From contig JABANN010000064.1 of the NCBI GenBank assembly GCA_013115125.1, positions 1-64,000 on the forward strand: a stretch of 64,000 bases of DNA, in the 5' to 3' direction. Below the pieces are notes generated by a model. It was given only the letters and a program-made list of their open reading frames with translations. It was not told the DNA's origin and made no database searches. Shown here piece after piece: positions 1 through 64,000 of this stretch. Both the position numbers and the translations under genes were made by a program. The DNA is from Perkinsus olseni. Its lineage: Eukaryota. Positions within the stretch are counted from its first letter, which is position 1, and the number at the start of each line of letters is the position of its first letter.

Positions 1-721
1 GCTAGATATCTTTACACAGATATCCAGAGTAGCGCACGCCCGATCCTGTCTCTCACGGCCAGCATTCTACACAGCAGCCCACGCGCGTTTAAGGGGACGT
101 TTGCAGCGGGCTAGGAGCTGGCAGCGTTCAGTGGTGGACCATTCTGCATGGGCTGAGCCTGTAGACGTCGAGACACCATTTGATATAGATATACGTGCAT
201 AGTCCCCCGGGTGGAAACCGGTATGCCCTCCTTTTTGAGAATGGATCGGAGACAGAGGAAGTGTCCCGTGACGTGCTGCTCTTGTGCGTTGCGGCCATGC
301 TCGGTTCGCCGGATGTTCGCACCCCACGAAGATCTTCTGCTGATTCTGCCACCCGCCTGTAACCATCCGCCTTCGCGGCATTTTCTGCTAGAGCTTCTTC
401 TATCAGGGGCTACTCAGTTCTTTCACAGTCTCTCTGTCCTCACTGATTTCCCGTCCCACTTGGCATGATGAAGTGAAGCAACTGTTGCCCAGTTATCCTG
501 TATTCTGTCCGCCAAGATACGACAGTGATAGTGGCTCATCCCTTTCGTCTGCAGTTCTCTTTCAAGCTTCTTTCGAGTGTTCCCTCGCCAGATCCCGTCG
601 TTCCGTCCCGGCATCCACGCGATACCCGGTACCGGATGCCGAAACTACCGCGAGCATTGGTGATGCTGTTTCTAGGTATTCCCCCCAACCTGAGCTCAGC
701 TTCATCGCTCTCTTAGCTTCG

Positions 722-1140
722 ATGGACACCTGTGACATTTTTTCTTCATACCAGTGTAATGATCACGGTGTCTGTTGGCCGGCCAATGCCTACTATGATT
801 ATTATTACTGTATTTGCAATATATGGTGGACTGGAGACCAGTGCGACCGAAGATCCTGGTGGGCGCCCTGTGAGCGATGCCGTTGTAGACTTCAATTTGC
901 AGGTTCTTTTGGTTATGTATAGTCATCGGGATAGTGGTGACTCTCACACTGGCGTTTTTCGCTTGTTATTATTTCGTGAAATATAGAGGAGCAGGCGCCC
1001 CCTCGCGGAGGGATGCCCACCGTTCAGCAGATGACCACCCAATCACCTATGGGGTGAGTGAAGCTAGTCGCTGGCCCAAGCATAGTCTCCTTTTCTTGCC
1101 GAGCCTTGTGCAGGCGGTCGCTCTAAATTCTGAAGTTTAG
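722..1140 (+). CDS. Single-EGF-domain, single-TM micro-protein, copy 1 (~104 aa; exons 722-858, 903-1053, 1114-1140)
   Basis: MDTCDIFSSYQCNDHGVCWPANAYYDYYYCICNIWWTGDQC has EGF Cys spacing. Removing GT-AG intron 859-902 joins it in frame to the hydrophobic FFWLCIVIGIVVTLTLAFFACYYF followed by KYR. Confidence 0.8.
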
Positions 1141-2172
1141 AAAACTCTATGAGACCCAACACTTTGGCAGCACTGGTGAATGAGGACCTCCCACTCCTCC
1201 TTTGGTAGTGCGTAGACAAGGTCCCCCCAAATTTGTGCCTGATATGGCGATAACCGTGGGGAAGCCTGTCTCTTGAAACTGCCAGGCCTCCAACGACGGA
1301 TAGTCCCTTCATTAATGGCCAGTAGTCTCGGTGAATTGTCACCGGTTTATCTCAACAATACTTGCCGATTCGCCGTCATCACTTTTGCGCGCCTTTTTTC
1401 TAAGCTGAGTTGTTGTGCGTTGACTAGCCGTTTTTACTCGTATATCGACTGTGAACCTCAGTGAGTTCAAACCGCCGCTAGTCCTGTTCATCAGGCTTAA
1501 CGTAGCATACATTTCGCCGAGGGCACTGGTGATTTTCTAGATTTTGGTTCAAGCCTTGATGGTCTAGCGACCCGTGTGGCGGCCAGGAATGATGCCTGCT
1601 ACGGCAGCAGGTGCTCCTCGAGAGAGCTAAAGCAGCACGAGGGGAACCCTGCGATTTACGACTAAGAACGAGACGAGGTGTGTGCCGTGCCATAAACCCG
1701 AAAGACCATACCGCCACAACCGTCGTACCAGAGTTCCCAGCGAACATGACCCAATCGAGTGGGGACGAACGCACGAGGGGACCCTCAGCAAGGTCTTACC
1801 GTATCTTTGTCAATGGCAGTCGTTGAGCGTACAAGAACTCAGGTGAAATGATATGTCATCACGGTTGAAGGGAGAGAGGAGTGCGTGACGCCGCGTCACA
1901 CCATGAACGTTCTGTGCCGCACGGGTCCTTAGGCGGGCTCGGCCCACCTCCACGGAAGTAGACGCCGTCCACTAGACGACCCTGCTTCTCTCAGACTTTA
2001 GTTTGTATCCCTTCTCTCATTCTCCCCTTCCTTTTTCGCAAGTGCACTCCAACACCAGAGCTGGTACGGTACCAGTGGTACCTCATACATCGGCGGTGTC
2101 GCAGGCATTAGATTGGTCGTTCTCAGGTACCCTCCTAATTTGGCCCTGGCTGCATTATTTTTCTCAGTATTC

Positions 2173-2525
2173 ATGAGCATCTGTGACCTTTACTCTTCAT
2201 ACCAATGTAGTGGTCATGGTGTATGTTGGCCGGCCTACGAAGATAACCACTGTGTTTGTAACGTGTGGTGGGTTGGAGATCAGTGCGATGCGATATCCAG
2301 GTGACTCGAGGCGCCAAATGATCAGTTCACGCTGGTGTGGTATGAGCTTCTATTTTTAGCTACTATTGGTTATGTATTATTATTGCTATAGTGGTGTTCA
2401 TCAAACTAGCGCTTTTCGCTTGCTATTATTGGATGAAGTATAACCGAGCGGCGACGGCTGCCCCGTCGCAGAGGGTTCTCCACACCTCAGCAAATGGTTA
2501 CCCAGCCACCAACGGGGTGAGTTGA
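2173..2525 (+). CDS. Single-EGF-domain, single-TM micro-protein, copy 2 (intron 2301-2359; last exon uncertain)
   Basis: MSICDLYSSYQCSGHGVCWPAYEDNHCVCNVWWVGDQC, spliced to YYWLCIIIAIVVFIKLALFACYYWMKY. Intron position and phase match copy 1. Confidence 0.8.
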
Positions 2526-3653
2526 GCAGATTGCTATTTTAGACACATCTCTCGATCACTATAGCCATGGCGGCCGCTCTAGTAGGCTCGGATGCGTAGC
2601 ATTAATTCTTGCACCACAGGTGTATCAAAATTGAGAGTCTCTCAGCTGAGGATTCGTTACTGAACAGCTTCCAGCGATTGAGGTTCTCTCCCTGGGAGCA
2701 ATAGGTGTTCCTTAGGTAATACGCAGCCAGGTTGCGCCTAAAGCGGAGCATAACATGGCGGTGACCGTTGGAAAGCCGGTGTCCAAGAGCTGAGCAAATT
2801 TCGCCTCCCGAAGTTCCGATAATGAGCAGATTGTCGAGAATATTTCCATTTTTCGGCCAGTGGCCACGGTGATTCCTCGCCAGTCCACCGTAGCGGCACT
2901 CGCAGATTCACTTTCATCTCGCGATCCGCTATCTGGTTTCCCTCTTTCCTAAGCTGTTGTGTATCAATTGAATGTGCAGTTCACCTGCAGCCTGCTGGCC
3001 GGAAGCAGTTTGTCTCTGCGCACCTGCACTGGGTGACTCGAGTTTGCTGGTCGAGTTACCTCTGATGCATGATACTGGGCAATAGTATCCAACGGTTAGA
3101 TTAACAGCGACTCTCGCATATATACCATTCCTTCAACTTCGTATCACATCTCGACGCACTTCACTCAGCTGGTGTGTCTGCAAACCTGGTCCTCCGAGTA
3201 CTGTTCTCGCTTTTCTCGGCGAAGGTGCCCAGTTCTCGCCAAGTGAGGGATATCTTCGTTATTCCAACTTATTCCAATTACGGTTATCGACCTTGCTTAA
3301 TCAACCACCTTGCTCACGAGGACTCTTCTTCCTGGCTCGTGAAACGGGTAACATAAGCCGCGCCGCGTCACGCGCCACAAAATTATGAATGGCACTCAGA
3401 ACGGCTCCATGATTCGCGAGGCACCTCCCGGGTTGTACTCACCATGATACTTCATCGGTCTACTTATGCTTGTACAATTAGATGGAGCTGTGTCAAATCA
3501 GGCTCGTCAACGCATCATTCATAACGGTCAATCCACCTGCGACCGTCCATGCGACTGCTGATGCCAGAGTGATTCCCTCTTCCTGACGAGATGAGCCAAG
3601 GGAGCTCAGCGAGAAGTCTTTCGAAGTACTGAGCACGTTTGAGAACTTTCGCA

Positions 3654-3964
3654 GGAGCGAAGGATGATGAGACATCGCACTCAGCCGAGCTCAACTTGAA
3701 GTCCTTGATAGGCGTTTGCAAGTACGCAGGGTTCATCATTTTCAACTTGGTCGCCGTGTATTTCCTGGAGTACTTTATTCAATCTGGTTTTATGGATAGG
3801 GCTTCGATCAATGTGGATACAGTTCACTCCTCCTATGTTGCAGCTAACTCGTATGAGATGATGTTGATCGGGTATAACATTGGTGTCACCATCTCGAGGT
3901 CATCTGTCACCTTCTTCCGTATTAAGAGGGCTTGGATACCTACTGTCCTGCAAGCCTGTAACGC
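3654..3964 (+). pseudogene. Internal fragment duplicate of the CLN3/Btn1 gene at 17260-18597
   Basis: Near-identical to 17974-18284 (GAKDDETSHSAEL...PTVLQACNA). It has no N-terminus and diverges after ACNA. Confidence 0.9.
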
Positions 3965-4238
3965 TATCAAGCTTTCCTTATTAAATCTTCGCAGACAGCC
4001 CTACGAGATTCGGTGATTGACAGCCTGCTTGTGGTAGTAGGCGAAGGCCTGGCAGCCTAGTGATCTCCTTCTGGAACAGCATTGTCGTAGCATCGCCATC
4101 ATGTACTGTACATACCCTGTAAAATGCATCTCGTATCGTCGACTTGTGTTGTTATTCATTCAATTCTGAGTCAGACTTTGTGACTGGGGTATATGAACTC
4201 CTGTAGACCGTTGGTAGTGTTTAGAGGTTATTGACCCT

Positions 4239-7200
4239 ATGACCGCCGCTGCTGAGTCCACTGCTACTACTGAGCCGACTGCTCATGGCCTGTATGATAA
4301 CCTTCGGCGGCTCATTAACGTGGTGGATGAGCTGAGGTAATAGTGGGGTCATGCCTGTCGGTGTTGAGAGTGGTTTCAGGGATGTTGGACTACAGAAGAT
4401 CATCAACCTTCCTCGGATTGTTGTTGTCGGGACCCAGAGTTCAGGGAAGAGCTCGGTAAGGCATACGGGACAGGGCTCGTCCAGTATCCGCCTGACGGCT
4501 ATGTTGGAGCTGCTTATGGTTGGAGGCCTCTCTCAGGTTTTGGAGAGCATCGTTGGCCTCGATTTCCTCCCCCGTGGCGATGGTGTTGTAACGAGAAGGC
4601 CGCTCGAGCTTAGGCTGGTTCACTTGTCCGAAAGTGAGATGGGGAACCCAGCGTGTTGTGGGGTACAATGGCGGAGTTGCGTCAGGTGACCATAAGCCTG
4701 ATGATGCTTGGGCTGTATTCCCTGATCGCCCTGAGAAGAAGTTCACGGATTTCGATGAGGTAATAACAGCCGCGGTAGTGGTGAGAGGGATTCCACAAGT
4801 TGTTCTCACATTTATTCGCACAGCGCACATGAGTAGGAATAAACGATTATAACTCTCGTCTGTCGGCCGTAACGATGTGTATAAGGTACGTAAGGAGATC
4901 GAGCGGCTCACTGATGTTGCAGCGGGAGCCAACAAGGGTATCGTAGACGATCCTATCGTCATGACGATGTACGTGCCAGTGGTGTCTGCTTGGTGATCCG
5001 TGAGTTGGCCTTGAAGATACGCTACTGCTGCTCCTGACCTCACTTTGATTGATTTGCCTGGCATCACTCGAGTCCCTGTGAAGGGCTCTGATCAGAAGGA
5101 GGATATTGAGAAAGTCACTAAGGTGGGCGAAGAGGCCTTAGAAGGGGTGGTCCAATGATCGGTGGCAGGACATGACCTACCGGTACATTAGAGACCCTCG
5201 GACCATCATCTTGGCAGTACTGGCTGCAAACCAGGACCTGAGCACTAGTGACGCCCTGCAGATGGCTCGTCAGGTGGACCCTTCTGGGTTCAGAACCATT
5301 GGGGTAGTAAAGGCCTGAGAACGGGAATATGAGGTTGCACTGTACTCTGGGGTTGCTGTGGCAGGTGATAACGAAGATTGACATCATGGATAGGGGCACT
5401 GACGCGATCAAGATGCTTACTGGGGAGGATATACCCTTGCGCTTAGGATATGTTGGAGTGAAGAACAGGTAGTGTATTGGTAACGGTGGTCCTTGTTGGT
5501 GGACCTGTTGCTGTAGATCGCAGGCGGACATCCGTGCTAACATGAGGGTGAAGGAAGCTTTGCAGCAGGAGAAGGAGTGGTTCGAGAGCCACCCCAAGTA
5601 CAACAAGCTGCCTCCTGGTCTCACTGGCACTGGTAGTAGTAGGTTCCTCGGCTTGCCATGAGTCAGAGTCATCGACCATCGGGAGAAATATCTGGTGCAG
5701 GTTGCTTGGTACAGAAGCTCACGAGGGTGCTTTTCCGTCATATCCGTAACTTTTTGCCTGAGATCAAGAAGGAAATATCCGACCGGAAGACTAAGTAGAA
5801 CAACGCTGTTACTCATAATAAGAGGATCACTTCGTTATGGAGCAGAGTGCAAGATCGATTGGAGCAGATTGGCAGTGGTGTTCCGGTGGATGAGAAGGAG
5901 CAGGTCCAGCTTATGTGGACGATGATTACGGATTACTGTGATATGTTTAAGAATACTATCAGAGGTAGCACACTGCACTCGCCATGTGGGCATGCTTGAT
6001 GATGATGTGGTGGTGGTGGTGGCTGTCAGGGAGGAATGATAGGAAGCTGCAGCACTATCTGGCGGCCTCTGCCGAGAGCGGAGAGCAGCTTGCCTCGGGT
6101 GGTAGTCAGATAAGAAGTGTCTTCAATGACTTCCTGGTAGGTTCGGTCTCCTTGGCCGTTGTGTGGGGATTAGTCATCCATTCAGGCTGACTACGAGGAT
6201 GAGCCTTGCACCAGAGACCTCACAGATGAGGACATCGAGAGGGCCATCCGAGTTCACGAGGGGGATGCCCTGCCTGGTAGGCCGACCATTGGCTACGAAC
6301 AACCGGATTTACCTAGCGGTCACCTCGATCAGGATTCCCTTCCCCTGATATTTTTGAGTTCCTTATTTTGCCGTATCTTCGTCAAATTCAAGGCCCTACT
6401 ATGGAATGCTTAAACACCGTTGCAGCAACCCTGGAGGTAAGGGGAGGGTGGGTGTGTGATGGGGCCCTGATGAGGTCTCCCGCAGGTCCTCAGTCAGAAG
6501 ATGGCGCGTACAGTCTTCAAGCGCTTCCCCAAGCTGGCAGACCAGGTGGGCAAGGCTGAGGGGGATTTATGGCGTAGCGGTGGCTCAGGTCCTCGAGCTG
6601 ACCTCACAAATTCTGTATAGAGAAAAGGAGCATACTCGCGCCATACTCGAGGACCTAGTTGCCTATGATACGGGTTATCTGTTCACCAATGACGTGGATT
6701 ACCTAGAGAGCCACGGATCTATGCAGCCCATGTGAGTGGATTTGGCCGTCACTGCTGTTGTCTAGTAGTGGAGGGCAGGTACCAGCCTTCACCGGGACTA
6801 CCCAACGGACCTGATGGTAACGTCAATTCGCCCCCTGGCGGTGCTGCTGCTTCTGGAGTAGCGGGTCAGGCTGTGGCATCACAGCAGGTAGCGTCTCTGG
6901 CCTGTTACTGTTTGTGGATCTGGAAAAGCAGGTTCCCTCGAGAGGTATGCCTGGGCAGCGCCCCAATCATCGTCGGGGCTATGCGGGACCCTACGTCACG
7001 GAGATCCGTCGTCGCCTTGACGCCTACTTCTCCCTGATCATCAGGAATGTCCGGGACTCGGTTCCGCGGGCCGTCGGGTACTTCCTAGTTCGCCAGGTGA
7101 GAGTGCAGGACTGCTGGGGTTGGTCATCCACTCTCGTGGGGTAGGTGCAAGACAAACTCCAGTTCGAGCTATATACTAACGTGAATAGGGCAGAGAAGTT

Positions 7201-7802
7201 GCCCGAGCTGCTTGGAGAGCCACCGCATATTATGGAGGAGAGGAAACAGCTGACGACGCAGGTGAGGGCGATGGCCGCCCTGCTGGTAGTGGTCGGCTGA
7301 GGTGGTATTTGTTGTGGCAGTTGCGTATCCTGGAGAACGCTCATAACGTGCTGCAGCGTGATCCCACTATTACGGCACTGCAGTTGGAGACGATGGACAT
7401 GATGGGTGACGAGTCAATATCACCGGCCGCACCTCGGAAGCCTAGGAGCCCTAAGCACAGCAAGCAGCAGCAGCAGCAGCAGCAGCAGTATCCGGGCTAC
7501 AAGCCTGCTGGAGTGCCACCCCCTTCATCCCAGGTCCGACTATAACTTAACTTTGCTTCGCGTGGATGCAATTCTGTCAGGCCGGAGTTCCCCCGCCCTC
7601 TAACGGTTCGTCGGTCCCGCCGCCCGCTCCTCCACCGGGCGGTAGTCTGTTCGGCAATTCGACTTCGAAGGCTCACACCGGCAACACGGGTAGTATCCCC
7701 GCCGCCCATCCTGGCCAGGGCTCGTCTTTGTTCGGAGGGAGCAGCTATCAGAGTGGCAGGAGGACACAACCCCCGCACAACCCTCTTTTTCAAGATGACT
7801 GA
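4239..7802 (+). CDS. DrpB: Dynamin-related GTPase, alveolate DrpB/DYN1-like (multi-exon)
   Basis: [41 protein letters not shown] (G1), [28 protein letters not shown] (G3), VITKIDIMD (G4), GED-like [29 protein letters not shown], and a Pro/Gln-rich tail. Confidence 0.93.
7465..7488 (+). repeat. (CAG)8 microsatellite encoding polyQ in the dynamin tail
   Basis: Directly visible. Confidence 0.9.
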
Positions 7803-8020
7803 TGACTGTGCACTGGAACTCAACAGCAGCAGCCGCAGCAGCAGCAGCTATAGACCCAATACGAGTGTATTATCGCTGCCTAATCACCGTTGTTACTGCT
7901 GTGTACGATAGCAGGTCTATCCTGTGGTGCGTTCAGTTTGTTAATGTGGCGGGTGTCCTACTACTCGGGATCATAGTGTGTGTGGATTCGCGAGTCCAGG
8001 GTGATATTTGGGCGCCACTA

Positions 8021-10495
8021 ATGATCTCATCGGAGAATATCAGCCGGCCCCTCTACGGGACGCTGTTCGCATTCGCTGGAGATGAAAGCATGGCTGCCTG
8101 CTGGGGCTCGGTAGTGCGGGAGGCGCTGGTATTTCTCGTGGGACCGCTGTGCTATCCATAGCACGCGCCTTCTGTGATTTCCTGCTCTTCTTCGCTCCGC
8201 TGCGTCCCGTGTCAGGCCACGTCTGGAGTAGCACCAGTGGAGGGGCCACTCAGGTAGTACCATAGTAAACTTACGTAAAGTGGTGGTATGGGAGCCTGCC
8301 TACCTCTGGGATAGAATTTGCCGGAGATTCCCTCAATACCGGGCTCGTTCAGGACGGCAACCGAGTGCCGAGGAGATGGTTCAGTGATGCGAGTCCCTTC
8401 ATGTTGCGAGGCGATGCAGAGGAGCGGCGGCCGATGTAGGCTGCTGGGGCAACAAGGGGCAGCCGTCGATTCTCCGGGCTGTAGTATTGGAAGAGCGACC
8501 AATGCGGGCGGCTCTGGCCGGCCTGTGCTGTCATCATCCCATCGTCATGCAGATCGAGGTGGAGGGGGATCACGCTGGAGATGATCAGCTTACCAGAGAG
8601 GTACGTCCTCGCTTCGATCGCCTCGGAGTGTGGCCGTCCAGGAGCAGCAATTTTGGCTGGGACTATTGATCTTGGAGAGCGCTGCCTCCAGCATTGGCCG
8701 TGGCGCTATGACCTTCGACACGCAGGATCGGCCGTTGTTCAATATGGAGGAAGTTTCGACCAGTGGAAGATACTCGTCAAGTCGGGCTACCGTTGCCTTG
8801 TCCAGCTCGACAGGGCTCTCCATGGACTGGCCAGAATTCCATAACGGTGTGGCCTTTGGCCTAGCCGTGAGACCGCCGCGAGGGAGGAGGCCGGATAGGG
8901 AGTGGTTTGTCCGTAATATGCGCTGGAAGAGGGCTTCGGATGATTCCTGTTTTCGGAGGGCCGGTCTTCTGATGGGCCTAGGCCTGCACGGCTATATGAC
9001 ACCTGATGTCTTCCGTCCTGATGACTGGTTGGTGGAAATTGGCATGGGTAACTGCGCCTCGATATGCGCTGTGCTTCTGGGCGTCGGGGCTTCCAATATA
9101 GGATCGAGGGACCTCAAAGCCTGTAGACTGTGTTACCTTCATACTCCGGCCCTGTCAGGGCAGGTGGACCAGTCGGCAGGTAGTTCTACTCAAACCCTTG
9201 TGCAGTGCTGTGGCGTGGTCGCCTTGGGCTTACTGCACTACAAGTCCGCTCATGTTACGCTGGCCACCACTGTATTGAAGAACCTGCGTGACCTTGGTAG
9301 CATCACCGGCGGCTCGGACGAGTGTGGGGTCGGCCTTCGACCAGCCTATGGAGTGTCACTCGGAGTAGCCTTCGCTCTGGCATACGCTGACAAGCCCTTG
9401 CCTCGCAATTTGGAAGATGCGCTCATGGCGTGTACGAAGAATATCGATAGTTCTGTGCCGGCTTCCATCGCCTTGGGTCTTCTGTACTACGGCAGGGGCG
9501 ACTCCCGTGTTTTGGAGGTGCTGCAGTTGCCTCGTACCCGACATCAGCTCTGTCGTAGGAGGCCGAACTGTTGGTTTGCGGTTGCTGTGGCTCACACTAT
9601 GGTGCAAGGGGAATTGCCTGACCTGCCCTCCTTCGTCGGTGGATGCAGGGAGAAGTATAGAGCTACCGCAGGAGAGTCGAGTCCTTTCGTAGAGGCTGAG
9701 GCAGCACTGTATATGGAGGCGGGCTGCATGCTAGGCCTGGCGTTGTCCAATATGGGTAGCGATGATCTCGGGGTTCAAGATCGGATACTGGCTGCTCTGG
9801 AGAGGATGCTCAGGATGGAGAGCTGGCAGGTGGTAGCGATCCGATCGAATAGGACGAGCATTCCTAAGATTGGGCCAACAACGGTGGCTAGATCAAGCGT
9901 GATCTTCAGGAAGGCATGCCGAGTGTCACGTCCTTTGGAGCGATAACGAGCCATCCCCCGGATGACTGTGGACCCGACAGCAAGACCCTGCTTACTTGCA
10001 GGTAGTTGAGGGCTTCTTCATGCTCCCTTCTCGATCCCTCCTCAGGCTCAGCGTCTTGTTGTCAGCTGCGACTGTCATGGCCGGCAGCGGTTGTCCTCGT
10101 GTATCAGCCTTTATCGATCGAGTGCGGCAGAAGGTGCGGCTGCTACGTCCTCGATGAGGGCCATGAGTCAGAGTTTCAGGTTTTTGAGAGTACTCATACT
10201 CCAGCAGCAGAATTTGAGTCCGTCTATGGCATACACCAAGCACTCCATCTAGCCACTGGCCTGCTCCATCTGGGCTGGGGTCGCTGCAAGTTGAAGAACA
10301 ATACTCTCGGGAGGGCAGCCATGCTTCTAGCACTCTGGCCCGGCTACAGACATGACGTCAGCGATATGAAGTGGGCATCTACTACTCGGGGTTGCTGCCG
10401 TAGCGTGTATTGGGTGTATGGTGGCCCTCGGCAGATACCACGTCCAAGTGTTCCGACACTTGTACTGTCTAGCGGTTGAGAGAAGGGCCCGTTAG
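8021..10495 (+). CDS. APC1: Anaphase-promoting complex subunit 1 (PC-repeat core; start approximate)
   Basis: LAVQEQ...SIGRGAMTF, WPEFHNGVAFGL, AGLLMGLGLHG, HQALHLATGLLHLGWG, and YHVQVFRHLYCLAVE followed by TAG at 10493-10495. Confidence 0.82.
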
Positions 10496-10596
10496 TAGTA
10501 CTCCCTTTCCATAAGCATGGGCCATCTCCTCTCTTTGTACACTACTACAGTCACTACTATTTCCAACATCCTTCGCGAAGACTTGCGTGGCTGTTA

Positions 10597-13025
10597 TGTC
10601 TCGGATCATCCTTGCTACGTTCGCTGCCTGCATGGAATGCCTTCCTTGTTAGTCTTTGTATGCTGAGGGAGTCAACGCGGTGGTTTGATGAGAGTGATGG
10701 GACCAACACTCCTCAGCAGGCTCGGGCTCCTGCGACGGGGTTCGACCACGACAACCGCCCATCGATCGTTAGCATCCTCGACGAGCCCATCGGTTGTTCG
10801 AGGGGCTCACCAGAGGCGAGTGTACTCAGATGACCGTCGTGTATCGACAGGGTTGAGTATGACTAGTCTATAGGTGCGACGTTGCCATAATCGGGGGCGG
10901 CATCAGCGGCTGTTCTCTTGCCTGGGTTCTTGCCCGCTTCACTGACATGTGAGTTTACCAGTCGCCTTGCTGTTATTGAGGGTTCCTTTAGAAACTCCGT
11001 GGTCGTGTTGGAGCGGCATAATAACGTTGGCAGAGTATGCAGCCATGCAAAGAACAACTCGCAGACTCTGCATCGTGTAGGGGCATTACTCGCTGGGGTG
11101 GTGGTGAGGCATCAAAGGTGGTATTCTTGCAGTAGGGCGACGTCGAGACTAACTATAGTATACACAAGGCTCGTCGCGCCAACGCTCAAGCTGAGCTGCT
11201 CCGCCGCTTCACGAGTACTGTTTTAGAGGAGCCTGAAAGGGACAGCTGCGTATTCAGGATGGTAGCATTCGCACCCCGCCCTTCCGCGCTTCTGTTCTTC
11301 TCCACTGGAAGGAGGCTGTACAGTTTTGTATCATTTTTCTCAGTCTAAGCTGTGCCTTGGGGTTGGTGAGGAAGAGCAGGAGCTGCTCAGGCAGCGGTAC
11401 GAGTCCTTTCGTGAGGAATTCCCCTCGATGCGGTTCACGGAGAAGAAGTAGACAAGCCTCCTCCGAGAGCTGATCGCCTAGGTTCCTCATTTAGAGAGGA
11501 GATATTCCGGTTGGAACCGGCAGTAGTGCTCGAAGACCTTGATGGATCGAGCTTTAGATCCGAGCCGCTCGCAGCCATAGCGATAGAAGATGAGTGGGGT
11601 GTGTCTGGTAGTGGTAGCGTGATGAGTCTGATCAGATACGCCGCTGTTAACTACGGTGAGCTCACACACTCGTTCGTCCGCCATTCACGGAGGCACGCGT
11701 CGGAAACGGGAAAAAAGGTCGAGTTTATTACGTCAACGAAGGTAAAGTGGGAGCCGGATCCTGAAGACCCCTCGCGCTTCAGGTTGAGTCCCTCGCTCCG
11801 TATGATGACGGTGATGTTATGTTGCGGTGTTCAATGAACGACGTCGAGGTTCGGGCGAGATTCTGCGTCGTCTCAGCGGGCGGTTACTCGGTACTACCGT
11901 CGCAGCCGCTTCGCCCCGTCTCTCCTGCGAAGTTTTCATGTTTTTATGTGCGTCCTTGTAGTTGCTATTGGCCCACAGTCTCGGCCTCGCCAAGCATTTG
12001 TCACTCCTTCCCATCGCGGGTTCATTTTTTTTCGCAGGCTCATCGGGGGCCTACCGGAGACTGCTTAACGGCAAGGTGTAAGGTCCGCTACGACCGAGAG
12101 ATTGCTGCATTGACGCCATCAGGTACGCTGTCCAGGACCCCGCTCTACCGTTTGCTGCTCCCCATGCTGATCCAGATGTAGCCAAGCTTGGCCATCCAAC
12201 TCGGTAGTAGGGCTCTACTAGAGGCGACCATCAGCCTGCGTGATGGTACTGGGCCTGCCGTTGGTAGTTTCGGCCCAACAGCGGCGTTCCATCCGATGAT
12301 GGAGAGGTATCTTTTCGAGTCCCTACCGGATGCTCTGAGGACAATGCAGCTGACAGACCCAGCAACGATCGCCGCCCTTGCCGATATCCTAGCTGAGAGG
12401 CCGCACTTGATAGGATACGCTTTGGCGCAGATGACGTAGCCTAGTCACCGAGAGATCTTTCCCGCCCTCGTCGCTGCAGGTACGAGGCGCCGCTACTTGG
12501 TGAGCATCAATACGCTATGTAGGGGCACTCTCGTTATGGTCACTCTCACGTGCCCACTCCTCAGTAACGAGGCAGGTCGGTTAGTACCGGCCATTGCTCG
12601 AGGAAGAGTTCGATTATCGCCAGCATGGGGCTTTGGAGGGGTCCGTCCCCAATTGTTGGACACTTGGAAGAAGACACTTGTAGGAGATCTCGGTGCGTGG
12701 GGCTGCGTACGCTCACTGTCGTCAGCTGATGGGAGCTGGCAAGATAGTCGAGCCTGAGGTCCCGAATATGATCTTCAACATAACACCATCGCCTGGGGCG
12801 ACCGTCTGTTTGGCTAGCGCCTTGTCTGATGCGTTGAGGTGAGGATCTACGAAGCTCCTGTTGGTAGAGCTCTGTTTCGGACCACTGTTACCTCCGACGT
12901 TGTGGGCAACTCTGTCTGTCAGGATTTGCGATCATCTCGGCGCTGAATTTGACTATGAGGAGGTGATGAGACTACTGGCTGTGAACTTGCGTGATCCTTG
13001 TGTGGCTGAGCTCGTCCTTTCCTGA
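10597..13025 (+). CDS. MQO: Malate:quinone oxidoreductase-like FAD oxidoreductase (multi-exon; start approximate)
   Basis: DVAIIGGGISG FAD motif, SHAKNNSQTLH, GDVETNY, FGPTA, GFGGVRPQL, IFNITPSPGAT. Confidence 0.8.
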
Positions 13026-14196
13026 GAACACATGTGTTGACTAAGTCAACTTGGCTTCGAGAACCTTTTCGTTACCCTTGATCGACTTGTGTTTGATCGC
13101 ACCACTGCCTAGGATCTATTATAGGCAGCGCAGTTGACAGTGCCTTCCTCGTTAAGAACCTTCAATGGAACTCTCCCCTTTTATTTTCACTGATCAGACA
13201 GTTGAGCTTGATCGCTGATCATTGATCAGTATGATCCCCATCGCTTCTCGTAGACCTTTCCTCGTCGAATGCGGACCGTGGTATCGCTTTCTTCGGAGAA
13301 CAGGAGCTTCCGCTATTACCCCACGGAAGTGTTGCGTGTGTCAATGTCATCGTAAGCCTCGCCCTGGCTCATGGTGATGGGCAACCTGTGGTGGATACAC
13401 TCCTGGGCTGCCGCCATAGCGGGAGCTCTGGCATGACGCTACGGCCGATAAGAAGAGTTTCTTGTGATTCACGAGGATAGACAGGGTTCCCCTCATAGAG
13501 AGGCGAGATGAAGTCCGAGTATGGAGCAGAATAGTGATAGCAGGGAACAACGACACTCAGTGCATTATGGCAATCGCATCCAACACCTTGATAGTTCCCT
13601 TCCCGTACGCACACAAGTCCGCACGCAGGAGTGCAAAAGATCACAACTGTGAGTGGTCGTGGGTCCTCGGTGGGCTGCTACTATAACCTGCGAGATGTTA
13701 CATCTGAGGTGAACTTGCGAGGAGCTCCTGCCGGACACGAATGGGCCTTCCTCTCGGGAACAGGGATAAGGAAGAGAGACAATGAATAGCGTCACGCGTT
13801 ATGTCATGCGTGACGTGCAGCGCGTGCCGTGCGAGTGGCGCTTCGTGTGGTACATACTAACTTGGAACAAGAAGAGTTGGGAACTCCTGGCCGTTCCTAG
13901 CCTGCCTTTATCGCAGGGGCCCGTCGTTCTCCCTTGTCGATCAGTGGGCCTGCAGCAAGCATGTTGCCAACGTATTAGATGGTGATAGCGCTTAACCTTT
14001 GATTGTAAAAAGGCTGTCTCTCATAGAGATCTTTTCCCGAAACTTTCGCGGAAGTATCTAGCTATCGTTCCATCGTCTGTTATCCTGGGGAGGAGTTAGC
14101 CGCTGTCTGGTTGATGGAATCACCATTCGAGCTTTGACGGTGTCGTTCCAGTTTTTTACGTATCGTTGTTTTAGCGACAGCACTACCTCCGCCACC

Positions 14197-14710
14197 ATGA
14201 GCGCCTGCGACCCTCTCTCTCCCGACCAGTGTAACGGTCGTGGTGTGTGTGATCCTGGATTCGATGATATCCCCTCTTCCTGTGATTGCACTGTATGGTG
14301 GGATGGAGACCAATGCCAGAGGATATCTGGGTGAGCTGAATAGTGCAAGGGTCGACCTTGGATACTGGGTAGAACTCCTTAGGTACTATTGGCTCGTCAT
14401 AGTCCTTATTATAGTGGCTGTATTGAAGCTGACTTTCTTCGTGTTCTATTGTTGGTTCAAGTACCGCCGTGTTGCAGGCCATTCTCGTTCAAAGAGGATC
14501 GTACGTAGCCCAGCGTATGTACAGCCTGTGAGCAAGGGGGTAAGCCAGTCTGCTGCTTTCGGCAGAAGTCCCCGCTTACTGATGAGATGAGCCTCGCTTT
14601 CCAAAGCTCGACCCTCTGTGAGTCTCTCTCTCGTTATTTTTCAGGCGGTGCGTAGTCAACCTCCAGCTGGAGCGCAGTATGGCAGTTATACTGGAAAAGC
14701 CAGTGTGTAA
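14197..14710 (+). CDS. Single-EGF-domain, single-TM micro-protein, copy 3 (~118 aa; exons 14197-14330, 14383-14539, 14645-14710)
   Basis: GCCACCATG start; MSACDPLSPDQCNGRGVCDPGFDDIPSSCDCTVWWDGDQC spliced to YYWLVIVLIIVAVLKLTFFVFYCWFKYRR. Both intron positions match copy 1. Confidence 0.82.
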
Positions 14711-14913
14711 ATAGCAAGTATACCTCGACCGACCGAGGGAATTTTCTAATGTGGCCAGCCACCACACTGACGCCTTTTAAAGGCCCGCCGTCTTTCGCTA
14801 CCATCGTCGTCGATTCGGCACTCGAGTCGCTTTCTCGCCCCCCCCCCTCTGAGTTGAGCTTTTGCAAGGTAAATAGTTGGACTGATAATTCCCCTTTTGA
14901 TAGCGGCATTCTT

Positions 14914-16760
14914 ATGCCCAATGTACTTGAACGGCTTGCCACTGCCGGCTGTGAGTGATCGTAGACGTCCGGCACGGCAATGTGACGAAGCCAATTCCGA
15001 TGAGGCGAGTACGGTTGAACGGGTCGTGACCTTGGTGCATATAACGTTCTGCCTCGCTGTTGATCTCCAGTGTCCCACCTGGTCGAGATCTCCGAGCCAG
15101 CGAGCATGGCGATCGAACCGCATCTAGCATGTTCGAACCCATTGAAGATAGAGGGCCTTATACGCTGTTCTGAGCACTTTCCGAGTCGGTCCTGCTACAG
15201 TATTCGGGTTCAGCACAGATCGAGGAAGGTACAGTGAATGAAGAACCACCGAGTCGCGGAGCCACACCTTGTCGGTCTCTGCAAACTGTCAATGTGACCC
15301 CTTCCAGCAAATGTGATAATCTCGACGGACCTTGTCTCCGCCAGACTGATGCGAGATAGGTTATACAGAGTCCCTGTTACGGTATGTTAGTACAGACACT
15401 GTAGCAGAGCTAGTCCGATCAAACCAAGTCCGTAATGAAGACGCTATCTACCTCATCGACTGCCGATACCCGTGAGGAGGTCTGCCGAGTGAGCGAAGTT
15501 GGATTCGTTGCTTGATAGGTATGAGTATAACGGAGGCCACATTATGAGTGCTATCAACTTCCCTCCGTATGAACTGGACTCGCTGAAGGAGTTCGTGTTC
15601 AACGACCTAGCCAGCCGAGACCGGCGTCGGGCGATAATTATTCTCCATTGTGAATTCTCCCAGCTCAGAGCACCTGTGGCTACTGATGCCTTGAAGAAGT
15701 AACGTGAGAGGGGGCTGCTGATATGCTTCAGTCGTGCGCACGATAGGAAATGAGGTCCTTCGCAGGATCAGCATGTCCGTCAGGTGAAATTTCGAGAACA
15801 TTCGAGAGGGTTTCATTCGGTGCGGTTTTTTGATCTTTCATTCAGCTTGTGAGACCGTCAGTATGTCATACTGTTGTTGTTGTTGTGGGACATGCCAGGC
15901 ATTCCGCCCGGTACGGATGCTCGAGGCCGCTTGAGCTCTATGTGATGAAGGGGGGATACTGCGACTTCTTCCGCAAGTTCAAAGAGCTATGTGAGCCCCA
16001 GTCCTACACGGAGATGTAAGTCGTTCAACAGCTGCCTCCTTTTCCACGACTGCTCTCCACATCAGGCAAGGGACGATGGAAAATAATGACAGCAGCAATA
16101 ACGCTGACGTGAGGAGCCTCACGCTACGGTCGACTGCGGTCGCTTGAAAAGTGTCACAGCGCCTGATGATCGCTTCGCCTCGTTGTCAGGACTTACCAGG
16201 GTTGCTACCAGGGGGCTTAAGAGGCTCACCACCTGCTCACATGCGGGGTCGGCAGCGACGGCGGCGGAAGGTAGTGGAAGTGTAGCCGAGTTTACTAGTG
16301 AGTGGTTCTGCAGCAGGTCAGAGGGCGCTGCTTTGATGACATGGATCTGTCATTCCGGGGTGAGGGCTCGTCTTGTGGACGACGGTATCGCTCAGTCCGC
16401 GTGTTCCAGACTCCCGCCGGAGGTCCTCTCGACTCTCCTCCTCATCCTGGGGCACCACGATGGACGAACGAGAATCGCCGATCAGGTAAGGGTAGGATTA
16501 TTTAGGAGATCTCGGCTGAGTTGTGAGCGAGGTTGCTATCCGATGAGCTCATCTGGGTGCGGCCAAGTATCCACGGCAGGGAGAGCGCTGTAGCTGGCTG
16601 GTGTCCTGAGGATGCATGCGGCAATCATGCAAGCGCAGCAGTATCATCAGTAGTGGTACCTGCGAGACTCTCCGTCAGTCGTCTTCACCTTCCACCTCAG
16701 ACGGCCTTCGCGTCAACCGGATTTGGATACGGGACAGGCAGATCCTCCGTGAGCAGTGAG
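14914..16760 (+). CDS. CDC25: Cdc25-like (rhodanese-fold) phosphatase; ends approximate
   Basis: [36 protein letters not shown] (CX5R), [23 protein letters not shown]. Confidence 0.8.
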
Positions 16761-17259
16761 TGATTAGTTCCGTACGGGCCCCCTTATCACCGCCGTCACC
16801 TCCCCCCCCCTGTATCGAGGGAAGAACTAGAAGAACTTCCAGCCCTGGCTCAGGTGTATCAATGGACGGTACCTGCGTGTCTGATGATGATGATTGAAGA
16901 GGATAGGCGGCAACGTAACATGTATAGTGCAATGAATAGTACAATTCACGTTCAATGCCCCGTATGAAGCAAATTTCTGCACTATAGGTTAGTCTGTTGT
17001 TGAGGCTGTTTGTTGCTCACTAACATCTCGGAGGAAAACACTGAGACTTGCGTTTGACACAGGGACGATGTCTTCATCGACAGCCGAAGGCAGAAGCAGG
17101 AAGGCTGATCATCATTTTCAGGGCGTGCGCTTTTTGCATTTCTTACAACGCTATCGTCCTCGTTTGTTCATCTAGCGTTAGTTCCATTGCGTTGCTCTCC
17201 TCATACGTACGACCATCGCTGACGAATAGGTTTTTTACCCCCTTCTTGCCTCTTCCTTC

Positions 17260-18597
17260 ATGTCCAAAAGAAGTGATAGATCTTCCGAAGAATTGCAGAC
17301 GTTGGAACCCGACGCGTCGGATTCTTCTGTAACGGAAGCAGACAAAGACGCCGTCAGCAAAGTTCCCGCTGCCACTGCGGCCGAGCAGATGGTCCGCAAA
17401 ACTTATGTGTTTTGCTTCGTCTGCACTACAGTGTGCGGGTTTATCAACAATACTGGCTACAACTTCGTCTTTACAGTTTCCCAAGATCTGGCTAAACAAT
17501 TCCATCATGAAGATGCTATGTCTTCATTCAGTATGGTCTTGTTGGCTGCTTGTTTCGGCATGACGATATTGCACTCTAAGTTCTTTCTGCACTTTCCATT
17601 TTTGGTGAGAATCGCGGCCTGTTTAGTCCTCCAGACGTTTGCGTATGTTCTTCTTGCGATTGCCTGTAAGATGACTAATGACAATATCGGTTTTGGCCTG
17701 TCATTGGCTGGAGCAGTCTGCACTGGCTTCTCTCAAGCACTAGGTGAAGTGCTCAACTTGAGTCAGCTGCATCACTTACCACCAAGCTTGGTCGGTGGCT
17801 GGGGCCTTGGTACGGGTCTTTCTGGTATCTTCGCTCCTCTCATTTACATGCTCTTCCTCAATGTCTTCCATTGGTCAAGGTTTGTCATCATGTTGGTGAT
17901 GAACATACTGACACCTATTTACTTTGGCGCATTCTTCTACATCAATCGTCAAGCTAACAAGAGGACCGTTAAGGGAGCGAAGGATGATGAGACGTCGCAC
18001 TCAGCCGAGCTCAACTTGAAGTCCTTGATAGGCGTTTGCAAGTACGCAGGGTTCATCATTTTCAACTTGGTCGCCGTGTATTTCCTGGAGTACTTTATTC
18101 AATCTGGTTTTATGGATAGGGCTTCGATCAATGTGGATACAGTTCACTCCTCCTATGTTGCAGCTAACTCGTATGAGATGATGTTGATCGGGTATAACAT
18201 TGGTGTCACCATCTCGAGGTCATCTGTCACCTTCTTCCGTATCAAGCGGGTTTGGATACCTACTGTCCTGCAAGCCTGTAACGCCATCTTTTGGGGCTTT
18301 GAGGCTACTACCCACTTCATCAGGAATGGTCTTGGTTTGACCGGTTTCTATCTCTATATACCCTTAGCTGCCATTATTGGTCTGATGGGCGGATTGTCTT
18401 ACGTCAATTGTATGTACCAGATTCAGCAAAATGAGGACATCCCCACCGATCTTCGACAGCTGGCGGTTAACCTATGTTTTGCCTCGTCTAACATTGGTAT
18501 TGTACTGGCAAGTGGTTTGGACTTGTGGCTTGCCAATACAGCCTTGAGTCAATGCAACATCTACGATTGCAGTAAACCACCGCAGATTTACAATTGA
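17260..18597 (+). CDS. CLN3: CLN3/Btn1 (battenin) family lysosomal membrane protein, intronless, 445 aa
   Basis: NNTGYNFVFTVSQDL, GWGLGTGLSG, VYFLEYFIQSG, YNIGVTISRSS, GLMGGLSYVN; multiple TM segments. Confidence 0.9.
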   Translation: MSKRSDRSSEELQTLEPDASDSSVTEADKDAVSKVPAATAAEQMVRKTYVFCFVCTTVCGFINNTGYNFVFTVSQDLAKQFHHEDAMSSFSMVLLAACFGMTILHSKFFLHFPFLVRIAACLVLQTFAYVLLAIACKMTNDNIGFGLSLAGAVCTGFSQALGEVLNLSQLHHLPPSLVGGWGLGTGLSGIFAPLIYMLFLNVFHWSRFVIMLVMNILTPIYFGAFFYINRQANKRTVKGAKDDETSHSAELNLKSLIGVCKYAGFIIFNLVAVYFLEYFIQSGFMDRASINVDTVHSSYVAANSYEMMLIGYNIGVTISRSSVTFFRIKRVWIPTVLQACNAIFWGFEATTHFIRNGLGLTGFYLYIPLAAIIGLMGGLSYVNCMYQIQQNEDIPTDLRQLAVNLCFASSNIGIVLASGLDLWLANTALSQCNIYDCSKPPQIYN

Positions 18598-19631
18598 ATG
18601 GGGCGATGGATGGTATCTCCCTATCCCCAAGCTACTATGTTGTCAATGAGATGCCCAGAGTTATTCAAGTCGCTAGCGTATTGGTGACCATCTTCCTCCT
18701 CCTCCTCTCCTGGAGGGGCATCTACATGAGTGTTGTCGAAATTGTCCTCTTCTTCTTTTTCTTCTTCTTGTTGTTCTTCTTAAGAGCCATGTCCGGAGTA
18801 GATCATACACTTTGCTCGTAGTCATTCTAGTTCAGTAGTAGTCGCAATTTGCAGTTGTCCTTTGCTCTCATTGCTTTGCTCATATCCATCATAGGAGTAG
18901 TAGTCCTTCGCTTTAGTCTCTCCGTAGTCGTCCCAGAAGGCACTCCTAGTGATGACGACCTTAACAACTGCTCTCTATCATTGTCATCAAGGAAGCAGTA
19001 ACAGTATCCGCTGATTGGCAGCAGCCTGATTGTAGTAGGGGGCGAAGGCCTCGCAGCCTAGTGATCTCGGTGTTCGTCGCCCTCAACGTAACCAGGGTTT
19101 ATTGAGATCACGTCAACCCTCTTTCCTGTTGCCGTTGTTGTTGTTGCCTTGACTCGTATGAGGCATACATTATAGCATAGCTTATATATCATATTACATC
19201 AGTTGATGGAATATAGCATATAGCCCCGAACAGCAGCATTGTCCTAGCGTAGCCATCATTGAGTTTCCATTGAGCGTTCCTCCTAAGTGTATCAGCATAG
19301 CAGTCTCATCATGGCGTTGCGTTGTTATACTGTATTCTTCAATCAACTGGTGGGGAGTGTCAGGGCTACAGTATACCTCTCTTCCTTTGAGTACCATAGC
19401 TCATGTAGTATGCTGTGTAGGCTCTTGAAGGTTCGGTAGCTCTCGTTACTCCGTGGAGAGCTTCAAAGTCGACGGCAGCTGGAGACCTTGTTGTTCATGG
19501 TGTTATCACAAGCTTCATATGCTAGCCGTCGAAGGCTGGTTGATGTGATGGGCAACTTCATAGAAGAGCTGCTGTCCTTGTTACTGTTATATGTAGTATG
19601 AGCGCGGTATGAACTTAGCCTATCGCGTAGT

Positions 19632-19703
19632 GGCCTCATTTTCGCATGTGACGTAGTGTCCTCATTTTTTGCATGTGGCATATTGGCCTCATTTTTTGGC
19701 ATC
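19632..19703. repeat. Imperfect ~27-bp tandem repeat (about 2.7 copies)
   Basis: ggcctcattttcgcatgtgacgtagt / gtcctcattttttgcatgtggcatatt / ggcctcattttttggcat. Confidence 0.75.
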
Positions 19704-19986
19704 TTCTTCTCTATTATTATTGCAGACTGTATTACGGGTTCCTACTGCGGCAGCCTAGCTCGATCAGCCTATAGACACCGCGTTGTCTGCATTGCAGTCA
19801 TAGACTGACATCCCAGAGGACTTGGGAGAGCAGAGCCTCAACCGGGGTGATAGCGGACGAGGGGATAAAGCGGGGTGCGACTGATTGGCTTGCATGGTCC
19901 CATAGGCGCATTCGACCATCACGGATCTGTGGGTTCGAGCATTCTTGCTGCTTGCACGTCCCTTCTCGGACCAAGGCTTCGTGGTG

Positions 19987-22500
19987 ATGGAAGATTCGGC
20001 CCCAGAGTCCAGAGTCCCAGAGTTCGACCCCAGAGGAGTCCTCGCTTCTTCATGCGCGACCCCTCGTCAGAGCGTTGTCTCTGCGTCGGCCCTGCTGGCA
20101 CGTCGCGATTTCGATCTTACAATGTTTCGGCGCCTTGAACTCTCCTTTCGAATTCATTGGGTACTTGGTACCATCGCCTTGCCAGTTTTTATGCAACATT
20201 AAGTGCTCTAATGAATATCCCGCCTTCGATAACGTCTGTGTCTCAAGAGGATATATTCACCAACCCCTTCTTCGCTAAAGTGCGGGAAGAGGATTCTCTG
20301 TTGCAATACGCAGCTGGAGGAGGGTCTACTGGGGCTGCTGAGAGTGGTCGTCCACCTGTGGTAGTATGTGGGGGCATCTTCGTCCTACTCGTCTGAGGGA
20401 GGTACGAACTTCACGGAGTTTGACCCATCTCACCGAGTGAATATCGGCGGTACGCCAGCCATTACGTACCGTGAATTCCTTTTTTTTCAACCGGAACACC
20501 GTGAATTTCTTGTGAGGAAAACCGGCTCCTTCGAGTTTGACCTTCCGAATAACGATTGCAGAATCCTATCTTCTCAGATCCTCGTGCCATGTCAGCGATC
20601 TTTGTCTGGGCAGCCTGAGAGCGCCTCTCTGAGCAGACACCACCAAATAGAGGCACACATCCTCCAGAGCGCTCACGTCCCCGGTCAGTACTGCAACTTA
20701 CGAGGGCAGGTATCGACTGATCGGATCTGGTTCCGGCCACGTGGTGGTTTTCTTAGGGTCTGGAAATCAAGTCTGACAGAGTCATTACTGGGGTCGGTTT
20801 TGGGCAGCGGCGAATTTGTCATGTAACCCAGACTGAGAACATGTGAGCCGCTAGGAGGCACTGTAGGTATTAGACTCGAGTCTTCAGGTATGACTACGGC
20901 ACTAACTTCAAGATCTTTGTCTTAGACAGGCCCGTCTGTGGGGCGTATACTAGCGGCAGAGGTAGGCCGCGGGAGTTGAAGTGCTGTTGTATGGACCTGT
21001 TAGGTGGTGCTGGTCCGGCGAGCCTGGCAATGGCAGGACCTTGCGATTGGCTGTCCGGCTGTCCCCAAGCTGAAGATGACTTTTATGATAAGATCTTCAA
21101 ATTCCGTCAGACGTACCTGTTGGTAGGTTCGACGGGCTTTATCCCATCATGATCTTAATGCCACTTCATGAACAGGTACCGGGATACGAGAAAGCAGCCG
21201 CTGTTAGGATTCGGGATATCGCCAGTGAAGCTGTTGCCGCTGTAGAGAGGCATGAGGCCGGTAGCGAGCCCCTCCATTGCTGAGTACTCCTGCTACCATG
21301 CTCTTTAGGCAAGCCCTCTGGCCTAGTTCGACCAGTGGCGGCCCCTCCCGGATCGGACATCAAGTAGTGCACTGCAGTGGACCCCTGTGGGTAGAGTTGA
21401 TGTGTGTAGACACGAGGTGGAGAGGACGGCCTATGCTACACTGCATGCCTTCATATTCCCCCACATACTGCAGTACACGTTACCTGAGGACACAAGGCTG
21501 ACTGAGCGCATACGGTACGCGTGTCAACTGTCGAGGGTTGCGATTGCTCTGCCGTGTCTCGGGCGAGGGCTCATAGGGCTCAGGCGCTATGCTATTGTGC
21601 AAGAGTTCGTATTCAGGAACTACTGCAATGGAGGTAATCTCAATCTGCGAACGATTCTAGCAGCAGCATCGGCGCCGAAGGATATTCTCGCGGCCAAAAA
21701 CGATGTATGTCTCGTTTCTTGGGGATGCCTGCCCTCTCAGATCGTGGCCTCTGCAGGTTCTCACACGCTCCGTTCAAAGTCTGGTGGCGGAGCTGGGCAA
21801 ACTGGATAATCAAATAGCCCCGATGGATAAGCTCTCGGCTATGACGGTGTGTGGGGTTGGCCCTTGGGCGCGGTGAAGAGGTTGCGCTTACGTTCTCAGA
21901 CTGCTCTAGAGCACTGCCAGAAGCTGGTGTCCGAGATCGTTCGATCCTCGTTGCTAGTCACTGCACCGGACCAAGGGGGACCGGCCCGGGTGGAAGTCTC
22001 TGCTGATCACGTAATGAGCTGTGTGCTGTAGAGCTCGGTGAGGGGTGGTTGGCCAGGTCCTGGCGATGTTCGTGGCTGCTATTGCCTCACTAGCCAGCAG
22101 TAGAGATCGCGCCAATACGCGAGTCCAGATCAATGCGCACATGTGTCATGTTGATATGTATGTTGAAGCGCACGACGAGTTGAAGTAAGACCTTTCGGTG
22201 CGGGCCTCACGGGACCTTCGCTCCGCCTCAGGTTTTCCCAGGGTCAATACGCGGTGTCTACGATACACTCGGCACTCGAGTTTTGGCGACAACCTCATGC
22301 GGAGTGCCGTGAGTTCGACATTCACACGCCGGAGGAAGAGGCGACGAAAACTGAGGATACCTCAGAGGATGATAAGGGTGATATCTCCTGTCAATGTGCC
22401 AGCTCGTCGTTCGAAAGCGTCGATGGTCGGCTAGTTGACGCTTGCAGCGTTCTCTTCTTCAAGGCGGGGATCACTCACCCGCTCCTCCTTCAGGTATGTT
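19987..22500 (+). CDS. VPS9-domain-like protein (putative Rab5 GEF); ends approximate
   Basis: Spliced segments ELGKLDNQIAPMDKLSA, LEHCQKLVSEIV, EVSADHVLAMFVAAI, HVDMYV and ALEFW follow the VPS9 helical pattern. Confidence 0.5.
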
Positions 22501-22684
22501 TGACAAATCTTCCTCCATTTTCGAGGCCTGTCTTCGGGCGGGTTCTGATGAGCCTCGCCATGGTGCGGTATCCACTTTGCACAGCGCAAGCGCCGAGAAA
22601 GTTTCCTAAGGCTGATGTTTGTGCGCTGTGTTCGGGTCCGTGTAAACTGGCAGGTCTACAGTTCTCGGCCACTCGGCTAACAGA

Positions 22685-23472
22685 ATGCCATCCATTAGGA
22701 GGAGCCGGCGTCAGCAGCGGCAGCAGCAGCAGAATCGGAAGGAACTACGATCGACAACAGTGACCCTTCTCACCTTGCTCTCCTGTTATATTGGTACCTC
22801 TACGCTCCTCTTTGCCATAACTGGATTCCATGACCTAGCGGAGACTAACGTGCCGGCCCAACTGTCTACCGTGGGCTCTCTCCGTGGAAGGCTGACCCCA
22901 CCTCGTGTCGTGACCCCTCCTAAACTTCCTCCCTACTCACCACCACTCTTCGGAGTCTGGGCGGTGTCCGCGGTATCGGGTGTACTCTTACTAAGTGCTG
23001 CTGTCGGTCGAAGCGGCGGCGCCTCTCGACTGGCCCGGCCCTTGGCGGCTGTGGCCTTCCTCGTTAACATTGGGGTTGGTATTGTAGGTGGGATCCTCCC
23101 ACTGCTCCGGTGTGCTTCCTTAGTGTTGAGACTGGCCAAATGGTCGATGTCTCTGAGCTCTTTCCTCACCTGGCTATTCACCTTGGGTGTGGTAAGCCCG
23201 GAAATGCCGTTAGCGTGGAAGCTGTACGCGGGTGCAGGGGCTCTCACTCAACCGTTACTCGCAACGTTACGAAAGGTAATACAATCTACCGTCTTCTCAC
23301 CTCTATGTTGTCTGAGGGCTAGTTTCGTATCGGTTGATGGTTTTCTGTGTTAGGTACTTCCCTCTGCAGCGATGACCGATATACCCTTCACGTTCCTCTG
23401 GTTGATAGTGGACTCCGCGGCCCACTTTGCTCAGAGTTGGATCACGCGCACCGTGCTTGGTGGGGGAGGCTA
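22685..23472 (+). CDS. Hypothetical multi-pass membrane protein
   Basis: 222-aa ORF with several hydrophobic segments, plus a probable last exon after an intron near 23276-23353. Confidence 0.5.
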
Positions 23473-23642
23473 GCCGGAAAGACTCACCCGAATTCGCCGA
23501 TACAGTAGCATTGCCGTTTCTAGCCTCGCTGTATCTCCTCCCTTGCGTTAATTCAATGCTCTGTGGCGGGTGACGACCGAGATCCGAGCCTGTATGATGA
23601 TCGCAGTCTGGCGCTCAAGTTTATCATCACTCTACGATCTAC

Positions 23643-25946
23643 ATGTTTTACAAGTCTACCAGGGGAAAGGACACCCACGTTTCTTTCGTGGATGCGGTAA
23701 GTGGCGGAGTTTCCAACCTTACGACGTCAATAACATCCCCACAGGTGCTTCAAGGTCTGGGCAGTGATGGCGGCCTCCTTATCCCCGAGCAAGTTCCAAA
23801 GATCACGCCGCAGGTAGGCTTCCGGGCCCCCGCTTGATCTCCATTCATTCCGTCAGGAGTGGGAGGAGTGGAGGTCACTGTCGTACAGGCCTTTGGCGTG
23901 TCGTGTCCTGAGAAAGTTCATCTCACCCACGGAGATATCGGATGGGGAGCTACAGAAGCAGGACTACAGCTCGTCGCCTGGGTGGTGTGGACTGATCTCT
24001 CAGGCTTGTGGAGGACGCCTACGGCAATTTTCGAGATCACGAGCTCACTCCTGTGAAGCGAGTGGGCGAACAATATGTATGTGGCATCAAGGGCGGCCTT
24101 GAAGCAGCGTCAGTGTTGCCCATCAGGTTCTGGAACTCTTTCATGGGCCTACCTTCGCCTTCAAGGACTTGGCCCTTCAACTACTCGGCCCCCTCTTCGA
24201 GCTTTGTCTCGAACGCAAGCATAGTAGGGTCTCGTTCAGAGAGTACCGACTTGGAGGTGTGGCACCTCAGAGCAGCTGCTCATACTGGGTGCAACTTCTG
24301 GTGACACGGGCAGCGCCGCGATAGCTGGTGTGAAGGGGAGGAAGAATATTAGGTGTAAATCGCCTTCAGCGGAGGTCCTACAGACACATTCTTGCAAAGG
24401 TGTCATCCTCTACCCGCATGGCCGCACGTCGAAGATTCAGGAGCTGCAGATGACCACTACGGCAGACGAGAACATCCACTGTTTGGCCGTCAAAGGGGTG
24501 GGCATCGCGCGGCTTCTTCACTGCAGCGTGTCTTTGGCATCCCGATTAGAACTTCGACGACTGCCAGAATATTGTGAAGGGTATTATGAACAGTCCGCTG
24601 AAGGAGGAGCTGAGTATAGGCGCGGTGAACTCTATCAACTGGGCCCGCATACTAGCCCAGATAGTGTAACGTGTGGAGAATAAGATGGACTCAAGTCATC
24701 CGGACAGGATAGGTATTACGCCTACGCCACAGCGAGGATACAAGAAAAGGAAAACTGCAGTCTGGTGGATTTCGTGGTCCCAACTGGGAATTTCGGGGAC
24801 ATTCTGGCCGGGTATCGTCCTCCGTAACGCATCTGGCTTTCTTCGTCCGGATCCTTTCTGCGGTTATCAGCTACTACTGCCGTATGATGGGAGCACCGAT
24901 CGGCCGTCTCGTCATAGCGTCCAATCAGAATGACATTCTACCAAGGTTTTTTGAGGTGGGTTCTTCCTATTCAATTCATCCATGGCCCCATCGTTGATGC
25001 TTTTCAGACGGGCACGTATTCTTACCATGATGAAGTCCGACCCAGCCTCTCTCCAAGCATGGATATCGCAGTAAGCCGTTCGTCCTCCGCAGACCGCGTT
25101 TCCCGCCAGGACTGCCGAATTGACAGAGTGTCCTGCAGATATCATCCAACTTCGAGAGGTTCCTCTACTATCTCTTCGGGGGAGACACCAAGCGTCTTAA
25201 TGAAAAAATTCAGGATTTGAAAACCAAGAAAGCGTGGGATATACTCCTTTCTCATAGATGTTTCTGGGATTCCCCGGCATCAGGTTCTCCGTGACCTGCG
25301 AAGAGCTCGACAGGGCGCGCCAGGAATTTGCCGCTTATTGTGTGGATGAGGTAGCCTTAGTATATCAGAAGGGACCGAGAGGATTCGTGTGCCAGGAAAG
25401 CACGAAAAAATGTGTCGCCAAGGTCTTCCGCGATGCCGGATACCTCCTCTGTCCACACTCGTAAGTGACCCTTCACTTGAACTGCCACGATGTTGTTTGT
25501 TGATCATCAGTGCGGTTGGTTATGCTGCTGGCGAACAGTTCCTGCTCCATCGCACTTCTTCTAAGAACCCCGTTGTGGCTTTGGCCACTGCCCATGTGGC
25601 TAAGTTCGTCGAGGTGGACGATCCTTCTTCGTGTGTCTGTCATGCTATGTGAGTCGTCATCATGCTTTCAGCCACTTCAAGCGAGTTACAGGGAGAAGGG
25701 TGGTGCTTCACCAGAGCTCATGAAGGCTCTCTCGAGTTGTATGCCGGGAGAACTCCAACGCTTGTAGGAACCTCAAGGTCACCAGAATGGGGATTCGTTG
25801 TCTTCAGGTACAATCTTCCGAGTAGACGCACGGTGATCGAGAATGATGTTGAGGATGTCAAACAGTACCTGCTGCGGAACTTCTCCGAAGGCGGCCGCTG
25901 TTGTGGAGGTCAGCATGAAGGGGGTTGTCCCACCTCCCACGTTTGA
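23643..25946 (+). CDS. thrC: Threonine synthase (PLP-dependent), multi-exon
   Basis: YKSTRG, GLGSDGGLLIP, LELFHGPTFAFKDLALQ (PLP lysine), GDTGSAA, QELQMTT, FDDCQNIVK, NSINWARILAQ, VPTGNFGDILAG. Confidence 0.95.
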
Positions 25947-27012
25947 AGTGTTCGCCAGGTTTCGGTGCTGCTGCGGGTATCGCAGTCTTGGCTGTCGCCA
26001 TTGGCGCGATAGTGATGATGAAAAGGAAACAGTAGACCATGAGATAGAGCCATTGATTTTTCTGTTTTCACAGTATGAGTGTGTCGTTACAATGGGTGGC
26101 GCCCAAGTTCGGTAACTCCGGATGCTCCAAGTGCGAATGCTGTTATCAACGATGATTGAAAATCATTAGTAATGGATATTGCCATCATCGTTCGTAGAGC
26201 CAGTGAGGCAGGCGGCGCCTATGAGGCGCTGAGGTAAGCGGCAAACGACTCGTTGTAGAGATCACCTCTCCGCTGGGAGACGCTAAGCAGAGTACACTTG
26301 CTTGGCCAGTTCGATTTGTAATCCACAACTGAGCCGCCGGGAGTCTGTTGCATCTGGTGGGGCATCGGAATAGAGTGTGTTTTTTTGGAGGGAGAAAGTA
26401 GACACAGGGTACTTACCGAGGGTGACAAAGTTTGCATTCTCAGAACTGATACGTTCATCTGAGCAGAAATTCCAATGTAAATACTCCTCTGCAGCACGGG
26501 CCTCGTAACGCGGTCCCTTCTACTGTTGCCATGGAGCGGCCATCAATTCGACTATCGCCTTTCCGCGAGACACATCAACAGTTGATGATCAACTGTACTC
26601 AAACTGTACTCCTCGATCACTCAGAGATTATCGTACGGAGCGAACAAGCTCGTTATGGTGAATGTCAAGAATTGAGATTTCTCCGTTATTACGAAGCTTT
26701 TACATGTCTAACTTGGAGGTTTTATGTATTCTAAAATGAGAAATCAATCGTATTCAATTTATTGTGTGCGATGTATAAAAACGCGGAATGAATAGACAAG
26801 AGTCAGCGCCAGAATAGACCCTAAGCAGGATCTTTTCGCTGAACGACGTAACAACAAGGCCAAAGACAATACTCATTACCTCCTGACACTGCTGGTAACG
26901 TAGAGCTATAAATGATGCTTCGACTCAGATGTTACAAAGACCACAGAAAAGAATATCAATGTTACTGACGAAACATGTACATCATGTAGGAGAGGAGGTC
27001 ACGTCGTGACCG

Positions 27013-28380
27013 TCACGAATCGAATATAACTCCATATGCACGGATGCCGTTCTTTTCGAGACCCCGCGTAACCTCTCGAGTAGCCTTCATATTAGAAATG
27101 AATACCACAGCTTCGAAGCTTCCATGTTCCCACAGATTCCTCGCCACTTGGACTAGATCCGGACGACCCAACTTCTGTGTGTCGTGGATGATGGCCGTGG
27201 GGTCCATTCTCCGGATGGTAGTCATGATCGCTGAGCCGTAGGTCTCCAAAGGTGCTCGAGCGGACCATACGATCTTCACTGGGTGGCTTGGCTGTTCTAC
27301 GAAGAGACTTAGACAAGGCCCTATACCAGAGCCAGTGGCCATGACTATACATGGCCTGAAGAGCTTCACCACTCGAACCGTCCCGAACTGTGGAAGTCCT
27401 CGCGTCCAGATCCTACTCGGCGGGTTATCAATAATTCGGCCTGACCAGTCCCCCGCGCGAGAGATAATGATAGAGAAACCTTTCTGATCCACATGCCAGA
27501 CCTTCTTCTCTTCCTCGCTCAGGCCCGCAATGGAGCTTCGAATATTCGGTATCACCGCAAATGCATGCGTCTCGCGCAGAGGTGAGTCAGTGACTCGAAT
27601 AGCCTGTCCGAATGATACAATTCTATGTCCAAAGTTGAGGACGAGCGCGTGGGAGGAGAGTCGCCGGCACTCAACCACACGCTTCCTCAGATGTAACCAG
27701 GGAAAAATAACAAAACCGGTGATGAGAGAGACCTCCCACACACGGACATCAGAAAGAAAAAGTTTCCAGAAATTCGAATGGGACAGTAAAGCATCTTCTC
27801 TAACTGCCAGCATGAGCTGCATCCAGAATATCAAGAGAAGTGCCCAGGCACAGTAGCGATGCACGCGTTCGAAACAGTTGTGGTGCAGCCTGCGCATAAA
27901 TGGCAGGGCGAAGAGTATGATCAAGACCATTGAAGAGAGTACGAAACACGAGCTCAAGATGCGCATGCTAGTAGCACTATCCTTCTGGTACAGTTTGATG
28001 ATGAGGGCAACGTACCAAATCAGCGCTGCCGAAGCAGAGGCCCTGTGGATGGCTCCATAATAACAATAAACTCGTCCGAATTGTCTTCTTATCGACAGCG
28101 GGAGGTGAGTAGACTTATCGACGAATAGCACGAAGAGCGAGTTAACGAAATACTCATTTCTCGTTACGACTGTGGGTAGCAGGTACGTCGTGACCGCTAC
28201 CGAACTTGTGTAGACACCAGGCTGCAGAAATATTTCTACCAGAGCGAAGATCAAAATGTTCAGAACAGCTACGGGGAAGAAAACTCTGCGAAATGGCGTG
28301 AAGTGCCCCTTCATGGCGCGCGGTTTACGAGAAGGATGGAGGGGCATGCGGGAAATGGTACCTGAAATAATATGTGGCAA
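27013..28380 (-). CDS. TmpA-like membrane flavoprotein (ferric-reductase-like TM region + FAD/NAD(P)-binding domain), intronless copy A; ATG start probably ~28347
   Basis: ~6 TM segments, HHNCFERVHRYCAW, ETHAFAVIP, AGDWSGRII, MATGSGIGPCLS, VVFISN, C-terminal AYGVIFDS. Confidence 0.8.
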   Translation of the reverse strand: MPHIISGTISRMPLHPSRKPRAMKGHFTPFRRVFFPVAVLNILIFALVEIFLQPGVYTSSVAVTTYLLPTVVTRNEYFVNSLFVLFVDKSTHLPLSIRRQFGRVYCYYGAIHRASASAALIWYVALIIKLYQKDSATSMRILSSCFVLSSMVLIILFALPFMRRLHHNCFERVHRYCAWALLLIFWMQLMLAVREDALLSHSNFWKLFLSDVRVWEVSLITGFVIFPWLHLRKRVVECRRLSSHALVLNFGHRIVSFGQAIRVTDSPLRETHAFAVIPNIRSSIAGLSEEEKKVWHVDQKGFSIIISRAGDWSGRIIDNPPSRIWTRGLPQFGTVRVVKLFRPCIVMATGSGIGPCLSLFVEQPSHPVKIVWSARAPLETYGSAIMTTIRRMDPTAIIHDTQKLGRPDLVQVARNLWEHGSFEAVVFISNMKATREVTRGLEKNGIRAYGVIFDS

Positions 28381-29204
28381 TCTCCTTGAAAAAGTGTGGA
28401 CGCTTCATTTAGAACGACGCTATCCTGTGACTGAGACTCTGAACGGTTCACTTTGCTTTAGTGCGGATTGGTCATTGGCGTAGGGTCCAATGCGTTGAAC
28501 ACCCGGGCTCATGGGGAGCACGGGAGGGAGATAGAAAAATGGCGCGACCTACAGCGTTCAACGCGACGCTCATGTATGCGCGCAAGTGATCGACCAAACA
28601 AGGACGTCCGACGAATCAAAAGCTTTTTGATCTCACGGTACGCAGCAGTCGGTGTAGGATACCGTGAGCGCCCTCGTTCGTAGCAGTGTCGAATCCTGGT
28701 GTCCCACTCAACGTGGGCCACGCTGACAGGCCGCTGTAAGATCGAGCTGCTATCATACGACTGCAACTTTTGCATGGACTTCTCAACTTCATTCTCCTTA
28801 AGCAGCGAATCGCTGTGTGATAGAAGGATGATCCTTCAAGGAACTCCCTGCCCCGGGTGGACAGCCTTTGTAACTATGGCAGCTCAATAGCTCGCCACAT
28901 TGTTATGTGTAGATCGACTCCCTTTGACCATCATCATTAGATACCCATGGGCTGTTGTGCAGCACAGGGCAGTAAAAGTTGTGCAGCCTGTGCGAAGTAG
29001 ACAGTAATTGACGGGCGCCAAAGACTTGAGCGTAGCCGATATGTATATGCGTCAAATGATCGGTTTCAGTTAGAATCGTTCAAGGCATATTGTTGATACT
29101 CCTGGCAACCTCGTTGGGCGCAACTCGAGTATTATCTTGTATATGTATTGGGCCTTTAGGATTGTGTTACCAGAGTTATTATCATCGACTACCTAAAGTA
29201 TCAA

Positions 29205-30201
29205 TCAACGAGTCGTTGACAACGACCCGGTCACGACTTGGAGTATACGTCCGCGATCGGTTGATATTGTCCGTGCGTGCAGAGCATATTCCTCTTCAGA
29301 GCACTTTGCGGCTCGGACTTTCTTTGTTGCGTCACATCTTGGATTGATGATGGAAAATGTAAGGAACGTAACTAGAAGGCCGAAAAGTCTGGTATTCTCA
29401 GCATTGTTTCTCTTCATTGCCTCTTCAAAAATGCGATCAGCATAGCTGTACGCAAAGTTTGGAGCCTTTCCTGCGGACACAGCGTCGCCGAAGCTGCATG
29501 AGACATACGGAATCTTCGCCGAGGGGACGTATCCTGTCGCGAGTGGCGAGGAAATGTATGTGAAGGAGAAGCGGCGTCCAGTTCAGCTGTAGAGCCACAG
29601 GTAACAGCCGAGAAAGTTGCACACTTCGCCCAAGCATTGTGTCTGATGAAGTTCATCAAGCCTTGAAAGCGTACGTGCAGGGAGATATCACGACGTGACG
29701 TATGGAATTGCTGGCGTAAATGGCCGCCATTCAATGGCGTAGAATATACCTGACGGACTATCTTGCGGGATTCCCAAAACTGTACGTCGGAAAATTCAAC
29801 GAAGTTCGAAGGCTTCGGAAGCTTTTTTGAAGGGCTCCCCATTGATACTGTGGTGGAGACGAGATTCTGGGGTGCCGTTCTTTTCTTACATGAAGCCGAA
29901 GAAACCGATGATACGAGGACTTCCTCCATCACAATGCAGTGACTGCATGAGTCGCAAGGGTGAACCTGCCATCCACGTTTGAATCAGAGTCATCAGACCA
30001 AGATCTGTGAACAATCTCGAAGGCCTCCCTGCAATCTTCCGTAAGCGCCAAACGCTGTTCAACCACTCCACCGCGATCAAGCGGTTCCTTCAACAGACCG
30101 CAGTTCGGGAAGAAGGGAAGCTGGTTCCGCGAATTACGGGACACATGATAGTGTGTCATATCCTCTGAGATTATTTGGATAACTAGCAACGTGTCACTCA
30201 A
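29205..30201 (-). CDS. Hypothetical (possibly degenerate) gene between the TmpA-like paralogues
   Basis: Chain of overlapping minus-strand ORFs (29929-30201, 29414-29932, 29205-29480) that could be joined by short introns. No recognisable domain. Confidence 0.3.
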
Positions 30202-31023
30202 AGGTGCACCAACAGTATGACCGAATTAAGACAACTCAGGACTCTTTGCCGTCGAAGTATACAGAGGTTCTAGGATTATCATCATACCCATCATGGATAT
30301 GATGATGATAAAGTGGATACTACAGTAGAGCCAAAGCAACTCTAACGGCGTCAACAACAGTTGAAGTTGTTGAATAACTTGGATAAAACGAGCTCGACCC
30401 AGTCCACTAGTTTGACGTTAGAAGATATTAGAACGCAATCGGGGACTAGAGTAACATAACAAAATCGCAGCAACTTTCCGTTGGTCGCTACATGATGTAG
30501 CGACCAACGGAAAGATGCCTACATCATTTGCGACACAACCTTTCTCAATTTTTGACGGGAGCGGCCCACTTCCCTGACTCACCCCCCTGCAACGCGACAT
30601 TCCATCTGTTAGGTTTGCTCTATGGGAAGCAAAAGCGTACGTTAACGTACGGAGGAGCTCGAACCACAGATTGGTGGCGGCAGGAAAAAAATCTTGGAAT
30701 CTTGCGAGCCACAGGTTGTGCTTTCTTTGCCGCTCTGAAATTTTCATATGAGAAGACGTAGTACACTAGGTGTACTGAATAGAAAAAAGTTCACACGGCA
30801 CCACATCTTGACAGATCGCGATACGATCGGCTCAAATGACATGATAATAAAAGGAGAGCTGGTACCACTCATGAGAAGAAAAATTTGAAAGGGACTTTAA
30901 GGTAACAAATTCCAAGACTATGTGAAAGACCATACAGGACATAAATACATGATACATTTTAGACCACGAATAACAGCAAGTAGATGCTACTCACGAAACA
31001 TTTATATCATGTAGGAGAGGAGG

Positions 31024-32334
31024 TCACGAATCGAATATAACTCCATATGCACGGATGCCGTTCTTTTCGAGACCCCGCGTAACCTCTCGAGTAGCCTTCA
31101 TATTAGAAATGAATACCACAGCTTCGAAGCTTCCATGTTCCCACAGATTCCTCGCCACTTGGACTAGATCCGGACGACCCAACTTCTGTGTGTCGTGGAT
31201 GATGGCCGTGGGGTCCATTCTCCGGATGGTAGTCATGATCGCTGAGCCGTAGGTCTCCAAAGGTGCTCGAGCGGACCATACGATCTTCACTGGGTGGCTT
31301 GGCTGTTCTACGAAGAGACTTAGACAAGGCCCTATACCAGAGCCAGTGGCCATGACTATACATGGCCTGAAGAGCTTCACCACTCGAACCGTCCCGAGCT
31401 GTGGAAGTCCTCGCGTCCAGATCCTACTCGGCGGGTTATCAATAATTCGGCCTGACCAGTCCCCCGCGCGAGAGATAATGATAGAGAAACCTTTCTGATC
31501 CACATGCCAGACCTTCTTCTCTTCCTCGCTCAGGCCCGCAATGGAGCTTCGAATATTCGGTATCACCGCAAATGCATGCGTCTCGCGCAGAGGTGAGTCA
31601 GTGACTCGAATAGCCTGTCCGAATGATACAATTCTATGTCCAAAGTTGAGGACGAGCGCGTGGGAGGAGAGTCGCCGGCACTCAACCACACGCTTCCTCA
31701 GATGTAACCAGGGAAAAATAACAAAACCGGTGATGAGAGAGACCTCCCACACACGGACATCAGAAAGAAAAAGTTTCCAGAAATTCATATGCGACAGTAA
31801 AGCATCTTCTCTAACTGTCAGTATCAGCTGCATCCAGAATATTAACAGAAGTGCCCAAGCACAGTAGCGATGCACGCATTCGAAACAGTTGTGGTGCAGC
31901 CTGCGCATGAATGGCAGGGCGAAGAGTATGATCAAGACCATTGAAGAGAGTACGAAGCACGAGGTCGAAGTTTCTATTCTAGTCGAGACATCCTTCTGAA
32001 TCAGTTTGATGGTGAGGGCCAAGTGCCACATAAGCGCTGCGAAAGCAAAGCTACTGTGGAGAGCCCCGTGATAGCAGTAAACCCTTGCGAAGTGTCTCCT
32101 CAGCGGCAGTGACAGGTGTGTGGACTTGTCAACGAACACGGCGAAAAGCGAGTTAACGAAATACTCATTCCTAGTCACGACTGTGAGCAGCAAGTACGTC
32201 GTGACAGCAACAGAACTCGTATGAACGCCTGGATGAAGAAAGATTTCTAGTAGAGCGAACACTGCGGTGTTCAGAACGAGATTGGACAAGAAAACTCGGT
32301 GGTATGTTGAGGAGTGCCACTTGATGGGGGACAT
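31024..32334 (-). CDS. TmpA-like membrane flavoprotein, intronless copy B (436 aa)
   Basis: Same motifs as copy A; C-terminal ~254 aa identical except one F/L difference. Confidence 0.82.
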   Translation of the reverse strand: MSPIKWHSSTYHRVFLSNLVLNTAVFALLEIFLHPGVHTSSVAVTTYLLLTVVTRNEYFVNSLFAVFVDKSTHLSLPLRRHFARVYCYHGALHSSFAFAALMWHLALTIKLIQKDVSTRIETSTSCFVLSSMVLIILFALPFMRRLHHNCFECVHRYCAWALLLIFWMQLILTVREDALLSHMNFWKLFLSDVRVWEVSLITGFVIFPWLHLRKRVVECRRLSSHALVLNFGHRIVSFGQAIRVTDSPLRETHAFAVIPNIRSSIAGLSEEEKKVWHVDQKGFSIIISRAGDWSGRIIDNPPSRIWTRGLPQLGTVRVVKLFRPCIVMATGSGIGPCLSLFVEQPSHPVKIVWSARAPLETYGSAIMTTIRRMDPTAIIHDTQKLGRPDLVQVARNLWEHGSFEAVVFISNMKATREVTRGLEKNGIRAYGVIFDS

Positions 32335-32771
32335 GCCGATAATGGTGATTCAAAACTCCTGAGAGAGGCTCATCGTGTCTAGTGTTACAACCCACTCAGT
32401 GTGATCCTGACCTGAACTTCAATTGAGCGTGCCCGCGTTCACGCTCCGTCGTCGGCGCTAGCGTCGGGAGGGTGACGGGCTCCACTATTCTTGGAAACCA
32501 TGAAACGGCAGGTTCATAGCAGCGTCGAACCTGAGCTTCATGGCCCGAGTCGGGTCACCTGACGATTCCTTCTTGTGAGTTTTCACGAATCCCTATCCAG
32601 TTACGCGCAACAGTGGCCCTATCAAGGCGTCATGGATCGTGGTGCGGGCATCATACGAATTCCAACGAACATGTGTTACGCTCCGTCGGTTTTAAGCATG
32701 TAGAGTAGCCCCAGCATTAGCTTTATTTAATATTTGGCCTTGCGTTTCGCGTGTGAGGAAGAATGCTACTA

Positions 32772-32826
32772 CAACTTGACATGACCCAAGGAGTGCAAGT
32801 TGCACTCCTTGGGTCATGTCAAGTTG
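32772..32826. repeat. Perfect inverted repeat: 27-bp arms with a 1-nt spacer
   Basis: caacttgacatgacccaaggagtgcaa-g-ttgcactccttgggtcatgtcaagttg. Confidence 0.97.
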
Positions 32827-33670
32827 CACTGTGCAACCTCAAGGCCAACGGCGCAGTCCCCGGGGACAGCGCACGGCGAGCGTGATGCGCTTCGCTCCGC
32901 TCTGCTCGAGACTAGACACTTCCTACATGGATCTAGATGGCTCTAGATGACGGAGTACGTCTCTTCCACGCCGCTTTGCAAACCTCGTTCGGCGCGGAGT
33001 GACCAAGCGCAGGCTGTCACGCAGGTAATAGCGGACTGAACAAGCGCGAGCTGTTAGCCACCTTTATAACCGGCCCGAGAAGAGAGAAAAGAGGGATAGC
33101 AAGGGCAGGTCAGAATCGCGGATGAGGACGGGGAAAAGAGCAACCCGAAACCCTGAGAAGCCCGTAGGGCAACCAGACACCCGATGACTGTTATACAAGG
33201 CCGTACCTTCATCCTAGACGCCGGGGATGGGGCAGGTATTGACCAAACCCCTGCGGAATCTTTCAGCGGGACCCCTATAACATCTTTAATATCATGCGAA
33301 ATGTGCAAGACCGCAGTATTTCGTTGGCGGTCTCAAGTTTCGGTTGTGAACATATCCAGTTTCCTACGGCCTCCATTCGCTTCACGCGCTGGACATGTAC
33401 TTCGAGTGTCAGCATCTGGTTTGCTCGGTTACAGAGACCTCGAGCGATCTGCGGACCTCTTTACAATGTCGTGGATGACTAAGGTAGCGTGATAACTGTC
33501 GTTGGCGGCTGTTGTTTCGTTGTTGTTCATCCGTACCCCGACCCGGTCAGAAACAAAACTTTGATGAGTATTGAGTAGAAAATAGTTCGAGAATGGTAGC
33601 TCTGCCACTACGCTCGCCGCAATACAGTGCGATTGCTATCAGAAAAAAAAGGGTGCATAACGAATAATCG

Positions 33671-34233
33671 TTAGTAGATGCCGCCGGCTGCTGGAGGAGG
33701 ACCGCCGTCAGTTTCATCCTTGTCACCGGGGTAATCTTCATGGCGCGACTTCCGAGGCTTCTCTGTCAACGCACGATTCCTTCTACCTGAATTGTGCGAA
33801 TCACAGACACAGCAATCGCGGCGTCCGTCACCCTGGAGGTAGAGGTATCCCCAAATGAACAATAGAACCATGAGGAAGACCCCGAAGGGAGATACCGGCA
33901 GGAGGGAGGATGAGCTGCTTGAAGTCTGCAAGGCATCGCTGTCACCAGAGCTGATGTCACTGTAGGTGCCCTGGTTATCTGAAAAGAGTATAGCGCGAGT
34001 CGCGAGGCACGACAGAAAACTCGGACTGCAGGTCGGTAGAAACTAAACGTTATATCAGCTCTTACCGACGAAATAGCAGAATGCGGTAGGGATTAGTAAA
34101 ACAAAAGCACCATGCGCTGTTCAACCGCATTGCAACAGACTTACTCAAGTTCCCCAACGCATTAGCGAGGCTGCCTCCCTGACTGCGAACCCACTCGCAT
34201 AGGTCTTCCCAAGGATTGCCTTCGCCCGGCATG
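33671..34233 (-). CDS. Hypothetical small single-pass membrane protein
   Basis: PFGVFLMVLLFIWGYLYL TM segment and charged tail after a ttttcag acceptor (~33980); possible first exon MPGEGNPWEDL. Confidence 0.3.
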
Positions 34234-34458
34234 ATTCGGCGCAAAAACGGGTAAAAATCGGCGAAATAACTGAGCCTAGCATGCAGAAGCAGGCAACAAG
34301 GTTCCCTCCCAACAGCTCCTGAACGCAGGAGCCCTACACCGCCTCCATTTCATGCCACTCCCCCGAGCCCTGTTATAGTTACCAAACACGAGGCAGCAGC
34401 AGCACCCGAGGTATAGCGAAACAACGGTAATGTACGTTCGGCGATACTTGTGGACATC

Positions 34459-36905
34459 TTAATCCAGATCCCCGAGATCGATGTCCTGAGGCATTCCACA
34501 CTCATACGGCCGCCGAAGCCGGAGGCACTACTTCTTCACTCTGTTGCACCTCCCCTTCTGTTCGTGCACGCTTTGGCTCGGGCGGTGTCTCCGACGAAGT
34601 GGGAGCCGCGTCGTCGAAGAACACAACACCGCTTTCTGTGCAGATCTCCGACGTCTCCAAGCCACTGAAGGGTGAGATGTTGATCAACACTCAGGTTGGG
34701 TATTGCCCTACTGTGCATTGAGCCTGCCGTCCGCCCCTAGTGCTCCACCGGTTATCTCAAAACCACCAAGACCAGCCGCGGGGCCAGCGGCTTCCGCTGC
34801 TCCCAAAACCTGACAATGAAGATGACGAGATGACACCCACCGCGACGCGGACCAGGCCTACATCCTCCGTTCCAAGGAGGCCCATGAGCCACTGTCGCTG
34901 CCGATGAGCAGCGACACTGCCCGGCTTGTCCACCTCGCTCGAGACGAAGTTGTCGGGAATCTCGTACTCGGCGCCGGCCTTCATCACATCATCGTTGGCC
35001 TCCAGAGAATCCCGGACCTGCTAGACACCGCAGTAGAGCTGGCTGACCTCAACATGTTACCTTTTCAATGTCCTCCTCTGTTGGGCGCTTGATAGTCCCC
35101 GTCCAGCGGTCTCTAGTGAGAGGGACAGACTCGTTGTTCACGGCCAGCAGGGCAAGCCACTAATGGGGAAGCGAAGCATAAATCAAGAGGAGCACTCCTA
35201 CGCCTACCTCGAGATCGAATTGCAGGGGGACCCGTTTGCGTTGAGCAGTGGCCTGGCGAAAAGCAAGGAGTCATGTCTTCTGGGAGAAAGTGTTGTCAAC
35301 CTCCCTTACCTCTCTCGCCTCGTCGGTCATTCCCTTTCCTTGCAAGCTGTGGGTCCACAACTGCCCCGTCTGAAACGGGATCGCAATCTCCAGGCCGTCC
35401 GGTGAACCTCCGACGGGCGAGTGGAGACCCCACCATCAATTACCTTCACATCTATCGTAATGACCTGCATGTAACCCAACGACCCCTGCCGTCGCGGTAC
35501 ACACTTATCAAGCGCAATGAAGCGTGTAAGCGAGGCTGGCCGATCCTGAGTGGCCTCGTGAGGCACCAGCGCAGTGTACTTGGCGTGCATATGACCACTG
35601 AGTAAGGAGACAATAGGGCAAGGCGAATCGAACCAGACGACCCAACCTGAACCAATAGTCTGGCCTCAGCTTCCCCATGAGGTCCATGGAGTGGGCATTG
35701 CCCATTTCACCCCTACTGATCTCCTGTCTCATGGTACCTGAGTAGCCCTGCCGCCGCCGGCTACGGTCCCTCTCCCCCCTACCCGTTCTGTCCTTAACTC
35801 GTAATAAGGTGTCAGTATCGCCGTAGTCAGTGATACCAGTGGGCCAGTCGTGGCTCACAACTATTCGTACAGGGTCGACCTCCATTGCGCTCGTGTTGTC
35901 TGCCTAGACTCGCGACTGGCGATAGCATACCGATCGACGGGCACCTCCTCACCAGTGCAGCAAGCTTCTCCATCTCATACTTCCTTGCATGGTAGGCCGA
36001 GCGTTTGGTGTCCTCCGTGTAAGGCGCCACCTCGTAGTGGCCTAGGTCGTAATGGTACCCCTTATAGATACCACTGAAGCCACCTATTCGGACTCCTTTA
36101 CAGCGAACAACCTGAAGAGGCCGAAAATGTGAGGACATTAGACAGTGGAACGCAGCCAAGCCGTTCGGCCCGAACGGGACTGTGAATTCCGTGGCGCAGT
36201 GAAGGTACGCGGCTCATCATCGGCATCGGACCGGGAAGCCACGATTCCCAGGGATCGAGAAGCACCATCCGAAATGCTAGCCCATAGTGAGGTAGAGGAG
36301 CTCACCCCAGAATGCCCCAGGTAGTAGATCCCCTTGGCCGCCCAACCTCCATAGTATCTGCCGGAAATAAGGCTCGATACATCTTGAGAAGCGACCACAG
36401 ATTACAGCTCCCTGAGATGAGACGGGGCCTCGTGGTTGCCGCCAACGAATACCGTAGTAACGGGAGCTGACTTCTCGCCCTTCCAGTAACGGTGAAAGTC
36501 CTGCAACCCACAACGTGTCAATTTCGCGATCGCTCCTCTCTGTCGCATTGTACTTTCATATGGCGATGCTTCGCTGGAGCTGCCAGTTCATTGAGCTCGG
36601 CCTCAGTACCTGAGCCAGGCTCTGTAGGCCCCGAGGGAGCGATCACCGTACGAATGGCTTGGAAGTCTCCGCAGCAGATGAGCAGGTCCACAGGCGGTGT
36701 ATTCTTCGTTCGTTCAAGATGCTCGATAGCCTGGCAAACCAATATCAGCCTAATGAGAAAGATACCACGCCCGACGCACTTCGTAGATTCTATCCAAGTC
36801 GCCGTGAGCGCATCCCTCTACTGCAATGGTAAGGTGACGAGCTGGGTCATACTGAGGTGGAGGTGATTGTGCTGAGGAGGAAGGAGAAGGCGGCTGGTGA
36901 CTCAT
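34459..36905 (-). CDS. DBR1: RNA lariat debranching enzyme
   Basis: [88 protein letters not shown]. Confidence 0.93.
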
Positions 36906-37029
36906 CTATCGATTGGCCATAAACCAAAAAAGCTGAGGTTCCCAACCAAGGGAGGCTTCGACCGCCAATTGAGCGGAACTAAACCAGACACGAGGATGCC
37001 GTTGAGTAATAGTTTACAGGGCAAGAATG

Positions 37030-38582
37030 TCATGGATAACTCACAAGAATCCTGAGGTGCCGTCTTCATCAAGGCTTGACTTGCTTACTGATGCCGAGAC
37101 CACCACCATCACAATTCTGCGGGCCGGGACGAAACTTTTTACCTGCGTTTTCTCGGCCCGACTTCGATGATGCTCTGGTCACCACGGTCGAGAGCTTTCC
37201 CGTCTGGCTGTTGTCCCTGGACGGAATGAGGCTCCAGTCAGGTCCTCTTTTGCTAGGGGGGCCGCCAGTGGACTGACGAGAAGTAGATCATAAGCATAGG
37301 ACTGAGGAAAGTCTCACTCGAATGGTCGGCGGCAGAGCTCTGCGGTTCTCGATGAGGCCTGAGGATCGAGTACGATGATAAGATGCACCATCAGGATGGG
37401 GCAGCAGGTACCTCCCGGCCGGCGCGGCGCTCCACCAAGCCGTCCGGGAGCAACTTCATCTAAGAGGAGAGCCTGTCACTGTTGGAGCCATCGTTAGTGA
37501 TTGCATACCGAGATCGCTGTCCCTTCCCTTGATGGACTCCCATCCCGCTACCGCGCGCCTCGAAATGCCCAGGGAGTCGTCGGCGACCTACGACAGAACG
37601 CCGCCTATCGCCTCTACTGATTCGTTGATGGGAGTACCATAACAGCGGACCTCAGGCTTCCCATACCCTCCGATATCCTCAACCATTGATCTACAGCCCT
37701 CACGTGGGAGGAGGCTACCTCTATGGTCTGGCTCAAGCTAAGAATGGCGGTCATACTGCCACTGCTACTAGCACGACGCCTACCCCTCCGTACGACTTGG
37801 CAGTGCTTCAATCCATGGCGGTAGCTCCTTATCACAGCCAAGGCGATGACCTTCACAAAAGCACTGCCGCATAGGGTTTCAGCAGAGCCCATCAATTACA
37901 CAGGTCCTTTGCGAAATGAATACAGTTCCTCCTGAGTATGTGATAGGTTCCACCGAGCCACACCTTTCGCAGGGCCATCAGCAGCCTCCACACTGAGTCT
38001 GAGGGGGAGCCGCAACAGCAGCTCGAGCACAACGGCGGGCCGAGGCCTAGCTACCACGGCTAAGGTCGGTGTCGCCCATTGCTACTGACTCCCTGTAGAC
38101 GTGAACTTCATGGGACTTCGGCCGGATCATGCACAGTCTGATGGAGCCAGCGATGCGACCCTCACTGGTACTTTGTGACGGTACCCCGTGGCCTTGGGGT
38201 CGGCGGTCTGACCAAAACTCCACTCCTCACCGTAGACCTCCACCCCAACATGAAAGGCACCCCAGGAGAAGGCACGAGTAACAGCATTAAGGTGACTGAC
38301 CACCTGCAAGGAACTGTAGACCAGGCACCGGCCGAGTCCCTGGCGGCTGTCTACCTTATCCAGGTCATACACATGAAGCACCACCTGACGATCGTCTACA
38401 GCCGGCCGAGGCCGAACGGAAGTGGAGCGCCTCGTTGGGTAGGCCGGCAAAGTCCTCACTGAGAGAGTTTACGACCCTGGCCTCTATAGCACTTATGGAG
38501 GTGGGTCCCTACAGTCATGCTTGTTGCTGCTATTCCCCTCGTCAGAGGTACTCCCTGCCACCGTGGAGATGCTACTACCCAT
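37030..38582 (-). CDS. PPPDE/DeSI family peptidase (3' end approximate); possible N-myristoylation (MGSSIS)
   Basis: VVLHVYDL, GAFHVGVEVYGEEWSFG (catalytic His), YHILRRNCIHFAKDL (catalytic Cys). Confidence 0.85.
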
Positions 38583-38708
38583 ACATAGAGGACAGTCGCT
38601 ACGACCTCCTGATCTCACCGATCAAGGCTTCTCGAATTGCAGTCAACCAAACCACACGGGAAGGGAGAGAAACCATAAGGCACAGAACGCTAATGATCAG
38701 TGGCAGTG

Positions 38709-41700
38709 CTACTGCTGTTGCTCTCGGCTATCACCCGATTGAAGCTGTTGAACAAAACCTTCGCTAGGGACTCTCTGAGGGATAGGGATACATGGCAAAC
38801 ATCTGTGAAAAGATGGCAGGATACCTGTTCCCTGCGGAGGCCTCGTCGAGCTCAGAGTTGTGGTCGAAGAGGCACAGGTAGCTCGGAGAAGAAACGTATA
38901 AACCTGGACAAGTCTTGCGCATGGCGGTGAGGACCTACAATGAGACCAAAGTAGCTGGGAGGCAGCATAAGGTCTACTACGAAGGGCTTGCGGGTGGTCT
39001 CCGCCGTGGTACAGAAGTGCTCTACTGAGCGTCGCGAAGGCCTCTTGCCTTGGAAGAACTGCTGTCGATACACCGGGTCTGAGGCAACGATCGTCGAGAA
39101 GACAGACTAGTGATCCCAACCCTACTCTTATCGTGGAGGCGTATCATAACATTGAGCAGTATGGTGACTGTGAGGGACTCATCCCTGAGCTGGTCCACTC
39201 GTATGGGCTGGATGGGGCATTTATGGACCGCCCCTTCCGCGTCATCATCGGTCGAATCGGAAGGTGCAGAGGATGTCGACTCCTCCGCAGAGGACTCCTC
39301 GGACGATAGCAAAACTGAAAAACCCAGAAAGTAATCACAGCGGAGCGGTGCAAGTTTCAGTGGAGTATATTCGCGGCGACTCCGAGCCACAGCTAGGTCA
39401 GGGCTCACCCTGCTTCTTGTAAGCCGCCACGGCAGGGCCCCAGGCCTCCGCTATCCTCGAGACTACACTCAGGAGCCTCTCTTTGGTCTCGGCTATTTCC
39501 CTCATCAACGCTGGGGTTTTCTCGGCAAAAAGGTTACTGGTGTCAAGCGCCTGCCGGGCTCGGGCGATACGATTAGAATGCTGCCCTGAACGCATATTAC
39601 CAGGACGTTAAATCCCTTAACGACGCGATTCTGTTTCTTGAACCTAGCCTCCCCGCCCGGTATGATTCCTGATAAGAAGCCAGTAGCGGGGATGGTCACA
39701 GTAAACAACCTACTGTGTGGAACGAGCTCCATGGAAGCCTGGGACACTTGGCGGTCGAGGGCATCGGAAAGATCTCCTGCCAAGGTCAAGTCCTTCAAGA
39801 ACCGTCTCCTAGCATCTCCATCCGTCGGGAAACCCAAGTCCAGTACCTACTCGGAGAGCATAGTCACGCGCCACGAAATTCCGCCCTTATAGTACCCCTC
39901 GGATCCAGCCCCTTCGACTCCACTTGGGGGTCGAGTCTACCATGTACGGGATGTTGTGGCGTGACGCACAAGCGATGAGCTCCTCCTTCCGGGTGCTCAA
40001 CAGCAACGGTCGTACTTGGCAAACCTAGCACGCTGCTCATAACCGCAGTGCTGCTCCGAGGAGCCTCACATTTCCGATCTCATCGTCGTCATTGCCCTCG
40101 GCATTAACAACCATACCGTTAATGTTGAGCAGGTTGCCCTTGCCCAGCTCAGCGAGGCGATTCTCGTCTACCTGAGAACAGGCAGCCTCAGAGCGAAGGA
40201 AAGACCAAGGCGGAAGCACATCGTCCATGTGGTGTCCTACGACGACCACTGGCTGAGTTCGCTCCTCCTCAGGAAGGCCTGCCGCGGCCCAGGCCAACTT
40301 ATGGGCTTTGGCGTACATGCTGAACCGAATGTCTCGCGTCTGTTTCTCGTAACTGTGATAGAGAGAATAATCCCAAACTCGGAAGACTGGCAGCTCTTAC
40401 TCCATCCGACTGATGCCAGTCTTCAGGGAGCCATGCGGTCGACGCAACTTGACATGATGGTGATAGAGAGGAATCTGTAACCATCAAGGCCGCGCTTACA
40501 GCACTGGACGCGGTGGAACAGGGCAGTACTTACCCCGAGGCGTCCTGTGACGTAGGTAACCCATTGGAGCTCCTGCTTGGCGTCATCACGATTCGAATGG
40601 CGGATATGGCACGCAACAAGCTTGAAGCCGAGGGACCGCTGGAGCTTGGACAGCAAGTGGAGGTGAGTCTGAGGATGATGATGACGATAATGCCCGGTGG
40701 GCGGCCAAGTCCTCGCCAAGAGCATCAACTTTGACTGAACAATAGCGACCGCGTTCCCCGGTATTACCATAGAATCCACGCCACCGCTGAGGGACAGCAC
40801 GAGGACCTTCGGTACAGTGTTGTTGGGATAGTTCTGTAACTGAACTGGGGTACAATGAAGCCTTGAGAGGGACTGAGCATCTCCTACGAAGAAGTCCTTT
40901 AAGCGACTCATGAGTACTGCATCAGCCTGAGAATGGAGGCCCTGCACCAAGAAGTCAGGGTCGTTACGACAGAGCTCGTCCAGGACGTGGCGCTCCTTTG
41001 GAGGCTCAGTGAGCTTCATCTCAGCGAGGTCCTGAAGCACGACTGTTGAGGTTTTAGAAGATTACAACTAAGCGATCAATTCGCCTGAAGCCCGGATCGA
41101 ATCAATGCCTAGTACGAGTGTGAGATGGTTATCCGAAATTCAGGGCCCACGGGTGGGAGTGCATACTCAAAACAGAGACACCACACAAACAAGCACATCC
41201 GGGAACGCCAACACGAATGGTGACGACCCTGTTGTTGCCGTACTACCGGATTGCACTTGCCGCTCAATGCGTAGTCAATGTAACGGTTGCACAACACGGC
41301 CTTTGTACACTCTGTAAACTTCCCTACGGCCTCGTTATCCCCAGGCAGAGGCTCCAGCAGCTTCAAACTCCTCTCCGCTAGCCTGCAACAACATTCCCTC
41401 CCTCACAGTCCACCGCGAATTCACCTCACCCATTGTGACGGAAGATGAGGGTGAGGAACAAGGCCCTATAAAGCCCGTGGACGGCCATGATGGGGCCGTT
41501 GTCAGGCTGGTCGAGGGCGATGCTCTGTGCTAGCCGAAGGGTTGTACGATCCACCAGGGTTTTAAGGAAGGCCTGAGGGACTTAGCCGTGGTCAGCGGAC
41601 GTAGAACAGAGGCTTGCCTGCTCGGGCGGTAGAGTTATGTTACGGATGGTCTGGTCGCACATGATAGCCAGACGCAAGCGGAACCATACGGGAAGGGCCC

Positions 41701-41986
41701 ACACCCTCAGGGGGTTCAAGAGCATGGTGTAAACAAGAGGCAGGATGGCTGGGAAGTACCTACTCGAGAGACATCTTCTCAAGCACGAATCGCGGACCGA
41801 CGACCCCGAAGGGCGGGGGTATCACCGTTGTCCTTCCTTCTTGGGAGCATCAAACTTCGGTAGATGCGAGTGCATGGCGAACCAGAATGCCTGAGGCCCA
41901 TCCGACCCCGGTGGGAACCAGAACTTGTCAAAGTCCCAGACCAGCGCCGCGGCCTCCGCTACCGAGGGCCCCTGCGAAGACCTCAT
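38709..41986 (-). CDS. tilS: PP-loop ATPase, tRNA(Ile)-lysidine synthase (TilS/MesJ)-like, with an N-terminal DUF924-like helical region
   Basis: VLSLSGGVDSM, ACHIRHSNR, YEKQTRDIRFSMY, VGHHMDDVDENRL, VRPLL, PYMVDSTPKWSRRG; N-terminal KFWF...FWF and LAIMCDQTIRNI. Confidence 0.75.
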
Positions 41987-42129
41987 TGAAGTAGGAAAAA
42001 GCCTGAGAACTTCGATCAGCCGTGAGCTCGCTAAGCCCAACTCAACAGCGGTTCCCTGCTCACGGTCGATAACTACAAAAGTTCCAAAAGTGCTGCGGGT
42101 GTGCCAATTAAGGTCGACAGTCAGAATTG

Positions 42130-43454
42130 TCTAATACAGTACAAAGATAAAGGTAGCATGCTAAGAGTGACATGAGTGAAAAGGGCGCTTCGATAGGCCG
42201 ATATCATCGACTGCTTTGGTCAAGCTTGACGGACCTGACGAAGCCTCAGCCGTGAGCTCGACATCGAGGGGGACCCACCTGAGGGTTGCCCGAGAGCCAT
42301 CCCCCAATGGCGCTCATTCCGCGAGCAAGGCCTGCTCCGACCTGCAGACGATAGGATCTCAGGCTGTGGTCCCCAATAAGTTAACCCACCCTGTCAGTGA
42401 CTTGGTAGTGCTGGTTGAACTCAGTCAATCGCCTGCCCGCTGCCACAGCGCCAGCCTGTATGTTCTCCGTTACGCGATAGCTATCATTGATCTCTCGGGC
42501 TCTCTAATCCAAAACAGCTTCAACCTATTATACTACCCTCGGTAGTACTACCACTGCCGCCCCCGACACCATGCTCTGGGCCCTCTGGCCAAGCCCATAT
42601 CTTTGACAGAACTCCGTACCCTAATACACATAATAAACCACTGCCTTGCGTCACAGGGGCTGACCTGATGGACGGTGGCCGCTGTGCGGGAGCCAGCCCC
42701 TCGAGCTGCATATCCCACAGCATCGTTTCGCGTTGTACAGTAGGCAGCCCCAGCTGCTCCTGCTACCAGTCCAAACGGGCCTGAACGTAGTCATCCCGCC
42801 AGTCCGATAGACCCCAGAGCTGAGCAGGACCCAATAACAGCATCCCCCCTAATCCTCCCAATGCAGCTGCTGCCCCAACTTCAGTGCTACTCGGTCCCTC
42901 GTCCGATTGACCTCGGCCAGGGGCGACCATGGCAGAGGACGTCATAGTGAGTGATACCTACAGAAAGCGATCTAGCTGTACGGCCATGACAGAACCCACA
43001 GGCTTGATGTGATGCTCCAGAGGCAAGGACGGCTCCGACCTTCCTTCGTCCATCATAGAACGCAAATACGTCACTCGGGAGTCAACCTCCGTCTGCCAGG
43101 GTGCAGACGTCCACCACTCAGCTGGATTCAGGAACTCACCCGATGCTGACATATTGCCCTGACGTCCGGGTGTGCGCTAGGCAACAGAGAAACAGCTTCG
43201 GCAAGCCGATTGCTCGCCTGGACGTAGCCTGCAGACATGACTATCTGCGACCTCATGCTTCCGCTGTTACTACATGTTATCGCATTCTGCATCCTGTTCG
43301 CCTTGTCATGTACCATTGCCTGCTGTTCCACTATTGCACCTTCAGTCGCTACTGAAGAGGCCTCCTCCACTCTGGTAGCATAGTCCTCCACAGCTGACGT
43401 GCCGCCGCCTGGGACGGCTGAGGGGTCGCCGTAGTTGCCGCTGGTAAGACTCAT
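42130..43454 (-). CDS. Hypothetical protein (multi-exon)
   Basis: Series of co-oriented ORF segments (MSLTSGNYGDPS..., AEWWTSAPWQ..., LWGLSDWRDDY...) separated by GT-AG gaps. Confidence 0.4.
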
Positions 43455-43689
43455 TTGGTGAAAACACTGCCGAGATTCATCACCAACCCAACCCCCTCCC
43501 AACGATGATCTTATGACGGTTGGGAAGATATAACGCTGTGGAGAAATGACTGGTTGAAGGGACTGTGTAGCATCCAATGGACACCGAGCTACCCCTTATA
43601 AAACGTACAAGAGAAACGATACTCGACTTACGAGCTATGATGATGTACACAGGAAGACTATGAGTAACAACGTTGGTTATCATGCAGCT

Positions 43690-44382
43690 TGGGCTACTGG
43701 TACAGTCCGTACTCGGTAGGCTGCTTGGACACCTAGGCTCCTGGACTCGACTCGGGTTCTGAGTGGGCCACCACTCCGGGGCGTCCTGCCCGCTACCGGA
43801 CTGCAGCCACTGAAGCTGTATGGTCGGCCTTTGGGGGTCACGCTGATCATCACCGGGGAGCCATGACGGGGAGTATACCTCCTATAAGAAGGGCTTGGCG
43901 CGGCTTGGTAGTTATGGAGCGAGGCTGTGGTAGAGGGGGTGGTAGAACGAGGGGAGGGATCCTTGAGACCCAGCAGTTGCGATGTGCTGACGCGTGGGCC
44001 TACAGTAGCGACCTTACAGCAGCCTTGGGGAAGCAGTAAACGACTTACTGCCGGCTTGAAGGGTACTGATGCTGCTGCTAACCCTTCTCCGCCTGGACTG
44101 GGCCGTTGATCGCGATGCTATGCCCCCACCTAATGCGATACGACTAGGTTAACCCAGACTTCCCTCTATTGAATGCCCTCCTACTAAGCCCTGACTACCG
44201 TTATATCGTCCGTTTGCCGAGTAGTTTCTGGAGTAGACTCTGGGCGAAGGTGGTGGCTTCCCAGTGGCGATAGGGCGGAGCCTCCTTGCTACTGGCGTAT
44301 CATAGGCCGAATCGAAGAACTCGTCGACCTCAGGATACTTGCTACCTCCAGGTTGGGGCAATGTGCTTTTACCACACCCCAT
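43690..44382 (-). CDS. Small protein with a predicted dual-acylation N-terminus (MGCGKS); 3' end approximate
   Basis: MGCGKSTLPQ...VDEFFDSAYDTPVARRLRP, followed by Ser/Arg-rich exons. Confidence 0.5.
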
Positions 44383-44729
44383 GGACACAGAAGACCCGCG
44401 GTAGCGAGAGAGAAGGGCACTCAAGCAACTGAAAACACAGCGCAATCCACATTTATAGACTACGCAACAGAGGGATGGGCGGGAATGATCATAACAAGGG
44501 AAACCTGGCCAACGGGAGCTGCGTGACGGTAGAAATATAGAGGAAGGGTACGATGTCCCCACCGGTTGGAGACGGTTGAGAAATCTTAGCACACAGTCAA
44601 CAGAAAGAAATGAAGCACCGTCAACTCTCGCCAACCGATTGGGAGCAATCATCCGAAAGTGCACAGACTGATAGATGAGTGAATATGGTAAAGGTTCAAA
44701 ATTGCCAAAGGAGGTTTATAATGGTCTAT

Positions 44730-45304
44730 TCAGGCCGATGGACGCCCTCGGTAAGCACGCCCCGTTAGGCTACGACTGCGGACCTCTGATCTTAAATGAC
44801 GATCATAAAACTGTCCGCTGCTTCTGTGATGGGGCCGATGGCGGTGGTGGATACTGGAATCGCTCCTACTGTGTTGAGAATGACGATGGTCAAGATAGGA
44901 TGCATCATCGGGTGTAGCGAGGGGAGAATCTTCGAGGATGGTACAAAGCCGTGACTTGCCCCCTGGACCTAACGAAGGCATACCTTCAAAATCGTCATTG
45001 CGCCGTGCGAGTGGCTCACTGGAAGGCCAGCTCCTTGGGTACTCGACTACGGTATAAGGGTGCGCAGTGGGGGGACTGGGACCTGTCCGAAGACCTCATC
45101 ACGCACATTCCCACCCTTCCCAGTACTACTCGAACCGCCTGGGTCGGTCTCTTGCGATGAGAGCCGATGCCCTCCTCTTCGGTACCCCTCTCTCTCATAT
45201 ACTCCGAGAGGCTTTGCCCGTCGACGCCGCTTCGCAGTCGGTGATGCATATACGGACTCATAGGCTTCTACGTCCACTGGTAGAGTACTTGACGTGCATC
45301 CCAT
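44730..45304 (-). CDS. Small protein with a predicted dual-acylation N-terminus (MGCTSS)
   Basis: MGCTSSTLPVDVEAYESVYASPTAKRRRRA; probable further exons to a stop at 44730. Confidence 0.5.
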
Positions 45305-45944
45305 GGCAGAAGCTTACACAAAACAAGATCTAACATTCGGCGCCTTGACGATTTGTGGAGCCGACGCCGTGCTTCGCTCCGCTTAAGATTCGAAAAATGT
45401 TTGTATTTTTTCGCTTTGCTCATTGCAGGTGGGAGCTATAACCCCCCATCGAGCTAGTCGTGTATATGACGGCTAGGATCACCACTCTGACCCGCTTGGG
45501 GTGGAGCCGGGGTCCCCTCCGTCTTAGTAGTATCCTATTTGGCAAGGTCATTGGACGGGAGCGCCACAAAGCTGGGCTATAGCGCAAACTTTAGGGGAGA
45601 TCCGGCGGGAAGATGAGGGCGTTAGGATGGTTATTGGGACGTACTAGGGCGCTTGGAGGTAGGGTCGTGGCATCTTGAGAAAGAATCCTTAGGCGCTAAA
45701 TCGTGTTGTGGTTGACCTCTTTGAACTAGCGGTAGACAGAGTGCACGCGGGACTACAGTAGTCGATAATGGAGTTGGGAAATGAGAGGGTCGGCCAGGCG
45801 TACCTGGGTTCTATTCGGTAACAGGACCTACTGAGGGAGCTATCGTGGAAAGCCCGGGCCGGTGTTCTGACTGGCCGGCCTGCTGCTTCTGTGGTGTGAT
45901 GATGCCCTACTGCAGTCATATGTTTCTTGGTTTTACCAGCCCAT

Positions 45945-48900
45945 ATGTCTCAGCAAGCTTCTCCATTGTCTGATTCTAAGTGGACGGTGACAACCACAGC
46001 CCAATTGGATCAAGTACACTCGCCCGCTACTCCTAGTCCTCCATCCGCACTCCCTTTCCTCTTTCAGGCAGCCAAATATCTACCTCCTAGTGTATTCAAA
46101 GAGAAGAACGAGCTCGGAGCGGGTAGGGTGTCTCCAGCGGCTCTCGTCTATACCATTCAATCGCTCGTAGGCCTCTCCTCGTCATCAGAAACCACCAGTA
46201 ACGACTCAGCGCCAGGGAATCACGCGGAATCAGATCATACCCCCAAGGGTCCCGGGGAAATTGGTAAGTCCCCTGCTCGTTTTTGCCTTATCGCAGCGAA
46301 GAGCATCAGGTTCCCCGGTGCCTGGCAATGGTCGTGATCGCAGCGATTCTTGGGATGCGGCTCCCACGGAGTTGGACCCCTGGAGGTCCCCAGCTCCCTC
46401 CATGGTAAGCCCACCTTCACTGCCTCCACGCAGTATCCATACCCTCTTTGCTTCAGATGTCGAGAACCGGCCCAATGAGCGATGTTGGAGGTGCGCCATC
46501 GTATCCTGCGGGGGGATCATGATTGTGTTTTTCATGGTTTTTGTTGGGTTCGAAGTCTGCCAATGACTTGGCTCAGACTCGCCGTTGGTGGCTCCATCGT
46601 GTTGCTGCTCAGGTTCTCCTTGGCTTGGCGCTGGCCCATTGCCTCTGTCGCCTGCCTTGGACAGTCTTGGACTATACACTCCCCAACAGCAACCACGCAA
46701 GAAGGGGACTTGGCCTTCGCCGTGGGGTGAGTGATGCTTTCATTACCACTCCCCTGGTTACTTCATCACCCATTCAGGTCGCCGACATACGACAATCCCG
46801 TCGAATTTCTCCTTCTTGCCCGAGGCCGCTAGCTATCCTGGCTTCGATTCTCCCCCCTCGTCCCCTGGTGAGGGCAGTGCCACGGCTACAGCCCTCTACG
46901 CGGCTTCGCATATAAATGCCGCTGGACGCAGTAGCCCTAGTAGTGATGTGGGCAGCTCCCAGTCTCTGGGGGCTCGCATCAGCCAGAAGCGTTATTCGCT
47001 CCCGGTAATTGAACCCCCGCTCATGGGGGGTTTTGATCGCGATCTTCGTCATCGTCGTAACTCGTCGAACCTCATCTCTCAAGTAAGCCTCCAATTGCGG
47101 CTTCTTCGCCATCATCGTCTGCTCCTCATTTTCAGCGTCGTACCACAGTGGCAGTGGCCCCCTCGTTGACTGGCAGGAGCTCCCCTCCAATGCATTCACG
47201 GAGGCCTAAAGCCGTTAGCAGCGCCTCCTACTTGGATTCGACGGGAAAGAGGCAGCAGCATTCGGGATCATCTCAGCATGGGCGATCGATGAGTGCCGCT
47301 GCGTTCAAGAGTCAGCATATAGCGTGGAATAGAGAGCTCACCAATCCCAATGCGACAGCACAGCAGATCTTGGCACTCGCCAAGAAGCACTGTAAGTAGC
47401 GGTTCCGATGGCCTGATTTGAAATATCTTCCACCGCAGGTGCACAGTTCAACAGTGTTAACTGGGCTACCACCTTCCACCGTTTGGCCAAGTTCCATCTA
47501 CACGAGGCTAAGAGCGAACACTCCCTTGAGATTCAGACTTTGCTCGGGAAGTGCGAGTCGGTTGAAGGTTTCGCACCCCAGCATCTTGCTACTCTGGCGT
47601 GGGCCATGGCCAAGCTCCATATTGTTGACCACGATCTCCTCTCGAAGGTGGCTACGCTGTCATTGAGACTCCCGTGTAGAGAGTGTCTTCGCAGGTCGTG
47701 CACAAGTCGCTAACTTTGCATGCTGACTTGAAGCCGCAGGATTTGGCGAACCTTAGCTGGGCCCTTGCTCGTCTCGACTGCCCAGAAAGCGATCTCATGT
47801 AACACTACCTTTCTTATTAATGTCATAGTCGACAAAAGATACGTTCCAGGTACGAATGTGTGTGCCAGAAGATCATGTACGACAGAGGTTGTCTATCACA
47901 GTTCAAGCCGATGGAGCTGGCCTCCGTTATGTGGGCTATCGCTACTGCGGCATACGAGTAAGTCCTGCTGCCCCCACGCATAGAGGCTTTGATGAATCAC
48001 ATCTGTTCAGCTATAATGGTGAGATATGCAAGGTTTGTGAAGTGGTCGCGCGCTTCTCCTTGAAGCATTGGGGGTTGAGTGAATTCTCCCCTCAAGCGAT
48101 TGCCAACATGTCCTGGTCCTTGAGCTACTACTATGAGGGCAACAAGAACAGCAGCGGAAATAGTAGTGACGGCAGCCATAATGAGGGAGTCGGTAAGTAG
48201 CAGTGCCATCTCGAAAAGCATGTCTTGGCATTGCCGCGTCTAGTAGATACACCAGTCGGTAGCCTGGGCGATAGCGCCAGCAGCAGTAGGTCTGAGGAGT
48301 CGTCTACGAAGTCCTCCACTACAGCATCATCGCCGATGTCTCATTCGGGTGGCCGTACGACCGCAGTGCCGATAGTGGGCACTCCTGCGGCAGCTGCTGA
48401 GGCTACAAGAGAGTTCCTCGACACAGTTGACGCCTACCTCTCCGAGAACAACGCCTTGTTGATGAAGTTCAAGCCGTTGGAAGTTTGCAATATCTCCTGG
48501 GCTCTGGTCAATGTCGGTATCGTGAACAAGGAATTCTTGGAAACGGTAAGTTGTACGCCTTGGCCATGGAATGACGTGCCCGACTGTGCTGTCGTCATCA
48601 GGTCTTCGGAAACATATCCGCCTCCGCGGTTCAGAGCTTGGATAGCAACAGCCTCACTCAACTTCTTCAAGCATGTAAGTTCGTCTCAGTAGTTCGTGTT
48701 CGTGGTGGTTATAGGCTGTTTCGTGTCCAGGTACAACGGCCATGGATGTTGTTGCTATGTCCATGAATAGTGAGACTTTGGAGTGGTGTCCGATGCCGGT
48801 GGAGACCCTACAGAGTTTGACTGAGAAGCTGCTAATGACTCGAGCTAGAGGATATACCCAAGAGCGGCTGGATTCTGTCACCATTTCGATCTGCAAGTTG

Positions 48901-51198
48901 CTGGCCTACTTCCGCTATGGTGGTGGATCTGCTGTTGGTGACGCCCATGTTATCGATGAGGGCCTTTATGATCTACTGGCACAGGAGTATATCCAGGCCG
49001 AAGGTGCGGGTTGGACACTCAGAGGGGCATTGAGCCTGCTCAGTCTGCCAGTCATGGAGATGTATCGTCCTGGTGTATTGGAAGTATTCAGTAATAAGTG
49101 CCTCGAGAGGTGTCCGCCCTCTACTCCGTCCTTCATCAGGTGGTCGTGTCGTGTCCGGAGACATCGACTTGCCCGTTTCCGCTATGTCGGAGCTCATCTC
49201 GACACTGGAGATGGTTGTAGCTTCCGAGCAATGCCAATCTTCAGGTAAGTGCCAGCTAGTTGTCTCATTCACGTTCTGTTCATCTTCTGTGCAGGTGAAG
49301 AGTCCAAGGCCATAGTTGCACGGTCGAACACGTCCATCATCACGATGTGTGCCAGAGCCATGGCTGAGCAGAACGATCTGTCTCTGCCTTTGGTGCAGCG
49401 TATGCGTGCGCTCACAGGTAATCACGACTTTAGCTGCTGCTTCACTTCGTACTCCTCCTCGTTTAGATGATTTTTCGTCCATGATTGCGCCCTTGCTGAG
49501 CCTGTTGCTTGAGGAAGCGCAGTCCTACTCTGCCCTTCTGGGAGCCTGGACATCGGATGCTATCGCTGCTGCTGCCGCTGCTTCGACTGAGTCGGGTGCG
49601 GACCAGCTCTCCTCGACCCTCGCGGATTCTATCACAATTTGTGGCCTGCTTGGTACTAAATACGCAGCTCATGAATTGGTGTTGTAAGGATTCTTGTGTT
49701 AGCTGATGGAAACCTCAACGTTATGGATGATGCTGTGTTGCAAGGCTTGCAATCTGCACTCACGGAAGCTTACTACCAGAACGGTGAGTATCTGATGAGA
49801 TGGTATGCCGTCAAGTTGCGCTTTTGTCAGCTACTGCATTCGAGGCCGAGATGGTATCGAGTTTTGGGTCGTGTCTTGCGTCGACTCTGAGCCGGTACGG
49901 TCCACAAGACGCCAGCCGCTTCCTGGACACTCTGTCGGAGGACGCCTGCGCGGCCACCAGGATTGAGCAGCTCCTGCCTGACACATGTCTCTCGGTGCTA
50001 TCCTCCTTTACCAAGGATATGCAGAACTGCCAAGATCTCTGGGCCCGTCTATCAGCCCTCACGGACGTGGTCTATGCTCACTTCAACGTTATTGGTAGGT
50101 TTTTATTGTCGTTGACTTGCACGCGGACTCTCTTACTTCAGGCGAGGTCAAGGGATCAGCGCCCTACTCCTTAACCGATACGATAGATCTTTTTTTCTTT
50201 CGAGACTATTACGGCCAGAAAGTGGAGGATGAGCAATTAGAGGCTTGCATCTCTCGGTTACAGTCTCTGTCAAATGAGACACAAACCAACGGTGAGTTCT
50301 ATCTGGCATCGGACTCTTCAGGATTGTTGTTTTTTTAGTCCCTCTTGGAAGCCTCTGCAAGCTCGCCTTTCTTGTTCCATCTAGGCTTGCCTTAGAGTCG
50401 GTGGTCTTTCCAGCAATAGCCAGCTCAGTAGAGGAGTTGGGGCTCCGGGCGATATCTCCTAATGAGTTAGCTATGCTGGTCTACGTAAGTCTCAACCATC
50501 CAATTTCACTTCATGCATTGAGCGTTTCTCTCAGTCGCTATCACGCGAGAACGTTCCGGCATATGCTGGTCTACTAGAGCGCAGTTTGCAGAAGTTGCTG
50601 TCAGAGCCAGGCTCGTCAACGTTGAGGATACTTGCGGTCATCCACGGACTCAACACGTAGTCGTCATTCAGTGCTAGTAAAGCTGGTAGTCTTACTTTCC
50701 GTCTGCAGGTGTCGTCCAGGGATGGTTGGATCGTACGTTGCTCTAGGCCCGTCCGGATCTGTGACCACTGCTCTCCTCGAGGCTGCGAGGTGCCCTGGTC
50801 ATTGCATCCAGGTATAGCATCTAGCGAATCTGATGATCGGCACTCGGATGTCGAAGTCTCTTGTTGTCATTCCAGGTAGTGGCCACTGAGGTTAAGGATA
50901 TTGTCCGTCGCTCGATACAATCGATGCCTGAGGAATCTGCTACTGGAGCTGGAATCTCATCGTACATGGGCGGCGCACTGAGCAAGGACGACGATGCATT
51001 GGCTGCTGCCTTCATGCCCGAGAGCTATGAAGGTTTGGGTGAGTCCTCTTGCCAATCAGTTTTGCTAGGTTGCAGTTGGTTGCTGCTGCTCTTAGATACC
51101 TCCGCGTTGTCAAGTATCCAAGCTCTTCTAGACTAATCGATATGCTGCACGCGGAACAACGTCGACATCAACGCGAACATCAATCGTCGAAAAAGTAA
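45945..51198 (+). CDS. Large helical-repeat (HPR/OPR/FASTK-like) putative RNA-binding protein; may be more than one gene
   Basis: FNSVNWATTFHRLAK followed by repeats FAPQHLATLAWAMAKL, LKPQDLANLSWALARL, FKPMELASVMWAIATA, FSPQAIANMSWSLSYY, FKPLEVCNISWALVNV. Confidence 0.7.
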
Positions 51199-52435
51199 GA
51201 GCGGACTCTCGTCGTGTCACTGCTTTCTACGATCGCAGCCGACCATGGTGTCTCACGTTAGATCTCCCTCGTTGTTGTCAGATAACAAATACAGACAGCC
51301 TCTATACAGGGTTGTCTCTTCTTCTGCTCCTATCGGCTCGTCAAGGCCCAACGATTCACCAAAACATTAGAAGATCTTGGTCATCATCAGCATCATTATG
51401 GTTTACTCCTCTTCTGTCATCTCTATTTGTTGTCAGTATAGTACTGCTCTGTCGGTGCTACCATGGTGCTCGCCGATACCCCTACCTTCTCGATTCCTGC
51501 TGCCATCAGCAGCAGCAGCAGCAGCTCCTCGAGAATAGCGGCATTCGGGCTATATACCCATCAAGCGCTGCCACTGGTTTGACCCATGCTTCGCTCAAGT
51601 AGCGGTGGGCTAGTACCTGGCTGCAAGGCTTGAACTCTAGGAGTGATTCTCTTACTATAATGCACTGTGCCAACGGTACTGGTCATCCGACTTCACCGCC
51701 TCTACGCTGGTCGCCGGATGCAAGCGTGCCCTGAACAGTCGAAAATGCCTCCGTTGTTTAATGTATACCAACGATGACGATTCGACTCGTTTCTGGCTAG
51801 GAAACTGTTGGCGACCGGGAGAGGACTATGGCCAGTACCCGCTGATCGTGTGAGGGCATATTCTACCACTACTATTAAAACTACTAATACCGACAGCAGC
51901 AGTATCGGCCATCAACCGTTTTCGAACAGCAACATAACGTTGTTTTCGGTGATGAGCATTATCATCAATTCGCCGTTTTTATACCAGTTCTGGCGCTGCG
52001 ATGTAGATGAGGGCGTCGGCGTTGTTGTCGTATAGCTCCAGACGTTACAGGAGCAGTCAACAACACTTGAGGTTTTCGTGTACGGCAGAGTCGCTGACGC
52101 TGTCCGAGTCCACCTTCGCGGCTTATGATTGTTGTTTATATCTTGAGAAAAGACAGAAGTATTAATTTATCCATTTCTGCGAGGGTCAGCTAGGTTATGT
52201 TGGACGATGATGATGATCATGATGACGATTATGATGATGAGTCGGACGTTTCACGGCATCATTTCAATCACAAATCTTTAACATTACCTGTTGTCGGGTG
52301 GTACCGACGATATCGATATAGTATTCTAACTTCTGTATTGTTGTTATTGCTGTTGCTTTCTGGACTGTCTCCCGAACGCTGCTGTAGCTCTCGTAGCCTC
52401 GGCTGCTGCACTATCGCTTCCCCCCCGCCGCCCTA

Positions 52436-52462
52436 CTGCTGCTGCTGCTGCTGCTGCTGCTG
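52436..52462 (+). repeat. (CTG)9 microsatellite in a low-complexity region
   Basis: Directly visible. Confidence 0.9.
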
Positions 52463-53350
52463 TCGTTGATTTTCTGTTCTTCGCAAGTCTGTACAATGTA
52501 AATCACCATCATCGACTCTCTTCTCGGTGTGTAAATACTTTTTTCTACTATTGCTGCTACGTGCTGCTATTGCTACTATAACTGTGACTCTGCCGCTCGG
52601 AATGGAGGTCGATGGCTAATGCCACCACTAAGGCCCGATCGGCCTCCACTCAGATCCTTGCTGACCACGTTGATGGGGTCCTATCCGAATGGATAGTCTC
52701 AGTGAACCTTTTTGGTTGTGCTTTCGCCTGTCTGAGGGATGAGCTGGCAACACAACGCTGGTTACTTAATTCTTCTCGATGAAGATGAGCAATCCCGTTG
52801 CAGCTGTGGCTGATGATTAATAACCTCGGTTTCGGAGAGTAGAGAAGCTCTCTGACCAGCAGACGGCTACCTTAGACAGTACTGCCTTATAGTTCGATGT
52901 GTTGCTTGTGTATGTTGATGATGCTATATCAGTCTTTGTCGAAATTACTAGTGAACGCCACCGTTAACAACCTTGAAAGGATGGTATCGTTGTTGCTGTA
53001 GTCGTTGTGGTTGTCTGAATCGCCGTTGTCGCTGGATCCCTGTTCAATCTGTTCTTGCCCTTCACGACGACGTCTACAGTCGTAAGCGGTGGTGTTGTGA
53101 AGGTGAGTCCACAGTGTGTCCTGCCTTGACGATGGTATCTGACAACTACTGCTGTGAAGACTACAAGTAGAGAGTTCCTTTCTTTTTCTTTACTCGGCAA
53201 CAACGACAATCCAAAGGCATCTGTGTCATTACCGAGAGAGTTGTCCAATCCCATCGATGGTCCTTGTGTTCACGAGTCTTCGTGTTAATGAGGAGGTCTG
53301 TCTGACCACGGATCAGCGATTGGTCATCGCTCAGGGGTGCTCCATCGTCT

Positions 53351-56300
53351 ATGTCGGTCGCTACTGCCACACGTCCTATTCCCTCCAACCCCAACTCCTC
53401 GAGAGAGTCGACGCTTCGAAATAACGGAGTGAGATCCTCCCTTGCACGACATGCAGCCAGGTCGAGTCACAATGCTTTGCGGGACTCGGCAGACGGCATT
53501 AACAACTGTGAGAGCAGAGAAATTGGCCATGGCTCGGCGAGCGTCCCGCGGTCGCTTTGTCCGATCATGTTCGGTACTCTACACCTATCTAGTAGCACTC
53601 GGGTTCTTGATCTCTGCTCTTGAAGGCGGCCAAGGCCATTCGAATAGGGGAGGCCTCCTTGACTCGTTCTTCTAGGCACGACCCTGACTGCCAATAGTAG
53701 TGTCTTGGACGGGACTTCCCTCGACTTCTCCCAAACGTTCAATGGTGGACTCCCTGCCGATACCTCGGTCGGAGCTCCCAATGCAGCCGGAGCTCCTGGC
53801 ACAAGAAGGTTCTCTGCTATGCAAGAACGCCTGCTAAACGCGGGTATTCAGTTCTTTCACAGGTGAGACAACTTGCGTTCGTTGATATCGCTGCCTTGGA
53901 GCTGTCCGTATGTCGTTGGTCAGGCACATACGTACTGATAACGAAGTATTGCGACGAATGAAGACCAACGAGATGTTTCAGCTCTTCTTCGAGCCTCAGT
54001 AGCATCGGAAGGGCCTGGGGTAATAGAGGCAGACGCTATTCAGGTATTACGAAAAGAAGGCCCCGGGAGAGCAGGTCAATTCAGTATTTATCAACAGTGT
54101 ATCGGATCCATCAGCCGTGCATGTCAGCAGCTTCATACTCAGTATACTTCATCAAGGACTATTCTCAGTCAGTGCATTCATTGTCTCTATCATGTAGTAT
54201 TCTCGCAGTGATTTCGAGACAGCGGTCGTGTGAGGGACTTCGATGCTTCTTAGTTATCTGTCGAGGTTCAAGGAGGCTACTCAAATATCATTGCATGCAA
54301 GTATGGTACTGAGAGTCGGGAGTCATACTTCGTACTGGTTGAACTATAGGTACGTGGAGACCTCTATTTTTAACGTCGCTTCTCATCGCCGATAAAATGT
54401 GGGAGGACAAGCCTGTGCGCAACTCCAGCTTGGCGAAACTATTCCCAGTGCTCTCGAATGCAGAGCTCAATCGAATGGAGAACAAGTTCCTGTTGAAGAT
54501 CAGGTCGGTTCAGCCGTGGTCTTTACTGGTTCGAACTTCCGCTGTGTGGATGAGAAGGTTCAACGTTCAAGTGAAGTCCGACCTGTTCACGTCATTCTGC
54601 GAGAAACTCCTCCAAGAGAACATCTCGACTGAGATTTCTCGTTGTGTGTCGGGCTCTGAATATGCGGCAGCATTTGCCGAGGTAGGCGTTCGTCGCTCAA
54701 AATTTGAATGCTTACTCTTTGAATATTGCGCGGGGTCTCTTCAGGATGAGAGTGTTGTAATCAAGCAGCAGCACCTACCTCAAACTGCTGCTGCTGCCGT
54801 AACGAACCCTCCTGAGCTGCATCACCCGGCGATACCACAGGCGAATACGGGTTATAACAGCAGTCTATTGCGCCTTGGTCATAATTACACGTTCGTCCTA
54901 GGTGTTGTACACCATGCGACTGCAGCTCAGAGAGAGCCCTCCCGAGGCCCTCTCGGATATATTACGGCGCCAGCTATGGACTACTTCATACCTCGGAGGC
55001 CGACTATGACCGCTGCATCGACCTCCTCGTCGGTGCGAAGTAGCAGTATCCCGGCCGGAAGCGAAGCCGGGAGCATGTCCTCGAGAGTGCACGCGGTCAC
55101 AGAAGGTAGAAGGGCTCTAGAGGAGGAGTCAAGTTGAAGCTCCGTGAATACCCCTGCCTTATTGCTTTCAGGATGCTACCGTACAGGGGGTTACATAGGC
55201 GGTCTCCCAACGAGCTCTCGGCAGTATACACCGATCTCGGCTAGAGCTAGTCAAATGGGGATTGCTGCGTCCCAAGGAAGGTCATATTTCCGCTCAGAAA
55301 TCCACAGGAGGCAGCTAGCGCTGCTTCCCGTGTAAGCATAGATATCACTTCCTTCAGCAGGTCTTCGAATGGCTACGACCAGCGGGTCATGTACCAGTCA
55401 CAACCAGTTTCGGGAAGAGCGACTGTTGCTGATCCGAACACAAGTCGGCATGTCTATCCCGCGTCGACTCGGACGTCGCTACCTGCTGGTCTAGCAGGCG
55501 GGCACGTAAGTGAGCTCAATGAATTGGATTCGTTATACACACGAGGAACGTAGTAAGCACATAGAAAGCGCTCCACGATGGGTTCGAACCACCGACCTTG
55601 TGGTTAACAGCCACACGCTCTGCCTACTGAGCTAGCGGAGCCATGAATTGTAAGTATCGAGGATACCCTTGTGAGGTCTCATCTCCTTTCAGTCGCACCG
55701 TGCTCCATCTACACCATCTGGAGCTCAAACGCAGTCCCATTATGCGGTCGTCAATACCCCTGCCGGCCCCCAATACGTCCTACTGCGTCCGTCCGCGGCT
55801 CCGTCTACAAACTCATAGTAAGGCTGCAGACTACGTGTGCTTCGACCGATTCTCGTTGCCTCTGGGCGCATCTCTATCGGAAATATTGGCGGTGTTCAGC
55901 TTTTTCGTTTCGTTTGGCAGCTCAGGGAGGAGTGCGGTAGTATCACAGGAAGGGGCGGCTCCTAGAAGACATTCCATTGCGGCAACGGCCGCATCGCAGC
56001 GACTCTCTACATCGAACAGCGGCCTCGACGGCCAGGTATGAAAGCGCGCGCCCCGGCCGTCGTGATCGAGATGCATGAACTCAGTCCTTCGCAAGTAGCG
56101 GCGCTATGTCCTTTCTACCTCCTGGCGGGCCAGCCACTCCATCCAATGGAGCCGTGAATGGTACTGTAAATTATATACAACTGTTGAGACCTGTGCCGTG
56201 GCAGGTATGGGAGAAGGCCTAACCCGAGGGTCCTCTCAGAATCGACCCCATTCTGCGCCACGGACAGTCGGGATGTATAGGAAACCCGTCCTCATTCAGC

Positions 56301-56557
56301 AGGTAGGCTTGCTCCGAAGAGCGCGAATATGCAAGGTTTTTGCTACAGCCAGCAGCAGTCGAGGCCTTCATGCAGCGGCCATCTACGCCAACTGGTGGCT
56401 ACGTGAGAGCCCCCTCACCCGCTATGGTCGAACAGAGCGAGCAACAGAATGGTCTGGTTCGGGGACGCAGCCCTGCAGCTCCTGTCGTGAGGTACGCAAT
56501 TCCCGCGGAGTTGTAAGAGGAAGCACCGGCATGCTCCCATCAGAACCCCCGGCCTGA
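53351..56557 (+). CDS. Cyclin Y/Pho80-like cyclin with a long low-complexity C-terminus; ends approximate
   Basis: TWRPLFLTSLLIADKMWEDKPVRNSSLAKLFPVLSNAELNRMENKFLLKIRFNVQV cyclin box. Confidence 0.8.
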
Positions 56558-56751
56558 TCATGCCTGGTGGACCATCTGCTCCGCATGTTCTGCGCGGCAG
56601 CTTTGGCGTAAGGCAGTACTAGATAGCAAGATCGTCATGAAAATGACTCTCTGAATCAAAATGCTTTCCATATTTCGATTCTGTTGAATTCTTCGGTATG
56701 GGGTGAGTGCTGGCAACGCACAGCTTGCTTCAGTGCACCGTCCCATTCCTG

Positions 56752-58544
56752 ATGACCGCGTCGAGAAAAGCTGATGATTTGAGGTAATAACCGTCACCAG
56801 GCCTGCTTGGTTGAATGTTGGTCCTGTTGGTGGCAGACAGAGGTGGGCTTCGCAGCTCACGAAGGCATGTGAAGTTGATGGCTGGGGACAAATAGTGGAG
56901 GCCCAAGAAGGGTGCTTGGATGGGCTTTGTCCTAGCCTACCTCCTGTGTCAGATACAGGAAGCTAGCGGTGGACATGGCCGAGGCTCGGGGCCAGGTGGC
57001 CGTGAGCTCGTCGGACCAGGAGATCACAAGGAAAATCATATTGTGCCTGAGGTGCCCTCTGTAGTGGCGGGCTTTCGCGTTGGTTGGAGAAGGCAAAAGG
57101 AGACGTTTCGTAGGATCTCTGCTAGTCCTTCTATCTCAGCGCCCGGCTGGAGACCTTGACGGCTTCTGCTGTACGTAGCCGTCACACGAGCATGACAGCA
57201 GCCGACTTGAAGTCCCTAGAGCCAGGTCCGCATTATCTACTGGCTGCGTCATTCATTACTAGCCGCGCCTCAGTTCTCCTCTCACTCTTCCTCCCTGCGG
57301 CCGCCAACCCATATGCAGCACCCGAAAAGTTCCCTGTGTCGGCGACCAAGTGAGCCGCTGGAAGCTCAAGCGATATCGTTTTCTTACCACTGGAGTTGGC
57401 AGTTTTCGGACACTCCGAACGGGAAGGATTGCTCAGGTACCAGAACGCTTCCCCGATAATCGAGGAGGGCTCCGCTAAACATGCCGTTGACTTCACTCAG
57501 CGGGACGTGTCAGATTTCCACCAAAGCCATGCAGCGCTGACCGAAGTTGCTGGTGGTCCCTCCTGCGTAGCTCCTGGCTCATTCAGCGTCCATCTTGAAG
57601 GTACAGTGGTCGCGATTCGTGTTGAAGGTTGGGGGCTGAAAGATGCTCAGACCTATGTCGATCCCATAACCACAGTATCGGTTGTAGGTGAGGGTCGTTG
57701 CTGATGTTAGCCTTAGTGGTAACCTTGGTCATCAGATCCCGACCAACGTGTCATTTGCTCGGTGGACACCCACATAAGCAAAGAAAGGCGGGTCAACCAC
57801 GTGTTATTCGAGGAAAGGGTCTATCTGGCCGTTAGTCTAGAGGAAATGCAGAGAACTCGTGAGTGCCCAGTTCCCTAGGGTTCCCACTATCCACGTGCGA
57901 AGGGATTATTGCGGTTCCTTACGTGTAGAGCCGCGGTGGACCACCGATCTCTTGTGTTGATCTCGCGACGTGCGTGAAATTTTTGAATTTGCGTCTGACA
58001 GCGTGTCCGAGTGGTTAAGGAGGTGGACTAGAAATCCACTGGGCTCTGCCCGCGCAGGTTCGAATCCTGCCGCTGTCGTTAGAGACGTTTTTGTTCATTT
58101 TTATAGGTAGCGCCATATTTTTTGAATTCAAACACTACAAACCCAAGAAAAAGAAGGTGTCAACGAGGTAAGCCTCATTATCTCTCCGTCGAAAAGAAGC
58201 GAGGCAATCGCATGGTGGAAAGTCGAATGCTTCTGCGCCATGGGCCATGGCGCTTGATTGCCGTGAGCAGGTGCTGGTCCTTCATGGATCTCCAAGAAAT
58301 CAAGCCGGACGAGGAAACAGTTCTCGAAATGTGAGAGTACTCGCACTCTGCTGCAGCTTCCTGGTTGTTTCGTTGTTCATGTCGTGCCGCGCTTGGCCAA
58401 TAAGCCATCCCCGTTGGGAGCTGCTGACGATATGTTTGTGTTGTCAGATACCACAAGCCGACTGATTTACGGAAGAAGAAATTGAAGCTGCACTCAGTCA
58501 AAAAACTCTACCTGCACATCTTCATTAGTCTGATAACAAGGTGA
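56752..58544 (+). CDS. AIDA: Axin interactor, dorsalization-associated (AIDA) C2-domain protein
   Basis: WASQLTKACEVDGWGQIVEAQEGY, GLKDAQTYVDPITTVSV, AIFFEFKHYKPKKR, RCWSFMDLQEIKP, IYHKPTDLRKKKLKLHSVKKLYLH. Confidence 0.88.
57997..58078 (+). tRNA. trnS-AGA: tRNA-Ser (anticodon AGA)
   Basis: Acceptor stem GACAGCG/CGCTGTC, D-arm GTCCGAGTGGTTAAGG, anticodon arm GTGGA-CTAGAAA-TCCAC, long variable arm, T-arm GCAGG-TTCGAAT-CCTGC, discriminator G. Confidence 0.97.
58088..58092 (+). terminator. Pol III oligo(T) terminator of tRNA-Ser
   Basis: TTTTT about 10 nt after the tRNA 3' end. Confidence 0.7.
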
Positions 58545-58891
58545 CGGTAATGGTCGCCACAGCATGCGCCGTGCGTGGTCGTAGTCGTATCCCGCCGTCG
58601 GATTCAGCAGTCTATGCACCGAAGATGTGGAGTTCTAGTGGGGCGGAGATGGGTGGCGATGTCTCGATGTTTCCTATAAGACTGGCTGTGGAAGATTCTT
58701 GGGATCTGTTGGGGAGCGGCGAATACGCCCTGGACTCTATTCTGCATAGTTTTTTGAGGTGCTCAGACTATCGCCCACGATGTCTGGCACTATCCGGGAT
58801 CGTGATGTAACTGGGAGGCCTCGCACGTTGAGTAATACTGGGTGGCGGACGACGGAGTGGTGATTCTGGATGCTGCTCAGGTGGGACAGCG

Positions 58892-61011
58892 ATGGAAGCA
58901 GAATATTTTTTACACGAATCTGAAGGGCCCAGCCAAGGCCAGCATGAAGCGGTACTGGGTGGAGGCTTCGATGTTGTAACATTTGGCCTTCTTCCAGGCG
59001 CGCCAGCATAAGGAATCCCGAGAGAGATTCCCGAGAGAGAATAGTAGTCAGGGACATAGGAGAAATCCCGTTAGCCATCAACCCTACCCACAGTCGTGGT
59101 TGTGTGGGTCTTTGTATCACCAGGCTTCTACTTTAGGCGAGTATGACGAGTCCCTCCTCACGAAGGATCAGAGCTATCGAAACGGCCCAGTGCGGTTCGT
59201 TGTTTTGCTTTTCCAGTCCCTGGTGCTCATGGGGCTCACCTACAACTATGATATGTGCAGCGCCACACGGAACGTACCAACACCCCTCCTCACCGCTCCT
59301 GCCACTTCCGCCAGCGCTTGAAGGCTAGGTACTGGTAGAGACACTAGGCATAACTGATACGGGATACGGGGTTATCTCGGGCGTGTACGCCTATCCTAAT
59401 GTTATCCTACCACTCTTCGGCGGGCTGCTCATAGATATCGTGGGGGTAGTAACGATTAACCTAGTCCGAATCTCCGATCCTCATGCTCTTGGTCCAGGTT
59501 CAACGTTCTATGATTCTTTTCGTTTCAATCAATTTTACCGGTACTGTCATATATGCTCTGGGGTTGCACATGCGTTCTTTCACGGTCCTTGTTATTGGGA
59601 GGGCAATATTCGGCATGGGTGGAGAGAGTCTTAACGTCTCCAATAGTAATAAGAAGCACTCGCTGATCGCCGGAGGCTCCCGCTACTACAGGACCCTAGG
59701 TACCATTATGACCCACTGGTTTCGCGGCAAGGAGTTGGCCTTCGCTCTGGGGTCCTCGTTGACGCTTTCGAGACTTGGCAGTGTCCTGGTGCTCAACACT
59801 CAACCCGTGTTCGTCCGGAACTGGGGTGTTTTCTCTGGGGCGCTAGCTGGCGTCTGCATGGCCGGTGTTAGTAAGTATCAAAGCCAACCATTCTCGGCGA
59901 AGAGGCCTCCCTGCACAGGCGTTACGTCAGCCGTTCTTACCTGCATTATCGACCGTCAAGCCAACAGTTACGATAAGGCGAAGCATATCACAGGAGCGGA
60001 AGACGTACTTTTAGACGCTGCAACTCGACTGTTCTAACACCCTTTGGTCAGGATACCAAGTCAGGAGATCGCGGTGTACAATTGAGCGACGTGAAGAGCT
60101 TCGGGAGAATGTTCTGGTGCCTCGCCCTCAGCTGTGTCGTCTCCTACATGTCGATATTCCCCTTCTATCAGGCAGGGCCTCTGTCCACCACGACCTGTGC
60201 TTCACCTTCTCTTCAGGTTGTGGCCCCGGCGTATCTTCAGTCCGATGCGCACTTTGGCTTTGACTTGAAGACCACGAATGCTATCAATTCCATCCCTACA
60301 ATGCTAGGAGCGGTCCTATCCCCCTTCATGAGCATCTACATAGACAGACGAGGCCAGCGCCCCAAACTCATGGTTTGGGCCTGCGCCTTGCTGCTAGTGA
60401 CGCACGTGTCACTCATCATTTTTCCGCGATGTCCCCACTGCGGTTCTGTAGCATTCTTTTTCGTTCTCATGGGTGTATCTATCTGTTTGTATGGCGCTGT
60501 TATCTGGGCATGCATCCCCTTCACGGTCCCTCCACGTTCGGTAGGGGCTGCCTTCGGGCTCACGTTTGCCCTCCAGAACTGCGGCCAGGCCATAGCTCCC
60601 ACTATACTGGAGTTCCTCCATCAGGAGTCGGGAGATTTCATATGGCCTTTCGCTTGTCTAGCGTTTTGGGCTGCTATTGGGTTGTGCATATCCCTCTATC
60701 TCAAGAGAATCGACAGAAGCACACAGACGGGCCTCTTCCTGCCCTGCCCAGAGAAGTTGGCAGAGCAACTCGCGTGCTCACCAGTAGGCAACACATGGTA
60801 CCCTTCGCAGCTTCGATGTTCCACGCTTCAGGTTTACTACTTCGACTCTCCTACTACTGAGGCCATCGCCACCCCAATGCCTAGCACCACAGCAGCAGTG
60901 GTCATGCCTGACGTGTACGTGAGGAGAGTGCAGGGCTACCTGTCATCACCAAGGAGCAACATGCAGTTCCGCCGAGCTTATTACTCCCGGCTTGGACTAG
61001 GGCATTCGTGA
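58892..61011 (+). CDS. Major facilitator superfamily transporter, MFSD1-like (start approximate)
   Basis: YNYDMCSA, VYAYPNVILPLFGGLLID, GRAIFGMGGESL, WFRGKELAFALG, IDRRGQR, VGAAFGLTFALQNCG; many TM segments. Confidence 0.88.
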
Positions 61012-61199
61012 TGACGGCCTTGTTGACGGTGTTAATGATCTACTACTGCTACTATCACTGAAGCCCACTGAACTAACACTAACACTAGAGAAGTGACGAT
61101 ATGTTCCGTGCTGGAATCGATTGTCCATAAGAATGATGTAGTCAGTTCTGTTAGCGCTGTAGTAGTAACACATTTCATAATTTATCCATCTCAACCACT

Positions 61200-62830
61200 G
61201 GTAGTTTGGTTTGCTGCGTACACAGTCGTACCACACCAGCATGTAATTTCCACGTTCGTACAACCCCCCCCCCCCTTCCCACTTGGAGCACAACAAAGAA
61301 CCATCAATGGAAGCTAGTACTGCATTCAGTGCTGCTGGCTCGCGGAGAGCATGAATCCTTCAGTCTCATGAATTTTCTCCCTGAGCGGATGCGACTTCAT
61401 TTTCGCTGTCATCACCCTCGGCTCCTCCAGCGACTGTCGTCGTCGCGCGTGCTCCCATGCTTTCGAAGCCGTTGGACACAGCGCTAGGCTGTGGTGATGG
61501 GTACGGTACCTGGTTGTGGTATTAATTTCATCTTGCTGCATTTGAATAGTTCTTTACGGGGGAGGGCGTTCCCTGAGGGGATGTGCTTGGCAGGGGAGGT
61601 GTTGGTGAGGGCGAACACGACCGCATTGGCTCCAACACAAGGGGTGGGTATTCGTCTGGCCTGAGACCCGGACTGATGAATAGACGAACCCGAGGGAACC
61701 TACGCTAGACGCCTGGCCCGCGGCTCCCACAACTGCGGAACACAGCCGTCGTTGGACGAAAGGTTACCACAGAACCTAAACTGCATGGGAATGAGCCCAT
61801 AGAGATGTACCAGGCCGCTGACCCAGTCATGTAAAGCGGTGGTGCACCAGGACTAGCTGCTGGGGAGAGCCCTGGGGAGGGCTGCCTCCCGCTCTCGTCA
61901 CTAGACGGGCTAATCACCCCACTACCGCTACCTCCAGGGGGCATGTAGCTCTGTAAACTGGGGGAACGTCTTCGGTTCTGGTACGGGACTGAGTAGAGGG
62001 GTCGAGGCTGGGATCGAAGATTGAAGGACTCGTACCATGGTTAGCCATCGCAGTGGAGGGCTGAGGGTGGTTGAATTGTGGCTGAGGGTAGGCGGGTTGC
62101 ACGTCCATTGATCGATAAGGCTGACCCGGGGGTGATGGCTGTCGATAGTAACCAGGCGGAAGAGGGTGCCCATTAGCCTGTGGAGGGGAGCCCGTCCCCA
62201 CTAATCGTGCCGTCTTCAACTCACGACGGGCGGTGGCCATGGGCTCTGGGCTGCCATTGAGCTTGCCTGCTGTACTCCGGTGAGGTACATGGACAGCTGA
62301 TTGGCCTGCTCCTGTACCAAATCACCCAGTCGCTAGCACCATCGTGGCGTGGGGGCTCACGTCAAATGACCTCGCCGATGCAATGAGGGTAGCCATTGCA
62401 GTGAGCGCTGTCGTGTCGCCTGTGAAGTAACCATCCGCAGACGACGAGAGAGGCGTGCCCTTACTACCACTGCAAGCCAGGCGCACAGCAAGGGTTCGGT
62501 CAGGGGTGGAGAGCTTGCCAGCATTGTGAAGTTCCGCTGTTGCTCGGAACACATAGCTCATGGTGGAGTCGGTGATGACCCCTTCAGGAGTCTGACCTGA
62601 GGACCAGCCGTGTCGGCGTGCAGGCCTCAAGGCTGCTGCTCACAAGCTGTTGAAGGTGTGGTAGTAACGCCATGTTTGCCGCCTGGAGCCCCAGCGTGTC
62701 TATTGCCACGCCGACTGGCGGGAATCCCAGCCCGAGTGAGTCCATTAGGAGTTGCTCGTATACCTGTACGAGAGCTGGCGATTATCAGCTGTGGTTTGAG
62801 GCCCACCGTTAATGCTGCTAGCAGGGCTTG
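61200..62830 (-). CDS. Hypothetical Pro/Ser-rich protein (multi-exon; ends approximate)
   Basis: Co-oriented ORF segments 62322-62630, 61914-62240 and 61705-61944 with GT-AG gaps. Confidence 0.4.
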
Positions 62831-62899
62831 AGGCTGGTGACGGGTACTCCGACACGCTCGTATCCAACAACGAGTTGTACCTCTACAACGACACCCCTA

Positions 62900-64000
62900 G
62901 TGCAAGCCGTAGAAAAATGAAGTTAATGTGGATCAATTGCGGTTCACGCTTTAGCAACAGTTACTGTGGCGGACAGCTCTTCCTCCTCGGGTATGGGTGG
63001 TGTGCCCATCAATGGCGATCTAGACAGGAGCATGCAGCCGGAAGGTCCCATGATGATAGACAACACACCCAGCACTATTTGGCTCACACACAAAGCCTAA
63101 GTAGGCGCACTTTGCCTTGTCGATATCTCAGCACAGTGTCAATCATGCGCTGATACGTGGATGTTGATCGATGAGAGAGGACAGCGAGCTTAGTTGTACC
63201 CGCTCGGGCGAGCGCTATTTGAATTTACGGCTGCCTTCAGCCAACGAGGGAAGCTCTTCCAAGGAACCTTTTAAATCAGCATGGTGTCGATGGAGTTCTA
63301 GGTAACCGTTGGTTCATTATATCATGTATAATGGGAATGCCTATGACTGAGAGGTTTGGGTCTTTTCTCGAGCCCCAGCATGTAGCGTTAAGCTGCTTGA
63401 ATCCGCCGCCTCGTAGCCTGTGATGGGACGAGTGAAGTCACGGTGGTATTGTCGTTACTGTAGTGTTTGCTTGACTCCCCTTCCTATTTACTGCGTCCAT
63501 AATGGTCACAGTATCCCCGAAATGTGTCGCATGGTCGTTCTTGGCCCAAATCACCTTCGGTATCGTCAACTTCCTCATTTCCTACACCAATCTCCCCGGT
63601 GTTGACCCCTGGGCCGTCATTGGTTGGATCTGGCTCACCTCCGGCATCATTGGGATCGTTGTGGGCATCTATTTCTGGTACGTTTTTATCCATCATCTTA
63701 TCCTCGTTTAATAACCAAATCGCTTTCTTCAGGTGGAACCTTGGTGCGATGTTCTTCACCGATGAGCAAATGAAGGCTGCCGAGACCTACAAGCAATTGA
63801 ATGACCAGCTCCTTCCTCAGGAGTTGCCTCCTAACCGTTTGACCCTAGGCGCCAAAATCCTTACCATCATCGGAGGTAACGTCATCCCTCCCCGAGTTGC
63901 CGTTGATTTACCTTTCATTACTCAGGTATGTGCGTCGGCTGGTCCCAATTGATGATGAAGTGGGCCTTCGCTACGGACCCCAAGTCCACTGGTCCCTTGA
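62900..64000 (+). CDS. Hypothetical membrane protein, truncated by the window end
   Basis: Hydrophobic exon VAWSFLAQITFGIVNFLISY...WIWLTSGIIGIVVGIYFW spliced to WNLGAMFFTDEQMKAAETYKQL. Confidence 0.4.

Follow-up and report, generated by a model that had tools for sequence, protein, structure and literature searches.

The first 64,000 nucleotides of Perkinsus olseni contig JABANN010000064.1 (hereafter the window) contain short cysteine-rich reading frames that emerge only after splicing. The question raised by this locus is whether they form a family of genes for membrane proteins that display a single EGF module and are inserted without a signal peptide. If so, P. olseni would make very small proteins, of the surface or the endomembranes, with an ectodomain that consists entirely of one EGF module set against the membrane; their insertion would follow a route that has hardly been studied in alveolates. 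They would be candidate recognition or adhesion pieces of a parasite that is commercially damaging to bivalve molluscs, as well as simple test cases for the N-out insertion of a disulfide-rich domain.

Gene family and protein products

Three paralogous genes were identified on the plus strand of the window, with start codons at positions 722, 2173 and 14197 (genes 1, 2 and 3). Their products (98, 120 and 117 amino acids, respectively) consist of Met-x-x, a six-cysteine EGF module, a hydrophobic helix of 25 residues, KY[R/N] and a basic tail. The reading frames open with M-x-x-C and follow the pattern C-x7-C-x5-C-xn-C-x-C-x8-C, with n = 11, 8 and 10 in genes 1, 2 and 3. All six cysteines and the motif WWxGDQC are invariant in the alignment of the three sequences, and the last EGF cysteine is separated from the hydrophobic helix by 5-6 residues. 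Intron positions and phases are conserved among the paralogs: the intron that follows the EGF exon is in phase 2 and the one behind the TM exon in phase 0. In a six-frame scan of all 64 kb, WWxGDxC was found at exactly three sites, corresponding to the three genes, while the EGF_1-type pattern CxCx5Gx2C was found in the same genes and in one unrelated minus-strand match (51899-51934). The earlier view that length variation is limited to the loop between the third and fourth cysteines is contradicted by a 2-residue indel in the tail and by the last exons, which also differ.

RNA evidence and gene structures

RNA evidence was taken from contigs assembled from four public runs (including X1, X20 and X2), with 15 of 50 joints listed. 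Three of the four runs were classified as RNA by guess only; their spliced joints and leader remnants argue for cDNA. Contig depth indicates presence only and is unfit for ranking expression. In the available text of two reports, the Perkinsus leader is described as carrying a TCTT motif and introns as mostly shorter than 100 bp (PMC9399869, PMC3101222). Five GT..AG introns of genes 1 and 2 were seen as joints in the RNA contigs, and a leader remnant (adapter plus CTTGGCTCA) abuts AG acceptors at 1993, 7998 and 14150. The genes are thus supported as real, spliced and present in RNA-derived contigs. Reading frames, contig joints and the shared cysteine pattern together bear out the initial annotation, which had proposed three spliced genes for EGF-plus-TM micro-proteins and had named expression as a point to be checked.

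Gene 1 begins with a 5'UTR exon (411..628). The X20 contig starts at 411, and the X1 contig ends near 554, adjoining an AG (553-554) that is homologous to the leader acceptor of gene 2 in the alignment. We infer that the leader is added to gene 1 at this AG; no leader addition to gene 1 was seen among the RNA contig rows listed. The 5'UTR exon is followed by a 47-nt GT..AG intron (629..675; joint in two of four runs, X1 and X20), which contains ATG 636, and by the exon that carries ATG 722 and the whole EGF module (676..858). A 44-nt phase 2 intron (859..902; joint in three of four runs, X1, X20 and X2) separates the latter from the exon encoding the TM helix, KYR and a basic juxtamembrane tail (903..1053). 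Both coding exons were defined from the sequence and the RNA contigs. A candidate signal-peptide exon for gene 1 (ATG 636, spliced 676-716) was discarded, since its ATG sits in the intron seen at 629-675, whose last two positions (674-675) form an acceptor and not a donor site.

In two of four runs (X1 and X20), the last donor of gene 1 (1054) is joined to the gene 2 acceptor at 2127, skipping 1054..2126, with only 29-30 letters on the short side of this joint. On the resulting RNA, the gene 1 reading frame ends three codons into 2127-2138. The public model P0029 is a chimera that arises from this gene 1-to-gene 2 cis-splicing. The joint also excludes a third exon of gene 1 at about 1110. A homologue of the family's third coding exon was recognised by alignment at 1205..1273. 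Its frame is intact, its acceptor reads TG where genes 2 and 3 carry AG, and none of the joints listed leads to it; the acceptor of this tail exon has been lost, and gene 1 may be in decay. Behind 1053, the run X2 contig continues for 29 letters that are absent from the window.

Gene 2 begins at a spliced-leader acceptor (AG 1993-94, preceded in X1 by the adapter and CTTGGCTCA) with a 5'UTR exon at 1995-2063 (whole feature 1993..2063) and a 63-nt 5'UTR intron (2064..2126; joint in two of four runs, X1 and X20). The exon that holds ATG 2173 and encodes the EGF module (2127..2300) and the exon for the Lys-containing TM helix, KYNR and the tail (2360..2516) were defined from the sequence and the RNA contigs. 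The 59-nt phase 2 intron between them (2301..2359) and the 199-nt phase 0 intron downstream (2517..2715) were each seen as joints in all four runs. The last exon (2716..2942) comprises 25 codons, the stop codon (2791-2793) and the 3'UTR, with contigs ending with adapter at 2942/2943. A third exon near 2568 is excluded by the joint 2516->2716. A public model of 120 aa from a different P. olseni assembly (P0030) agrees with gene 2 in its start and in all three coding exons.

Gene 3 begins at a leader acceptor (AG 14150-51, preceded in X1 and X20 by CTTGGCTCA), followed by a 45-nt 5'UTR, ATG 14197 and the EGF module (14150..14330). A 52-nt phase 2 intron (14331..14382, GTGAGC..TTAG) leads to the exon for the Lys-containing TM helix, KYRR and a strongly basic tail (14383..14539, from sequence). 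A further phase 0 intron (14540..14644, GTAAGC..TTCAG) is predicted before a last coding exon of 21 codons plus stop (14645..14710), which was assigned by sequence and by homology to the last exon of gene 2. Joints of gene 3 introns were absent from the 15 of 50 RNA joints listed, and both introns are predicted on the basis of their GT..AG ends and homology, plus, for the first, its use in the public model P0003. The exon ends first proposed were thus revised for the third coding exons, to 2716-2793 in gene 2 and 14645-14710 in gene 3, and gene 1 makes no use of its homologous third exon.

P0003 (347 aa, 'cell division cycle 25') raises the alternative that gene 3 encodes the N-terminus of a receptor-like phosphatase of the Cdc25/rhodanese type, spliced from a donor after the TM helix to an exon near 15387. 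The model matches gene 3 over the first 70 residues and exons at 15383-16760, both at 100% identity, and a GTACCG donor is present just after the TM helix of gene 3. However, the intron would measure about 930 nt, compared with less than 100 for most Perkinsus introns in the available text of PMC3101222, and the frame of the downstream exon runs on upstream of the proposed acceptor, with possible 5' exons of its own at 14900-15380. Moreover, gene 3 still has the KYRR tail, its last exon shows homology to that of gene 2, and the depth of the X1 contig continues across 14501-15000. Finally, the joint between genes 1 and 2 shows that acceptors of neighbouring genes get joined, which can mislead gene callers. 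We therefore regard a phosphatase as quite improbable and P0003 as probably a second chimeric model of neighbouring genes. The locus shows that the spliced-leader acceptors of tandem genes are used in cis-splicing from the upstream gene, and chimeric models such as P0029, and probably P0003, call for practical caution in Perkinsus genome annotation.

The expectation that standard annotation could miss such genes was fulfilled for gene 1, for which no match was found among public proteins, and for gene 3, which is found in public proteins only as the chimera with a Cdc25-like gene (P0003). It did not apply to gene 2, which is filed in public protein sets as "hypothetical / EGF-like domain-containing protein" (P0029, P0030/P0002). 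Public proteins with 100% identity to the window place it in P. olseni.

Translation start sites

The leader remnant joins at AG 1993-94 in gene 2 and at AG 14150-51 in gene 3, and no ATG occurs between the leader and the start codon in the 5'UTR of either gene (115 and 45 nt, respectively). The leader-defined 5' ends therefore leave no space for a signal-peptide exon. In-frame stops were found upstream of the start ATG in genes 1 and 2; in the leader-capped mRNA of gene 2 (from 1995), the stop is the second codon. The first 25 residues of all three products are non-hydrophobic (maximum 8-residue KD mean 0.41-0.79), in agreement with the proposed lack of a signal peptide.

A signal peptide could nevertheless be present if translation started upstream and a hydrophobic in-frame stretch before the Met of genes 1 and 2 served as a cleavable leader. 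P0029 (128 aa) is extended in this way, by a stretch that includes a hydrophobic run of 11 residues; the model starts at an ATG in the TM exon of gene 1, in another frame, and crosses the joint 1053->2127, which was seen in two of four runs. In addition, the 46 nt before the ATG of genes 1 and 2, translated in frame, give a hydrophobic stretch, so that a slight chance of initiation upstream at a non-AUG codon is left. However, the ATG of P0029 lies on a chimeric RNA inside the gene 1 reading frame, behind several earlier ATGs, and the leader-capped mRNA of gene 2 offers no ATG before 2173 and has the early in-frame stop described above. The translated 45-nt UTR of gene 3 is non-hydrophobic, the alignment of genes 1 and 2 in the region before the Met requires 1-nt indels, so that this region is not conserved as coding sequence, and P0030 begins at the Met. 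A cleavable leader is therefore most improbable.

EGF module and relatives

All three genes and P0002/P0030 show the cysteine spacing C-x(4-7)-C-x(4-5)-C-x(8-13)-C-x-C-x8-C and a Gly three positions ahead of the last Cys. The best Pfam matches for all three were teneurin/tenascin-type EGF models. With EGF_Teneurin (PF23106), gene 2 gave an E-value of 3.5e-5 and 24.2 bits, just short of the 24.3-bit cut-off, and genes 1 and 3 gave E 0.003 with 18.1 and 18.3 bits, below this cut-off. EGF_2 (PF07974) gave E 6e-4 to 0.07 and 20.6, 13.9 and 16.0 bits against a cut-off of 22.1, so that for genes 1-3 the gathering score was reached by no Pfam EGF model. EGF clusters of the ESM-Atlas scored 0.94, with 183 shared features. 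An AlphaFold2 model of the EGF exon, built from a 3-sequence alignment, reached a pLDDT of 57 and contained one beta-hairpin (17-20, 27-30), too poor for a fold search. Cysteine pattern, Pfam ranking and Atlas clusters support the assignment of the N-terminal part to a single EGF-like module, as originally suggested.

The members of PF23106 and PF07974 share with the P. olseni module the six cysteines and the C-x-C-x5-G-x2-C end, but they usually occur as many modules in a row, within large proteins that have a signal peptide and are secreted or of type I, whereas here one module occupies the extreme N-terminus. Apicomplexan surface and microneme proteins such as MSP4/5 and MIC6/8 are likewise alveolate parasite proteins with one or few EGF modules at the membrane. 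Unlike the P. olseni products, they carry a signal peptide together with a GPI anchor, or their ectodomain is larger. No apicomplexan EGF protein was among the 11 of 27 profile matches inspected.

An exhaustive profile search of 1.84 billion proteins found family members in P. olseni only. The next-best matches were multi-EGF proteins (P0004 and others). A second profile search yielded only P0030 and P0002 as true among 367 candidates, and a word-index protein search with the EGF exon of gene 1 against longer proteins gave no match. In a metagenome scan, one of 108 pattern-matching stretches passed tblastn; it proved to hold a chance WWTGDQC in a cysteine-poor reading frame and was discarded as a relative. 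Literature on Perkinsus EGF-like proteins of this kind was not found by title or abstract start. Judged by these comparisons, the family is rated as probably lineage-specific.

Comparison with ErbB ligands

The cysteine spacing of the paralogs (x7, x5, x8-11, x1, x8) equals the consensus spacing of EGF-receptor ligands. ErbB ligands carry a key receptor-contact Arg before the sixth Cys, whereas this residue is an invariant Gln (GDQC) in genes 1-3. P. olseni, a perkinsid alveolate, is not known to have an ErbB receptor of its own. In a PDB sequence search, the top eight matches were EGF or EGF/TGF-alpha chimeras, none of them significant (E 0.038-0.15, 15-17 bits, best 17.1). Full-length ESM look-alikes included tomoregulin-1-like (0.87) and pro-neuregulin-4 (0.83) clusters, which at scores below 0.9 are leads only.

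The closest known layout, by analogy, is that of vertebrate pro-neuregulin-4 (about 115 aa), in which a single EGF module a few residues after the Met is followed by one TM helix and a short cytoplasmic tail. According to the available text of PMC8064692, this protein lacks an N-terminal signal peptide and has the shortest ectodomain among EGF/NRG ligands, but it has a serine-rich stalk and a cleavage site between EGF module and helix, where the P. olseni proteins have their gap of 5-6 residues. The likeness to a stripped-down membrane-tethered growth factor drawn earlier is therefore apt as a description of architecture, while membership in the ErbB-ligand family is not supported by the sequences.

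One could speculate that the proteins are mimics of host ErbB ligands, with the tethered EGF module engaging a bivalve EGF receptor on host cells. The ligand-like cysteine spacing, the nature of the PDB matches and the look-alike clusters fit this proposal. On the other hand, the matches lack significance, the Atlas scores provide leads only, Pfam places teneurin-type EGF first, Gln replaces the key Arg, and the 5-6 residues between module and helix leave no stalk for release or reach. Nothing beyond cysteine spacing and non-significant EGF matches thus speaks for the host mimicry suggested at the outset, which we consider very improbable. The same slight probability is given to a juxtacrine role in which neuregulin-4-like tethered modules would make contact with host haemocytes through an EGF-binding receptor, of the EGF-receptor type or another, at uptake or in the phagosome. 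If such host contact did occur, a protist would have independently invented or acquired a minimal ErbB-ligand layout.

Membrane topology and proposed mode of action

All three products contain a single hydrophobic helix (KD 2.65-2.86) with a more positive C-terminal flank. For genes 1, 2 and 3, the net charge of the 15 flanking residues is 0, -2 and -1 on the N-terminal side and +4, +3 and +6 on the C-terminal side. This bias fits the N-out signal anchor proposed in the initial annotation; the topology itself is predicted from the charge bias and the cysteines.

It seems unlikely that the genes are instead transcribed lineage-specific reading frames without a stable or functional protein, or that the helix is N-in and the cysteine-rich part cytosolic and not EGF-like. 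The restriction to P. olseni, the poor AlphaFold2 model (pLDDT 57) and the decaying tail exon of gene 1 would be consistent with these alternatives. Against them, the paralogs are under purifying selection, with pairwise dN/dS of 0.20-0.38 at 44-59% amino-acid identity, and all six cysteines are kept over dS values of 0.7 to >1.6. Moreover, a copy in another assembly, 86-90% identical, retains the same features, and the charge bias favours N-out.

The best reading of the sequences is that these are probably type III (N-out, C-in) single-pass proteins without a signal peptide, carrying one EGF module almost flush with the membrane. To our knowledge, no type III protein has been described in Perkinsus. 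Type III signal-anchor proteins, a topology class and not a family, likewise lack a signal peptide and have a short ectodomain at the N-terminus, followed by one helix with a positively charged C-terminal flank; a small mammalian example is TEMP (111 aa; available text of PMC3901140).

In the proposed course of events, the mRNA would receive the perkinsid spliced leader as its cap, and the reading frame would open at the first AUG, three residues before the first EGF cysteine. With no cleavable signal peptide, the 25-residue helix, as the only hydrophobic segment, would most likely act as a reverse signal-anchor. The N-terminal module of about 45 residues, in which no disulfides are possible in the cytosol, would cross the ER membrane and form its three disulfides in the lumen, while the basic KY[R/N]-rich flank would remain cytosolic. 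The mature protein would present its EGF module almost at the membrane surface and, because a shedding stalk is lacking, would function in recognition or adhesion while bound to the membrane instead of being released as a factor. The lysine in mid-helix (genes 2 and 3) and a Cys near the cytosolic end of the helix are hints of association with another membrane protein and of palmitoylation.

Gene family and sequence constraint

Three plus-strand ATG codons, located at positions 722, 2173 and 14197 (genes 1, 2 and 3), each open a short exon that reads M-x-x-C and carries the cysteine pattern C-x7-C-x5-C-x11/x8/x10-C-x-C-x8-C with an invariant WWxGDQC motif. The intron after this EGF exon is in phase 2, and the next exon encodes a 25-residue hydrophobic stretch ([FY][FY]WL...), KY[R/N] and a basic tail; its GT donor is in phase 0. 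Six-frame scans of the whole window retrieved WWxGDxC from the three genes only and CxCx5Gx2C from the three genes and one unrelated minus-strand match. Pairwise identity among the products was 44-59%, and dN/dS values for the three gene pairs, calculated by the Nei-Gojobori method, were 0.38, 0.20 and 0.24, at dS 0.67 to 2.2. Genes 1-3 are therefore constrained coding sequences and not chance open reading frames. The three EGF plus transmembrane (TM) genes described in the initial annotation were confirmed and their structures sharpened by RNA evidence.

RNA evidence and splicing

A run search identified 24 runs from 15 studies containing part of the region 300-2700. Assembled contigs from four public runs (X1, X20, X2 and X11, with RNA on record for X11 only) were aligned over positions 1-15000. 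The contigs of all four runs derive from cDNA, because they skip GT..AG introns and contain adapter plus spliced-leader letters. In gene 1, the skipped introns were 629-675 in the 5'UTR (X1, X20) and 859-902 (X1, X20, X2); in gene 2, they were 2064-2126 in the 5'UTR (X1, X20) as well as 2301-2359 and 2517-2715 (each in four of four runs). None of the 15 listed joints, of 50 in all, fell in gene 3. Perkinsus introns are described as mostly <100 bp in the relevant passages of PMC9399869 and PMC3101222.

Loose ends consisting of adapter and CTTGGCTCA were found immediately before 1993 (X1), 7998 (X20, X11) and 14150 (X1, X20), with a genomic AG at 1993 and 14150. The Perkinsus spliced leader, in the sections of PMC9399869 and PMC3101222 that deal with it, ends in CTTGGCTCA, with TCTT there versus TTTT in dinoflagellates. 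Since the remnant letters match this published end, the three positions are spliced-leader acceptors. The remnant at 7998 presumably marks the 5' end of a plus-strand gene with a 453-codon frame (8585-9946), for which no Pfam match was obtained.

A further joint (1054-2126; X1, X20), whose short side comprised 29-30 letters only, connects the last donor of gene 1 to the acceptor at 2127, which also serves the 5'UTR intron of gene 2, and yields an RNA spanning both genes. In gene 3, the spliced leader is added directly to the homologous acceptor (14150-51). Acceptors near the start codons of these tandem genes thus serve cis- or trans-splicing.

5' ends

The gene 3 mRNA consists of the leader and 45 nt (14152-14196) followed by the ATG, with no other ATG. 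The gene 2 mRNA comprises the leader, 1995-2063 and the sequence from 2127 on; no ATG precedes 2173 in it, and its second codon is an in-frame stop. The Perkinsus leader as printed in PMC9399869 contains no ATG. The absence of a signal peptide, as proposed initially, is well supported by these leader-defined ends of genes 2 and 3, and the alternative of 3' exons belonging to larger proteins with a signal peptide was not borne out by the RNA 5' ends. For gene 1, contigs extended 5' to 411 (X20), and the only upstream ATGs (465 and 468) open a 3-codon uORF with no later in-frame ATG. The X1 contig ended near 554; the adjacent AG is homologous to the leader acceptor of gene 2, and we infer leader addition to gene 1 there. 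A signal-peptide exon for gene 1 starting at ATG 636 was considered and rejected, because this ATG lies within intron 629-675.

3' ends

The last exon of gene 2 starts at 2716 and has 25 codons, with the stop at 2791-2793. P0030, a public protein model from another P. olseni assembly, has the same three-coding-exon structure and start methionine at 86-90% identity. The homologous last exon of gene 3 (14645-14710) is predicted, without a listed RNA joint. In gene 1, the homologous third exon (1205-1273) is still open and TG replaces the acceptor AG of the others; when the last donor of gene 1 (1054) is joined to 2127, as in X1 and X20, the reading frame closes three codons later. An X2 contig ran on past 1053 into 29 letters that the window does not contain; their translation begins much like the tail exon of the family, so that another paralog or haplotype, with its tail intact, may exist.

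EGF module and membrane topology

In the broad sense, the module belongs to the EGF-like class. In Pfam searches, the teneurin-type EGF model was the top match of each gene (E 3.5e-5 for gene 2, and 0.0028 and 0.0026 for the other two); its best score was 24.2 bits, the cut-off being 24.3, and EGF_2 ranked next. The gene 2 module matched ESM-Atlas EGF clusters at 0.94 (183 shared features). A three-module profile matched 14 PDB sequences at E up to 1, the top 8 being EGF or EGF/TGF-alpha chimeras at non-significant E-values of 0.038-0.15. AlphaFold2 on the three-sequence alignment gave one hairpin at pLDDT 57.

The N-terminal 25 residues lack hydrophobic character, and the single helix has a mean hydrophobicity (KD) of 2.65-2.86 in genes 1-3. 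Net charge in the 15-residue flanks is 0/-2/-1 before and +4/+3/+6 after the helix (genes 1/2/3). By the positive-inside rule, positive charges mark the cytosolic side. An N-out, type III topology is probable, because the charges fit this rule and conservation of six cysteines is understandable only for a domain in an oxidising compartment. The helix would then serve as a reverse signal-anchor that lets the 45-residue module cross the ER membrane while the basic tail stays on the cytosolic side. With just 5-6 residues between the last cysteine and the helix, the module would sit at the membrane surface, and shedding is unlikely. The core of the predicted helix contains Lys in gene 2 (exon 2360-2516), gene 3 (exon 14383-14539) and the public models P0002 and P0030, and Thr in gene 1, and a Cys is found four to six positions ahead of KY. 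These residues may point to a membrane protein partner that pairs with the helix and to palmitoylation, respectively.

Distribution and public annotation

A HMMER search of 1.84 billion representatives, run with the profile of the module, returned 27 sequences at E <= 0.001. Among these, the module stands at residue 1 in P0002 and P0003 only; the nine examined of the other 25 were multi-EGF proteins or their fragments. A word-index profile search using all exons matched P0030 and P0002 only. A single metagenome candidate was rejected as a chance motif. Among annotated proteins, the family is seen in P. olseni alone.

The initial expectation that annotation could miss these genes held for gene 1, for which no match was found among public proteins, and for gene 3, whose public record is limited to 70 residues at the start of P0003, but not for gene 2, which is annotated as "hypothetical protein / EGF-like domain-containing protein". 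P0029 is identical to gene 2 throughout the shared part. Its 29-residue N-terminal extension, drawn from 1013-1053 (gene 1 TM exon, other frame) and 2127-2172 (gene 2 5'UTR), depends on the 1053->2127 joint; it resembles a signal peptide, looks spurious and is unlikely to be translated. P0003, a 347-aa "cell division cycle 25" model with several exons placed on the window by tblastn at 100% identity, joins the start of gene 3 (14197-14458) to a Cdc25/rhodanese-like gene (15383-16760) across ~930 nt. A chimeric gene call is the probable explanation; a genuine product of this kind would be an EGF-TM-phosphatase. P0003 and P0029 are both recorded as P. olseni proteins, and their identity to the window assigns it to this species or to a nearly identical strain.

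Comparison with ErbB ligands

The layout of the proteins matches that of pro-neuregulin-4, which is described, in the part of PMC8064692 concerned, as lacking an N-terminal signal peptide and having its EGF module beside the membrane and the shortest ectodomain in its family. ESM features of full-length P0030 pointed to a pro-neuregulin-4 cluster (0.83) and a tomoregulin-1-like cluster (0.87), values below 0.9 that serve as leads only. Membership in the ErbB-ligand family is not supported, because the P. olseni modules show no significant similarity to these ligands, carry Gln in place of their key Arg, and lack a stalk. The products would thus work like minimal membrane-tethered EGF proteins, and a role as growth-factor mimics is putative at most; host mimicry, suggested initially, is speculative and very improbable. 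Among annotated proteins they are lineage-restricted, and they are partly in public annotation already.

Other features of the window

Contigs of 1.3-2.1 kb, present in each of the four runs, matched the window only from ~3654 to 3968/4067, with three fixed differences (3923, 3927 and 3931), and then continued for 100-255 letters unlike the window. Either a transcript from elsewhere shares the region 3654-4067, or the assemblies differ here. Long frames elsewhere are eukaryotic, including a CLN3 match (17230-18597, E 1.4e-42), two tandem ferric-reductase-like TM domains on the minus strand (27013-28404 and 31024-32349, below cut-off), a cyclin fragment (54343-55137) and an MFS transporter (59977-61011).

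Follow-up and report, generated by a model that had tools for sequence, protein, structure and literature searches.

A tandem pair of TmpA-family genes in the alveolate parasite Perkinsus olseni, most likely acquired long ago from an ascomycete fungus

The TmpA family and the Perkinsus gene pair

A plasma-membrane location and a developmental-signal role have been described for TmpA in Aspergillus nidulans only, where the protein belongs to an AfeA-TmpA pathway (PMC4804170; cited papers are referred to here by their available text). In the TmpA/TmpL literature GSGIGP has been named as the NAD(P) motif, and flavin binding has been demonstrated for a TmpL fragment only (PMC2766074). A. nidulans TmpA (AN0055) and the ascomycete stand-alone TmpA proteins (PF26733, 03009_C) have the same organization as the Perkinsus proteins described here, that is, a stand-alone arrangement of six transmembrane (TM) helices and an FAD/NAD(P) part with GSGIGP. 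The Perkinsus genes differ from them in their alveolate host, in forming a tandem array with conversion, and in having neither the long N-terminal extension nor an adjoining AfeA-like or cognate adenylation gene. A. nidulans TmpA was not found by name among the matches, and the likeness to AN0055 is one at family level. TmpL, TmpB and NPS12, as well as the bacterial operons made up of adenylation, TmpA and crotonase genes, contain this C-terminal module too, at 32-39% identity and with identical invariant residues, but the Perkinsus proteins lack the N-terminal adenylation domain and form a separate clade in the trees. No paper joining 'TmpA' and 'Perkinsus', nor any title on the broader themes, was found among non-subscription papers, and TmpA-family genes in Perkinsus are apparently so far unreported.

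The window, i.e. the whole stretch of 64,000 nucleotides of P. olseni DNA that was analysed, carries two such genes:

27013..28347, minus strand: copy 1 (P0001), 444 aa, 6-TM and FAD/NAD(P)-binding, predicted inner-heme positions His101 and His163
31024..32334, minus strand: copy 2 (P0002), 436 aa, predicted inner-heme positions His93 and His155, RNA unspliced over 31024-32217

As the first-pass annotation had stated, both ORFs of about 1.3 kb are uninterrupted, and HAFA, AGDW, ATGSGIGP (which contains the GSGIGP motif) and a terminal YGVIFDS are present in both. The TmpA-family assignment made there was borne out as well: PF26733 was found on 120/120 listed relatives (best 120 of 313), with no best matches outside the family, and is precomputed on the public P. 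olseni protein P0003, which is 97% identical to the copy 1 type. The Atlas cosine to clusters named 'Integral membrane protein TmpA' was 0.97 (232/256 features). The FAD motif RLHFD proposed for TmpA/TmpL reads VLNFG in the Perkinsus copies and KLNF in the nearest fungi, and HAFA aligns with the HPF stretch of NOX proteins. No family match was obtained for the ORF proteins in an NCBIfam search, no significant match in the PDB by sequence (one protein as query), and no relative among 18 pattern matches in viral contigs.

The P0003 model gives copy 1 a 76-nt GT-AG intron near its 5′ end. We prefer the intron-free reading, because two further public models of the copy 1 type (P0125 and P0128), both of 444 aa, have the N-terminus of the unspliced reading. 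Public annotation already includes TmpA-type proteins of Perkinsus, one of which bears the automatic name TmpA. The assertion that almost all other genes of the window are riddled with introns holds for the spliced genes to the right of the pair, but not for three further uninterrupted frames of 344-455 codons:

8585-9946: uninterrupted frame, no Pfam match
17230-18597: uninterrupted frame, CLN3 (Pfam)
59977-61011: uninterrupted frame, MFS (Pfam)

Local context, transcription and 3′ homogenisation

The pair lies at a convergent strand switch, as previously proposed, with threonine synthase on the plus strand at the left and spliced minus-strand genes (CT..AC joints) at the right:

24103..24321, plus strand: exon-bearing frame of threonine synthase, the gene on the left flank, which extends to ~26050 (E 1.2e-8 to 1kl7)
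33277..34271, minus strand: right flanking gene of three exons, with splicing seen in 4/4 RNA data sets
34414..36817 (ends approximate), minus strand: next gene rightward, multi-exon, RNA lariat debranching enzyme match (E 0.06)

The sign of the AT skew changes from negative to positive near 26 kb, the switch being located at the left edge of the island (~26.1-26.9 kb), so that copies 1 and 2 form the end of the minus-strand run. Pfam gave no match for the right flanking gene in the frames tried, nor for the short flanking exons. The gene at 34414..36817 probably encodes RNA lariat debranching enzyme, judging from the weak match and from sequence motifs that we take to be those of this enzyme. 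The description of the region as an AT-rich island is correct in that its GC content is 49.2% against 52.9% and 53.8% in the flanks, within the lowest 3.4% of equal-size sliding windows, but other stretches of the window are nearly as low (48.7% at 16.5-20.5 kb and 49.8% at 50-55 kb). The comparison with the flanks that had been suggested also showed host-like GC3, with values of 0.57-0.58 for the two ORFs and 0.53-0.64 for eight further long frames in the window, the coding status of some of which is unproven.

Three dispersed host repeats and two palindromes were identified in and beside the island:

28980..29248, no strand assigned: host dispersed repeat, family 1, matched at 67-83% on 14 other contigs
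30207..30477, no strand assigned: host dispersed repeat, family 2, on 9 other contigs, resembling the end of a larger element with an RRM-containing frame
30470..30518, no strand assigned: near-perfect palindrome, 24-nt arms
32772..32826, no strand assigned: perfect palindrome, 27-nt arms
32873..32967, no strand assigned: host dispersed repeat, family 3, on 15 other contigs

Long palindromes like the one at 32772..32826 occur in 2/9 other repeat-bearing loci. Since no terminal repeats or target duplications bracketing the gene pair were found in the island, the sequence gives no sign that the repeats and palindromes served as a delivery vehicle for the gene.

Copy 2 was represented in 4/4 data sets, each of which also showed spliced flanking genes; they come from four studies, none of them flagged as the source of the present DNA. 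The data sets, none of which is recorded as RNA, were taken as RNA on the basis of these spliced joints. One contig (X7 record 18) covers 30269-32217 unspliced, with further pieces in X10 and X11; coverage of copy 2 stops at 32217, the first 39 codons lying outside it. Shallow intergenic contigs in X7 mean that some DNA carry-over is possible in that data set, and contig depths were not used for ranking genes. The contigs of the four data sets do not extend over the copy-1-specific part, but as contigs show presence and not absence, nothing follows about silence of copy 1.

The duplicated unit (26959-28316 versus 30984-32327) is 90.6% identical over 1360 columns, and the similarity is concentrated at the 3′ end:

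27013..27775, minus strand: homogenised 3′ tract of copy 1 (763 nt), with a single difference to 31024-31786
31024..31786, minus strand: homogenised 3′ tract of copy 2, counterpart of 27013..27775
30269..31023, minus strand (inferred): 3′ flank of copy 2, transcribed according to RNA contigs, probable 3′ UTR

The duplication had been regarded as recent, which fits the near identity of the last 763 nt but not the 5′ thirds, between which dS is ~0.93; dN/dS between the 5′ parts is ~0.23. Judged by this divergence, copies 1 and 2 are old paralogues with a homogenised 3′ half, the homogenisation being likely due to gene conversion or unequal crossing-over. After the gene had been acquired, P. olseni and P. 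chesapeaki would each have duplicated it in tandem independently, and 3′ halves may still be passing between the P. olseni copies.

A tract of 763 nt with one difference could also have arisen from collapsed reads of one copy, the more so as the independent data confirm the haplotype of copy 2 only and not that of copy 1. We give this a small chance, since an RNA contig runs with 0 mismatched letters from the unique 3′ flank through the homogenised tract into the copy-2-specific 5′ part, and since other public P. olseni copies are a patchwork of common 3′ variants, the pattern expected from concerted evolution. The stronger version, in which the whole island would be a contaminant or an assembly chimera, is hardly credible, with host repeats inside the island and the gene present in three Perkinsus species. 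Together, the host repeats between the copies, the host-like GC3 and the unspliced copy 2 in four spliced-RNA data sets indicate that both ORFs are native Perkinsus genes and that contamination is unlikely.

Distribution and origin

Homologues are 84-97% identical within P. olseni, and those of P. chesapeaki show 53% and (partial) 64% identity. P. marinus has an 82-aa fragment, 69% identical to the P. chesapeaki protein, which was too short and was excluded from all trees. The next relatives among the matches listed are Sordariomycete fungi (34-46%), the nearest named proteins coming from Paramyrothecium, Colletotrichum, Thozetella and other Sordariomycetes. The 63 matches next by score (P0006-P0068; best 120 of 313) belong to one clade, whose named members are Sordariomycetes and one basidiomycete. 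A match from Carpinus fangiana is probably fungal DNA within a plant assembly.

In a maximum-likelihood tree of 40 rows (LG+C20 PMSF), Perkinsus grouped with the 14 rows of the Sordariomycete stand-alone clade at 100/99, and a quick tree of 79 rows gave the same grouping with a support of 99. The 40-row tree and the AU tests used a subset of the 79 rows, with long-branched, redundant and two partial rows omitted. Within ascomycete paralogues, Perkinsus and the fungal clade were placed with an Aureobasidium group at 96/93. The horizontal acquisition proposed initially is therefore upheld by the position of Perkinsus with a Sordariomycete-dominated clade, with a donor side that is fungal and not actinobacterial. 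A bacterial origin might be considered from the intronless state of the gene and from the relatives present in 560 prokaryotic stretches, many of them marine. However, a grouping of Perkinsus with bacteria was rejected (p-AU 2.1e-5), bacterial relatives are less similar (32-38% identity; best 80 of 560 prokaryotic loci), and the fungal relatives are intronless as well, the whole domain lying in a single open frame in 14/15 donor-clade metagenome loci (the 15th ends at its contig end). Furthermore, the loop following HAFA, which is 25 aa in 12/12 Perkinsus rows, is at least 20 aa long in 68/69 measured rows of the fungal clade but in 0/61 measured bacteria and 0/35 measured adenylation fusions; it also occurs in 12/118 measured rows outside the fungal clade and is thus not exclusive to it. 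A bacterial source is already largely refuted, and we hold it to be very improbable.

The exact position of Perkinsus relative to the fungi is less firm. The 40-row tree nests Perkinsus inside the fungal clade (96/92 and 95/95), but monophyly of the 14 fungal rows with Perkinsus outside was not rejected (p-AU 0.18), and FastTree with 276 rows, including the best 150 of 761 matches from 1.84 billion representatives, placed Perkinsus as sister to the fungal clade (0.82). The long C-terminal segment present in 54/57 measured fungal-clade rows is absent from Perkinsus, which speaks for a donor that branched off early or for a loss. The sister position, the long Perkinsus branch and an outgroup in which 7 of 22 initially nameless non-Perkinsus proteins could be traced to an organism (6 fungi, 1 bacterium) would also suit an indirect history: a gene of old eukaryotic or alveolate descent that the sampled relatives have lost, a passage through an unsampled protist, or transfer from protist to fungi. 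We find this quite unlikely, because no named alveolate other than Perkinsus appeared among the matches listed (best 120, 26 and 38), a P. chesapeaki protein was the only initially nameless row to join the Perkinsus clade in the 276-row tree, and the clade as a whole lies among ascomycete paralogues. The check for orthologues widespread across alveolates thus yielded no named one among the matches listed.

What could not be retained is that the acquisition was recent, given homologues in three Perkinsus species, a Perkinsus stem of 1.19 changes per column and host-like GC3. The presence of homologues in P. olseni, P. chesapeaki and P. marinus places the acquisition before these species split. 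On sequence grounds, the gene was most likely acquired long ago, by the ancestor of the three species, from an ascomycete that belonged to the Sordariomycete stand-alone clade or stood next to it, and trees and indels suggest that the donor genes would already have been intronless before the transfer.

Fold, heme histidines and proposed chemistry

An AF2 model (pLDDT 95) shows six TM helices followed by an FNR-type FAD/NAD(P) domain. Its best structure matches were SpNOX (8qq7; Z 22.9, 371 residues) and human NOX2 (8gz3; Z 18.9), in agreement with Foldseek, and on this model the TmpA family is a divergent branch of the ferric-reductase/NOX superfamily. The Perkinsus proteins share with SpNOX and NOX2 the whole-length fold, FAD and NAD(P) motifs and the inner-heme His pair, but differ in lacking the outer-heme His pair, in an identity of only 13-15%, and in reading ISN where CGP, the C-terminal motif of FNR-type proteins, is expected.

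In NOX2 the cytoplasm-side heme is held by His209 and His101 (PMC3591440). In the numbering of copy 2, used from here on, His155 aligns with NOX2 His209, and His93 was assigned to His101 by topology on the model, not from a printed alignment. His93 is present in 147/147 and 79/79 rows and His155 in 146/147 and 76/79 rows. The four-histidine pattern (i and i+14 in TM3, i and i+13 in TM5) is kept only in the first member of each pair: at the outer position i+14 of His93, His occurs in just 3/147 and 1/79 rows, and at i+13 of His155 it is not among the six commonest residues. These outer positions are occupied by Leu107 and Met168 in copy 2 and by Leu115 and Met176 in copy 1. His is found at i+14 of His155 in 10/147 and 7/79 rows. 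Copy 2 also has an unconserved His104.

The earlier suggestion of a transmembrane redox system for ROS or iron is in line with the NOX/ferric-reductase-like fold, but is weakened by these histidines. In its full form, which sees in the protein a trans-membrane ferric reductase or NADPH oxidase that was acquired recently and serves to take up iron or to handle ROS, it can further draw on the only hit of a local Pfam scan, PF01794 (26.2 and 23.6 bits, below the cut-off of 28), on the ROS phenotypes of A. brassicicola and A. fumigatus TmpL mutants (PMC2766074) and on the survival of host oxidative stress by P. marinus (PMC2868825). However, electrons in NOX pass from the inner heme to the outer heme and then to O2 (PMC11564096), and retention of only the two cytoplasm-side heme His throughout the family speaks against a protein that reduces iron or exports superoxide across the membrane. 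Moreover, the Perkinsus genome encodes a separate 603-aa ferric-reductase-type protein with both His pairs (i+14, i+13), although profile comparison with it aligned the dehydrogenase part only, the TM3 His lying outside the alignment. A. nidulans tmpB mutants show no sensitivity towards oxidative stress (PMC4804170), and the acquisition was not recent. This makes a ferric reductase or NADPH oxidase improbable; an indirect effect of TmpA proteins on intracellular ROS is possible.

With no outer heme, electrons probably stay on the inner side of the membrane. NAD(P)H would bind the cytosolic FNR-type domain (ATGSGIGP) and reduce FAD (HAFA, AGDW), which would hand electrons to one cytoplasm-side b-heme held by His93 (TM3) and His155 (TM5), cofactors and chemistry alike being inferred. 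The enzyme may then more likely act at the inner leaflet on O2 or on a small lipophilic metabolite, which it would oxidise or reduce; candidates for active-site residues are His148, Glu152, Arg144 and Arg55, all of them invariant in the family. Of these, His148 and Glu152 (present in 147/147 and 79/79 rows) lie with His155 at i, i+4 and i+7 along one helix face, and align with Phe202 and Trp206 in NOX2. They might instead hold, with His93 and His155, a non-heme metal at the cytoplasmic face of a protein of the same origin, or the protein might be a heme-free flavoprotein. TmpL has been shown to bind flavin only (PMC2766074), and the word heme is absent from the available text of PMC4804170 and PMC2766074. 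We nevertheless think this option unlikely, as His93 and His155 occupy the inner-heme ligand sites of NOX2 and SpNOX in a fold matched over 371 residues.

The family appears to act together with an adenylating enzyme both in fungi, where the A. nidulans pair makes a developmental signal, and in bacteria. An AMP-binding gene was upstream or fused in 24/25 hand-picked bacterial loci, and a crotonase gene was downstream in 18/25. Pfam detected no AMP-binding match in copy 1 or 2, and the island has no long upstream frame. Fourteen AMP-binding matches were obtained in the Perkinsus genome (five of the six regions examined hold such matches), but an exon-by-exon search, with the best candidates scored, found no cognate partner, the best reaching 27-32% where cognate adenylation domains are 37-67% alike among themselves. 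In donor-clade loci, AMP-binding was found in 0/39 nearby frames, among which introns could hide one. The oxidoreductase thus seems to be used without a cognate adenylation domain in Perkinsus, and apparently in the donor clade too.

We consider it probable, with moderate confidence, that these are native, ascomycete-derived and tandem-duplicated TmpA genes of Perkinsus, with single inner-side heme chemistry and without a cognate adenylation domain. More tentatively, the ferric-reductase superfamily could have a third heme layout in TmpA, a full NOX-like flavoprotein with the cytoplasm-side heme alone and with inner-leaflet chemistry on a small metabolite. Perkinsus would have obtained this enzyme from a fungus of Sordariomycete type, multiplied it into a tandem array that undergoes conversion, and would employ it without an adenylating partner to make or alter a signal or defence metabolite. 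If so, no such fungal developmental-signal enzyme would have been seen before in an alveolate parasite. Retention and amplification of a fungus-to-alveolate transfer across a genus of mollusc parasites point to a useful function, and the transfer also suggests that perkinsids and ascomycetes were once in contact. More general than the transfer is the finding that the outer-heme His have been lost throughout the family. The available text of PMC3591440 takes the surface-side His pair to be what the superfamily conserves, with no mention of TmpA, and the loss offers a testable handle on the function of TmpA, TmpB and TmpL. The short FRD members STEAP and YedZ/MsrQ have a reduced heme-His set in which the surface-side pair is kept (PMC3591440), whereas the TmpA family keeps the cytoplasm-side pair, a mirror image of that arrangement.

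A pair of TmpA-family genes in Perkinsus olseni

Two uninterrupted ORFs on the minus strand of the window encode proteins of the TmpA family (PF26733), and the motifs listed in the first-pass annotation are present in both of them.

27013-28347, minus strand: copy 1 (protein P0001), uninterrupted ORF, 444 aa
31024-32334, minus strand: copy 2 (protein P0002), uninterrupted ORF, 436 aa

The family identity proposed there was borne out, in that PF26733 was found on 120 of the 120 matches listed (the best 120 of 313) and the ESM Atlas placed the protein with TmpA clusters (0.97). Since the top matches of the pair were P. olseni proteins at 84-97% identity, the window almost surely derives from this species, although the closest records may represent this very isolate or one close to it and do not count as independent support. 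Homologues were also identified in P. chesapeaki (two, one at 53% identity and the other a 189-aa partial protein at 64%) and, as an 82-aa fragment, in P. marinus. Searched at the protein level, the 39.9-Mb assembly yielded only the two copies of the window. In another P. olseni assembly, five locus tags of the family are clustered on one contig and a sixth lies elsewhere, which suggests either that copy number varies or that copies were collapsed in the present assembly.

The two genes are very probably native to Perkinsus rather than a contaminant. Repeats of three dispersed families sit between the two genes or next to them and have matches on 14, 9 and 15 further contigs of the assembly; of 44 repeat matches in all, 41 are to other contigs and 3 are self-matches. 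Splice joints of the flanking genes were visible in four sequencing runs from four studies, and the runs, whose type is not on record as RNA, were treated as RNA for this reason; none of them was flagged as a possible source of the assembled DNA. Copy 2 is transcribed and unspliced along most of its length, as a single 1971-nt contig of run X7 spans positions 30269-32217 with zero other letters and zero gaps, and contig pieces on copy 2 were present in runs X10, X11 and X12. These include the unique 3′ flank of copy 2 (X10 and X11) and its copy-2-specific 5′ part (X12); X11 and X12 carry another organism label, perhaps that of the host. For copy 1, one public gene model places an intron of 76 nt at the 5′ end, and two other models of the copy 1 type give 444-aa proteins, the unspliced length.

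The left neighbour of the pair is a threonine synthase gene on the plus strand and the right-hand neighbours are spliced minus-strand genes, so that the pair closes a minus-strand run and the convergent strand switch noted earlier could be located at its left edge. The AT-rich 'island' described in the same annotation is less distinct: the GC content of the pair region (49.2%) is indeed below that of the flanks (52.9% and 53.8%), but two other stretches of the window are about as GC-poor (48.7% and 49.8%). GC3 is 0.57-0.58 in both ORFs, within the range of eight other long frames (0.53-0.64). Nor does an intronless reading frame alone mark a gene of this genome as foreign, because the window holds three further uninterrupted frames of 344-455 codons and an intronless ferric-reductase-type gene (603 aa) is found on another contig.

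Several other features of the region were recorded:

8585-9946, plus strand: 453-codon uninterrupted frame, without a Pfam match up to E 1
17230-18597, plus strand: long uninterrupted frame, CLN3/battenin-like protein
33277-34271, minus strand: three-exon gene, splicing seen in 4/4 RNA data sets, the frames examined matched no family
59977-61011, plus strand: long uninterrupted frame, MFS transporter

Long near-perfect palindromes with arms of 22-27 nt adjoin dispersed repeats; two are in the window, at 30470-30518 and 32772-32826, both beginning with CAACTT, and two in other loci (L004:769-819 and L010:511-565). A 1.7-kb repeated element carrying an RRM-containing frame occurs in two loci at 93% identity (L004:1463-3165 and L012:1357-3102), and the repeat at window positions 30207-30477 is similar to its end.

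Fungal affinity and history of the pair

The first 63 matches after Perkinsus (among the 120 listed of 313) make up one clade, 34-46% identical to Perkinsus along most of the protein. Its named members comprise Sordariomycetes and one basidiomycete. Prokaryotic relatives show 32-38% identity (best 80 of 560 loci) and the adenylation fusions, i.e. TmpL/TmpB/NPS12-type proteins in which an adenylation domain is joined to the TmpA module, 34-39%. No named alveolate outside Perkinsus was among the matches listed, and the only unnamed row joining the Perkinsus branch in a 276-row tree was itself P. chesapeaki, most outgroup rows being unnamed.

In a careful tree of 40 rows, Perkinsus grouped with 14 rows of the Sordariomycete-dominated clade of stand-alone proteins (the fungal clade) with support of 100/99, and was nested within it at 96/92 and 95/95; a grouping of Perkinsus with bacteria was rejected (p-AU 2.1e-5). 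A fungal clade without Perkinsus was not rejected (p-AU 0.18) and FastTree placed Perkinsus as its sister (276 rows), so that the donor would be situated in or next to this clade. The horizontal acquisition put forward in the first-pass annotation is therefore probably right, but its 'recent' character is not, given the homologues in P. chesapeaki and P. marinus, the host-like GC3 and a Perkinsus stem of 1.19 changes per column in the 40-row tree. Overall, we consider a fungal origin of the Perkinsus genes quite likely.

The indels agree with a donor in or next to the fungal clade. A long loop after the HAFA motif is present in 12/12 Perkinsus rows and 68 of the 69 fungal-clade rows measured, and in none of 61 bacteria or 35 adenylation fusions, but also in 12 of 118 other rows; a long C-terminal segment found in 54/57 fungal-clade rows is absent from Perkinsus. 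The gene probably arrived already intronless, as the whole domain lies inside one open frame in 14 of 15 metagenome loci of the fungal clade, a set whose ranking favours intronless loci and in which some contigs may be transcripts. Bacterial NPS12 adenylation domains have been described as nesting inside fungi (Bushley and Turgeon, PMC2823734), and bacterial TmpA modules do likewise in our trees. The database protein P0050, from the basidiomycete Flagelloscypha sp., is nested in the Sordariomycete clade with Paramyrothecium (99/88), possibly owing to a second horizontal transfer of a TmpA-family gene or to mislabelled DNA.

Divergence between the two copies falls steeply along the gene, from dS ~0.93 (dN 0.21) over codons 20-135 to 0.16 over codons 136-200 and a single differing site in the last 763 nt. 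This gradient argues for an old duplication under purifying selection whose 3′ half was recently homogenised, and the earlier suggestion of a recent duplication thus fits the nearly identical 3′ part but not the older 5′ part. Among public P. olseni copies the two 5′ types stay separate and 3′ variants are shared as a patchwork, a pattern expected from gene conversion or unequal crossing-over. In P. chesapeaki the two copies cluster together (SH-aLRT 94), suggesting a separate duplication.

Proposed heme layout and putative pathway

In the predicted model (pLDDT 95, pTM 0.90), six TM helices are combined with an FNR-type domain. The best structural match is SpNOX (Z 22.9 over 371 aligned residues, rmsd 4.8), and NOX2 also matches (Z 18.9). 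In NOX2 the heme on the cytoplasmic side is expected to be bound by His101 and His209, and the one on the surface side by His115 and His222 (PMC3591440). His155 (copy 2 numbering) is aligned with NOX2 His209 and kept in 146/147 and 76/79 rows, and His93, which from the topology of the model would lie near the cytoplasmic start of TM3, in 147/147 and 79/79. At the outer positions, histidine occurs in just 3/147 and 1/79 rows at i+14 of His93, and at i+13 of His155 it does not rank among the six most frequent residues; conserved tryptophans are found in the outer half of the TM helices. The Perkinsus ferric-reductase-type protein serves as an internal control, retaining both pairs (i+14 and i+13), whereas the TmpA family has the inner pair only.

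G000:C1426 (L095:1060-2871), plus strand: 603-aa intronless ferric-reductase-type protein, all four heme histidines

STEAP and YedZ keep the surface-side pair only (PMC3591440), and the TmpA family is the mirror case. The same source lists no ferric-reductase-type domain for 18 alveolate proteomes, which makes the origin of the 603-aa protein a point of possible interest. In the proposed mechanism of the TmpA-family proteins, electrons would pass from NAD(P)H through FAD to a single inner heme. They would not be exported, and the reaction would take place at the cytoplasmic face, perhaps at His148 and Glu152, which are invariant. Trans-membrane handling of iron or ROS, as first envisaged, is probably wrong, because the outer-heme histidines are missing and a four-His protein is encoded separately. 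This family-level structural point is worth testing. The pair adds new members to an established family, in a host where they were not expected; no paper mentioning both TmpA and Perkinsus was found in the open-access literature searched.

A role in small-molecule metabolism is suggested by the setting of the family elsewhere. Of 25 bacterial loci picked by hand from 80, 24 have an adenylating enzyme upstream of the TmpA module or fused to it, and 18 have a crotonase downstream; TmpA and AfeA of A. nidulans together make a conidiation signal (PMC4804170), and flavin binding is documented for a TmpL fragment (PMC2766074). An exon-by-exon search that scored the best candidates turned up no cognate adenylation domain in the Perkinsus genome (best 27-32% identity vs 37-67% among cognates), and no adenylation gene was seen beside donor-clade loci (0/39 frames). 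A conserved three-gene block of adenylation domain, TmpA module and enoyl-CoA hydratase/crotonase occurs in diverse marine and soil bacteria (including loci L014, L027, L031 and L038), and in two Pseudomonas loci a catalase-domain gene takes the place of the crotonase downstream. Elsewhere in the Perkinsus assembly, an 851-codon uninterrupted frame of NRPS-like type on the minus strand (G000:C3240:2877-5429; L097:878-3430) combines an adenylation domain and a phosphopantetheine carrier with an unusual ankyrin-repeat tail.
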